Shown here: in pieces, positions 1-64,000 of the stretch
How the letters are laid out: each line of letters starts with the position of its first letter
Numbering within the stretch: the first letter of the stretch is position 1
Origin: Yuukianura sp. NJ FZ-2021
Lineage: Eukaryota
Length of the DNA: 64,000 nt
Reading direction: 5' to 3'
NCBI GenBank assembly: GCA_046563655.1
Contig: CM102285.1
Location: 6,572,001 to 6,636,000, forward strand
Translations under genes and position numbers: made by a program
The notes under the pieces: generated by a model
Told to the model about the DNA's origin: nothing
What the model saw: the letters and a program-made list of their open reading frames with translations, nothing else
Databases searched by the model: none

Positions 1-452
1 GCGCCGCGCTAGCGCTCTCTCATTTGATTTAACGGTTTTTTCTGCTACTCCAAAAACAGAAACAGATTTTTTTGGATTCTTTTGTAACGATGGCAGTTAG
101 TGGTAACTGTTTACTAAAAGAAAATAGGTCAAGCCCCCCCTCCCCACACCCCCAGCCCTTGTCCGTTCACCCCGCTCAAATCCAGTTTACCCAATAGGGC
201 ATGTGGTGGTGTGAAAGAAAGAAGAAAAAATTAAAAAAAATTATTAATTATACTAATAAAGTAAATTTAAATTGTTAATTAAGTTATTGTTAAATCTAAT
301 TTATAAACTTAAAGAAAAACAAATAAAAAAACAAGGTAGGGCAATGCTCAAGGGTTGAGCATAGGTCTTCTGGAGGGAGTTGACAATTGATACAACATTT
401 AGACCGGCCTACCTCAAAACTGTAGAAGAAATGAGAAACCGTTTTCATGGAG

Positions 453-903
453 TTGTTGCACCAAAACGTCGCTAAAAAGTTTCAGTGTGGATGCGAGGTC
501 CTATTTTGTGCATGAGTTGCACCAAAATTGCGTTGGCTGTTCTACCATTTAATTGCACCAAAATCATGTTGCAGTTTTGAGACCCAAAATATTTGCACTG
601 AATTGATGTTCTTAATTTGTTGAGCAAGATGCACGTAATGTATTGTCGGGGTTGCCATGGCAATAGACCATTAGCGAAAAGAGCGTAAACCAAACACCCT
701 CAAAATAATGATATTGAAATTGAGATTTGTGCATGATGCACAAATTTGAACCCTGAGAAGGATGGATCGAATATACCTTCTTTTAAATCGAAATCGGTTC
801 ATGAAGATGCGCATAATGTATTGTCGATGTTGTCAAGGTATGCTCAAAGTAGTTCTCAAACCTGCACAAACCTTCAATTGTGTGCATCATGCACAAAATT
901 GTA
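453..903. repeat. Cluster of short TGCAC(C)AAA motifs and palindromes, possibly a degraded transposon/MITE remnant
   Basis: TTGCACCAAAA occurs three times (~456-583). Palindromes are ATTTGTGCAT-G-ATGCACAAAT (725-745) and TGTGCAT-C-ATGCACA (881-895). Confidence 0.35.
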
Positions 904-1773
904 CGTTGTGGGGTGGGGTTCGAATATCGCTTGTTTATAATCAAAATTATAAAAATTTCTTGCAAAGGCAAATTTTAACCCTGCCAAGCACTGTTTCCAT
1001 ATTATGAGTTTCAGCCACATTTTCTACCCAGTTAAGTTTTAATTTAACAACGTGATTAAACTAGCTGTCAGAAAATGACAGGATCAAAACTTCGTTGTTT
1101 AAATATATTTTGAGTGTAATCGAAACCAAAATGTTTCCGAGAAACGACTGCACTTAGGGTGCATAAAGTGGCCGCCCATTTGCACGTTGTTAATATAACA
1201 CTTTGAGTGCAATGTAGACTTAATGAAAACACTTGAGGCATACGTAACCCCCCGCCAAAAATGGAGCTTATGTTTCAGCGCAAAAGATCCTAAAAAAGCG
1301 AACGGACGGACAGACAAAGTCGTATCAATAGTCTTCTTCAGCATGTCGTAGACATGCGTCTCCAGAAGACTAAAATGAAAAAAATTTTTTTTGAAAAAAT
1401 CTGGTTTCGAACTCGCGTCTTTTTTTCTCTCTATTTTCTGAACTGTATCTCTGCACAACTTCATCATTAAGGCAGTGTTGTAAATCTTCAAAAAAAAAAG
1501 AACTCATGAACTTCACACTGTAAGTTAAGTTTACATTTTTGCTTGTTGTAAGATTTCAACAAAAAGAATGGGATGGCGCTTGAGTTGGATTTTACATAGA
1601 ACGGGTGACTTCTTCATCTCTGTTTCTTTTCGTCTTTTGTTTCTCAACAATTCAAAAACATTACCACAGCTGTTGCGAACAAAACAAAAACAAATCAGTG
1701 TTAAAAACATTAAGTTGTTTTTCAAAAAAATCAAGACTTCGTCGTCCAAAAAAAAAAAATACAACGCATCAAA

Positions 1774-2936
1774 ATGCTGGTAAGTCCTGTTCGCTTATAA
1801 TTTCATTCGTTCACTCGTACTGAAAGCATTACAAATAACTGTCGGACTTTCAGAATGTTTTCGATGACCCTATTCGTGACCCGGATTTTGACCTAGAAGG
1901 AGTCGCGGTCGAATCGGTAAGTTTTTTTGTCTCATTTTTTTTTCAATTTTAAATTAAACAGAAAATTTTGAAAATTTAGCCAAGTGATTATACTTTGCGC
2001 CCGGCTCCTGCGGAAGAGACGCCTGGTCCAAGTGGTCGGACAAACGAGTACTGGGCCCTTCTGAGACAACAACGCCACAAACTTGACAAGTATCACCTTC
2101 TCAACATTACCGCCGTGTTTGCCACCCGCCGGCACTACGAATGCGGGTATCGTGAAGAAGTAGACGAACAAAATGAAAAAAAAATGGAAAAACAACACGA
2201 CGAAGAGATGTTCGTAGGTTATGGGGACAAGGACGTCGACTACTATCCGTGAGTGATTAATTTAAAATTATTTTCAGTTTTCAGAATTCAATTTTGGCTT
2301 TCGTTTTCTGTAGATTCAGATGGATTAAAATTCCATCGGACATGCCACCGGAACTGCGAGCAAAGTTTAACATGCTACGTCGGAGAGAGTATGGAACAAC
2401 TCTGGCGCAATCGGCCGTTGAAGTGCCAGGGAAACAATTTCAATATATGCAACTTGGGTTCAAAAAGAGAATTGTGGTAATATAAACCATTTTTTTTTTT
2501 GGAAATCCTGATTTGAATTTTATGTTTTTTTTAGCCTCAATTCAGCAAAACTTACGTGTGCTCCTCTTGTCGCTGCTGCTTTGCAACTAAGGAATTATAC
2601 CGAACGCATCGTTGTTGTTTTACGCAAAGTGTAGCCATCCAAACGGATGCACAAGACGTGCTGGATTCTCAACCCCCACCTATTGACTACTCATCTCTGT
2701 TCTGCGAGGGATGTCGGATGTCGTTTAAGCGGAAATTTACGTTCAAGCGATATTGTGAAAACATACACCCCAGGCGGTCTAATCCCGCCAAAGAGTACAA
2801 GTTTCAATGCCGCTGTCGCGATTACCAAACTGACCGCAATGACAATTATCTCCGCCATCTCAGAAGATGTAAAGTAGTGTTGGGGGGTTCAGTGCCACAT
2901 TATACTTTACTAACTTCAATAAAATTTTGGAATTAA
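1774..2936 (+). CDS. Spliced five-exon gene encoding a 300-aa protein with three C-terminal C2H2/C2HC-like zinc fingers. Coding exons: 1774-1779, 1854-1916, 1980-2248, 2314-2476, 2535-2936
   Basis: The ATG lies in a CAAAATG context. Introns are 1780-1853 (GTAAGT...TTTCAG), 1917-1979 (GTAAGT...TTTAG), 2249-2313 (GTGAGT...TGTAG) and 2477-2534 (GTAATA...TTTAG), 58-74 bp each. Phases 0,0,2,0 join the exons into one open 903-nt frame that includes the track ORFs 1995, 2294 and 2556. Finger motifs: YVCSSCRCCFATKELYRTHRC, FCEGCRMSFKRKFTFKRYCENIH, FQCRCRDYQTDRNDNYLRHLRRC. Confidence 0.8.
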
Positions 2937-3045
2937 ATATAATTACTATTTTAAGCTTTTTATTCAATGACAAAAATTCCATTATTGTAATTGTTGTAAT
3001 ATACAATCTTGAAAAGTAAAAGCACTTTTAAAGCAAAGGAAAGGG

Positions 3046-6000
3046 AGTATTTAGAAAGGTGGGTATTTAGAAAGGCAGTTTTTCTAGAATTTTAAACGGG
3101 GTTAAATTGCTCTGCAAATTCACAAAATGGCTGTATCTCGAGAAATATGGATTTCCGGTGAAATCTAATTACAAATTCGGATTCACCGACTTGAAATTGA
3201 TGTGAGTACACTTTCAAAGGTGGGTATTTAGAAAGGCAGTTTTTCTAGAATTTTGAAGGGGGTTAGATTGCTCTGCAAATTCACAAAATGGCTGTATCTC
3301 GAGAAATATGGATTGCCGGTGAAATCTAATTGCAAATTCGGATTCACCAACTTGAAATTGATGTGAGTACACTTTCAAAGGTGGACATTTAGACAGGTAG
3401 TTTTTCTAGAATTTTGTAAGGGGAAAAATTGCTTTGCAAATTCACAAAACGGCTGCATCTCGAGAAATATGGATTTCCGGTGAAATCTAATTGCAAATTC
3501 GGATTCACCGACTTGAAATTGATGTGAGTACACTTTCAAAGGTGGGTATTTAGAAAGGCAGTTTTTCTAGAATTTTGAAGGGGGAAAAATTGCTCTGCAA
3601 ATTCACAAAATGGCTGTATCTCGAGAAATATGGATTTCCGGTGAAATCTAATTGCAAATTCGGATTCACCGACTTGAAATTGATGTGAGTACACTTTCAA
3701 AGGTGGGTATTTAGAAAGGCAGTTTTTCTAGAATTTTGAAGGGGGTTAAATTGCTCTGCAAATTCGCAAAATGGCTGTATCTCGAGAAATATGGATTGCC
3801 GGTGAAATCTATTGCAAATTCGGATTCACCGACTTGAAATTGATGTGAGTACACTTTCAAAGGTGGGTATTTAGAAAGGTAGTTTTTCTATAATTTTGTA
3901 AGGGGAAAAATTGCTTTGCAAATTCACAAAACGGCTGCATCTCGAGAAATATGGATTTCCGGTGAAATCTAATTGCAAATTCGGATTCACCGACTTGAAA
4001 TTGATGTGAGTACACTTTCAAAGGTGGGTATTTAGAAAGGCAGTTTTTCTAGAATTTTGAAGGGGAAAAATTGCTCTGCAAATTCACAAAATGGCTGTAT
4101 CTCGAGAAATATGGATTTCCGGTGAAATCTAATTGCAAATTCGGATTCACCGACTTGAAATTGATGTGAGTACACTTTCAAAGGTGGGTATTTAGAAAGG
4201 CAGTTTTTCTAGAATTTTGAAGGGGGTTAAATTGCTCTGCAAATTCGCAAAATGGCTGTATCTCGAGAAATATGGATTGCCGGTGAAATCTATTGCAAAT
4301 TCGGATTCACCGACTTGAAATTGATGTGAGTACACTTTCAAAGGTGGGTATTTAGAAAGGTAGTTTTTCTATAATTTTGTAAGGGGAAAAATTGCTTTGC
4401 AAATTCACAAAATGGCTGTATCTCGAGAAATATGGATTTCCGGTGAAATCTAATTGCAAATTCGGATTCACCGACTTGAAATTGATGTGAGTACACTTTC
4501 AAAGGTGGGTATTTAGAAAGGCAGTTTTTCTAGAATTTTTAATGGGTTAAATTGCTCTGCAAATTCACAAAATGGCTGTATCTCGAGAAATATGGATTTC
4601 CGGTGAAATCTAATTGCAAATTCGGATTCGCCGACTTGAAATTGATGTGAGTACACTTTCAAAGGTGGACATTTAGACAGGTAGTTTTTCTAGAACTTTG
4701 TAACGGGAAAAATTGCTCTGCAAATTCACAAAATGGCTGTATCTCGAGAAATATGGATTGCCGGTGAAATCTATTGCAAATTCGGATTCACCGACTTGAA
4801 ATTGATGTGAGTACACTTTCAAAGGTGGGTATTTAGAAAGGCAGTTTTTCTAGAATTTTGAAGGGGTTTAGATTGCTCTGCAAATTCACAAAATGGCTGT
4901 ATCTCGAGAAATATGGATTGCCGGTGAAATCTAATTGCAAATTCGGATTCACCGACTTGAAATTGATGTGAGTACACTTTCAAAGGTGGGTATTTAGAAA
5001 GGCAGTTTTTCTACAATTTTGAAGGGGGTTAGATTGCTCTGCAAATTCACAAAATGGCTGTATCTCGAGAAATATGGATTGCCGGTGAAATCTAATTGCA
5101 AATTCGGATTCACCAACTTGAAATTGATGTGAGTACACTTTCAAAGGTGGACATTTAGACAGGTAGTTTTTCTAGAATTTTGTAAGGGGAAAAATTGCTT
5201 TGCAAATTCACAAAATGGCTGCATCTCGAGAAATATGGATTTCCGGTGAAATCTAATTGCAAATTCGGATTCACCGACTTGAAATTGATGTGAGTACACT
5301 TTCAAAGGTGGGTATTTAGAAAGGCAGTTTTTCTAGAATTTTGAAGGGGGAAAAATTGCTCTGCAAATTCACAAAATGGCTGTATCTCGAGAAATATGGA
5401 TTTCCGGTGAAATCTAATTGCAAATTCGGATTCACCGACTTGAAATTGATGTGAGTACACTTTCAAATGTGGGTATTTAGAAAGGCAGTTTTTCTAGAAT
5501 TTTGAAGGGGGTTAAATTGCTCTGCAAATTCACAAAATGGCTGTATCTCGAGAAATATGGATTGCCGGTGAAATCTATTGCAAATTCGGATTCACCGACT
5601 TGAAATTGATGTGAGTACACTTTCAAATGTGGGTATTTAGAAAGGTAGTTTTTCTATAATTTTGTAAGGGGAAAAATTGCTTTGCAAATTCACAAAATGG
5701 CTGTATCTCGAGAAATATGGATTTCCGGTGAAATCTAATTGCAAATTCGGATTCACCGACTTGAAATTGATGTGAGTACACTTTCAAAGGTGGGTATTTA
5801 GAAAGGCAGTTTTTCTAGAATTTTGAATTGGGTTAAATTGCTCTGCAAATTCACAAAATGGCTGTATCTCGAGAAATATGGATTTCCGGTGAAATCTAAT
5901 TGCAAATTCGGATTCACCGACTTGAAATTGATGTGAGTACACTTTCAAAGGTGGACATTTAGACAGGTAGTTTTTCTAGAATTTTGTAAGGGGAAAAATT

Positions 6001-8261
6001 GCTCTGCAAATTCACAAAATGGCTGTATCTCGAGAAATATGGATTGCCGGTGAAATCTATTGCAAATTCGGATTCACCGACTTGAAATTGATGTGAGTAC
6101 ACTTTCAAAGGTGGGTATTTAGAAAGGCAGTTTTTCTAGAATTTTGAAGGGGGTTAGATTGCTCTGCAAATTCACAAAATGGCTGTATCTCGAGAAATAT
6201 GGATTTCCGGTGAAATCTAATTACAAATTCGGATTCACCGACTTGAAATTGATGTGAGTACACTTTCAAAGGTGGGTATTTAGAAAGGCAGTTTTTCTAG
6301 AATTTTGAAGGGGGTTAGATTGCTCTGCAAATTCACAAAATGGCTGTATCTCGAGAAATATGGATTGCCGGTGAAATCTAATTGCAAATTCGGATTCACC
6401 AACTTGAAATTGATGTGAGTACACTTTCAAAGGTGGACATTTAGACAGGTAGTTTTTCTAGAATTTTGTAAGGGGAAAAATTGCTTTGCAAATTCACAAA
6501 ACGGCTGCATCTCGAGAAATATGGATTTCCGGTGAAATCTAATTGCAAATTCGGATTCACCGACTTGAAATTGATGTGAGTACACTTTCAAAGGTGGGTA
6601 TTTAGAAAGGCAGTTTTTCTAGAATTTTGAAGGGGGAAAAATTGCTCTGCAAATTCACAAAATGGCTGTATCTCGAGAAATATGGATTTCCGGTGAAATC
6701 TAATTGCAAATTCGGATTCACCGACTTGAAATTGATGTGAGTACACTTTCAAAGGAGGGTATTTAGAAAGGCAGTTTTTCTAGAATTTTGTAAGGGGAAA
6801 AATTGCTTTGCAAATTCACAAAATGGCTGTATCTCGAGAAATATGGATTTCCGGTGAAATCTAATTGCAAATTCGGATTCACCGACTTGAAATTGATGTG
6901 AGTACACTTTCAAAGGTGGGTATTTAGAAAGGCAGTTTTTCTAGAATTTTGAAGGGGGTTAAATTGCTCTGCAAATTCACAAAATGGCTGTATCTCGAGA
7001 AATATGGATTTCCGGTGAAATCTAATTGCAAATTCGGATTCGCCGACTTGAAATTGATGTGAGTACACTTTCAAAGGTGGACATTTAGACAGGTAGTTTT
7101 TCTAGAATTTTGTAAGGGGAAAAATTGCTCTGCAAATTCACAAAATGGCTGTATCTCGAGAAATATGGATTGCCGGTGAAATCTATTGCAAATTCGGATT
7201 CACCGACTTGAAATTGATGTGAGTACACTTTCAAAGGTGGGTATTTAGAAAGGCAGTTTTTCTAGAATTTTGAAGGGGGTTAGATTGCTCTGCAAATTCA
7301 CAAAATGGCTGTATCTCGAGAAATATGGATTTCCGGTGAAATCTAATTACAAATTCGGATTCACCGACTTGAAATTGATGTGAGTACACTTTCAAAGGTG
7401 GGTATTTAGAAAGGCAGTTTTTCTAGAATTTTGAAGGTGGTTAGATTGCTCTGCAAATTCACAAAATGGCTGTATCTCGAGAAATATGGATTGCCGGTGA
7501 AATCTAATTGCAAATTCGGATTCACCAACTTGAAATTGATGTGAGTACACTTTCAAAGGTGGACATTTAGACAGGTAGTTTTTCTAGAATTTTGTAAGGG
7601 GAAAAATTGCTTTGCAAATTCACAAAACGGCTGCATCTCGAGAAATATGGATTTCCGGTGAAATCTAATTGCAAATTCGGATTCACCGACTTGAAATTGA
7701 TGTGAGTACACTTTCAAAGGTGGGTATTTAGAAAGGCAGTTTTTCTAGAATTTTGTAAGGGGAAAAATTGCTCTGCAAATTCACAAAATGGCTGTATCTC
7801 GAGAAATATGGATTTCCGGTGAAATCTAATTGCAAATTCGGATTCACCGACTTGAAATTGATGTGAGTACACTTTCAAAGGTGGGTATTTAGAAAGGTAG
7901 TTTTTCTATAATTTTGTAAGGGGAAAAATTGCTTTGCAAATTCACAAAACGGCTGCATCTCGAGAAATATGGATTTCCGGTGAAATCTAATTGCAAATTC
8001 GGATTCACCGACTTGAAATTGATGTGAGTACACTTTCAAAGGTGGGTATTTAGAAAGGCAGTTTTTCTAGAATTTTGAAGGGGGAAAAATTGCTCTGCAA
8101 ATTCACAAAATGGCTGTATCTCGAGAAATATGGATTTCCGGTGAAATCTAATTGCAAATTCGGATTCACCGACTTGAAATTGATGTGAGTACACTTTCAA
8201 AGGTGGGTATTTAGAAAGGCAGTTTTTCTAGAATTTTGAAGGGGGTTAAATTGCTCTGCAA
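3046..8261. repeat. 160/161-bp satellite array, edge block (~32 monomers, variant-rich, higher-order repeat structure)
   Basis: Head-to-tail copies of GTACACTTTCAAAGGTGGGTATTTAGAAAGGCAGTTTTTCTAGAATTTTGAAGGGGTTAAATTGCTCTGCAAATTCACAAAATGGCTGTATCTCGAGAAATATGGATTGCCGGTGAAATCTAATTGCAAATTCGGATTCACCGACTTGAAATTGATGTGA with recurring diagnostic variants. Confidence 0.99.
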
Positions 8262-8810
8262 TGTGGGGAGGTATCCCCACAAACCCCTCTCAAAGCCTAT
8301 ATGGTTCCCTCGTCCTCCTCCGCTTCCCCCCAACAGCAGCAGCACAACAAGCCAATCGTCCCCTTAGTGCCAGAACACCAGTCCACTCAGCAGCCAATCA
8401 CAATCGCCGAGGATTGCATCAGCCAACTTCCCTGCAGCTCCTTCTGGCAGTTTCATCTTCTTCCTCCTCCACACGGTCCACAACAACAACTCACCAGAAG
8501 AGGACCTCGTCACTTCAGCTCCCAGTATCCGCCATCTTCCTTCTCCGTGTTCTGGACACGCTACTGCCCCACTTGACCCGGATTTGACCTCGACTGAACT
8601 CTGGACAAACCAGGGGATACCTGGTTGATCGTGCCAGGACCTCTCGACACTTCCACTACAAATTCATTGGCTATTCATACGTAAACGTATCTTTACTTTA
8701 TTAAAATAAACTAATTGATCATTGTAGCCGTGTGTCCCACCGTCCCACCATTTATTGCTGTCGAGTGGCCTTTGAGCCAGTCGTCGGGAAAGTCATCCGA
8801 CTTCCCCTCA
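8262..8810 (+). repeat. 5' LTR (549 bp)
   Basis: TGTGGGGAGG...CTTCCCCTCA, with imperfect terminal inverted repeat TG(T/A)GGGGA and AATAAA at 8705-8710. I found no differences from 13040-13588 by eye. Confidence 0.96.
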
Positions 8811-8812
8811 AG

Positions 8813-8848
8813 TGGGCGCTACAGCCGGGAATCGAAGCCCGTGACCTC
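8813..8848 (+). promoter_or_regulatory. Primer binding site (tRNA 3'-end complement, isoacceptor not assigned)
   Basis: TGG begins after a 2-nt spacer following the LTR. The reverse complement GAGGTCACGGGCTTCGATTCCCGGCTGTAGCGCCCA contains a T-loop (TTCGATT), a T-stem/acceptor-like strand and a terminal CCA. Confidence 0.75.
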
Positions 8849-10247
8849 ACTTGACCTCTACACAACCGAAGCGGAATCATACCAAAAGGAGCCATCGGCT
8901 CCACCAAAGGACCCACCTTGACCCCATCCTAATTTTTTTCATTTTCAGAATTTTTTTCATTTTTTCATCCTGTTTTTTTCATTTTTTTCTAAAATCTTTT
9001 TCGATTTTTTTCAGTTTTTTCGGGAGAAAGCGAGTTTGGAGCAGAAGCCACGCCGTAGCCAGAGCCGAAGCCACTCCACCCACGCTCCATCCACACCACA
9101 TCTTCAGCCGTAGAGCCGAGAGCCGAATTCCACGCTCCACACCCTTCCACGCTCCACATCACATCTCCACGTCATCATCTCCTTCGTCAGCCTCCAACCG
9201 TGAGCAAGTTGACCTCACGAGGCAAGGTCACATAGAGGTCACATCGTTCTTCCTTTTCTTTTTCTTTCGCGGTTTGTTTTTTAAGCAAGCCTGTTTCCCT
9301 TCCCCGAGCAACTTTTGTTAAAATACCCCGTCCCCCTGTCCGTTTTTTTCTAAAATTTAAAGAAGTTAGCGTTTTTTTCAAAATTAGGCGTTTTTCAAAA
9401 TAGCGCAGCGCCCCAGCTACCTAAAAGCAGCTCCCCTGAAACGTAGTCCCTTATCCCCATAGCTCTGGCCCCTTTTTCAAAAGTTTAAGCCCCCCCTGTC
9501 CCTTAAATTGAAAATTTTTGAAATTTTGGGTTGAAAATTTTTTGAAACATCCTAAACTTAAAACTTGGTTCCCCCTAACACCCCCCTGTCAAAATTTTTT
9601 TGAAATCCAAATAGTTTGAAATTTTCGCGCTTTTGCAAATTTATTTGCGAAAGTGACTAATTCCCAGAGTCGGCATATTTTTCCGATTTCCAATTCGTAG
9701 GTAACTACGACCACACGCAGACCCCACTTTTCCCCTGATTAGTCGGATTTTGCAGGCTTAAACTGGCTTAAATTGTTCCCAATCCCTAAAACCCGTTGCG
9801 TTAATGTTTCCAATTAGCTAATTTCAGTTTCCAGTCCCACTTTGCGAAATCAAAAGTTGTTTACTTGTCCCAAACCCCTGTCCAAAATTCTGAAAAGTTG
9901 AAAAACTTTGAAATTCCACAAACAGCTACTAGAAATAGTATGTTCAGTTGAAGTCTACCTAATCCTCGGACTTCACAGATTTTCCCGCCCATGCGAATTT
10001 CAATCGCACCAAATCCTACTGAAGTTACCCTGTAACCCGACGTCCAGGCTCTACGGTTTCCTGATCTGGTTTGGCTTGGCTGCTCTGTCACTACAGCTCG
10101 TTCTATTTTTGTTCACTGTTCTCTTTATTCTATGATTTTAGTTCTGTTTTGGTGGATTTTGGTTTCTTTTTGAAACCATAGCCCTAGACAGCAGCTCTTA
10201 CTTTCCCATTATTCTTTCTTGTAGTTTTTAGATAATTCAATCTGATT

Positions 10248-10706
10248 ATGTCTTCTAGTCCTTCATCTTCTAGCTCCTTGCAAAAGGATGTTACCCCCCG
10301 CAAGCGTTCCCCTCTCAACCGGAGAACGTTTGATGACCGTCCCATTTGCAATTATTGTAACCTGAGCGGACACGTGCGAAAGCATTGCCGTTTCTATTGG
10401 CAAGCTCAAGGAGTTAACCCCGAAGCTGCGGGATGTCGACCTGTAAATGGTCGTTCCCGTCAGTTCCCATCAGTGTTTACCGCTTCCCGGCCACATGTTA
10501 CCTCAACTCCCCTTGCGACGGGTCACACGGTTACTGTTCCACCTGTAACCCCCCCTGGGATTCCCCCCTCTGCACAGCCAGTCTCTCCCATAATCGACGA
10601 CCATTGGGGTCCGTTGATTTTATCCTCTCTGGATGAGATTAAACGTCTTCTTCAGTCCATGTCCCAATCCCAGCAGTCGCAGTTGGAAAACTCCAACGGC
10701 TGTTGA
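10248..10706 (+). CDS. gag: Mini-Gag / nucleocapsid-like protein (152 aa) with one CCHC zinc knuckle
   Basis: CNYCNLSGHVRKHC (C-X2-C-X4-H-X4-C) at 10347-10388, basic N-terminal part, Pro-rich linker, ends ...QLENSNGC* over a slippery site. An in-frame TAA at 10233 prevents upstream extension, so there is no capsid domain. Confidence 0.75.
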   Translation: MSSSPSSSSSLQKDVTPRKRSPLNRRTFDDRPICNYCNLSGHVRKHCRFYWQAQGVNPEAAGCRPVNGRSRQFPSVFTASRPHVTSTPLATGHTVTVPPVTPPGIPPSAQPVSPIIDDHWGPLILSSLDEIKRLLQSMSQSQQSQLENSNGC

Positions 10707-10734
10707 TGCAGGTGCGACAGCCTCAGGACCCTGT
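10685..10734 (+). promoter_or_regulatory. Predicted -1 programmed ribosomal frameshift signal
   Basis: G_GAA_AAC heptamer (10685-10691) in the correct register of ORF1, a 6-nt spacer, and stem GGCTGTTG (10698-10705) / CGACAGCC (10715-10722). A possible pseudoknot pairs loop GCAGG (10708-10712) with CCTGT (10730-10734). The -1 frame is open from the heptamer directly into the 481-aa ORF. Confidence 0.7.
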
Positions 10735-12148
10735 TGTAAACCCTGCCCGTTCCCGCGCTGACCTTGTCCCAAACTTTAACTCAATTCCCCGTGTGTCCAA
10801 TTCAAAGAAAAGTCGAGTGGTTTCTCGTAAATGCCGTAAAATTCCAATTTCCCCAGAAGAGTTCCTTAAGTCCGTCCAACTCTTTGACAAACGTTCCAAA
10901 CAGTGTTCAAACTTCGTCCCTGCCCCTAACTGTCCTTCCCCTTTGGTCGTTGGGAAAACAAAACCTCAACCTAAGCCGAGACATTCTCGGTTATGTTCCC
11001 ATGCCCCCACTGCTCCACCCCCAGCTCACTCAGACCAAGTCGTTCCAGCTCCCTCCGATCCAGAGTCTGGTCCGGTTCTCAATTGTGCTCTAGTTCCATG
11101 TGATACTAATGACCCCACCCCGATTTGCGACCCGAATGTCCCCATTGACGCCAAACAGAACTGCTCTACAGGTCCAACTGATCAAGATGGCCCCACTCAA
11201 CTTCTGAAACCGAATGGCACTTACGCTCCTGCTGTGATTGGCCCCTTTATGAAGAATGTATTGTTTGGCCCTATTGACCCAGAATCTGCGCATGGTCCTG
11301 ATGTACTGAATATGTTGTATGGCCCCACTGAGATGAACACGTTAACAGGCCCTATTGTCTTGAATTCGTTGAATGGCCCGACTGTCCCGATGATATTTAA
11401 TGGCCCGAATGTTGTGACTGAGGAAAATGGCCCCTCAGACTCAGATGCCGCAATTGGTTTTTCCAGTTGTGTTGACCCAATTGCCCCAAATAGCTCAACT
11501 GATCTCCCTGATTGTGTTCCGGTTCCAATTGGTCCAATTTCCCATGCTCTGAGTTTGTCATGTCCCCCCGTTGATCCCACCGTTAATGCCGTTTCCCTTG
11601 GAAGCATCCATTTCCAGCAAGAGAACCTTGTTTCTCCAGTTCCAGATCCGTCTAAAGCTCTAGACAAGTGTTCTAGTCAGCTTTCCACTTCCCCTAGCTG
11701 GTCCAAAATGCCAGTTCCCCCGAAACCTTGTTTCGATGTCGGAGTTGATCCCTACCAGTTTTACAACAGTTCAATTTTGTATCTTGACTCCAAATTTCCC
11801 AGTTCCCGTTATTCGGATCGCGGAGCTCTGCTTGTAGAGTTACTACACCCTAAATTTCGGCATCTTTTTCCTGTTTACGCAGAGACGGACGCAACAGTTT
11901 TGCGCCGTTTGGTCCTTCTCTCCCGATTCTTGCCAAAAATGCCCACGTACGAATCCTGGATAGCTATGATGACGAAGGAGAAATTACCATGTCCCCCTCC
12001 ACGTCCCGGATTCGACTTATCCTCCAGTTTTGATGTCAAGCCCAACGCTGCGAACAACGTTTTGGTGCGTTCGAAGTTCTCCCGAAGTTCCTCCCGGTCG
12101 TCGCGCAACTCTGGACACACTTCAACTACGTCAACGCTACTGTTTTGA
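10703..12148 (+). CDS. ORF2 of the LTR element: unknown Pro/Ser-rich protein in the pol position, probably expressed as a Gag-fusion; the 3' end may be frameshifted
   Basis: 481 open codons in the -1 frame relative to ORF1. No aspartic protease D(T/S)G, RT YxDD, RNase H or integrase motif is visible. It has 9-aa GP repeats and a globular-looking segment (~11730-12000). Confidence 0.65.
   Translation: MMQVRQPQDPVVNPARSRADLVPNFNSIPRVSNSKKSRVVSRKCRKIPISPEEFLKSVQLFDKRSKQCSNFVPAPNCPSPLVVGKTKPQPKPRHSRLCSHAPTAPPPAHSDQVVPAPSDPESGPVLNCALVPCDTNDPTPICDPNVPIDAKQNCSTGPTDQDGPTQLLKPNGTYAPAVIGPFMKNVLFGPIDPESAHGPDVLNMLYGPTEMNTLTGPIVLNSLNGPTVPMIFNGPNVVTEENGPSDSDAAIGFSSCVDPIAPNSSTDLPDCVPVPIGPISHALSLSCPPVDPTVNAVSLGSIHFQQENLVSPVPDPSKALDKCSSQLSTSPSWSKMPVPPKPCFDVGVDPYQFYNSSILYLDSKFPSSRYSDRGALLVELLHPKFRHLFPVYAETDATVLRRLVLLSRFLPKMPTYESWIAMMTKEKLPCPPPRPGFDLSSSFDVKPNAANNVLVRSKFSRSSSRSSRNSGHTSTTSTLLF
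11240..11434 (+). repeat. Degenerate 27-bp coding repeat (8 x Gly-Pro at 9-aa period)
   Basis: GGN-CCN codon pairs start at 11240, 11267, 11294, 11321, 11348, 11375, 11402 and 11429. Confidence 0.9.
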
Positions 12149-12160
12149 GGAGATTGAATT

Positions 12161-13354
12161 ATGTTGCTGCTCAGCTCTGTTGGACTTAGCAGAGTTCCCT
12201 GTCCCTCTGTTCCAGCTTCAAAACCAAAGCTGCAAGTCCAGAAACAAGTTCCAGCCAAGGTCGTCTCGCTTATGGATTTGCAGTTCCCTGATGGACCCCC
12301 AAAACCCCCCATAGCTGATCATTCTGGATCCAGTTCCCTCTCCGTTTTGGCTCGTGACATGTCAAAAGTCACTCTGAACCCTCAAACTCCCCAAAACCCT
12401 GGACTCAGCACTTCTTCACGATCGGCTGCACCAATTCGGATCCTCACTCGTCCAAATCGTCCAGCTCCGTACCCTAATCGTCCCCCATTGGCTCAAAATT
12501 CGGCTCCAGCATCATTAATTCGGCCTCTTCCTTCAATTTCCCGCCAAAATTTGGTCTCCGTTTCCTCTGCTCCCCAAGCTCCAGCATTTGCCCCAGCTTC
12601 TTCAGTTCTCTCAGCCTTATCGGTTCCCACAGCCACTTCCGGTTCCATCACTCTCCCCATTTCGGCAGCAGCGCTCAGCAACACGTCCAGTCACCGACGG
12701 TTCCCCCTGGACTCATTCCAATTCACGCCTACGTTCCAGCCAACGCAACGTCAGTCACTGTTACGTGGAATACCACCCAGGAATCGTCAAACGCTGCTCC
12801 TGATCCCCCAGCTCCTGCACAAGGACGTTTTCCCCCAGCTCCTGCACAAGGACGTTTGCCCCAAGCCCCAAATCGCCAGCAGCGTAGAGCTCGTTGGTGG
12901 GCAGAGAACTCTGCCAATTGTCCACCTCCACCGAAGAAAAATCACCCCAAGGATCTTCCAGCACCGTCCCAATAGCTCCCCGAATCGCTCCGGAGTTCCT
13001 CGGCTTGTCGCCGTGGCGGCTCCTCGGTCGTTGGGAATCTGTGGGGAGGTATCCCCACAAACCCCTCTCAAAGCCTATATGGTTCCCTCGTCCTCCTCCG
13101 CTTCCCCCCAACAGCAGCAGCACAACAAGCCAATCGTCCCCTTAGTGCCAGAACACCAGTCCACTCAGCAGCCAATCACAATCGCCGAGGATTGCATCAG
13201 CCAACTTCCCTGCAGCTCCTTCTGGCAGTTTCATCTTCTTCCTCCTCCACACGGTCCACAACAACAACTCACCAGAAGAGGACCTCGTCACTTCAGCTCC
13301 CAGTATCCGCCATCTTCCTTCTCCGTGTTCTGGACACGCTACTGCCCCACTTGA
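12161..13354 (+). CDS. ORF3 of the LTR element: low-complexity Pro/Ser/Ala-rich frame, likely a continuation of ORF2; the true C-terminus is uncertain
   Basis: Same frame as ORF2, separated by two TGA codons (12146, 12155). As called it runs ~105 codons into the 3' LTR; an alternative frame closes at TAG 12973-12975, before the LTR. Confidence 0.4.
   Translation: MLLLSSVGLSRVPCPSVPASKPKLQVQKQVPAKVVSLMDLQFPDGPPKPPIADHSGSSSLSVLARDMSKVTLNPQTPQNPGLSTSSRSAAPIRILTRPNRPAPYPNRPPLAQNSAPASLIRPLPSISRQNLVSVSSAPQAPAFAPASSVLSALSVPTATSGSITLPISAAALSNTSSHRRFPLDSFQFTPTFQPTQRQSLLRGIPPRNRQTLLLIPQLLHKDVFPQLLHKDVCPKPQIASSVELVGGQRTLPIVHLHRRKITPRIFQHRPNSSPNRSGVPRLVAVAAPRSLGICGEVSPQTPLKAYMVPSSSSASPQQQQHNKPIVPLVPEHQSTQQPITIAEDCISQLPCSSFWQFHLLPPPHGPQQQLTRRGPRHFSSQYPPSSFSVFWTRYCPT
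12804..12857 (+). repeat. Perfect 27-bp tandem duplication
   Basis: TCCCCCAGCTCCTGCACAAGGACGTTT x2 (12804-12830, 12831-12857); frame-preserving. Confidence 0.95.
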
Positions 13355-13588
13355 CCCGGATTTGACCTCGACTGAACTCTGGACAAACCAGGGGATACCT
13401 GGTTGATCGTGCCAGGACCTCTCGACACTTCCACTACAAATTCATTGGCTATTCATACGTAAACGTATCTTTACTTTATTAAAATAAACTAATTGATCAT
13501 TGTAGCCGTGTGTCCCACCGTCCCACCATTTATTGCTGTCGAGTGGCCTTTGAGCCAGTCGTCGGGAAAGTCATCCGACTTCCCCTCA
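13040..13588 (+). repeat. 3' LTR (549 bp)
   Basis: Direct repeat of 8262-8810, AATAAA at 13483-13488, followed by the TSD GCAA. Confidence 0.96.
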
Positions 13589-16500
13589 GCAAATTCGCAA
13601 AATGGCTGTATCTCGAGAAATATGGATTGCCGGTGAAATCTAATTGCAAATTCGGATTCACCGACTTGAAATTGATGTGAGTACACTTTCAAAGGTGGGT
13701 ATTTAGAAAGGTAGTTTTTCTAGAATTTTGTAAGGGGAAAAATTGCTTTGCAAATTCACAAAATGGCTGTATCTCGAGAAATATGGATTTCCGGTGAAAT
13801 CTAATTGCAAATTCGGATTCACCGACTTGAAATTGATGTGAGTACACTTTCAAAGGTGGGTATTTAGAAAGGCAGTTTTTCTAGAATTTTGAAGGGGTTA
13901 AATTGCTCTGCAAATTCACAAAATGGCTGTATCTCGAGAAATATGGATTTCCGGTGAAATCTAATTGCAAATTCGGATTCACCGACTTGAAATTGATGTG
14001 AGTACACTTTCAAAGGTGGACATTTAGAAAGGCAGTTTTTCTAGAATTTTGTAACGGGAAAAATTGCTCTGCAAATTCACAAAATGGCTGTATCTCGAGA
14101 AATATGGATTGCCGGTGAAATCTAATTGCAAATTCGGATTCACCGACTTGAAATTGATGTGAGTACACTTTCAAAGGTGGGTATTTAGAAAGGCAGTTTT
14201 TCTAGAATTTTGAAGGGGGTTAGATTGCTCTGCAAATTCACAAAATGGCTGTATCTCGAGAAATATGGATTGCCGGTGAAATCTAATTGCAAATTCGGAT
14301 TCACCGACTTGAAATTGATGTGAGTACACTTTCAAAGGTGGACATTTAGAAAGGTAGTTTTTCTAGAATTTTGTAAGGGGAAAAATTGCTCTGCAAATTC
14401 ACAAAATGGCTGTATCTCGAGAAATATGGATTTCCGGTGAAATCTAATTGCAAATTCGGATTCACCGACTTGAAATTGATGTGAGTACACTTTCAAAGGT
14501 GGGTATTTAGAAAGGCAGTTTTTCTAGAATTTTGAAGGGGAAAAATTGCTCTGCAAATTCACAAAATGGCTGTATCTCGAGAAATATGGATTTCCGGTGA
14601 AATCTAATTGCAAATTCGGATTCACCGACTTGAAATTGATGTGAGTACACTTTCAAAGGTGGGTATTTAGAAAGGCAGTTTTTCTAGAATTTTGAAGGGG
14701 GTTAAATTGCTCTGCAAATTCACAAAATGGCTGTATCTCGAGAAATATGGATTGCCGGTGAAATCTAATTGCAAATTCGGATTCACCGACTTGAAATTGA
14801 TGTGAGTACACTTTCAAAGGTGGGTATTTAGAAAGGTAGTTTTTCTAGAATTTTGTAAGGGGAAAAATTGCTTTGCAAATTCACAAAATGGCTGTATCTC
14901 GAGAAATATGGATTTCCGGTGAAATCTAATTGCAAATTCGGATTCACCGACTTGAAATTGATGTGAGTACACTTTCAAAGGTGGGTATTTAGAAAGGCAG
15001 TTTTTCTAGAATTTTGAAGGGGGTTAAATTGCTCTGCAAATTCACAAAATGGCTGTATCTCGAGAAATATGGATTGCCGGTGAAATCTAATTGCAAATTC
15101 GGATTCACCGACTTGAAATTGATGTGAGTACACTTTCAAAGGTGGGTATTTAGAAAGGCAGTTTTTCTAGAATTTTGTAAGGGGAAAAATTGCTCTGCAA
15201 ATTCACAAAATGGCTGTATCTCGAGAAATATGGATTTCCGGTGAAATCTAATTGCAAATTCGGATTCACCGACTTGAAATTGATGTGAGTACACTTTCAA
15301 AGGTGGGTATTTAGAAAGGCAGTTTTTCTAGAATTTTGAAGGGGTTAAATTGCTCTGCAAATTCACAAAATGGCTGTATCTCGAGAAATATGGATTTCCG
15401 GTGAAATCTAATTGCAAATTCGGATTCACCGACTTGAAATTGATGTGAGTACACTTTCAAAGGTGGGTATTTAGAAAGGCAGTTTTTCTAGAATTTTGAA
15501 GGGGTTAAATTGCTCTGCAAATTCACAAAATGGCTGTATCTCGAGAAATATGGATTTCCGGTGAAATCTAATTGCAAATTCGGATTCACCGACTTGAAAT
15601 TGATGTGAGTACACTTTCAAAGGTGGACATTTAGAAAGGTAGTTTTTCTAGAATTTTGTAAGGGGAAAAATTGCTCTGCAAATTCACAAAATGGCTGTAT
15701 CTCGAGAAATATGGATTGCCGGTGAAATCTAATTGCAAATTCGGATTCACCGACTTGAAATTGATGTGAGTACACTTTCAAAGGTGGGTATTTAGAAAGG
15801 CAGTTTTTCTAGAATTTTGAAGGGGGTTAGATTGCTCTGCAAATTCACAAAATGGCTGTATCTCGAGAAATATGGATTGCCGGTGAAATCTAATTGCAAA
15901 TTCGGATTCACCGACTTGAAATTGATGTGAGTACACTTTCAAAGGTGGACATTTAGAAAGGTAGTTTTTCTAGAATTTTGTAAGGGGAAAAATTGCTCTG
16001 CAAATTCACAAAATGGCTGTATCTCGAGAAATATGGATTTCCGGTGAAATCTAATTGCAAATTCGGATTCACCGACTTGAAATTGATGTGAGTACACTTT
16101 CAAAGGTGGGTATTTAGAAAGGCAGTTTTTCTAGAATTTTGAAGGGGAAAAATTGCTCTGCAAATTCACAAAATGGCTGTATCTCGAGAAATATGGATTT
16201 CCGGTGAAATCTAATTGCAAATTCGGATTCACCGACTTGAAATTGATGTGAGTACACTTTCAAAGGTGGGTATTTAGAAAGGCAGTTTTTCTAGAATTTT
16301 GAAGGGGGTTAAATTGCTCTGCAAATTCACAAAATGGCTGTATCTCGAGAAATATGGATTGCCGGTGAAATCTAATTGCAAATTCGGATTCACCGACTTG
16401 AAATTGATGTGAGTACACTTTCAAAGGTGGACATTTAGAAAGGCAGTTTTTCTAGAATTTTGTAAGGGGAAAAATTGCTCTGCAAATTCACAAAATGGCT

Positions 16501-19500
16501 GTATCTCGAGAAATATGGATTTCCGGTGAAATCTAATTGCAAATTCGGATTCACCGACTTGAAATTGATGTGAGTACACTTTCAAAGGTGGGTATTTAGA
16601 AAGGCAGTTTTTCTAGAATTTTGAAGGGGAAAAATTGCTCTGCAAATTCACAAAATGGCTGTATCTCGAGAAATATGGATTTCCGGTGAAATCTAATTGC
16701 AAATTCGGATTCACCGACTTGAAATTGATGTGAGTACACTTTCAAAGGTGGGTATTTAGAAAGGCAGTTTTTCTAGAATTTTGAAGGGGTTAAATTGCTC
16801 TGCAAATTCACAAAATGGCTGTATCTCGAGAAATATGGATTGCCGGTGAAATCTAATTGCAAATTCGGATTCACCGACTTGAAATTGATGTGAGTACACT
16901 TTCAAAGGTGGGTATTTAGAAAGGCAGTTTTTCTAGAATTTTGTAAGGGGAAAAATTGCTCTGCAAATTCACAAAATGGCTGTATCTCGAGAAATATGGA
17001 TTTCCGGTGAAATCTAATTGCAAATTCGGATTCACCGACTTGAAATTGATGTGAGTACACTTTCAAAGGTGGGTATTTAGAAAGGCAGTTTTTCTAGAAT
17101 TTTGAAGGGGTTAAATTGCTCTGCAAATTCACAAAATGGCTGTATCTCGAGAAATATGGATTGCCGGTGAAATCTAATTGCAAATTCGGATTCACCGACT
17201 TGAAATTGATGTGAGTACACTTTCAAAGGTGGGTATTTAGAAAGGCAGTTTTTCTAGAATTTTGTAAGGGGAAAAATTGCTCTGCAAATTCACAAAATGG
17301 CTGTATCTCGAGAAATATGGATTTCCGGTGAAATCTAATTGCAAATTCGGATTCACCGACTTGAAATTGATGTGAGTACACTTTCAAAGGTGGGTATTTA
17401 GAAAGGCAGTTTTTCTAGAATTTTGAAGGGGGTTAAATTGCTCTGCAAATTCACAAAATGGCTGTATCTCGAGAAATATGGATTTCCGGTGAAATCTAAT
17501 TGCAAATTCGGATTCACCGACTTGAAATTGATGTGAGTACACTTTCAAAGGTGGGTATTTAGAAAGGCAGTTTTTCTAGAATTTTGAAGGGGGTTAAATT
17601 GCTCTGCAAATTCACAAAATGGCTGTATCTCGAGAAATATGGATTTCCGGTGAAATCTAATTGCAAATTCGGATTCACCGACTTGAAATTGATGTGAGTA
17701 CACTTTCAAAGGTGGGTATTTAGAAAGGCAGTTTTTCTAGAATTTTGAAGGGGGTTAAATTGCTCTGCAAATTCACAAAATGGCTGTATCTCGAGAAATA
17801 TGGATTGCCGGTGAAATCTAATTGCAAATTCGGATTCACCGACTTGAAATTGATGTGAGTACACTTTCAAAGGTGGGTATTTAGAAAGGCAGTTTTTCTA
17901 GAATTTTGAAGGGGTTAAATTGCTCTGCAAATTCACAAAATGGCTGTATCTCGAGAAATATGGATTGCCGGTGAAATCTAATTGCAAATTCGGATTCACC
18001 GACTTGAAATTGATGTGAGTACACTTTCAAAGGTGGGTATTTAGAAAGGCAGTTTTTCTAGAATTTTGTAAGGGGAAAAATTGCTCTGCAAATTCACAAA
18101 ATGGCTGTATCTCGAGAAATATGGATTTCCGGTGAAATCTAATTGCAAATTCGGATTCACCGACTTGAAATTGATGTGAGTACACTTTCAAAGGTGGGTA
18201 TTTAGAAAGGCAGTTTTTCTAGAATTTTGAAGGGGAAAAATTGCTCTGCAAATTCACAAAATGGCTGTATCTCGAGAAATATGGATTTCCGGTGAAATCT
18301 AATTGCAAATTCGGATTCACCGACTTGAAATTGATGTGAGTACACTTTCAAAGGTGGGTATTTAGAAAGGCAGTTTTTCTAGAATTTTGAAGGGGTTAAA
18401 TTGCTCTGCAAATTCACAAAATGGCTGTATCTCGAGAAATATGGATTGCCGGTGAAATCTAATTGCAAATTCGGATTCACCGACTTGAAATTGATGTGAG
18501 TACACTTTCAAAGGTGGGTATTTAGAAAGGCAGTTTTTCTAGAATTTTGTAAGGGGAAAAATTGCTCTGCAAATTCACAAAATGGCTGTATCTCGAGAAA
18601 TATGGATTTCCGGTGAAATCTAATTGCAAATTCGGATTCACCGACTTGAAATTGATGTGAGTACACTTTCAAAGGTGGGTATTTAGAAAGGCAGTTTTTC
18701 TAGAATTTTGAAGGGGGTTAAATTGCTCTGCAAATTCACAAAATGGCTGTATCTCGAGAAATATGGATTTCCGGTGAAATCTAATTGCAAATTCGGATTC
18801 ACCGACTTGAAATTGATGTGAGTACACTTTCAAAGGTGGACATTTAGAAAGGCAGTTTTTCTAGAATTTTGTAAGGGGAAAAATTGCTCTGCAAATTCAC
18901 AAAATGGCTGTATCTCGAGAAATATGGATTGCCGGTGAAATCTAATTGCAAATTCGGATTCACCGACTTGAAATTGATGTGAGTACACTTTCAAAGGTGG
19001 GTATTTAGAAAGGCAGTTTTTCTAGAATTTTGAAGGGGGTTAAATTGCTCTGCAAATTCACAAAATGGCTGTATCTCGAGAAATATGGATTGCCGGTGAA
19101 ATCTAATTGCAAATTCGGATTCACCGACTTGAAATTGATGTGAGTACACTTTCAAAGGTGGGTATTTAGAAAGGCAGTTTTTCTAGAATTTTGAAGGGGT
19201 TAAATTGCTCTGCAAATTCACAAAATGGCTGTATCTCGAGAAATATGGATTGCCGGTGAAATCTAATTGCAAATTCGGATTCACCGACTTGAAATTGATG
19301 TGAGTACACTTTCAAAGGTGGACATTTAGAAAGGCAGTTTTTCTAGAATTTTGTAAGGGGAAAAATTGCTCTGCAAATTCACAAAATGGCTGTATCTCGA
19401 GAAATATGGATTTCCGGTGAAATCTAATTGCAAATTCGGATTCACCGACTTGAAATTGATGTGAGTACACTTTCAAAGGTGGGTATTTAGAAAGGCAGTT

Positions 19501-22500
19501 TTTCTAGAATTTTGAAGGGGTTTAAATTGCTCTGCAAATTCACAAAATGGCTGTATCTCGAGAAATATGGATTTCCGGTGAAATCTAATTGCAAATTCGG
19601 ATTCACCGACTTGAAATTGATGTGAGTACACTTTCAAAGGTGGGTATTTAGAAAGGCAGTTTTTCTAGAATTTTGAAAGGGGTTAAATTGCTCTGCAAAT
19701 TCACAAAATGGCTGTATCTCGAGAAATATGGATTGCCGGTGAAATCTAATTGCAAATTCGGATTCACCGACTTGAAATTGATGTGAGTACACTTTCAAAG
19801 GTGGACATTTAGAAAGGCAGTTTTTCTAGAATTTTGTAAGGGGAAAAATTGCTCTGCAAATTCACAAAATGGCTGTATCTCGAGAAATATGGATTTCCGG
19901 TGAAATCTAATTGCAAATTCGGATTCACCGACTTGAAATTGATGTGAGTACACTTTCAAAGGTGGGTATTTAGAAAGGCAGTTTTTCTAGAATTTTGAAG
20001 GGGTTAAATTGCTCTGCAAATTCACAAAATGGCTGTATCTCGAGAAATATGGATTGCCGGTGAAATCTAATTGCAAATTCGGATTCACCGACTTGAAATT
20101 GATGTGAGTACACTTTCAAAGGTGGGTATTTAGAAAGGCAGTTTTTCTAGAATTTTGTATGGGGTTAAATTGCTCTGCAAATTCACAAAATGGCTGTATC
20201 TCGAGAAATATGGATTTCCGGTGAAATCTAATTGCAAATTCGGATTCACCGACTTGAAATTGATGTGAGTACACTTTCAAAGGTGGGTATTTAGAAAGGC
20301 AGTTTTTCTAGAATTTTGAAGGGGTTAAATTGCTCTGCAAATTCACAAAATGGCTGTATCTCGAGAAATATGGATTGCCGGTGAAATCTAATTGCAAATT
20401 CGGATTCACCGACTTGAAATTGATGTGAGTACACTTTCAAAGGTGGGTATTTAGAAAGGCAGTTTTTCTAGAATTTTGAAGGGGTTAAATTGCTCTGCAA
20501 ATTCACAAAATGGCTGTATCTCGAGAAATATGGATTGCCGGTGAAATCTAATTGCAAATTCGGATTCACCGACTTGAAATTGATGTGAGTACACTTTCAA
20601 AGGTGGGTATTTAGAAAGGCAGTTTTTCTAGAATTTTGAAGGGGGTTAAATTGCTCTGCAAATTCACAAAATGGCTGTATCTCGAGAAATATGGATTGCC
20701 GGTGAAATCTAATTGCAAATTCGGATTCACCGACTTGAAATTGATGTGAGTACACTTTCAAAGGTGGACATTTAGAAAGGCAGTTTTTCTAGAATTTTGT
20801 AAGGGGAAAAATTGCTCTGCAAATTCACAAAATGGCTGTATCTCGAGAAATATGGATTTCCGGTGAAATCTAATTGCAAATTCGGATTCACCGACTTGAA
20901 ATTGATGTGAGTACACTTTCAAAGGTGGGTATTTAGAAAGGCAGTTTTTCTAGAATTTTGAAGGGGTTAAATTGCTCTGCAAATTCACAAAATGGCTGTA
21001 TCTCGAGAAATATGGATTTCCGGTGAAATCTAATTGCAAATTCGGATTCACCGACTTGAAATTGATGTGAGTACACTTTCAAAGGTGGGTATTTAGAAAG
21101 GCAGTTTTTCTAGAATTTTGAAGGGGTTAAATTGCTCTGCAAATTCACAAAATGGCTGTATCTCGAGAAATATGGATTGCCGGTGAAATCTAATTGCAAA
21201 TTCGGATTCACCGACTTGAAATTGATGTGAGTACACTTTCAAAGGTGGGTATTTAGAAAGGCAGTTTTTCTAGAATTTTGTAAGGGGAAAAATTGCTCTG
21301 CAAATTCACAAAATGGCTGTATCTCGAGAAATATGGATTTCCGGTGAAATCTAATTGCAAATTCGGATTCACCGACTTGAAATTGATGTGAGTACACTTT
21401 CAAAGGTGGGTATTTAGAAAGGCAGTTTTTCTAGAATTTTGAAGGGGTTAAATTGCTCTGCAAATTCACAAAATGGCTGTATCTCGAGAAATATGGATTG
21501 CCGGTGAAATCTAATTGCAAATTCGGATTCACCGACTTGAAATTGATGTGAGTACACTTTCAAAGGTGGGTATTTAGAAAGGCAGTTTTTCTAGAATTTT
21601 GAAGGGGTTAAATTGCTCTGCAAATTCACAAAATGGCTGTATCTCGAGAAATATGGATTTCCGGTGAAATCTAATTGCAAATTCGGATTCACCGACTTGA
21701 AATTGATGTGAGTACACTTTCAAAGGTGGGTATTTAGAAAGGCAGTTTTTCTAGAATTTTGAAGGGGTTAAATTGCTCTGCAAATTCACAAAATGGCTGT
21801 ATCTCGAGAAATATGGATTGCCGGTGAAATCTAATTGCAAATTCGGATTCACCGACTTGAAATTGATGTGAGTACACTTTCAAAGGTGGGTATTTAGAAA
21901 GGCAGTTTTTCTAGAATTTTGTAAGGGGAAAAATTGCTCTGCAAATTCACAAAATGGCTGTATCTCGAGAAATATGGATTGCCGGTGAAATCTAATTGCA
22001 AATTCGGATTCACCGACTTGAAATTGATGTGAGTACACTTTCAAAGGTGGGTATTTAGAAAGGCAGTTTTTCTAGAATTTTGAAGGGGTTAAATTGCTCT
22101 GCAAATTCACAAAATGGCTGTATCTCGAGAAATATGGATTTCCGGTGAAATCTAATTGCAAATTCGGATTCACCGACTTGAAATTGATGTGAGTACACTT
22201 TCAAAGGTGGGTATTTAGAAAGGCAGTTTTTCTAGAATTTTGTAAGGGGAAAAATTGCTCTGCAAATTCACAAAATGGCTGTATCTCGAGAAATATGGAT
22301 TGCCGGTGAAATCTAATTGCAAATTCGGATTCACCGACTTGAAATTGATGTGAGTACACTTTCAAAGGTGGGTATTTAGAAAGGCAGTTTTTCTAGAATT
22401 TTGAAGGGGTTAAATTGCTCTGCAAATTCACAAAATGGCTGTATCTCGAGAAATATGGATTGCCGGTGAAATCTAATTGCAAATTCGGATTCACCGACTT

Positions 22501-25500
22501 GAAATTGATGTGAGTACACTTTCAAAGGTGGGTATTTAGAAAGGCAGTTTTTCTAGAATTTTGAAGGGGTTAAATTGCTCTGCAAATTCACAAAATGGCT
22601 GTATCTCGAGAAATATGGATTGCCGGTGAAATCTAATTGCAAATTCGGATTCACCGACTTGAAATTGATGTGAGTACACTTTCAAAGGTGGGTATTTAGA
22701 AAGGCAGTTTTTCTAGAATTTTGTAAGGGGAAAAATTGCTCTGCAAATTCACAAAATGGCTGTATCTCGAGAAATATGGATTTCCGGTGAAATCTAATTG
22801 CAAATTCGGATTCACCGACTTGAAATTGATGTGAGTACACTTTCAAAGGTGGGTATTTAGAAAGGCAGTTTTTCTAGAATTTTGAAGGGGGTTAAATTGC
22901 TCTGCAAATTCACAAAATGGCTGTATCTCGAGAAATATGGATTTCCGGTGAAATCTAATTGCAAATTCGGATTCACCGACTTGAAATTGATGTGAGTACA
23001 CTTTCAAAGGTGGGTATTTAGAAAGGCAGTTTTTCTAGAATTTTGAAGGGGGTTAAATTGCTCTGCAAATTCACAAAATGGCTGTATCTCGAGAAATATG
23101 GATTGCCGGTGAAATCTAATTGCAAATTCGGATTCACCGACTTGAAATTGATGTGAGTACACTTTCAAAGGTGGACATTTAGAAAGGCAGTTTTTCTAGA
23201 ATTTTGTAAGGGGAAAAATTGCTCTGCAAATTCACAAAATGGCTGTATCTCGAGAAATATGGATTTCCGGTGAAATCTAATTGCAAATTCGGATTCACCG
23301 ACTTGAAATTGATGTGAGTACACTTTCAAAGGTGGGTATTTAGAAAGGCAGTTTTTCTAGAATTTTGAAGGGGTTAAATTGCTCTGCAAATTCACAAAAT
23401 GGCTGTATCTCGAGAAATATGGATTTCCGGTGAAATCTAATTGCAAATTCGGATTCACCGACTTGAAATTGATGTGAGTACACTTTCAAAGGTGGGTATT
23501 TAGAAAGGCAGTTTTTCTAGAATTTTGAAGGTGGTTAAATTGCTCTGCAAATTCACAAAATGGCTGTATCTCGAGAAATATGGATTGCCGGTGAAATCTA
23601 ATTGCAAATTCGGATTCACCGACTTGAAATTGATGTGAGTACACTTTCAAAGGTGGGTATTTAGAAAGGCAGTTTTTCTAGAATTTTGAAGGGGGTTAAA
23701 TTGCTCTGCAAATTCACAAAATGGCTGTATCTCGAGAAATATGGATTTCCGGTGAAATCTAATTGCAAATTCGGATTCACCGACTTGAAATTGATGTGAG
23801 TACACTTTCAAAGGTGGGTATTTAGAAAGGCAGTTTTTCTAGAATTTTGTAAGGGGAAAAATTGCTCTGCAAATTCACAAAATGGCTGTATCTCGAGAAA
23901 TATGGATTGCCGGTGAAATCTAATTGCAAATTCGGATTCACCGACTTGAAATTGATGTGAGTACACTTTCAAAGGTGGGTATTTAGAAAGGCAGTTTTTC
24001 TAGAATTTTGAAGGGGGTTAAATTGCTCTGCAAATTCACAAAATGGCTGTATCTCGAGAAATATGGATTGCCGGTGAAATCTAATTGCAAATTCGGATTC
24101 ACCGACTTGAAATTGATGTGAGTACACTTTCAAAGGTGGGTATTTAGAAAGGCAGTTTTTCTAGAATTTTGAAGGGGTTAAATTGCTCTGCAAATTCACA
24201 AAATGGCTGTATCTCGAGAAATATGGATTGCCGGTGAAATCTAATTGCAAATTCGGATTCACCGACTTGAAATTGATGTGAGTACACTTTCAAAGGTGGG
24301 TATTTAGAAAGGCAGTTTTTCTAGAATTTTGTAAGGGGAAAAATTGCTCTGCAAATTCACAAAATGGCTGTATCTCGAGAAATATGGATTGCCGGTGAAA
24401 TCTAATTGCAAATTCGGATTCACCGACTTGAAATTGATGTGAGTACACTTTCAAAGGTGGGTATTTAGAAAGGCAGTTTTTCTAGAATTTTGAAGGGGTT
24501 AAATTGCTCTGCAAATTCACAAAATGGCTGTATCTCGAGAAATATGGATTTCCGGTGAAATCTAATTGCAAATTCGGATTCACCGACTTGAAATTGATGT
24601 GAGTACACTTTCAAAGGTGGGTATTTAGAAAGGCAGTTTTTCTAGAATTTTGTAAGGGGAAAAATTGCTCTGCAAATTCACAAAATGGCTGTATCTCGAG
24701 AAATATGGATTGCCGGTGAAATCTAATTGCAAATTCGGATTCACCGACTTGAAATTGATGTGAGTACACTTTCAAAGGTGGGTATTTAGAAAGGCAGTTT
24801 TTCTAGAATTTTGAAGGGGTTAAATTGCTCTGCAAATTCACAAAATGGCTGTATCTCGAGAAATATGGATTGCCGGTGAAATCTAATTGCAAATTCGGAT
24901 TCACCGACTTGAAATTGATGTGAGTACACTTTCAAAGGTGGGTATTTAGAAAGGCAGTTTTTCTAGAATTTTGAAGGGGTTAAATTGCTCTGCAAATTCA
25001 CAAAATGGCTGTATCTCGAGAAATATGGATTGCCGGTGAAATCTAATTGCAAATTCGGATTCACCGACTTGAAATTGATGTGAGTACACTTTCAAAGGTG
25101 GGTATTTAGAAAGGCAGTTTTTCTAGAATTTTGTAAGGGGAAAAATTGCTCTGCAAATTCACAAAATGGCTGTATCTCGAGAAATATGGATTTCCGGTGA
25201 AATCTAATTGCAAATTCGGATTCACCGACTTGAAATTGATGTGAGTACACTTTCAAAGGTGGGTATTTAGAAAGGCAGTTTTTCTAGAATTTTGAAGGGG
25301 TTAAATTGCTCTGCAAATTCACAAAATGGCTGTATCTCGAGAAATATGGATTTCCGGTGAAATCTAATTGCAAATTCGGATTCACCGACTTGAAATTGAT
25401 GTGAGTACACTTTCAAAGGTGGGTATTTAGAAAGGCAGTTTTTCTAGAATTTTGAAGGGGTTAAATTGCTCTGCAAATTCACAAAATGGCTGTATCTCGA

Positions 25501-28500
25501 GAAATATGGATTGCCGGTGAAATCTAATTGCAAATTCGGATTCACCGACTTGAAATTGATGTGAGTACACTTTCAAAGGTGGGTATTTAGAAAGGCAGTT
25601 TTTCTAGAATTTTGAAGGGGGTTAAATTGCTCTGCAAATTCACAAAATGGCTGTATCTCGAGAAATATGGATTGCCGGTGAAATCTAATTGCAAATTCGG
25701 ATTCACCGACTTGAAATTGATGTGAGTACACTTTCAAAGGTGGACATTTAGAAAGGCAGTTTTTCTAGAATTTTGTAAGGGGAAAAATTGCTCTGCAAAT
25801 TCACAAAATGGCTGTATCTCGAGAAATATGGATTTCCGGTGAAATCTAATTGCAAATTCGGATTCACCGACTTGAAATTGATGTGAGTACACTTTCAAAG
25901 GTGGGTATTTAGAAAGGCAGTTTTTCTAGAATTTTGAAGGGGTTAAATTGCTCTGCAAATTCACAAAATGGCTGTATCTCGAGAAATATGGATTTCCGGT
26001 GAAATCTAATTGCAAATTCGGATTCACCGACTTGAAATTGATGTGAGTACACTTTCAAAGGTGGGTATTTAGAAAGGCAGTTTTTCTAGAATTTTGAAGG
26101 GGTTAAATTGCTCTGCAAATTCACAAAATGGCTGTATCTCGAGAAATATGGATTGCCGGTGAAATCTAATTGCAAATTCGGATTCACCGACTTGAAATTG
26201 ATGTGAGTACACTTTCAAAGGTGGACATTTAGAAAGGCAGTTTTTCTAGAATTTTGAAGTGGGTTAAATTGCTCTGCAAATTCACAAAATGGCTGTATCT
26301 CGAGAAATATGGATTTCCGGTGAAATCTAATTGCAAATTCGGATTCACCGACTTGAAATTGATGTGAGTACACTTTCAAAGGTGGGTATTTAGAAAGGCA
26401 GTTTTTCTAGAATTTTGAAGGGGTTAAATTGCTCTGCAAATTCACAAAATGGCTGTATCTCGAGAAATATGGATTGCCGGTGAAATCTAATTGCAAATTC
26501 GGATTCACCGACTTGAAATTGATGTGAGTACACTTTCAAAGGTGGGTATTTAGAAAGGCAGTTTTTCTAGAATTTTGAAGGGGTTAAATTGCTCTGCAAA
26601 TTCACAAAATGGCTGTATCTCGAGAAATATGGATTGCCGGTGAAATCTAATTGCAAATTCGGATTCACCGACTTGAAATTGATGTGAGTACACTTTCAAA
26701 GGTGGGTATTTAGAAAGGCAGTTTTTCTAGAATTTTGTAAGCGGAAAAATTGCTCTGCAAATTCACAAAATGGCTGTATCTCGAGAAATATGGATTGCCG
26801 GTGAAATCTAATTGCAAATTCGGATTCACCGACTTGAAATTGATGTGAGTACACTTTCAAAGGTGGGTATTTAGAAAGGCAGTTTTTCTAGAATTTTGAA
26901 GGGGTTAAATTGCTCTGCAAATTCACAAAATGGCTGTATCTCGAGAAATATGGATTTCCGGTGAAATCTAATTGCAAATTCGGATTCACCGACTTGAAAT
27001 TGATGTGAGTACACTTTCAAAGGTGGGTATTTAGAAAGGCAGTTTTTCTAGAATTTTGTAAGGGGAAAAATTGCTCTGCAAATTCACAAAATGGCTGTAT
27101 CTCGAGAAATATGGATTGCCGGTGAAATCTAATTGCAAATTCGGATTCACCGACTTGAAATTGATGTGAGTACACTTTCAAAGGTGGGTATTTAGAAAGG
27201 CAGTTTTTCTAGAATTTTGAAGGGGTTAAATTGCTCTGCAAATTCACAAAATGGCTGTATCTCGAGAAATATGGATTGCCGGTGAAATCTAATTGCAAAT
27301 TCGGATTCACCGACTTGAAATTGATGTGAGTACACTTTCAAAGGTGGGTATTTAGAAAGGCAGTTTTTCTAGAATTTTGAAGGGGTTAAATTGCTCTGCA
27401 AATTCACAAAATGGCTGTATCTCGAGAAATATGGATTGCCGGTGAAATCTAATTGCAAATTCGGATTCACCGACTTGAAATTGATGTGAGTACACTTTCA
27501 AAGGTGGGTATTTAGAAAGGCAGTTTTTCTAGAATTTTGTAAGGCGTCAAAATTGCTCTGCAAATTCACAAAATGGCTGTATCTCGAGAAATATGGATTT
27601 CCGGTGAAATCTAATTGCAAATTCGGATTCACCGACTTGAAATTGATGTGAGTACACTTTCAAAGGTGGGTATTTAGAAAGGCAGTTTTTCTAGAATTTT
27701 GAAGGGGTTAAATTGCTCTGCAAATTCACAAAATGGCTGTATCTCGAGAAATATGGATTTCCGGTGAAATCTAATTGCAAATTCGGATTCACCGACTTGA
27801 AATTGATGTGAGTACACTTTCAAAGGTGGGTATTTAGAAAGGCAGTTTTTCTAGAATTTTGAAGGGGGTTAAATTGCTCTGCAAATTCACAAAATGGCTG
27901 TATCTCGAGAAATATGGATTGCCGGTGAAATCTAATTGCAAATTCGGATTCACCGACTTGAAATTGATGTGAGTACACTTTCAAAGGTGGGTATTTAGAA
28001 AGGCAGTTTTTCTAGAATTTTGAAGGGGGTTAAATTGCTCTGCAAATTCACAAAATGGCTGTATCTCGAGAAATATGGATTGCCGGTGAAATCTAATTGC
28101 AAATTCGGATTCACCGACTTGAAATTGATGTGAGTACACTTTCAAAGGTGGGTATTTAGAAAGGCAGTTTTTCTAGAATTTTGAAGGGGGTTAAATTGCT
28201 CTGCAAATTCACAAAATGGCTGTATCTCGAGAAATATGGATTTCCGGTGAAATCTAATTGCAAATTCGGATTCACCGACTTGAAATTGATGTGAGTACAC
28301 TTTCAAAGGTGGGTATTTAGAAAGGCAGTTTTTCTAGAATTTTGAAGGGGGTTAAATTGCTCTGCAAATTCACAAAATGGCTGTATCTCGAGAAATATGG
28401 ATTGCCGGTGAAATCTAATTGCAAATTCGGATTCACCGACTTGAAATTGATGTGAGTACACTTTCAAAGGTGGGTATTTAGAAAGGCAGTTTTTCTAGAA

Positions 28501-31500
28501 TTTTGAAGGGGTTAAATTGCTCTGCAAATTCACAAAATGGCTGTATCTCGAGAAATATGGATTGCCGGTGAAATCTAATTGCAAATTCGGATTCACCGAC
28601 TTGAAATTGATGTGAGTACACTTTCAAAGGTGGGTATTTAGAAAGGCAGTTTTTCTAGAATTTTGTAAGGGGAAAAATTGCTCTGCAAATTCACAAAATG
28701 GCTGTATCTCGAGAAATATGGATTTCCGGTGAAATCTAATTGCAAATTCGGATTCACCGACTTGAAATTGATGTGAGTACACTTTCAAAGGTGGGTATTT
28801 AGAAAGGCAGTTTTTCTAGAATTTTGAAGGGGGTTAAATTGCTCTGCAAATTCACAAAATGGCTGTATCTCGAGAAATATGGATTGCCGGTGAAATCTAA
28901 TTGCAAATTCGGATTCACCGACTTGAAATTGATGTGAGTACACTTTCAAAGGTGGGTATTTAGAAAGGCAGTTTTTCTAGAATTTTGAAGGGGGTTAAAT
29001 TGCTCTGCAAATTCACAAAATGGCTGTATCTCGAGAAATATGGATTGCCGGTGAAATCTAATTGCAAATTCGGATTCACCGACTTGAAATTGATGTGAGT
29101 ACACTTTCAAAGGTGGGTATTTAGAAAGGCAGTTTTTCTAGAATTTTGAAGGGGGTTAAATTGCTCTGCAAATTCACAAAATGGCTGTATCTCGAGAAAT
29201 ATGGATTTCCGGTGAAATCTAATTGCAAATTCGGATTCACCGACTTGAAATTGATGTGAGTACACTTTCAAAGGTGGGTATTTAGAAAGGCAGTTTTTCT
29301 AGAATTTTGAAGGGGGTTAAATTGCTCTGCAAATTCACAAAATGGCTGTATCTCGAGAAATATGGATTTCCGGTGAAATCTAATTGCAAATTCGGATTCA
29401 CCGACTTGAAATTGATGTGAGTACACTTTCAAAGGTGGGTATTTAGAAAGGCAGTTTTTCTAGAATTTTGTAAGGGGAAAAATTGCTCTGCAAATTCACA
29501 AAATGGCTGTATCTCGAGAAATATGGATTTCCGGTGAAATCTAATTGCAAATTCGGATTCACCGACTTGAAATTGATGTGAGTACACTTTCAAAGGTGGG
29601 TATTTAGAAAGGCAGTTTTTCTAGAATTTTGAAGGGGTTAAATTGCTCTGCAAATTCACAAAATGGCTGTATCTCGAGAAATATGGATTGCCGGTGAAAT
29701 CTAATTGCAAATTCGGATTCACCGACTTGAAATTGATGTGAGTACACTTTCAAAGGTGGGTATTTAGAAAGGCAGTTTTTCTAGAATTTTGAAGGGGTTA
29801 AATTGCTCTGCAAATTCACAAAATGGCTGTATCTCGAGAAATATGGATTGCCGGTGAAATCTAATTGCAAATTCGGATTCACCGACTTGAAATTGATGTG
29901 AGTACACTTTCAAAGGTGGGTATTTAGAAAGGCAGTTTTTCTAGAATTTTGTAAGGGGAAAAATTGCTCTGCAAATTCACAAAATGGCTGTATCTCGAGA
30001 AATATGGATTTCCGGTGAAATCTAATTGCAAATTCGGATTCACCGACTTGAAATTGATGTGAGTACACTTTCAAAGGTGGGTATTTAGAAAGGCAGTTTT
30101 TCTAGAATTTTGAAGGGGTTAAATTGCTCTGCAAATTCACAAAATGGCTGTATCTCGAGAAATATGGATTGCCGGTGAAATCTAATTGCAAATTCGGATT
30201 CACCGACTTGAAATTGATGTGAGTACACTTTCAAAGGTGGGTATTTAGAAAGGCAGTTTTTCTAGAATTTTGAAGGGGTTAAATTGCTCTGCAAATTCAC
30301 AAAATGGCTGTATCTCGAGAAATATGGATTGCCGGTGAAATCTAATTGCAAATTCGGATTCACCGACTTGAAATTGATGTGAGTACACTTTCAAAGGTGG
30401 GTATTTAGAAAGGCAGTTTTTCTAGAATTTTGAAGGGGTTAAATTGCTCTGCAAATTCACAAAATGGCTGTATCTCGAGAAATATGGATTTCCGGTGAAA
30501 TCTAATTGCAAATTCGGATTCACCGACTTGAAATTGATGTGAGTACACTTTCAAAGGTGGGTATTTAGAAAGGCAGTTTTTCTAGAATTTTGAAGGGGTT
30601 AAATTGCTCTGCAAATTCACAAAATGGCTGTATCTCGAGAAATATGGATTGCCGGTGAAATCTAATTGCAAATTCGGATTCACCGACTTGAAATTGATGT
30701 GAGTACACTTTCAAAGGTGGGTATTTAGAAAGGCAGTTTTTCTAGAATTTTGAAGGGGTTAAATTGCTCTGCAAATTCACAAAATGGCTGTATCTCGAGA
30801 AATATGGATTGCCGGTGAAATCTAATTGCAAATTCGGATTCACCGACTTGAAATTGATGTGAGTACACTTTCAAAGGTGGGTATTTAGAAAGGCAGTTTT
30901 TCTAGAATTTTGTAAGGGGAAAAATTGCTCTGCAAATTCACAAAATGGCTGTATCTCGAGAAATATGGATTTCCGGTGAAATCTAATTGCAAATTCGGAT
31001 TCACCGACTTGAAATTGATGTGAGTACACTTTCAAAGGTGGGTATTTAGAAAGGCAGTTTTTCTAGAATTTTGAAGGGGTTAAATTGCTCTGCAAATTCA
31101 CAAAATGGCTGTATCTCGAGAAATATGGATTGCCGGTGAAATCTAATTGCAAATTCGGATTCACCGACTTGAAATTGATGTGAGTACACTTTCAAAGGTG
31201 GGTATTTAGAAAGGCAGTTTTTCTAGAATTTTGAAGGGGTTAAATTGCTCTGCAAATTCACAAAATGGCTGTATCTCGAGAAATATGGATTGCCGGTGAA
31301 ATCTAATTGCAAATTCGGATTCACCGACTTGAAATTGATGTGAGTACACTTTCAAAGGTGGGTATTTAGAAAGGCAGTTTTTCTAGAATTTTGAAGGGGT
31401 TAAATTGCTCTGCAAATTCACAAAATGGCTGTATCTCGAGAAATATGGATTGCCGGTGAAATCTAATTGCAAATTCGGATTCACCGACTTGAAATTGATG

Positions 31501-34500
31501 TGAGTACACTTTCAAAGGTGGGTATTTAGAAAGGCAGTTTTTCTAGAATTTTGACAGGGGTTAAATTGCTCTGCAAATTCACAAAATGGCTGTATCTCGA
31601 GAAATATGGATTTCCGGTGAAATCTAATTGCAAATTCGGATTCACCGACTTGAAATTGATGTGAGTACACTTTCAAAGGTGGGTATTTAGAAAGGCAGTT
31701 TTTCTAGAATTTTGAAGGTGGTTAAATTGCTCTGCAAATTCACAAAATGGCTGTATCTCGAGAAATATGGATTGCCGGTGAAATCTAATTGCAAATTCGG
31801 ATTCACCGACTTGAAATTGATGTGAGTACACTTTCAAAGGTGGGTATTTAGAAAGGCAGTTTTTCTAGAATTTTGAAGGGGTTAAATTGCTCTGCAAATT
31901 CACAAAATGGCTGTATCTCGAGAAATATGGATTGCCGGTGAAATCTAATTGCAAATTCGGATTCACCGACTTGAAATTGATGTGAGTACACTTTCAAAGG
32001 TGGGTATTTAGAAAGGCAGTTTTTCTAGAATTTTGAAGGGGTTAAATTGCTCTGCAAATTCACAAAATGGCTGTATCTCGAGAAATATGGATTGCCGGTG
32101 AAATCTAATTGCAAATTCGGATTCACCGACTTGAAATTGATGTGAGTACACTTTCAAAGGTGGGTATTTAGAAAGGCAGTTTTTCTAGAATTTTGAAGGG
32201 GGTTAAATTGCTCTGCAAATTCACAAAATGGCTGTATCTCGAGAAATATGGATTGCCGGTGAAATCTAATTGCAAATTCGGATTCACCGACTTGAAATTG
32301 ATGTGAGTACACTTTCAAAGGTGGGTATTTAGAAAGGCAGTTTTTCTAGAATTTTGTAAGGGGAAAAATTGCTCTGCAAATTCACAAAATGGCTGTATCT
32401 CGAGAAATATGGATTTCCGGTGAAATCTAATTGCAAATTCGGATTCACCGACTTGAAATTGATGTGAGTACACTTTCAAAGGTGGGTATTTAGAAAGGCA
32501 GTTTTTCTAGAATTTTGAAGGGGTTAAATTGCTCTGCAAATTCACAAAATGGCTGTATCTCGAGAAATATGGATTGCCGGTGAAATCTAATTGCAAATTC
32601 GGATTCACCGACTTGAAATTGATGTGAGTACACTTTCAAAGGTGGGTATTTAGAAAGGCAGTTTTTCTAGAATTTTGAACGGTGTTAAATTGCTCTGCAA
32701 ATTCACAAAATGGCTGTATCTCGAGAAATATGGATTGCCGGTGAAATCTAATTGCAAATTCGGATTCACCGACTTGAAATTGATGTGAGTACACTTTCAA
32801 AGGTGGGTATTTAGAAAGGCAGTTTTTCTAGAATTTTGAAGGGGGTTAAATTGCTCTGCAAATTCACAAAATGGCTGTATCTCGAGAAATATGGATTGCC
32901 GGTGAAATCTAATTGCAAATTCGGATTCACCGACTTGAAATTGATGTGAGTACACTTTCAAAGGTGGGTATTTAGAAAGGCAGTTTTTCTAGAATTTTGA
33001 AGGGGTTAAATTGCTCTGCAAATTCACAAAATGGCTGTATCTCGAGAAATATGGATTGCCGGTGAAATCTAATTGCAAATTCGGATTCACCGACTTGAAA
33101 TTGATGTGAGTACACTTTCAAAGGTGGGTATTTAGAAAGGCAGTTTTTCTAGAATTTTGAAGGGGTTAAATTGCTCTGCAAATTCACAAAATGGCTGTAT
33201 CTCGAGAAATATGGATTGCCGGTGAAATCTAATTGCAAATTCGGATTCACCGACTTGAAATTGATGTGAGTACACTTTCAAAGGTGGGTATTTAGAAAGG
33301 CAGTTTTTCTAGAATTTTGAAGGGGTTAAATTGCTCTGCAAATTCACAAAATGGCTGTATCTCGAGAAATATGGATTGCCGGTGAAATCTAATTGCAAAT
33401 TCGGATTCACCGACTTGAAATTGATGTGAGTACACTTTCAAAGGTGGGTATTTAGAAAGGCAGTTTTTCTAGAATTTTGAAGGGGGTTAAATTGCTCTGC
33501 AAATTCACAAAATGGCTGTATCTCGAGAAATATGGATTGCCGGTGAAATCTAATTGCAAATTCGGATTCACCGACTTGAAATTGATGTGAGTACACTTTC
33601 AAAGGTGGGTATTTAGAAAGGCAGTTTTTCTAGAATTTTGTAAGGGGAAAAATTGCTCTGCAAATTCACAAAATGGCTGTATCTCGAGAAATATGGATTT
33701 CCGGTGAAATCTAATTGCAAATTCGGATTCACCGACTTGAAATTGATGTGAGTACACTTTCAAAGGTGGGTATTTAGAAAGGCAGTTTTTCTAGAATTTT
33801 GAAGGGGGTTAAATTGCTCTGCAAATTCACAAAATGGCTGTATCTCGAGAAATATGGATTGCCGGTGAAATCTAATTGCAAATTCGGATTCACCGACTTG
33901 AAATTGATGTGAGTACACTTTCAAAGGTGGGTATTTAGAAAGGCAGTTTTTCTAGAATTTTGAAGGGGTTAAATTGCTCTGCAAATTCACAAAATGGCTG
34001 TATCTCGAGAAATATGGATTGCCGGTGAAATCTAATTGCAAATTCGGATTCACCGACTTGAAATTGATGTGAGTACACTTTCAAAGGTGGGTATTTAGAA
34101 AGGCAGTTTTTCTAGAATTTTGAAGGGGTTAAATTGCTCTGCAAATTCACAAAATGGCTGTATCTCGAGAAATATGGATTGCCGGTGAAATCTAATTGCA
34201 AATTCGGATTCACCGACTTGAAATTGATGTGAGTACACTTTCAAAGGTGGGTATTTAGAAAGGCAGTTTTTCTAGAATTTTGAAGGGGGTTAAATTGCTC
34301 TGCAAATTCACAAAATGGCTGTATCTCGAGAAATATGGATTGCCGGTGAAATCTAATTGCAAATTCGGATTCACCGACTTGAAATTGATGTGAGTACACT
34401 TTCAAAGGTGGGTATTTAGAAAGGCAGTTTTTCTAGAATTTTGAAGGGGTTAAATTGCTCTGCAAATTCACAAAATGGCTGTATCTCGAGAAATATGGAT

Positions 34501-37500
34501 TGCCGGTGAAATCTAATTGCAAATTCGGATTCACCGACTTGAAATTGATGTGAGTACACTTTCAAAGGTGGGTATTTAGAAAGGCAGTTTTTCTAGAATT
34601 TTGAAGGGGTTAAATTGCTCTGCAAATTCACAAAATGGCTGTATCTCGAGAAATATGGATTGCCGGTGAAATCTAATTGCAAATTCGGATTCACCGACTT
34701 GAAATTGATGTGAGTACACTTTCAAAGGTGGGTATTTAGAAAGGCAGTTTTTCTAGAATTTTGAAGGGGGTTAAATTGCTCTGCAAATTCACAAAATGGC
34801 TGTATCTCGAGAAATATGGATTGCCGGTGAAATCTAATTGCAAATTCGGATTCACCGACTTGAAATTGATGTGAGTACACTTTCAAAGGTGGGTATTTAG
34901 AAAGGCAGTTTTTCTAGAATTTTGAAGGGGTTAAATTGCTCTGCAAATTCACAAAATGGCTGTATCTCGAGAAATATGGATTGCCGGTGAAATCTAATTG
35001 CAAATTCGGATTCACCGACTTGAAATTGATGTGAGTACACTTTCAAAGGTGGGTATTTAGAAAGGCAGTTTTTCTAGAATTTTGAAGGGGTTAAATTGCT
35101 CTGCAAATTCACAAAATGGCTGTATCTCGAGAAATATGGATTGCCGGTGAAATCTAATTGCAAATTCGGATTCACCGACTTGAAATTGATGTGAGTACAC
35201 TTTCAAAGGTGGGTATTTAGAAAGGCAGTTTTTCTAGAATTTTGAAGGGGTTAAATTGCTCTGCAAATTCACAAAATGGCTGTATCTCGAGAAATATGGA
35301 TTGCCGGTGAAATCTAATTGCAAATTCGGATTCACCGACTTGAAATTGATGTGAGTACACTTTCAAAGGTGGGTATTTAGAAAGGCAGTTTTTCTAGAAT
35401 TTTGAAGGGGGTTAAATTGCTCTGCAAATTCACAAAATGGCTGTATCTCGAGAAATATGGATTGCCGGTGAAATCTAATTGCAAATTCGGATTCACCGAC
35501 TTGAAATTGATGTGAGTACACTTTCAAAGGTGGGTATTTAGAAAGGCAGTTTTTCTAGAATTTTGAAGGGGTTAAATTGCTCTGCAAATTCACAAAATGG
35601 CTGTATCTCGAGAAATATGGATTGCCGGTGAAATCTAATTGCAAATTCGGATTCACCGACTTGAAATTGATGTGAGTACACTTTCAAAGGTGGGTATTTA
35701 GAAAGGCAGTTTTTCTAGAATTTTGAAGGGGTTAAATTGCTCTGCAAATTCACAAAATGGCTGTATCTCGAGAAATATGGATTGCCGGTGAAATCTAATT
35801 GCAAATTCGGATTCACCGACTTGAAATTGATGTGAGTACACTTTCAAAGGTGGGTATTTAGAAAGGCAGTTTTTCTAGAATTTTGAAGGGGTTAAATTGC
35901 TCTGCAAATTCACAAAATGGCTGTATCTCGAGAAATATGGATTGCCGGTGAAATCTAATTGCAAATTCGGATTCACCGACTTGAAATTGATGTGAGTACA
36001 CTTTCAAAGGTGGGTATTTAGAAAGGCAGTTTTTCTAGAATTTTGAAGGGGTTAAATTGCTCTGCAAATTCACAAAATGGCTGTATCTCGAGAAATATGG
36101 ATTGCCGGTGAAATCTAATTGCAAATTCGGATTCACCGACTTGAAATTGATGTGAGTACACTTTCAAAGGTGGGTATTTAGAAAGGCAGTTTTTCTAGAA
36201 TTTTGAAGGGGTTAAATTGCTCTGCAAATTCACAAAATGGCTGTATCTCGAGAAATATGGATTGCCGGTGAAATCTAATTGCAAATTCGGATTCACCGAC
36301 TTGAAATTGATGTGAGTACACTTTCAAAGGTGGGTATTTAGAAAGGCAGTTTTTCTAGAATTTTGAAGGGGTTAAATTGCTCTGCAAATTCACAAAATGG
36401 CTGTATCTCGAGAAATATGGATTGCCGGTGAAATCTAATTGCAAATTCGGATTCACCGACTTGAAATTGATGTGAGTACACTTTCAAAGGTGGGTATTTA
36501 GAAAGGCAGTTTTTCTAGAATTTTGAAGAGGTTAAATTGCTCTGCAAATTCACAAAATGGCTGTATCTCGAGAAATATGGATTGCCGGTGAAATCTAATT
36601 GCAAATTCGGATTCACCGACTTGAAATTGATGTGAGTACACTTTCAAAGGTGGGTATTTAGAAAGGCAGTTTTTCTAGAATTTTGAAGGGGTTAAATTGC
36701 TCTGCAAATTCACAAAATGGCTGTATCTCGAGAAATATGGATTGCCGGTGAAATCTAATTGCAAATTCGGATTCACCGACTTGAAATTGATGTGAGTACA
36801 CTTTCAAAGGTGGGTATTTAGAAAGGCAGTTTTTCTAGAATTTTGAAGGGGTTAAATTGCTCTGCAAATTCACAAAATGGCTGTATCTCGAGAAATATGG
36901 ATTGCCGGTGAAATCTAATTGCAAATTCGGATTCACCGACTTGAAATTGATGTGAGTACACTTTCAAAGGTGGGTATTTAGAAAGGCAGTTTTTCTAGAA
37001 TTTTGAAGGGGGTTAAATTGCTCTGCAAATTCACAAAATGGCTGTATCTCGAGAAATATGGATTGCCGGTGAAATCTAATTGCAAATTCGGATTCACCGA
37101 CTTGAAATTGATGTGAGTACACTTTCAAAGGTGGGTATTTAGAAAGGCAGTTTTTCTAGAATTTTGAAGGGGTTAAATTGCTCTGCAAATTCACAAAATG
37201 GCTGTATCTCGAGAAATATGGATTGCCGGTGAAATCTAATTGCAAATTCGGATTCACCGACTTGAAATTGATGTGAGTACACTTTCAAAGGTGGGTATTT
37301 AGAAAGGCAGTTTTTCTAGAATTTTGAAGGGGTTAAATTGCTCTGCAAATTCACAAAATGGCTGTATCTCGAGAAATATGGATTTCCGGTGAAATCTAAT
37401 TGCAAATTCGGATTCACCGACTTGAAATTGATGTGAGTACACTTTCAAAGGTGGGTATTTAGAAAGGCAGTTTTTCTAGAATTTTGAAGGGGTTAAATTG

Positions 37501-40500
37501 CTCTGCAAATTCACAAAATGGCTGTATCTCGAGAAATATGGATTGCCGGTGAAATCTAATTGCAAATTCGGATTCACCGACTTGAAATTGATGTGAGTAC
37601 ACTTTCAAAGGTGGGTATTTAGAAAGGCAGTTTTTCTAGAATTTTGAAGGTGGTTAAATTGCTCTGCAAATTCACAAAATGGCTGTATCTCGAGAAATAT
37701 GGATTGCCGGTGAAATCTAATTGCAAATTCGGATTCACCGACTTGAAATTGATGTGAGTACACTTTCAAAGGTGGGTATTTAGAAAGGCAGTTTTTCTAG
37801 AATTTTGAAGGGGTTAAATTGCTCTGCAAATTCACAAAATGGCTGTATCTCGAGAAATATGGATTGCCGGTGAAATCTAATTGCAAATTCGGATTCACCG
37901 ACTTGAAATTGATGTGAGTACACTTTCAAAGGTGGGTATTTAGAAAGGCAGTTTTTCTAGAATTTTGAAGGGGTTAAATTGCTCTGCAAATTCACAAAAT
38001 GGCTGTATCTCGAGAAATATGGATTGCCGGTGAAATCTAATTGCAAATTCGGATTCACCGACTTGAAATTGATGTGAGTACACTTTCAAAGGTGGGTATT
38101 TAGAAAGGCAGTTTTTCTAGAATTTTGAAGTTGGTTAAATTGCTCTGCAAATTCACAAAATGGCTGTATCTCGAGAAATATGGATTGCCGGTGAAATCTA
38201 ATTGCAAATTCGGATTCACCGACTTGAAATTGATGTGAGTACACTTTCAAAGGTGGGTATTTAGAAAGGCAGTTTTTCTAGAATTTTGAAGGGGTTAAAT
38301 TGCTCTGCAAATTCACAAAATGGCTGTATCTCGAGAAATATGGATTGCCGGTGAAATCTAATTGCAAATTCGGATTCACCGACTTGAAATTGATGTGAGT
38401 ACACTTTCAAAGGTGGGTATTTAGAAAGGCAGTTTTTCTAGAATTTTGTAAGGGGAAAAATTGCTCTGCAAATTCACAAAATGGCTGTATCTCGAGAAAT
38501 ATGGATTGCCGGTGAAATCTAATTGCAAATTCGGATTCACCGACTTGAAATTGATGTGAGTACACTTTCAAAGGTGGGTATTTAGAAAGGCAGTTTTTCT
38601 AGAATTTTGAAGGGGTTAAATTGCTCTGCAAATTCACAAAATGGCTGTATCTCGAGAAATATGGATTGCCGGTGAAATCTAATTGCAAATTCGGATTCAC
38701 CGACTTGAAATTGATGTGAGTACACTTTCAAAGGTGGGTATTTAGAAAGGCAGTTTTTCTAGAATTTTGAAGGGGTTAAATTGCTCTGCAAATTCACAAA
38801 ATGGCTGTATCTCGAGAAATATGGATTGCCGGTGAAATCTAATTGCAAATTCGGATTCACCGACTTGAAATTGATGTGAGTACACTTTCAAAGGTGGGTA
38901 TTTAGAAAGGCAGTTTTTCTAGAATTTTGAAGGGGTTAAATTGCTCTGCAAATTCACAAAATGGCTGTATCTCGAGAAATATGGATTGCCGGTGAAATCT
39001 AATTGCAAATTCGGATTCACCGACTTGAAATTGATGTGAGTACACTTTCAAAGGTGGGTATTTAGAAAGGCAGTTTTTCTAGAATTTTGAAGGGGAAAAA
39101 TTGCTCTGCAAATTCACAAAATGGCTGTATCTCGAGAAATATGGATTTCCGGTGAAATCTAATTGCAAATTCGGATTCACCGACTTGAAATTGATGTGAG
39201 TACACTTTCAAAGGTGGGTATTTAGAAAGGCAGTTTTTCTAGAATTTTGAAGGGGGTTAAATTGCTCTGCAAATTCACAAAATGGCTGTATCTCGAGAAA
39301 TATGGATTGCCGGTGAAATCTAATTGCAAATTCGGATTCACCGACTTGAAATTGATGTGAGTACACTTTCAAAGGTGGGTATTTAGAAAGGCAGTTTTTC
39401 TAGAATTTTGAAGGGGTTAAATTGCTCTGCAAATTCACAAAATGGCTGTATCTCGAGAAATATGGATTGCCGGTGAAATCTAATTGCAAATTCGGATTCA
39501 CCGACTTGAAATTGATGTGAGTACACTTTCAAAGGTGGGTATTTAGAAAGGCAGTTTTTCTAGAATTTTGAAGGGGTTAAATTGCTCTGCAAATTCACAA
39601 AATGGCTGTATCTCGAGAAATATGGATTGCCGGTGAAATCTAATTGCAAATTCGGATTCACCGACTTGAAATTGATGTGAGTACACTTTCAAAGGTGGGT
39701 ATTTAGAAAGGCAGTTTTTCTAGAATTTTGAAGGGGTTAAATTGCTCTGCAAATTCACAAAATGGCTGTATCTCGAGAAATATGGATTGCCGGTGAAATC
39801 TAATTGCAAATTCGGATTCACCGACTTGAAATTGATGTGAGTACACTTTCAAAGGTGGGTATTTAGAAAGGCAGTTTTTCTAGAATTTTGAAGGGGTTAA
39901 ATTGCTCTGCAAATTCACAAAATGGCTGTATCTCGAGAAATATGGATTGCCGGTGAAATCTAATTGCAAATTCGGATTCACCGACTTGAAATTGATGTGA
40001 GTACACTTTCAAAGGTGGGTATTTAGAAAGGCAGTTTTTCTAGAATTTTGAAGGGGTTAAATTGCTCTGCAAATTCACAAAATGGCTGTATCTCGAGAAA
40101 TATGGATTGCCGGTGAAATCTAATTGCAAATTCGGATTCACCGACTTGAAATTGATGTGAGTACACTTTCAAAGGTGGGTATTTAGAAAGGCAGTTTTTC
40201 TAGAATTTTGTAAGGGGAAAAATTGCTCTGCAAATTCACAAAATGGCTGTATCTCGAGAAATATGGATTTCCGGTGAAATCTAATTGCAAATTCGGATTC
40301 ACCGACTTGAAATTGATGTGAGTACACTTTCAAAGGTGGGTATTTAGAAAGGCAGTTTTTCTAGAATTTTGAAGGGGGTTAAATTGCTCTGCAAATTCAC
40401 AAAATGGCTGTATCTCGAGAAATATGGATTGCCGGTGAAATCTAATTGCAAATTCGGATTCACCGACTTGAAATTGATGTGAGTACACTTTCAAAGGTGG

Positions 40501-43500
40501 GTATTTAGAAAGGCAGTTTTTCTAGAATTTTGAAGGGGTTAAATTGCTCTGCAAATTCACAAAATGGCTGTATCTCGAGAAATATGGATTGCCGGTGAAA
40601 TCTAATTGCAAATTCGGATTCACCGACTTGAAATTGATGTGAGTACACTTTCAAAGGTGGGTATTTAGAAAGGCAGTTTTTCTAGAATTTTGAATGGGGT
40701 TAAATTGCTCTGCAAATTCACAAAATGGCTGTATCTCGAGAAATATGGATTGCCGGTGAAATCTAATTGCAAATTCGGATTCACCGACTTGAAATTGATG
40801 TGAGTACACTTTCAAAGGTGGGTATTTAGAAAGGCAGTTTTTCTAGAATTTTGAAGGGGTTAAATTGCTCTGCAAATTCACAAAATGGCTGTATCTCGAG
40901 AAATATGGATTGCCGGTGAAATCTAATTGCAAATTCGGATTCACCGACTTGAAATTGATGTGAGTACACTTTCAAAGGTGGGTATTTAGAAAGGCAGTTT
41001 TTCTAGAATTTTGAAGGGGTTAAATTGCTCTGCAAATTCACAAAATGGCTGTATCTCGAGAAATATGGATTGCCGGTGAAATCTAATTGCAAATTCGGAT
41101 TCACCGACTTGAAATTGATGTGAGTACACTTTCAAAGGTGGGTATTTAGAAAGGCAGTTTTTCTAGAATTTTGTAAGGGGAAAAATTGCTCTGCAAATTC
41201 ACAAAATGGCTGTATCTCGAGAAATATGGATTTCCGGTGAAATCTAATTGCAAATTCGGATTCACCGACTTGAAATTGATGTGAGTACACTTTCAAAGGT
41301 GGGTATTTAGAAAGGCAGTTTTTCTAGAATTTTGAAGGGGTTAAATTGCTCTGCAAATTCACAAAATGGCTGTATCTCGAGAAATATGGATTGCCGGTGA
41401 AATCTAATTGCAAATTCGGATTCACCGACTTGAAATTGATGTGAGTACACTTTCAAAGGTGGGTATTTAGAAAGGCAGTTTTTCTAGAATTTTGAAGGGG
41501 TTAAATTGCTCTGCAAATTCACAAAATGGCTGTATCTCGAGAAATATGGATTGCCGGTGAAATCTAATTGCAAATTCGGATTCACCGACTTGAAATTGAT
41601 GTGAGTACACTTTCAAAGGTGGGTATTTAGAAAGGCAGTTTTTCTAGAATTTTGAACGGGGTTAAATTGCTCTGCAAATTCACAAAATGGCTGTATCTCG
41701 AGAAATATGGATTGCCGGTGAAATCTAATTGCAAATTCGGATTCACCGACTTGAAATTGATGTGAGTACACTTTCAAAGGTGGGTATTTAGAAAGGCAGT
41801 TTTTCTAGAATTTTGAAGGGGGTTAAATTGCTCTGCAAATTCACAAAATGGCTGTATCTCGAGAAATATGGATTGCCGGTGAAATCTAATTGCAAATTCG
41901 GATTCACCGACTTGAAATTGATGTGAGTACACTTTCAAAGGTGGGTATTTAGAAAGGCAGTTTTTCTAGAATTTTGAAGGGGGTTAAATTGCTCTGCAAA
42001 TTCACAAAATGGCTGTATCTCGAGAAATATGGATTGCCGGTGAAATCTAATTGCAAATTCGGATTCACCGACTTGAAATTGATGTGAGTACACTTTCAAA
42101 GGTGGGTATTTAGAAAGGCAGTTTTTCTAGAATTTTGAAGGGGTTAAATTGCTCTGCAAATTCACAAAATGGCTGTATCTCGAGAAATATGGATTTCCGG
42201 TGAAATCTAATTGCAAATTCGGATTCACCGACTTGAAATTGATGTGAGTACACTTTCAAAGGTGGGTATTTAGAAAGGCAGTTTTTCTAGAATTTTGAAG
42301 GGGTTAAATTGCTCTGCAAATTCACAAAATGGCTGTATCTCGAGAAATATGGATTGCCGGTGAAATCTAATTGCAAATTCGGATTCACCGACTTGAAATT
42401 GATGTGAGTACACTTTCAAAGGTGGGTATTTAGAAAGGCAGTTTTTCTAGAATTTTGAAGGGGTTAAATTGCTCTGCAAATTCACAAAATGGCTGTATCT
42501 CGAGAAATATGGATTGCCGGTGAAATCTAATTGCAAATTCGGATTCACCGACTTGAAATTGATGTGAGTACACTTTCAAAGGTGGGTATTTAGAAAGGCA
42601 GTTTTTCTAGAATTTTGAAGGGGTTAAATTGCTCTGCAAATTCACAAAATGGCTGTATCTCGAGAAATATGGATTGCCGGTGAAATCTAATTGCAAATTC
42701 GGATTCACCGACTTGAAATTGATGTGAGTACACTTTCAAAGGTGGGTATTTAGAAAGGCAGTTTTTCTAGAATTTTGAAGGGGTTAAATTGCTCTGCAAA
42801 TTCACAAAATGGCTGTATCTCGAGAAATATGGATTGCCGGTGAAATCTAATTGCAAATTCGGATTCACCGACTTGAAATTGATGTGAGTACACTTTCAAA
42901 GGTGGGTATTTAGAAAGGCAGTTTTTCTAGAATTTTGAAGGGGTTAAATTGCTCTGCAAATTCACAAAATGGCTGTATCTCGAGAAATATGGATTGCCGG
43001 TGAAATCTAATTGCAAATTCGGATTCACCGACTTGAAATTGATGTGAGTACACTTTCAAAGGTGGGTATTTAGAAAGGCAGTTTTTCTAGAATTTTGAAG
43101 GGGTTAAATTGCTCTGCAAATTCACAAAATGGCTGTATCTCGAGAAATATGGATTGCCGGTGAAATCTAATTGCAAATTCGGATTCACCGACTTGAAATT
43201 GATGTGAGTACACTTTCAAAGGTGGGTATTTAGAAAGGCAGTTTTTCTAGAATTTTGAAGGGGTTAAATTGCTCTGCAAATTCACAAAATGGCTGTATCT
43301 CGAGAAATATGGATTGCCGGTGAAATCTAATTGCAAATTCGGATTCACCGACTTGAAATTGATGTGAGTACACTTTCAAAGGTGGGTATTTAGAAAGGCA
43401 GTTTTTCTAGAATTTTGAAGGGGTTAAATTGCTCTGCAAATTCACAAAATGGCTGTATCTCGAGAAATATGGATTGCCGGTGAAATCTAATTGCAAATTC

Positions 43501-46500
43501 GGATTCACCGACTTGAAATTGATGTGAGTACACTTTCAAAGGTGGGTATTTAGAAAGGCAGTTTTTCTAGAATTTTGAAGGGGTTAAATTGCTCTGCAAA
43601 TTCACAAAATGGCTGTATCTCGAGAAATATGGATTGCCGGTGAAATCTAATTGCAAATTCGGATTCACCGACTTGAAATTGATGTGAGTACACTTTCAAA
43701 GGTGGGTATTTAGAAAGGCAGTTTTTCTAGAATTTTGAAGGGGGTTAAATTGCTCTGCAAATTCACAAAATGGCTGTATCTCGAGAAATATGGATTGCCG
43801 GTGAAATCTAATTGCAAATTCGGATTCACCGACTTGAAATTGATGTGAGTACACTTTCAAAGGTGGGTATTTAGAAAGGCAGTTTTTCTAGAATTTTGTA
43901 AGGGGAAAAATTGCTCTGCAAATTCACAAAATGGCTGTATCTCGAGAAATATGGATTTCCGGTGAAATCTAATTGCAAATTCGGATTCACCGACTTGAAA
44001 TTGATGTGAGTACACTTTCAAAGGTGGGTATTTAGAAAGGCAGTTTTTCTAGAATTTTGAAGGGGTTAAATTGCTCTGCAAATTCACAAAATGGCTGTAT
44101 CTCGAGAAATATGGATTGCCGGTGAAATCTAATTGCAAATTCGGATTCACCGACTTGAAATTGATGTGAGTACACTTTCAAAGGTGGGTATTTAGAAAGG
44201 CAGTTTTTCTAGAATTTTGAAGGGGGTTAAATTGCTCTGCAAATTCACAAAATGGCTGTATCTCGAGAAATATGGATTTCCGGTGAAATCTAATTGCAAA
44301 TTCGGATTCACCGACTTGAAATTGATGTGAGTACACTTTCAAAGGTGGGTATTTAGAAAGGCAGTTTTTCTAGAATTTTGAAGGGGTTAAATTGCTCTGC
44401 AAATTCACAAAATGGCTGTATCTCGAGAAATATGGATTTCCGGTGAAATCTAATTGCAAATTCGGATTCACCGACTTGAAATTGATGTGAGTACACTTTC
44501 AAAGGTGGGTATTTAGAAAGGCAGTTTTTCTAGAATTTTGAAGGGGTTAAATTGCTCTGCAAATTCACAAAATGGCTGTATCTCGAGAAATATGGATTGC
44601 CGGTGAAATCTAATTGCAAATTCGGATTCACCGACTTGAAATTGATGTGAGTACACTTTCAAAGGTGGGTATTTAGAAAGGCAGTTTTTCTAGAATTTTG
44701 AAGGGGTTAAATTGCTCTGCAAATTCACAAAATGGCTGTATCTCGAGAAATATGGATTTCCGGTGAAATCTAATTGCAAATTCGGATTCACCGACTTGAA
44801 ATTGATGTGAGTACACTTTCAAAGGTGGGTATTTAGAAAGGCAGTTTTTCTAGAATTTTGAAGGGGTTAAATTGCTCTGCAAATTCACAAAATGGCTGTA
44901 TCTCGAGAAATATGGATTGCCGGTGAAATCTAATTGCAAATTCGGATTCACCGACTTGAAATTGATGTGAGTACACTTTCAAAGGTGGGTATTTAGAAAG
45001 GCAGTTTTTCTAGAATTTTGTAAGGGGAAAAATTGCTCTGCAAATTCACAAAATGGCTGTATCTCGAGAAATATGGATTTCCGGTGAAATCTAATTGCAA
45101 ATTCGGATTCACCGACTTGAAATTGATGTGAGTACACTTTCAAAGGTGGGTATTTAGAAAGGCAGTTTTTCTAGAATTTTGAAGGGGTTAAATTGCTCTG
45201 CAAATTCACAAAATGGCTGTATCTCGAGAAATATGGATTGCCGGTGAAATCTAATTGCAAATTCGGATTCACCGACTTGAAATTGATGTGAGTACACTTT
45301 CAAAGGTGGGTATTTAGAAAGGCAGTTTTTCTAGAATTTTGAAGGGGTTAAATTGCTCTGCAAATTCACAAAATGGCTGTATCTCGAGAAATATGGATTG
45401 CCGGTGAAATCTAATTGCAAATTCGGATTCACCGACTTGAAATTGATGTGAGTACACTTTCAAAGGTGGGTATTTAGAAAGGCAGTTTTTCTAGAATTTT
45501 GAAGGGGTTAAATTGCTCTGCAAATTCACAAAATGGCTGTATCTCGAGAAATATGGATTTCCGGTGAAATCTAATTGCAAATTCGGATTCACCGACTTGA
45601 AATTGATGTGAGTACACTTTCAAAGGTGGGTATTTAGAAAGGCAGTTTTTCTAGAATTTTGAAGGGGTTAAATTGCTCTGCAAATTCACAAAATGGCTGT
45701 ATCTCGAGAAATATGGATTGCCGGTGAAATCTAATTGCAAATTCGGATTCACCGACTTGAAATTGATGTGAGTACACTTTCAAAGGTGGGTATTTAGAAA
45801 GGCAGTTTTTCTAGAATTTTGAAGGGGTTAAATTGCTCTGCAAATTCACAAAATGGCTGTATCTCGAGAAATATGGATTGCCGGTGAAATCTAATTGCAA
45901 ATTCGGATTCACCGACTTGAAATTGATGTGAGTACACTTTCAAAGGTGGGTATTTAGAAAGGCAGTTTTTCTAGAATTTTGTAAGGGGTTAAATTGCTCT
46001 GCAAATTCACAAAATGGCTGTATCTCGAGAAATATGGATTGCCGGTGAAATCTAATTGCAAATTCGGATTCACCGACTTGAAATTGATGTGAGTACACTT
46101 TCAAAGGTGGGTATTTAGAAAGGCAGTTTTTCTAGAATTTTGAAGGGGTTAAATTGCTCTGCAAATTCACAAAATGGCTGTATCTCGAGAAATATGGATT
46201 GCCGGTGAAATCTAATTGCAAATTCGGATTCACCGACTTGAAATTGATGTGAGTACACTTTCAAAGGTGGGTATTTAGAAAGGCAGTTTTTCTAGAATTT
46301 TGAAGGGGTTAAATTGCTCTGCAAATTCACAAAATGGCTGTATCTCGAGAAATATGGATTGCCGGTGAAATCTAATTGCAAATTCGGATTCACCGACTTG
46401 AAATTGATGTGAGTACACTTTCAAAGGTGGGTATTTAGAAAGGCAGTTTTTCTAGAATTTTGAAGGGGTTAAATTGCTCTGCAAATTCACAAAATGGCTG

Positions 46501-47858
46501 TATCTCGAGAAATATGGATTGCCGGTGAAATCTAATTGCAAATTCGGATTCACCGACTTGAAATTGATGTGAGTACACTTTCAAAGGTGGGTATTTAGAA
46601 AGGCAGTTTTTCTAGAATTTTGAAGGGGGTTAAATTGCTCTGCAAATTCACAAAATGGCTGTATCTCGAGAAATATGGATTGCCGGTGAAATCTAATTGC
46701 AAATTCGGATTCACCGACTTGAAATTGATGTGAGTACACTTTCAAAGGTGGGTATTTAGAAAGGCAGTTTTTCTAGAATTTTGTAAGCGGAAAAATTGCT
46801 CTGCAAATTCACAAAATGGCTGTATCTCGAGAAATATGGATTGCCGGTGAAATCTAATTGCAAATTCGGATTCACCGACTTGAAATTGATGTGAGTACAC
46901 TTTCAAAGGTGGGTATTTAGAAAGGCAGTTTTTCTAGAATTTTGAAGGGGTTAAATTGCTCTGCAAATTCACAAAATGGCTGTATCTCGAGAAATATGGA
47001 TTGCCGGTGAAATCTAATTGCAAATTCGGATTCACCGACTTGAAATTGATGTGAGTACACTTTCAAAGGTGGGTATTTAGAAAGGCAGTTTTTCTAGAAT
47101 TTTGAAGGGGAAAAATTGCTCTGCAAATTCACAAAATGGCTGTATCTCGAGAAATATGGATTTCCGGTGAAATCTAATTGCAAATTCGGATTCACCGACT
47201 TGAAATTGATGTGAGTACACTTTCAAAGGTGGGTATTTAGAAAGGCAGTTTTTCTAGAATTTTGAAGGGGTTAAATTGCTCTGCAAATTCACAAAATGGC
47301 TGTATCTCGAGAAATATGGATTGCCGGTGAAATCTAATTGCAAATTCGGATTCACCGACTTGAAATTGATGTGAGTACACTTTCAAAGGTGGGTATTTAG
47401 AAAGGCAGTTTTTCTAGAATTTTGAAGGGGTTAAATTGCTCTGCAAATTCACAAAATGGCTGTATCTCGAGAAATATGGATTGCCGGTGAAATCTAATTG
47501 CAAATTCGGATTCACCGACTTGAAATTGATGTGAGTACACTTTCAAAGGTGGGTATTTAGAAAGGCAGTTTTTCTAGAATTTTGAAGGGGTTAAATTGCT
47601 CTGCAAATTCACAAAATGGCTGTATCTCGAGAAATATGGATTTCCGGTGAAATCTAATTGCAAATTCGGATTCACCGACTTGAAATTGATGTGAGTACAC
47701 TTTCAAAGGTGGGTATTTAGAAAGGCAGTTTTTCTAGAATTTTGTAAGGGGAAAAATTGCTCTGCAAATTCACAAAATGGCTGTATCTCGAGAAATATGG
47801 ATTGCCGGTGAAATCTAATTGCAAATTCGGATTCACCGACTTGAAATTGATGTGAGTA
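13589..47858. repeat. 160/161-bp satellite array, central block (~214 monomers)
   Basis: Same monomer and orientation. Variation is mostly limited to GATTG/GATTT, GAAGGGGTTAAA/GTAAGGGGAAAAA, G-run length and occasional GGACAT. Confidence 0.99.
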
Positions 47859-49254
47859 GAGGAGACTGGGGGCAGTTGTAACAGATTTCGTATTTACGAG
47901 TTTTAAAATTACTTCCGCATTATAATTAAACCTTTAGTTTTCAGTAATAATAAGTTCACGGTGTTTTCTGGTAGATCCAAAAGTATGGAAATTTTTTAAT
48001 CACAATTTCATATTTTTTAACCGATTTTTCAAAAACACTACCCTTGTTACAATTGACCCCAGGCCCGGGGTCATTTGTAACACGACTGGGGTCAAATGTA
48101 ACAGCCCCCTAAACCCACAGCAATTCGTCATAATAACTATAAGATGACCATTATAAATACATCTAAGTATGTTTATGGTAAGCACATTACAAAAACTTAA
48201 GTTAATCGTTAAATAGTTAAGTTTTTCTCGCATTCTTGAACCTGCAGACGGGTGTGGAGTTCACCTGGCCAGTTTTAGTTTTAGTTTTTAACCTCCTGCA
48301 AGTTTCACTCCTTTTCTCGTAACGATCTTGACTGTCGTGCGCGATAGTGACTCCTGTTTCGTCCATATTGTAAATTGCGTGTGGTTCGAACTTGAATTTG
48401 TTCATAAGTTCTTCTAATTGAGCAAAAAAGTTGTTCACATTTGGCTTATTGAAGCTGACAGCTCTAGCAATGCTCGTTGTAACCTTCCAGTTGATAGGCC
48501 AGCATCCTAACTTCAGCTTGTGTCAACCCAATGAACATGTCAGCAGCCGTCTTCAGGTAAGTTTCCAAATGATCCTCTTGACTTCCCGTGAAAACACGAT
48601 TTGAGTGGCCGTAGCCATTTCCCGTTTGAGATTTAGCATTTGAATCCTTCAGTTTTTTCATAAATCGGGCAAACGTAACATGGCAAATTGAATATTCACA
48701 GGATACACTTCGGATACTTCTGCCTTCCGATACTTTCTGACTCGCCTCCATTAATGTAGACACCTCAACTTGTCCTCTGTTCGTTTTCCGAATACGTTTT
48801 CTGGGCATGTCTAAGAACCAAATCATGATCAAAGTTGTTACATATGACCCCATGAAATATGTTACAATTGACCCCAGTATGGAATTTTTCGAAAAAAAAT
48901 CTGCCAAAAAAATACAATGGCCTAAAGTTTAAAAGTAAATTGCTTACCTTACTTCTCGATGTGTTCACGAAATTGTCAACTGTTGAAATCTTCACGAAAA
49001 GCGGAAGTTGGCAAAATATTTGACTTTACATGGAAACAAAATAATTTTACTTTCCACCTTTTTTCGGTTGTGTTTTGGGAAAAAAATTTTAGTACGAAGA
49101 AGTTAGTTAAATTCTAAATTATTTGAATTGCCGCGAGAGCTGATCAGCTGTGACTAACTAATTATTGGTACAATAGATTTTTCATTCAATTAGAAGTAAG
49201 TAAGAATGGCACTGTTACAATTGACCCCGTGTTACAACTGCCCCCAACCTCCTC
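47859..49254 (-). mobile_element. Non-autonomous pogo/Tigger-like (Tc1/mariner superfamily) DNA transposon, 1396 bp
   Basis: TIRs GAGGAGACTGGGGGCAGTTGTAACA (47859-47883) and TGTTACAACTGCCCCCAACCTCCTC (49230-49254) match at 23/25. TA is duplicated at 47857-47858 and 49255-49256 within the satellite GAGTACAC site. Transposase remnants lie inside. Confidence 0.93.
48217..48808 (-). pseudogene. Deleted, frameshifted pogo/Tigger/CENP-B-family transposase
   Basis: MPRKRIRKT...GRSIRSVSCEYSICHVTFARF is psq/CENP-B-N-like HTH. VFTGSQEDHLETYL...GLTQAEVRMLAYQL is the start of a Tc5/CENP-B HTH. A second frame gives TSIARAVSFNKPNVNNFF...IYNMDETG (first catalytic Asp), and after a further shift KIVTRKGVK. 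The rest of the catalytic domain is absent. Confidence 0.88.
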
Positions 49255-52200
49255 TACACTTTCAAAGGTGGGTATTTAGAAAGGCAGTTTTTCTAGAATT
49301 TTGAAGGGGGTTAAATTGCTCTGCAAATTCGCAAAATGGCTGTATCTCGAGAAATATGGATTGCCGGTGAAATCTAATTGCAAATTCGGATTCACCGACT
49401 TGAAATTGATGTGAGTACACTTTCAAAGGTGGGTATTTAGAAAGGCAGTTTTTCTAGAATTTTGTAAGGGGAAAAATTGCTCTGCAAATTCACAAAATGG
49501 CTGTATCTCGAGAAATATGGATTTCCGGTGAAATCTAATTGCAAATTCGGATTCACCGACTTGAAATTGATGTGAGTACACTTTCAAAGGTGGGTATTTA
49601 GAAAGGCAGTTTTTCTAGAATTTTGAAGGGGGTTAAATTGCTCTGCAAATTCACAAAATGGCTGTATCTCGAGAAATATGGATTTCCGGTGAAATCTAAT
49701 TGCAAATTCGGATTCACCGACTTGAAATTGATGTGAGTACACTTTCAAAGGTGGACATTTAGAAAGGCAGTTTTTCTAGAATTTTGTAAGGGGAAAAATT
49801 GCTCTGCAAATTCACAAAATGGCTGTATCTCGAGAAATATGGATTTCCGGTGAAATCTAATTGCAAATTCGGATTCACCGACTTGAAATTGATGTGAGTA
49901 CACTTTCAAAGGTGGGTATTTAGAAAGGCAGTTTTTCTAGAATTTTGTAAGGGGAAAAATTGCTCTGCAAATTCACAAAATGGCTGTATCTCGAGAAATA
50001 TGGATTTCCGGTGAAATCTAATTGCAAATTCGGATTCACCGACTTGAAATTGATGTGAGTACACTTTCAAAGGTGGGTATTTAGAAAGGCAGTTTTTCTA
50101 GAATTTTGAAGGGGTTAAATTGCTCTGCAAATTCACAAAATGGCTGTATCTCGAGAAATATGGATTTCCGGTGAAATCTAATTGCAAATTCGGATTCACC
50201 GACTTGAAATTGATGTGAGTACACTTTCAAAGGTGGGTATTTAGAAAGGCAGTTTTTCTAGAATTTTGTAAGGGGAAAAATTGCTCTGCAAATTCACAAA
50301 ATGGCTGTATCTCGAGAAATATGGATTTCCGGTGAAATCTAATTGCAAATTCGGATTCACCGACTTGAAATTGATGTGAGTACACTTTCAAAGGTGGGTA
50401 TTTAGAAAGGCAGTTTTTCTAGAATTTTGTAAGGGGAAAAATTGCTCTGCAAATTCACAAAATGGCTGTATCTCGAGAAATATGGATTTCCGGTGAAATC
50501 TAATTGCAAATTCGGATTCACCGACTTGAAATTGATGTGAGTACACTTTCAAAGGTGGGTATTTAGAAAGGCAGTTTTTCTAGAATTTTGAAAGGGGTTA
50601 AATTGCTCTGCAAATTCACAAAATGGCTGTATCTCGAGAAATATGGATTTCCGGTGAAATCTAATTGCAAATTCGGATTCACCGACTTGAAATTGATGTG
50701 AGTACACTTTCAAAGGTGGGTATTTAGAAAGGCAGTTTTTCTAGAATTTTGAAGGGGTTAAATTGCTCTGCAAATTCACAAAATGGCTGTATCTCGAGAA
50801 ATATGGATTTCCGGTGAAATCTAATTGCAAATTCGGATTCACCGACTTGAAATTGATGTGAGTACACTTTCAAAGGTGGGTATTTAGAAAGGCAGTTTTT
50901 CTAGAATTTTGAAAGGGGTTAAATTGCTCTGCAAATTCACAAAATGGCTGTATCTCGAGAAATATGGATTGCCGGTGAAATCTAATTGCAAATTCGGATT
51001 CACCGACTTGAAATTGATGTGAGTACACTTTCAAAGGTGGACATTTAGAAAGGCAGTTTTTCTAGAATTTTGTAAGGGGAAAAATTGCTCTGCAAATTCA
51101 CAAAATGGCTGTATCTCGAGAAATATGGATTTCCGGTGAAATCTAATTGCAAATTCGGATTCACCGACTTGAAATTGATGTGAGTACACTTTCAAAGGTG
51201 GGTATTTAGAAAGGCAGTTTTTCTAGAATTTTGAAGGGGTTAAATTGCTCTGCAAATTCACAAAATGGCTGTATCTCGAGAAATATGGATTTCCGGTGAA
51301 ATCTAATTGCAAATTCGGATTCACCGACTTGAAATTGATGTGAGTACACTTTCAAAGGTGGGTATTTAGAAAGGCAGTTTTTCTAGAATTTTGAAGGGGG
51401 TTAAATTGCTCTGCAAATTCACAAAATGGCTGTATCTCGAGAAATATGGATTTCCGGTGAAATCTAATTGCAAATTCGGATTCACCGACTTGAAATTGAT
51501 GTGAGTACACTTTCAAAGGTGGGTATTTAGAAAGGCAGTTTTTCTAGAATTTTGAAGGGGGTTAAATTGCTCTGCAAATTCACAAAATGGCTGTATCTCG
51601 AGAAATATGGATTGCCGGTGAAATCTAATTGCAAATTCGGATTCACCGACTTGAAATTGATGTGAGTACACTTTCAAAGGTGGGTATTTAGAAAGGCAGT
51701 TTTTCTAGAATTTTGAAGTGGGTTAAATTGCTCTGCAAATTCACAAAATGGCTGTATCTCGAGAAATATGGATTGCCGGTGAAATCTAATTGCAAATTCG
51801 GATTCACCGACTTGAAATTGATGTGAGTACACTTTCAAAGGTGGGTATTTAGAAAGGCAGTTTTTCTAGAATTTTGAAGGGGTTAAATTGCTCTGCAAAT
51901 TCACAAAATGGCTGTATCTCGAGAAATATGGATTGCCGGTGAAATCTAATTGCAAATTCGGATTCACCGACTTGAAATTGATGTGAGTACACTTTCAAAG
52001 GTGGGTATTTAGAAAGGCAGTTTTTCTAGAATTTTGAAAGGGGTTAAATTGCTCTGCAAATTCACAAAATGGCTGTATCTCGAGAAATATGGATTGCCGG
52101 TGAAATCTAATTGCAAATTCGGATTCACCGACTTGAAATTGATGTGAGTACACTTTCAAAGGTGGGTATTTAGAAAGGCAGTTTTTCTAGAATTTTGAAG

Positions 52201-55200
52201 GGGTTAAATTGCTCTGCAAATTCACAAAATGGCTGTATCTCGAGAAATATGGATTTCCGGTGAAATCTAATTGCAAATTCGGATTCACCGACTTGAAATT
52301 GATGTGAGTACACTTTCAAAGGTGGGTATTTAGAAAGGCAGTTTTTCTAGAATTTTGTAAGGGGAAAAATTGCTCTGCAAATTCACAAAATGGCTGTATC
52401 TCGAGAAATATGGATTGCCGGTGAAATCTAATTGCAAATTCGGATTCACCGACTTGAAATTGATGTGAGTACACTTTCAAAGGTGGGTATTTAGAAAGGC
52501 AGTTTTTCTAGAATTTTGAAGGGGTTAAATTGCTCTGCAAATTCACAAAATGGCTGTATCTCGAGAAATATGGATTTCCGGTGAAATCTAATTGCAAATT
52601 CGGATTCACCGACTTGAAATTGATGTGAGTACACTTTCAAAGGTGGGTATTTAGAAAGGCAGTTTTTCTAGAATTTTGAAAGGGGTTAAATTGCTCTGCA
52701 AATTCACAAAATGGCTGTATCTCGAGAAATATGGATTGCCGGTGAAATCTAATTGCAAATTCGGATTCACCGACTTGAAATTGATGTGAGTACACTTTCA
52801 AAGGTGGGTATTTAGAAAGGCAGTTTTTCTAGAATTTTGAAGGGGTTAAATTGCTCTGCAAATTCACAAAATGGCTGTATCTCGAGAAATATGGATTGCC
52901 GGTGAAATCTAATTGCAAATTCGGATTCACCGACTTGAAATTGATGTGAGTACACTTTCAAAGGTGGGTATTTAGAAAGGCAGTTTTTCTAGAATTTTGA
53001 AGGGGTTAAATTGCTCTGCAAATTCACAAAATGGCTGTATCTCGAGAAATATGGATTGCCGGTGAAATCTAATTGCAAATTCGGATTCACCGACTTGAAA
53101 TTGATGTGAGTACACTTTCAAAGGTGGGTATTTAGAAAGGCAGTTTTTCTAGAATTTTGAAGGGGTTAAATTGCTCTGCAAATTCACAAAATGGCTGTAT
53201 CTCGAGAAATATGGATTGCCGGTGAAATCTAATTGCAAATTCGGATTCACCGACTTGAAATTGATGTGAGTACACTTTCAAAGGTGGGTATTTAGAAAGG
53301 CAGTTTTTCTAGAATTTTGAAGGGGTTAAATTGCTCTGCAAATTCACAAAATGGCTGTATCTCGAGAAATATGGATTGCCGGTGAAATCTAATTGCAAAT
53401 TCGGATTCACCGACTTGAAATTGATGTGAGTACACTTTCAAAGGTGGGTATTTAGAAAGGCAGTTTTTCTAGAATTTTGTAAGGGGAAAAATTGCTCTGC
53501 AAATTCACAAAATGGCTGTATCTCGAGAAATATGGATTGCCGGTGAAATCTAATTGCAAATTCGGATTCACCGACTTGAAATTGATGTGAGTACACTTTC
53601 AAAGGTGGGTATTTAGAAAGGCAGTTTTTCTAGAATTTTGAAGGGGTTAAATTGCTCTGCAAATTCACAAAATGGCTGTATCTCGAGAAATATGGATTGC
53701 CGGTGAAATCTAATTGCAAATTCGGATTCACCGACTTGAAATTGATGTGAGTACACTTTCAAAGGTGGGTATTTAGAAAGGCAGTTTTTCTAGAATTTTG
53801 AAGGGGTTAAATTGCTCTGCAAATTCACAAAATGGCTGTATCTCGAGAAATATGGATTGCCGGTGAAATCTAATTGCAAATTCGGATTCACCGACTTGAA
53901 ATTGATGTGAGTACACTTTCAAAGGTGGGTATTTAGAAAGGCAGTTTTTCTAGAATTTTGTAAGGGGAAAAATTGCTCTGCAAATTCACAAAATGGCTGT
54001 ATCTCGAGAAATATGGATTTCCGGTGAAATCTAATTGCAAATTCGGATTCACCGACTTGAAATTGATGTGAGTACACTTTCAAAGGTGGGTATTTAGAAA
54101 GGCAGTTTTTCTAGAATTTTGAAGGGGAAAAATTGCTCTGCAAATTCACAAAATGGCTGTATCTCGAGAAATATGGATTTCCGGTGAAATCTAATTGCAA
54201 ATTCGGATTCACCGACTTGAAATTGATGTGAGTACACTTTCAAAGGTGGGTATTTAGAAAGGCAGTTTTTCTAGAATTTTGAAGGGGGTTAAATTGCTCT
54301 GCAAATTCACAAAATGGCTGTATCTCGAGAAATATGGATTGCCGGTGAAATCTAATTGCAAATTCGGATTCACCGACTTGAAATTGATGTGAGTACACTT
54401 TCAAAGGTGGGTATTTAGAAAGGCAGTTTTTCTAGAATTTTGAAGGGGTTAAATTGCTCTGCAAATTCACAAAATGGCTGTATCTCGAGAAATATGGATT
54501 TCCGGTGAAATCTAATTGCAAATTCGGATTCACCGACTTGAAATTGATGTGAGTACACTTTCAAAGGTGGGTATTTAGAAAGGCAGTTTTTCTAGAATTT
54601 TGAAGGGGGTTAAATTGCTCTGCAAATTCACAAAATGGCTGTATCTCGAGAAATATGGATTTCCGGTGAAATCTAATTGCAAATTCGGATTCACCGACTT
54701 GAAATTGATGTGAGTACACTTTCAAAGGTGGGTATTTAGAAAGGCAGTTTTTCTAGAATTTTGAAGGGGGTTAAATTGCTCTGCAAATTCACAAAATGGC
54801 TGTATCTCGAGAAATATGGATTGCCGGTGAAATCTAATTGCAAATTCGGATTCACCGACTTGAAATTGATGTGAGTACACTTTCAAAGGTGGGTATTTAG
54901 AAAGGCAGTTTTTCTAGAATTTTGAAGGGGGTTAAATTGCTCTGCAAATTCACAAAATGGCTGTATCTCGAGAAATATGGATTGCCGGTGAAATCTAATT
55001 GCAAATTCGGATTCACCGACTTGAAATTGATGTGAGTACACTTTCAAAGGTGGGTATTTAGAAAGGCAGTTTTTCTAGAATTTTGAAGGGGTTAAATTGC
55101 TCTGCAAATTCACAAAATGGCTGTATCTCGAGAAATATGGATTGCCGGTGAAATCTAATTGCAAATTCGGATTCACCGACTTGAAATTGATGTGAGTACA

Positions 55201-58200
55201 CTTTCAAAGGTGGGTATTTAGAAAGGCAGTTTTTCTAGAATTTTGAAGGGGGTTAAATTGCTCTGCAAATTCACAAAATGGCTGTATCTCGAGAAATATG
55301 GATTTCCGGTGAAATCTAATTGCAAATTCGGATTCACCGACTTGAAATTGATGTGAGTACACTTTCAAAGGTGGGTATTTAGAAAGGCAGTTTTTCTAGA
55401 ATTTTGTAAGGGGAAAAATTGCTCTGCAAATTCACAAAATGGCTGTATCTCGAGAAATATGGATTGCCGGTGAAATCTAATTGCAAATTCGGATTCACCG
55501 ACTTGAAATTGATGTGAGTACACTTTCAAAGGTGGGTATTTAGAAAGGCAGTTTTTCTAGAATTTTGAAGGGGTTAAATTGCTCTGCAAATTCACAAAAT
55601 GGCTGTATCTCGAGAAATATGGATTGCCGGTGAAATCTAATTGCAAATTCGGATTCACCGACTTGAAATTGATGTGAGTACACTTTCAAAGGTGGGTATT
55701 TAGAAAGGCAGTTTTTCTAGAATTTTGAAAGGGGTTAAGTTGCTCTGCAAATTCACAAAATGGCTGTATCTCGAGAAATATGGATTGCCGGTGAAATCTA
55801 ATTGCAAATTCGGATTCACCGACTTGAAATTGATGTGAGTACACTTTCAAAGGTGGGTATTTAGAAAGGCAGTTTTTCTAGAATTTTGAAGGGGGTTAAA
55901 TTGCTCTGCAAATTCACAAAATGGCTGTATCTCGAGAAATATGGATTGCCGGTGAAATCTAATTGCAAATTCGGATTCACCGACTTGAAATTGATGTGAG
56001 TACACTTTCAAAGGTGGGTATTTAGAAAGGCAGTTTTTCTAGAATTTTGAAGGGGGTTAAATTGCTCTGCAAATTCACAAAATGGCTGTATCTCGAGAAA
56101 TATGGATTGCCGGTGAAATCTAATTGCAAATTCGGATTCACCGACTTGAAATTGATGTGAGTACACTTTCAAAGGTGGGTATTTAGAAAGGCAGTTTTTC
56201 TAGAATTTTGAAGGGGTTAAATTGCTCTGCAAATTCACAAAATGGCTGTATCTCGAGAAATATGGATTTCCGGTGAAATCTAATTGCAAATTCGGATTCA
56301 CCGACTTGAAATTGATGTGAGTACACTTTCAAAGGTGGGTATTTAGAAAGGCAGTTTTTCTAGAATTTTGAAGGGGTTAAATTGCTCTGCAAATTCACAA
56401 AATGGCTGTATCTCGAGAAATATGGATTGCCGGTGAAATCTAATTGCAAATTCGGATTCACCGACTTGAAATTGATGTGAGTACACTTTCAAAGGTGGGT
56501 ATTTAGAAAGGCAGTTTTTCTAGAATTTTGAAGGGGTTAAATTGCTCTGCAAATTCACAAAATGGCTGTATCTCGAGAAATATGGATTTCCGGTGAAATC
56601 TAATTGCAAATTCGGATTCACCGACTTGAAATTGATGTGAGTACACTTTCAAAGGTGGGTATTTAGAAAGGCAGTTTTTCTAGAATTTTGAAGGGGTTAA
56701 ATTGCTCTGCAAATTCACAAAATGGCTGTATCTCGAGAAATATGGATTTCCGGTGAAATCTAATTGCAAATTCGGATTCACCGACTTGAAATTGATGTGA
56801 GTACACTTTCAAAGGTGGACATTTAGAAAGGCAGTTTTTCTAGAATTTTGAAGTGGGTTAAATTGCTCTGCAAATTCACAAAATGGCTGTATCTCGAGAA
56901 ATATGGATTGCCGGTGAAATCTAATTGCAAATTCGGATTCACCGACTTGAAATTGATGTGAGTACACTTTCAAAGGTGGGTATTTAGAAAGGCAGTTTTT
57001 CTAGAATTTTGACAGGGGTTAAATTGCTCTGCAAATTCACAAAATGGCTGTATCTCGAGAAATATGGATTGCCGGTGAAATCTAATTGCAAATTCGGATT
57101 CACCGACTTGAAATTGATGTGAGTACACTTTCAAAGGTGGGTATTTAGAAAGGCAGTTTTTCTAGAATTTTGAAGGGGGTTAAATTGCTCTGCAAATTCA
57201 CAAAATGGCTGTATCTCGAGAAATATGGATTTCCGGTGAAATCTAATTGCAAATTCGGATTCACCGACTTGAAATTGATGTGAGTACACTTTCAAAGGTG
57301 GGTATTTAGAAAGGCAGTTTTTCTAGAATTTTGAAGGGGTTAAATTGCTCTGCAAATTCACAAAATGGCTGTATCTCGAGAAATATGGATTGCCGGTGAA
57401 ATCTAATTGCAAATTCGGATTCACCGACTTGAAATTGATGTGAGTACACTTTCAAAGGTGGGTATTTAGAAAGGCAGTTTTTCTAGAATTTTGTAAGGGG
57501 TTAAATTGCTCTGCAAATTCACAAAATGGCTGTATCTCGAGAAATATGGATTGCCGGTGAAATCTAATTGCAAATTCGGATTCACCGACTTGAAATTGAT
57601 GTGAGTACACTTTCAAAGGTGGGTATTTAGAAAGGCAGTTTTTCTAGAATTTTGAAGGGGTTAAATTGCTCTGCAAATTCACAAAATGGCTGTATCTCGA
57701 GAAATATGGATTGCCGGTGAAATCTAATTGCAAATTCGGATTCACCGACTTGAAATTGATGTGAGTACACTTTCAAAGGTGGGTATTTAGAAAGGCAGTT
57801 TTTCTAGAATTTTGAAGGGGTTAAATTGCTCTGCAAATTCACAAAATGGCTGTATCTCGAGAAATATGGATTGCCGGTGAAATCTAATTGCAAATTCGGA
57901 TTCACCGACTTGAAATTGATGTGAGTACACTTTCAAAGGTGGGTATTTAGAAAGGCAGTTTTTCTAGAATTTTGAAGGGGTTAAATTGCTCTGCAAATTC
58001 ACAAAATGGCTGTATCTCGAGAAATATGGATTGCCGGTGAAATCTAATTGCAAATTCGGATTCACCGACTTGAAATTGATGTGAGTACACTTTCAAAGGT
58101 GGGTATTTAGAAAGGCAGTTTTTCTAGAATTTTGAAGGGGTTAAATTGCTCTGCAAATTCACAAAATGGCTGTATCTCGAGAAATATGGATTGCCGGTGA

Positions 58201-61200
58201 AATCTAATTGCAAATTCGGATTCACCGACTTGAAATTGATGTGAGTACACTTTCAAAGGTGGGTATTTAGAAAGGCAGTTTTTCTAGAATTTTGTAAGTG
58301 GAAAAATTGCTCTGCAAATTCACAAAATGGCTGTATCTCGAGAAATATGGATTTCCGGTGAAATCTAATTGCAAATTCGGATTCACCGACTTGAAATTGA
58401 TGTGAGTACACTTTCAAAGGTGGGTATTTAGAAAGGCAGTTTTTCTAGAATTTTGAAGGGGTTAAATTGCTCTGCAAATTCACAAAATGGCTGTATCTCG
58501 AGAAATATGGATTGCCGGTGAAATCTAATTGCAAATTCGGATTCACCGACTTGAAATTGATGTGAGTACACTTTCAAAGGTGGGTATTTAGAAAGGCAGT
58601 TTTTCTAGAATTTTGAAGGGGGTTAAATTGCTCTGCAAATTCACAAAATGGCTGTATCTCGAGAAATATGGATTGCCGGTGAAATCTAATTGCAAATTCG
58701 GATTCACCGACTTGAAATTGATGTGAGTACACTTTCAAAGGTGGGTATTTAGAAAGGCAGTTTTTCTAGAATTTTGTATGGGGTTAAATTGCTCTGCAAA
58801 TTCACAAAATGGCTGTATCTCGAGAAATATGGATTGCCGGTGAAATCTAATTGCAAATTCGGATTCACCGACTTGAAATTGATGTGAGTACACTTTCAAA
58901 GGTGGGTATTTAGAAAGGCAGTTTTTCTAGAATTTTGAAGGGGTTAAATTGCTCTGCAAATTCACAAAATGGCTGTATCTCGAGAAATATGGATTGCCGG
59001 TGAAATCTAATTGCAAATTCGGATTCACCGACTTGAAATTGATGTGAGTACACTTTCAAAGGTGGGTATTTAGAAAGGCAGTTTTTCTAGAATTTTGAAG
59101 GGGGTTAAATTGCTCTGCAAATTCACAAAATGGCTGTATCTCGAGAAATATGGATTGCCGGTGAAATCTAATTGCAAATTCGGATTCACCGACTTGAAAT
59201 TGATGTGAGTACACTTTCAAAGGTGGGTATTTAGAAAGGCAGTTTTTCTAGAATTTTGAAGGGGTTAAATTGCTCTGCAAATTCACAAAATGGCTGTATC
59301 TCGAGAAATATGGATTGCCGGTGAAATCTAATTGCAAATTCGGATTCACCGACTTGAAATTGATGTGAGTACACTTTCAAAGGTGGGTATTTAGAAAGGC
59401 AGTTTTTCTAGAATTTTGAAGGGGGTTAAATTGCTCTGCAAATTCACAAAATGGCTGTATCTCGAGAAATATGGATTGCCGGTGAAATCTAATTGCAAAT
59501 TCGGATTCACCGACTTGAAATTGATGTGAGTACACTTTCAAAGGTGGACATTTAGAAAGGCAGTTTTTCTAGAATTTTGAAGTGGGTTAAATTGCTCTGC
59601 AAATTCACAAAATGGCTGTATCTCGAGAAATATGGATTGCCGGTGAAATCTAATTGCAAATTCGGATTCACCGACTTGAAATTGATGTGAGTACACTTTC
59701 AAAGGTGGGTATTTAGAAAGGCAGTTTTTCTAGAATTTTGACAGGGGTTAAATTGCTCTGCAAATTCACAAAATGGCTGTATCTCGAGAAATATGGATTG
59801 CCGGTGAAATCTAATTGCAAATTCGGATTCACCGACTTGAAATTGATGTGAGTACACTTTCAAAGGTGGGTATTTAGAAAGGCAGTTTTTCTAGAATTTT
59901 GAAGGGGTTAAATTGCTCTGCAAATTCACAAAATGGCTGTATCTCGAGAAATATGGATTGCCGGTGAAATCTAATTGCAAATTCGGATTCACCGACTTGA
60001 AATTGATGTGAGTACACTTTCAAAGGTGGGTATTTAGAAAGGCAGTTTTTCTAGAATTTTGAAGGGGGTTAAATTGCTCTGCAAATTCACAAAATGGCTG
60101 TATCTCGAGAAATATGGATTGCCGGTGAAATCTAATTGCAAATTCGGATTCACCGACTTGAAATTGATGTGAGTACACTTTCAAAGGTGGGTATTTAGAA
60201 AGGCAGTTTTTCTAGAATTTTGAAGGGGGTTAAATTGCTCTGCAAATTCACAAAATGGCTGTATCTCGAGAAATATGGATTGCCGGTGAAATCTAATTGC
60301 AAATTCGGATTCACCGACTTGAAATTGATGTGAGTACACTTTCAAAGGTGGGTATTTAGAAAGGCAGTTTTTCTAGAATTTTGAAGGGGTTAAATTGCTC
60401 TGCAAATTCACAAAATGGCTGTATCTCGAGAAATATGGATTTCCGGTGAAATCTAATTGCAAATTCGGATTCACCGACTTGAAATTGATGTGAGTACACT
60501 TTCAAAGGTGGGTATTTAGAAAGGCAGTTTTTCTAGAATTTTGAAGGGGTTAAATTGCTCTGCAAATTCACAAAATGGCTGTATCTCGAGAAATATGGAT
60601 TGCCGGTGAAATCTAATTGCAAATTCGGATTCACCGACTTGAAATTGATGTGAGTACACTTTCAAAGGTGGGTATTTAGAAAGGCAGTTTTTCTAGAATT
60701 TTGAAGGGGTTAAATTGCTCTGCAAATTCACAAAATGGCTGTATCTCGAGAAATATGGATTGCCGGTGAAATCTAATTGCAAATTCGGATTCACCGACTT
60801 GAAATTGATGTGAGTACACTTTCAAAGGTGGGTATTTAGAAAGGCAGTTTTTCTAGAATTTTGAAGGGGTTAAATTGCTCTGCAAATTCACAAAATGGCT
60901 GTATCTCGAGAAATATGGATTGCCGGTGAAATCTAATTGCAAATTCGGATTCACCGACTTGAAATTGATGTGAGTACACTTTCAAAGGTGGGTATTTAGA
61001 AAGGCAGTTTTTCTAGAATTTTGAAGGGGTTAAATTGCTCTGCAAATTCACAAAATGGCTGTATCTCGAGAAATATGGATTGCCGGTGAAATCTAATTGC
61101 AAATTCGGATTCACCGACTTGAAATTGATGTGAGTACACTTTCAAAGGTGGGTATTTAGAAAGGCAGTTTTTCTAGAATTTTGAAGGGGGTTAAATTGCT

Positions 61201-64000
61201 CTGCAAATTCACAAAATGGCTGTATCTCGAGAAATATGGATTTCCGGTGAAATCTAATTGCAAATTCGGATTCACCGACTTGAAATTGATGTGAGTACAC
61301 TTTCAAAGGTGGGTATTTAGAAAGGCAGTTTTTCTAGAATTTTGAAGGGGTTAAATTGCTCTGCAAATTCACAAAATGGCTGTATCTCGAGAAATATGGA
61401 TTGCCGGTGAAATCTAATTGCAAATTCGGATTCACCGACTTGAAATTGATGTGAGTACACTTTCAAAGGTGGGTATTTAGAAAGGCAGTTTTTCTAGAAT
61501 TTTGAAGAGGTTAAATTGCTCTGCAAATTCACAAAATGGCTGTATCTCGAGAAATATGGATTGCCGGTGAAATCTAATTGCAAATTCGGATTCACCGACT
61601 TGAAATTGATGTGAGTACACTTTCAAAGGTGGGTATTTAGAAAGGCAGTTTTTCTAGAATTTTGAAGGGGTTAAATTGCTCTGCAAATTCACAAAATGGC
61701 TGTATCTCGAGAAATATGGATTGCCGGTGAAATCTAATTGCAAATTCGGATTCACCGACTTGAAATTGATGTGAGTACACTTTCAAAGGTGGGTATTTAG
61801 AAAGGCAGTTTTTCTAGAATTTTGAAGGGGGTTAAATTGCTCTGCAAATTCACAAAATGGCTGTATCTCGAGAAATATGGATTGCCGGTGAAATCTAATT
61901 GCAAATTCGGATTCACCGACTTGAAATTGATGTGAGTACACTTTCAAAGGTGGGTATTTAGAAAGGCAGTTTTTCTAGAATTTTGAAGGGGTTAAATTGC
62001 TCTGCAAATTCACAAAATGGCTGTATCTCGAGAAATATGGATTGCCGGTGAAATCTAATTGCAAATTCGGATTCACCGACTTGAAATTGATGTGAGTACA
62101 CTTTCAAAGGTGGGTATTTAGAAAGGCAGTTTTTCTAGAATTTTGAAGGGGGTTAAATTGCTCTGCAAATTCACAAAATGGCTGTATCTCGAGAAATATG
62201 GATTGCCGGTGAAATCTAATTGCAAATTCGGATTCACCGACTTGAAATTGATGTGAGTACACTTTCAAAGGTGGGTATTTAGAAAGGCAGTTTTTCTAGA
62301 ATTTTGAAGGGGGTTAAATTGCTCTGCAAATTCACAAAATGGCTGTATCTCGAGAAATATGGATTGCCGGTGAAATCTAATTGCAAATTCGGATTCACCG
62401 ACTTGAAATTGATGTGAGTACACTTTCAAAGGTGGGTATTTAGAAAGGCAGTTTTTCTAGAATTTTGAAGGGGGTTAAATTGCTCTGCAAATTCACAAAA
62501 TGGCTGTATCTCGAGAAATATGGATTGCCGGTGAAATCTAATTGCAAATTCGGATTCACCGACTTGAAATTGATGTGAGTACACTTTCAAAGGTGGGTAT
62601 TTAGAAAGGCAGTTTTTCTAGAATTTTGAAGGGGGTTAAATTGCTCTGCAAATTCACAAAATGGCTGTATCTCGAGAAATATGGATTGCCGGTGAAATCT
62701 AATTGCAAATTCGGATTCACCGACTTGAAATTGATGTGAGTACACTTTCAAAGGTGGGTATTTAGAAAGGCAGTTTTTCTAGAATTTTGAAGGGGTTAAA
62801 TTGCTCTGCAAATTCACAAAATGGCTGTATCTCGAGAAATATGGATTGCCGGTGAAATCTAATTGCAAATTCGGATTCACCGACTTGAAATTGATGTGAG
62901 TACACTTTCAAAGGTGGGTATTTAGAAAGGCAGTTTTTCTAGAATTTTTAAGGCGTTAAATTGCTCTGCAAATTCACAAAATGGCTGTATCTCGAGAAAT
63001 ATGGATTGCCGGTGAAATCTAATTGCAAATTCGGATTCACCGACTTGAAATTGATGTGAGTACACTTTCAAAGGTGGGTATTTAGAAAGGCAGTTTTTCT
63101 AGAATTTTGAAGGGGTTAAATTGCTCTGCAAATTCACAAAATGGCTGTATCTCGAGAAATATGGATTGCCGGTGAAATCTAATTGCAAATTCGGATTCAC
63201 CGACTTGAAATTGATGTGAGTACACTTTCAAAGGTGGGTATTTAGAAAGGCAGTTTTTCTAGAATTTTGAAGGGGTTAAATTGCTCTGCAAATTCACAAA
63301 ATGGCTGTATCTCGAGAAATATGGATTGCCGGTGAAATCTAATTGCAAATTCGGATTCACCGACTTGAAATTGATGTGAGTACACTTTCAAAGGTGGGTA
63401 TTTAGAAAGGCAGTTTTTCTAGAATTTTGTAAGCGGATAAATTGCTCTGCAAATTCACAAAATGGCTGTATCTCGAGAAATATGGATTGCCGGTGAAATC
63501 TAATTGCAAATTCGGATTCACCGACTTGAAATTGATGTGAGTACACTTTCAAAGGTGGGTATTTAGAAAGGCAGTTTTTCTAGAATTTTGAAGGGGTTAA
63601 ATTGCTCTGCAAATTCACAAAATGGCTGTATCTCGAGAAATATGGATTGCCGGTGAAATCTAATTGCAAATTCGGATTCACCGACTTGAAATTGATGTGA
63701 GTACACTTTCAAAGGTGGGTATTTAGAAAGGCAGTTTTTCTAGAATTTTGAAGGGGTTAAATTGCTCTGCAAATTCACAAAATGGCTGTATCTCGAGAAA
63801 TATGGATTGCCGGTGAAATCTAATTGCAAATTCGGATTCACCGACTTGAAATTGATGTGAGTACACTTTCAAAGGTGGGTATTTAGAAAGGCAGTTTTTC
63901 TAGAATTTTGAAGGGGTTAAATTGCTCTGCAAATTCACAAAATGGCTGTATCTCGAGAAATATGGATTGCCGGTGAAATCTAATTGCAAATTCGGATTCA
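49255..64000. repeat. 160/161-bp satellite array, right block (~92 monomers, continues beyond the window)
   Basis: Same monomer and orientation; the period is read directly, e.g. GTACACTTTC at 63541, 63701 and 63861. Confidence 0.99.

Follow-up and report, generated by a model that had tools for sequence, protein, structure and literature searches.

A probably trans-mobilised LTR retrotransposon without pol that codes for a zinc-knuckle protein and two orphan proteins

LTR elements that are non-autonomous tend to be classed as non-coding (TRIM, LARD) or as gag-only (TR-GAG, BHIKHARI). A stretch of 64,000 nucleotides from Yuukianura sp. NJ FZ-2021 (the window, to whose + strand all features and coordinates given here refer) contains an element of 5,327 bp whose family was recently mobile, yet specifies no more than one knuckle protein and a pair of orphans. 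This raises the question of what kind of element it is, how its proteins are made and what they may do for it.

The element is bounded by two LTRs of 549 bp (8262-8810 and 13040-13588) that show 0 mismatches to each other and end in TG..CA, in full TGTGG...CCTCA. The 5' LTR contains TATATG (8298), CCAAT (8352 and 8394) and AATAAA (8705), motifs of putative function. A GCAA target site duplication is found on both flanks (8258-8261 and 13589-13592), which agrees with the preliminary description of intact LTRs and duplication. The host site is a satellite array with a monomer of 160/161 bp. The satellite consensus is unbroken at the insertion site (...CTCTGCAAATTC...), empty-site contigs continue from 8261 directly into satellite, and the monomer spacing over the insert is 5492, that is 5327 + 4 + 161. 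A literature search with a satellite 18-mer matched no papers. Since the LTRs are identical and the insertion lies in a homogeneous satellite array, the family was mobile until very recently.

The primer binding site, also described as intact, has a candidate. A PBS-like 24-mer beginning with TGG lies 2 nt past the 5' LTR (8813-8836) and is complementary to a tRNA 3' end of the T-loop/acceptor type, but it is one base longer than a canonical tRNA 3' end would make it, and no matching tRNA gene was present among five matches of a 20-mer from this site in metagenome contigs. Rfam returned nothing at the gathering threshold and four rows at E up to 1, all at chance level. No purine-rich PPT was found in the 40 nt upstream of the 3' LTR, where the sole candidate plus-strand primer site is TGGGAATC (13032-13039), which abuts the LTR and is not purine-rich; variant contigs have ...GGGAAT(C) directly before the LTR.

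The element contains three frames with a coding signature, namely ORF1 with its CCHC knuckle and two orphans, ORF2 (in the -1 register) and ORF3. They are preceded by a non-coding, ATG-poor leader that measures 1,437 nt (8811-10247), close to the 1.4 kb first reported. Over 8400-10247, four ATG are observed against 13.7+-3.2 expected, a number as low in 0 of 1000 shuffles, and each of them starts a uORF of just 3-14 codons. Codon phase is absent from the leader (base-by-phase chi-square p=0.89). Ribosomes could therefore scan through this nearly AUG-free leader to the start of ORF1, and its scarcity of AUG suggests that ORF1 translation has been kept up.

ORF1 (10248-10706) codes for a basic protein of 152 aa (pI 9.65). 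As described earlier, it has a single CCHC knuckle of the form C-x2-C-x4-H-x4-C (CNYCNLSGHVRKHC, 10347-10388), located near the N-terminus and flanked by basic residues. No second motif of this form turns up when all six frames of the 64 kb are translated, and when the residues of ORF1 are shuffled, 9 of 100000 shuffles contain one. The length of the frame is not exceptional (matched in 25 of 1000 shuffles) and its codon phase, with the same G1/C2/T3 pattern as ORF2, is weak (p=0.11). Pfam reported no zf-CCHC in ORF1 at E up to 1, the best match in a PDB sequence search had an E of 0.25 and a nucleocapsid chain (2ihx_A) an E of 0.54, and word-seeded searches at near and longer lengths found no homologues. 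From its knuckle, ORF1 looks like a nucleocapsid-type protein. The parallel claim that it contains no capsid holds at the sequence level only, Pfam showing no Gag or capsid family.

ORF2 (10706-12148) comprises 480 aa from its first ATG and 501 aa from stop to stop, counted from 10643. Its N-terminal part is basic, eight GPx7 repeats of 9 aa each follow (11240-11455), and the C-terminal segment at about 11693-12031 is poor in proline. None of 1000 dinucleotide-preserving shuffles matches the length of 501 aa, and the codon-phase signal is strong (base-by-phase chi-square p=8e-9). Over 10643-13039, frame 2 contains 2 stops in 799 codons, whereas the other + frames contain 24 and 37. The claim that ORF2 is coding and in the -1 register is thus well supported, and the register is kept in other copies. 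A PTAP in ORF2 was rejected as a meaningful motif because it arises in 421 of 5000 shuffles, and an apparent likeness of the C-terminal segment to a gag N-terminal motif was dropped for want of Pfam support.

Downstream, two in-frame TGA codons (12146 and 12155, within 12146-12157) separate ORF2 from ORF3 (12161-12975). Proline and serine together make up 27-29% of both frames, so the Pro/Ser-rich character proposed for about 2.3 kb of coding sequence is retained, but this sequence is not one frame because the two TGA codons split it. Folding of the RNA around the junction of ORF2 and ORF3 gave no signal (z -0.22). The ORF3 region is wholly open in 3 of 1000 shuffles, with codon-phase p values of 9e-5 and 3e-4 in the base-by-phase chi-square. 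Its coding phase follows frame 2 to about 12685 and then frame 1 to the stop at 12973-12975, while frame 2 of the present copy stays open to 13354, within the LTR. Two + frames are open together over 12686-12975. ORF3 is thus out of register in the present copy from about 12685, near which a one-base length difference is found in most contigs.

Other copies form a diverged multi-copy family in contigs of two organisms from two studies, and they share the internal structure by keeping the ORF1/ORF2 arrangement. Among the contig sets, X1, X3 and X4 belong to one sample, which is possibly the source of the window itself. Over 4,838 bases, 310 variable places were counted in X1 and 286 in X2, with many deletion variants. 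The ORF1/ORF2 junction is covered with 0 gaps by contigs of X1 (10256-10781) and X2 (10156-10756), and the ORF2/ORF3 junction likewise in X1, X2, X3 and X4; both TGA codons are the same in an X1 contig (11562-12288) and an X4 contig (11912-12287). Diverged contigs of the ORF3 region have 5-23 gaps.

The variants themselves were read from the 40 of 565 substitutions and 12 of 144 indels that were listed. Among these, the larger length variants in the ORFs (243, 93 and 102 nt) are all multiples of 3, two contigs differ by 3 nt, also a multiple of 3, and one ORF3 variant has 75 nt replaced by 77. None of the 30 ORF substitutions listed creates a stop. Synonymous changes account for 7 of the 18 listed in ORF2 (p=0.13) and 1 of the 5 in ORF1, and a 38-nt patch of ORF2 concentrates 6 non-synonymous changes among those listed. 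The C-terminal part of ORF2 shows 4 synonymous changes against 1 non-synonymous among those listed (binomial p=0.015, n=5), which points to constraint there. Selection on the ORFs thus appears weak overall. The copies seen over ORF1-ORF2 are diverged by 3% or less, and their intact frames could merely reflect youth. Older, more diverged relatives have the leader and the 3' region in common with it; among the contigs listed, likeness to these relatives seems to end at about 10196 and, from the same contigs, to resume near 12296-12333. The ORF1-ORF2 module (about 10197-12295) looks specific to the present subfamily.

How ORF2 is expressed is a question of its own. In Ty3/gypsy elements and in retroviruses, gag and pol are often linked by a -1 frameshift. 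The present layout is alike in that a long ORF in the -1 frame comes after the knuckle ORF and overlaps it briefly (10643-10708), but unlike in that it shows neither a canonical heptamer nor a stable structure and in that the downstream ORF is not pol. No canonical X_XXY_YYZ slippery heptamer is present in the 61-nt overlap 10643-10703, the nearest to it being GGAAAAC (10685-10691), and shuffled sequences fold as stably as the downstream RNA in a pseudoknot-blind tool (MFE -26.5 vs mean -26.0, z -0.16). The -1 frameshift cassette of the preliminary description was hence not recovered, and the fusion of the nucleocapsid-like protein to ORF2 by programmed frameshifting finds no support in sequence or structure.

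Instead, the stop codon of ORF1 overlaps the first ATG of ORF2 in TGATG (10704-10708), which offers a possible alternative route to ORF2. Stop-start coupling at UGAUG in cellular mRNAs and at UAAUG in the retrotransposon SART1 is described in PMC5972666, and the known cases require helper RNA elements, either TURBS or a downstream structure. The overlapping stop and start are alike here. On the other hand, the sole TGGGA, a TURBS-type candidate, occurs at 10556, 148 nt upstream of TGATG, where it is compatible with chance, and no significant fold was obtained. Termination-reinitiation at the UGAUG overlap could well produce ORF2 and would be a tentative first choice; an ORF1-ORF2 fusion by an inefficient non-canonical -1 slip is possible but doubtful, and another route, spliced or by internal initiation, would be slightly more doubtful still.

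Searches for enzymes gave a consistent picture. PR, RT, RH and IN as well as Gag and capsid families were absent from ORF1 and the whole ORF2 in Pfam at E up to 1, and from the C-terminal part of ORF2 and ORF3 at E up to 10. The motifs D[ST]G[AS], [YFL]xDD and HHCC were absent in every + frame, in a search that consisted of these three PR/RT/IN patterns and included no RNase H pattern. When ORF2 was searched exhaustively with phmmer, 1.84 billion representatives yielded 3 matches (E 1.4e-7 to 2e-5), which are tandem-repeat proteins aligned on the GP repeats and no true relatives. A word-seeded search found no ORF2 homologue of near length, ORF2 was not found in IMG/VR viral contigs, and NCBIfam gave no match. 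In the PDB sequence search the best E for ORF2 was 0.5, with no match for its C-terminal part or for ORF3. Moreover, the three ORFs are mutually non-paralogous and resemble nothing else in the window. ORF1, ORF2 and ORF3 are thus without relatives detectable by these searches. The reported lack of PR, RT, RH and IN is confirmed by Pfam and by the exhaustive HMMER search of ORF2, and for PR, RT and IN by the motif search as well; nor does ORF2 correspond to any known segment of gypsy pol, env or ORF3. An element without enzymes of its own must borrow the machinery of a helper, so the present one, lacking pol, is unable to move alone.

Among known systems, TR-GAG elements are presented in PMC4350172 as under 4 kb, with one ORF similar to GAG capsid domains of the UBN2 type, towards whose end (residue 275) the zinc finger lies. 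They share with the present element the LTRs, a PBS (a candidate one here), the absence of PR/RT/RH/IN, the possession of an ORF, a copy number of at least 2 and a presumed mobilisation in trans. They differ from it in that it measures 5,327 bp and has three ORFs, shows no detectable likeness to a capsid, and bears its knuckle in a separate ORF of 152 aa, close to the N-terminus. PMC12067270 portrays zebrafish BHIKHARI Bik-1/Bik-2 and chicken ENS-1 as non-autonomous LTR/ERV elements with gag and without pol or env, of very recent transposition and with no known complementing partner. Like them, the present family is non-autonomous, lacks pol and transposed very recently; those have a retroviral Gag that can be recognised as such and is predicted to fold as one, whereas no Gag or capsid signal is seen here, the comparison being one of sequence alone.

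LARD and TRIM are internally non-coding, TRIM being very short overall, and BARE-2 has no working gag and keeps pol, according to PMC4350172 and PMC13570524. All three share the LTR/PBS anatomy (with a candidate PBS here) and the dependence on a helper's enzymes, and at 5.3 kb the present length falls in the LARD range. Unlike LARD and TRIM, this element has coding frames, ORF2 and ORF3 with a strong coding signature, and unlike BARE-2 it is without pol. Since coding LTR elements without pol are already described (TR-GAG, PMC4350172; Bik-1/Bik-2, PMC12067270), it is a variant rather than a new class, and is best read as one of the gag-only kind (TR-GAG, BHIKHARI) in which no capsid can be recognised.

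Taken together, the element is probably a young member of an LTR retrotransposon family that is non-autonomous, codes for proteins and is mobilised in trans. The LTR would drive the genomic RNA, on which scanning ribosomes would reach the ORF1 start through the almost AUG-free leader. The basic knuckle protein would bind the element's own RNA, and ORF1 and ORF2 would replace Gag in carrying it into particles of an autonomous relative, whose RT and integrase would copy and insert it, giving the 4-bp duplication. The roles first proposed for the proteins, in packaging, silencing or targeting, would be putative. If the proteins are used, retroelements that live as parasites are able to retain or gain protein functions beyond that of a recognisable capsid, and the family would be a tractable case for the minimal protein set that admits an RNA to a helper's particles. 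If ORF2 folds like a capsid, the element would be an extreme, split and rearranged Gag, and a warning that sequence-based TE classifiers overlook such gag genes.

A bolder and rather unlikely reading is that the lineage swapped gag-pol for a set of non-homologous genes (for a knuckle protein that is nucleocapsid only, for an orphan of 480 aa whose eight GPx7 repeats are accompanied by a C-terminal domain under constraint, and for a third protein rich in Pro/Ser) and hitch-hikes on an unrelated or distant helper. Were this true, it would be a retrotransposon 'satellite' with its own structural or accessory proteins, beyond a simple gag-only deletion derivative.

It is also doubtful, though the rival that survives best, that the element is a decaying deletion or recombination derivative of an autonomous LTR element whose proteins do nothing for it. 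ORF1 would be the nucleocapsid remnant of gag, ORF3 and possibly ORF2 would occupy what was once the pol frame, for instance as the poorly conserved integrase tail, and the frames would be open solely through the youth of the family. ORF2 and ORF3 indeed share one frame that is -1 to ORF1, a relation that many elements show between pol and gag, and this reading accommodates the lost register of ORF3 along with its gapped variants, the weak or absent purifying selection in ORF1 and a patch of ORF2, the low divergence over ORF1-ORF2, and a leader and 3' region common to more diverged relatives. However, PR, RT, RH and IN are the best conserved retroelement domains, and no trace of them is left in 480-501 ORF2 codons. 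The strong phase of ORF2, the listed length variants that stay in frame, an AUG-poor leader suggesting maintained ORF1 translation and the same arrangement in a second organism also speak against mere decay.

Less probable still, the segment 10197-12295, approximately, would be a foreign transcript (of host, mobile element or virus) recombined into an LTR element, its genes serving themselves or the host and not transposition. The breaks in likeness to relatives do seem to bracket ORF1 and ORF2 with short flanks, and the proteins resemble no retroelement protein. Nevertheless, the absence of an ORF2 homologue among the 1.84 billion representatives makes a conserved host gene less likely, the layout of a knuckle ORF with an overlapping -1 ORF behind it resembles that of retroelements, the module and its flanks do not differ in base composition or strand skew, and the boundaries rest on the contigs listed. 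Finally, it is very improbable that the frames are open because a C/T-rich, G-poor + strand makes stop codons rare: a GC skew of -0.21 to -0.23 throughout the element, the doubly open stretch in ORF3 and ORFs averaging 160 aa in the shuffled 2.8-kb region would fit, but the unmatched length of ORF2, the many stops in its two alternative frames and its phase, set against none in the similarly composed leader, already contradict this for ORF2.

The element also contains repeats outside the GPx7 array, with four CCCCTGTC plus A/T-rich modules in the leader (9333, 9493, 9583 and 9875) and a 27-bp repeat in ORF3 (12804-12866).

The pol-less LTR retroelement at 8262-13588 (5,327 bp) is best supported as an LTR retrotransposon that is non-autonomous, retains protein-coding capacity and was mobile very recently, and it therefore depends on reverse transcriptase and integrase supplied in trans. 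Its LTRs (8262-8810 and 13040-13588) are 549 bp each, show no mismatch, start with TG and end with CA. GCAA flanks the element on either side, the satellite consensus (...CTCTGCAAATTC...) is unbroken at the insertion site, more than 100 contigs pass from 8261 directly into satellite, and the monomer spacing across the insert is accounted for exactly (5492 = 5327 + 4 + 161). The flanks, the uninterrupted consensus and the exact spacing together show that the element inserted cleanly and duplicated 4 bp of its target.

A PBS-like 24-mer begins 2 bases past the 5' LTR. It starts with TGG, its complement resembles a tRNA 3' end with T-loop and acceptor, and it is 1 base longer than a canonical ...NCCA end predicts. 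None of the five places found with 20 bases of the PBS in metagenome contigs was a tRNA gene, and the window contains no tRNA gene. Upstream of the 3' LTR no purine-rich tract was found, the final eight bases being TGGGAATC, and variant contigs finish with ...GGGAAT(C) ahead of this LTR. The LTR contains TATATG at 8298, two CCAAT at 8352 and 8394 and one AATAAA at 8705, motifs of putative function. In addition, the U3 side of the LTR (8262-8525) has similar contigs in the run from organism B, one of the two coded sources of the sequencing runs, at a word depth far above that of the rest of the element, and the loose ends of these contigs run off into unrelated stretches. An abundant LTR-related repeat may exist in this organism, which is a lead only, contig depth being unreliable.

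The lack of pol that was first noted by eye held up: none of ORF1, ORF2, the C-terminal part of ORF2 and ORF3 matched a relevant Pfam family, no NCBIfam family was found, and the D[ST]G[AS], [YFL]xDD and HHCC patterns were absent from all plus-strand frames of the internal region. Word-seeded searches of 5.8 billion clusters returned nothing for ORF2 among proteins of near length or for ORF1 among those of near and longer length. Exhaustive phmmer with ORF2 against 1.84 billion representatives gave three matches (E 1.4e-7 to 2e-5), all of them tandem-repeat proteins aligned on the GP repeats of ORF2, and since the matches are confined to these repeats they are not homology. PDB sequence searches and a viral-contig scan revealed no relatives, and the three ORFs showed no relationship to one another. 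By these sequence searches, ORF2 is not a segment of pol, env or ORF3 from any known gypsy element.

ORF1 (10248-10706) encodes a basic, Ser/Pro-rich protein of 152 aa with a pI of 9.65 that carries CNYCNLSGHVRKHC. No other C-x2-C-x4-H-x4-C appears when the 64 kb are translated in all six frames, and shuffling the residues of ORF1 produced the motif 9 times in 100000. Pfam reported no zf-CCHC for ORF1 at E up to 1 and a nucleocapsid chain of the PDB reached an E of only 0.54, so that the knuckle is a motif-level call. In its own frame ORF1 displays the same codon-phase pattern as ORF2, weakly (p=0.11). ORF1 probably binds RNA in the manner of a nucleocapsid.

ORF2 lies in the -1 frame, is open from 10643, has its first ATG at 10706 and stops at 12146-12148; it measures 501 aa between stops and 480 aa when counted from the ATG. 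Of the 799 codons in its frame over 10643-13039, 2 are stops, compared with 24 and 37 stops in the remaining plus-strand frames, and its codon phase is strong, with G at position 1, C at position 2 and T at position 3 (p=8e-9). The predicted protein begins with a basic N-terminal part, continues with GPx7 repeats and ends in a C-terminal segment poor in proline; the repeats (11240-11455) form eight consecutive nine-residue units such as GPFMKNVLF, GPIDPESAH and GPDVLNMLY. Judged from this coding signature, ORF2 is a real gene.

How ORF2 would be reached was also considered. The overlap of ORF1 and ORF2 that permits a -1 shift measures 61 nt (10643-10703) and holds no canonical X_XXY_YYZ heptamer, the closest being GGAAAAC, of which only the A-site half is good. 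The RNA fold of the 121 nt from 10680 is no better than that of shuffles (z -0.16). The frameshift cassette proposed in the preliminary description, modelled on gag-pol, could thus not be upheld. At 10704-10708, TGATG overlaps the ORF1 stop with the first ATG of ORF2, and such stop-start coupling is known in eukaryotic mRNAs and in the retrotransposon SART1 (PMC5972666). However, the cases documented in that source require extra RNA elements, none of which was found in the element; the nearest TGGGA, its sole occurrence, lies 148 nt upstream. Leaky scanning is unlikely because seven ATGs intervene between the starts of ORF1 and ORF2. Among the candidate routes, reinitiation is placed somewhat above a non-canonical slip.

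Beyond ORF2, two in-frame TGA codons at 12146 and 12155 terminate it, and ORF3 starts in the same frame with an ATG at 12161. The codon phase of ORF3 follows the ORF2 frame until about 12685 (p=9e-5) and then the neighbouring frame, which closes at the stop codon 12973-12975 (p=3e-4). Most contigs placed there differ from the window by 1 base in length near 12685, and this difference together with the phase switch indicates that ORF3 is out of register in the window copy. That it seems to continue as far as 13354, within the LTR, is fortuitous: the sequence there is C-rich and leaves two frames open. The roughly 2.3 kb initially read as coding sequence is therefore two genes, the second broken in this copy.

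The leader (8811-10247) is of a different kind, with no codon phase (p=0.89). The stretch 8400-10247 contains 4 ATGs, against 13.7+-3.2 in dinucleotide shuffles, none of 1000 shuffles being as low; 8400-9803 has none at all, and each of the 4 begins a uORF of just 3-14 codons. It looks like a scanned 5' UTR under selection. Four CCCCTGTC modules occur in it (9333, 9493, 9583 and 9875), each followed by A/T-rich sequence of the TTGAAA type; the octamer is found seven times in the window for 0.88 expected, with four of the seven inside the leader. These modules could serve in protein binding or packaging.

The element was found in five DNA runs from two studies, no RNA run being among those listed, and contigs of four runs were placed on 8202-13039. 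Three of these (X1, X3 and X4) represent a single sample of organism A, which may be where the window itself comes from, and X2 represents organism B. X1 shows 310 variable places and X2 shows 286, and deletion variants are numerous; the element thus belongs to a family whose copies have diverged and which is present in two organisms. Contigs over the ORF1/ORF2 junction are gap-free (X1, 10256-10781, 5 differences; X2, 10156-10756, 7 differences), hence the -1 arrangement is a family feature and not a mutation of the window copy. In the same way, contigs over the ORF2/ORF3 junction have no gap in all four runs, and both TGA stops are kept in the X1 junction contig, for which all 11 differences are listed, and in an identical X4 contig.

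Selection was assessed on a sample of the variants, 40 rows out of 565 for substitutions and 12 out of 144 for indels. Among the listed ORF length variants, those of 243, 93 and 102 nt and the 3-nt differences of two contigs are in frame, the exceptions being the single base near 12685 in ORF3 and a variant with 77 nt in place of 75; listed skips in the LTR and leader measure 57, 67, 136, 173, 436, 88, 96, 86, 81, 113 and 1. None of the 30 substitutions listed in the ORFs creates a stop. Synonymous changes amount to 7 of the 18 listed in ORF2 (p=0.13), 4 of 5 in its C-terminal part (p=0.015) and 1 of 5 in ORF1, and all six changes listed in a 38-nt patch of ORF2 are non-synonymous. Selection on the ORFs is only hinted at. 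A rival, less likely reading is a derivative in decay, with frames that have stayed open solely through youth and an ORF3 region that could be what remains of the end of a former pol frame; the broken ORF3 sits with this reading, and the in-frame length variants sit against it.

Divergence over 10256-12288 is at most 3% in all listed contigs, and listed contigs that are 7-13% diverged with gaps fall in the leader and from about 12296 onward only. Two X2 contigs depart from the element at 10196 into other sequence. The ORF1-ORF2 module (about 10197-12295) may be subfamily-specific, with flanks common to older relatives. Capture of a foreign module is a further, unlikely rival account. A composition artefact was rejected as the source of ORF2's open frame, whose 501 aa were matched by none of 1000 dinucleotide-preserving shuffles.

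In the favoured reading, that of a coding non-autonomous retrotransposon, ORF1 and ORF2 would serve, with modest confidence, as the element's substitute for Gag. Plant TR-GAG elements also lack pol and carry their own gag, in less than 4 kb and with a single capsid-domain-like ORF (PMC4350172); the present element differs in size, in its number of ORFs and, at the sequence level, in capsid similarity. It departs from LARD and TRIM elements by its coding interior. Zebrafish Bik-1/Bik-2 and chicken ENS-1 have gag without pol or env, were recently active and have no known partner (PMC12067270), and a 2026 survey describes non-autonomous categories as blurring and partners as often untraceable (PMC13570524). 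No element with the same ORF set was found in the literature searched, whose coverage was partial, so that absence from print is not implied. The element is best called a variant of the coding non-autonomous LTR kind, of which gag-only relatives are already known. It is a real and recent element with an odd gene complement; the observation in the preliminary description is partly confirmed and its interpretation partly supported. The proposed frameshift fails, and ORF3 is broken in the window copy.

Nearly the whole window is a single tandem array of alternating 160- and 161-bp monomers (3055-8261, 13589-47858 and 49255-64000). Among 338 monomer anchors in the window, spacing is 160 in 171 cases and 161 in 163, and just two spacings are irregular, one at the LTR element and one at a 1.4-kb TIR element (47859-49253). 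GC content is 45-50% in the LTR insert versus 36-37% in the array, and GC skew -0.21 to -0.23 versus +0.25. TRF detected a 321-bp (dimer) period with 98% matches to the right of the LTR element and a 482-bp (trimer) period with 94-96% to its left, which places the element near a switch in higher-order repeat structure.

The TIR element at 47859-49253 is a DNA transposon with a TA duplication and TIRs of 28 nt that are 93% complementary, a TIR-like 18-mer being also repeated internally. Its minus strand holds broken ORFs, of which one has the N-terminus MPRKRIRK... and another contains ...NMDETG...; they look pogo/Tc1-mariner-like but gave no significant Pfam match. Finally, an exon-like ORF of 133 aa at 2535-2936 (+) has C2H2/C2HC-type finger spacing (Pfam zf-C2H2, E 0.36 only), a T-rich tract ending in AG upstream and AATAAA near 2920 downstream. 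The satellite begins just beyond it, at 3055, and the ORF may represent the terminal exon of a host gene at the border of the array.
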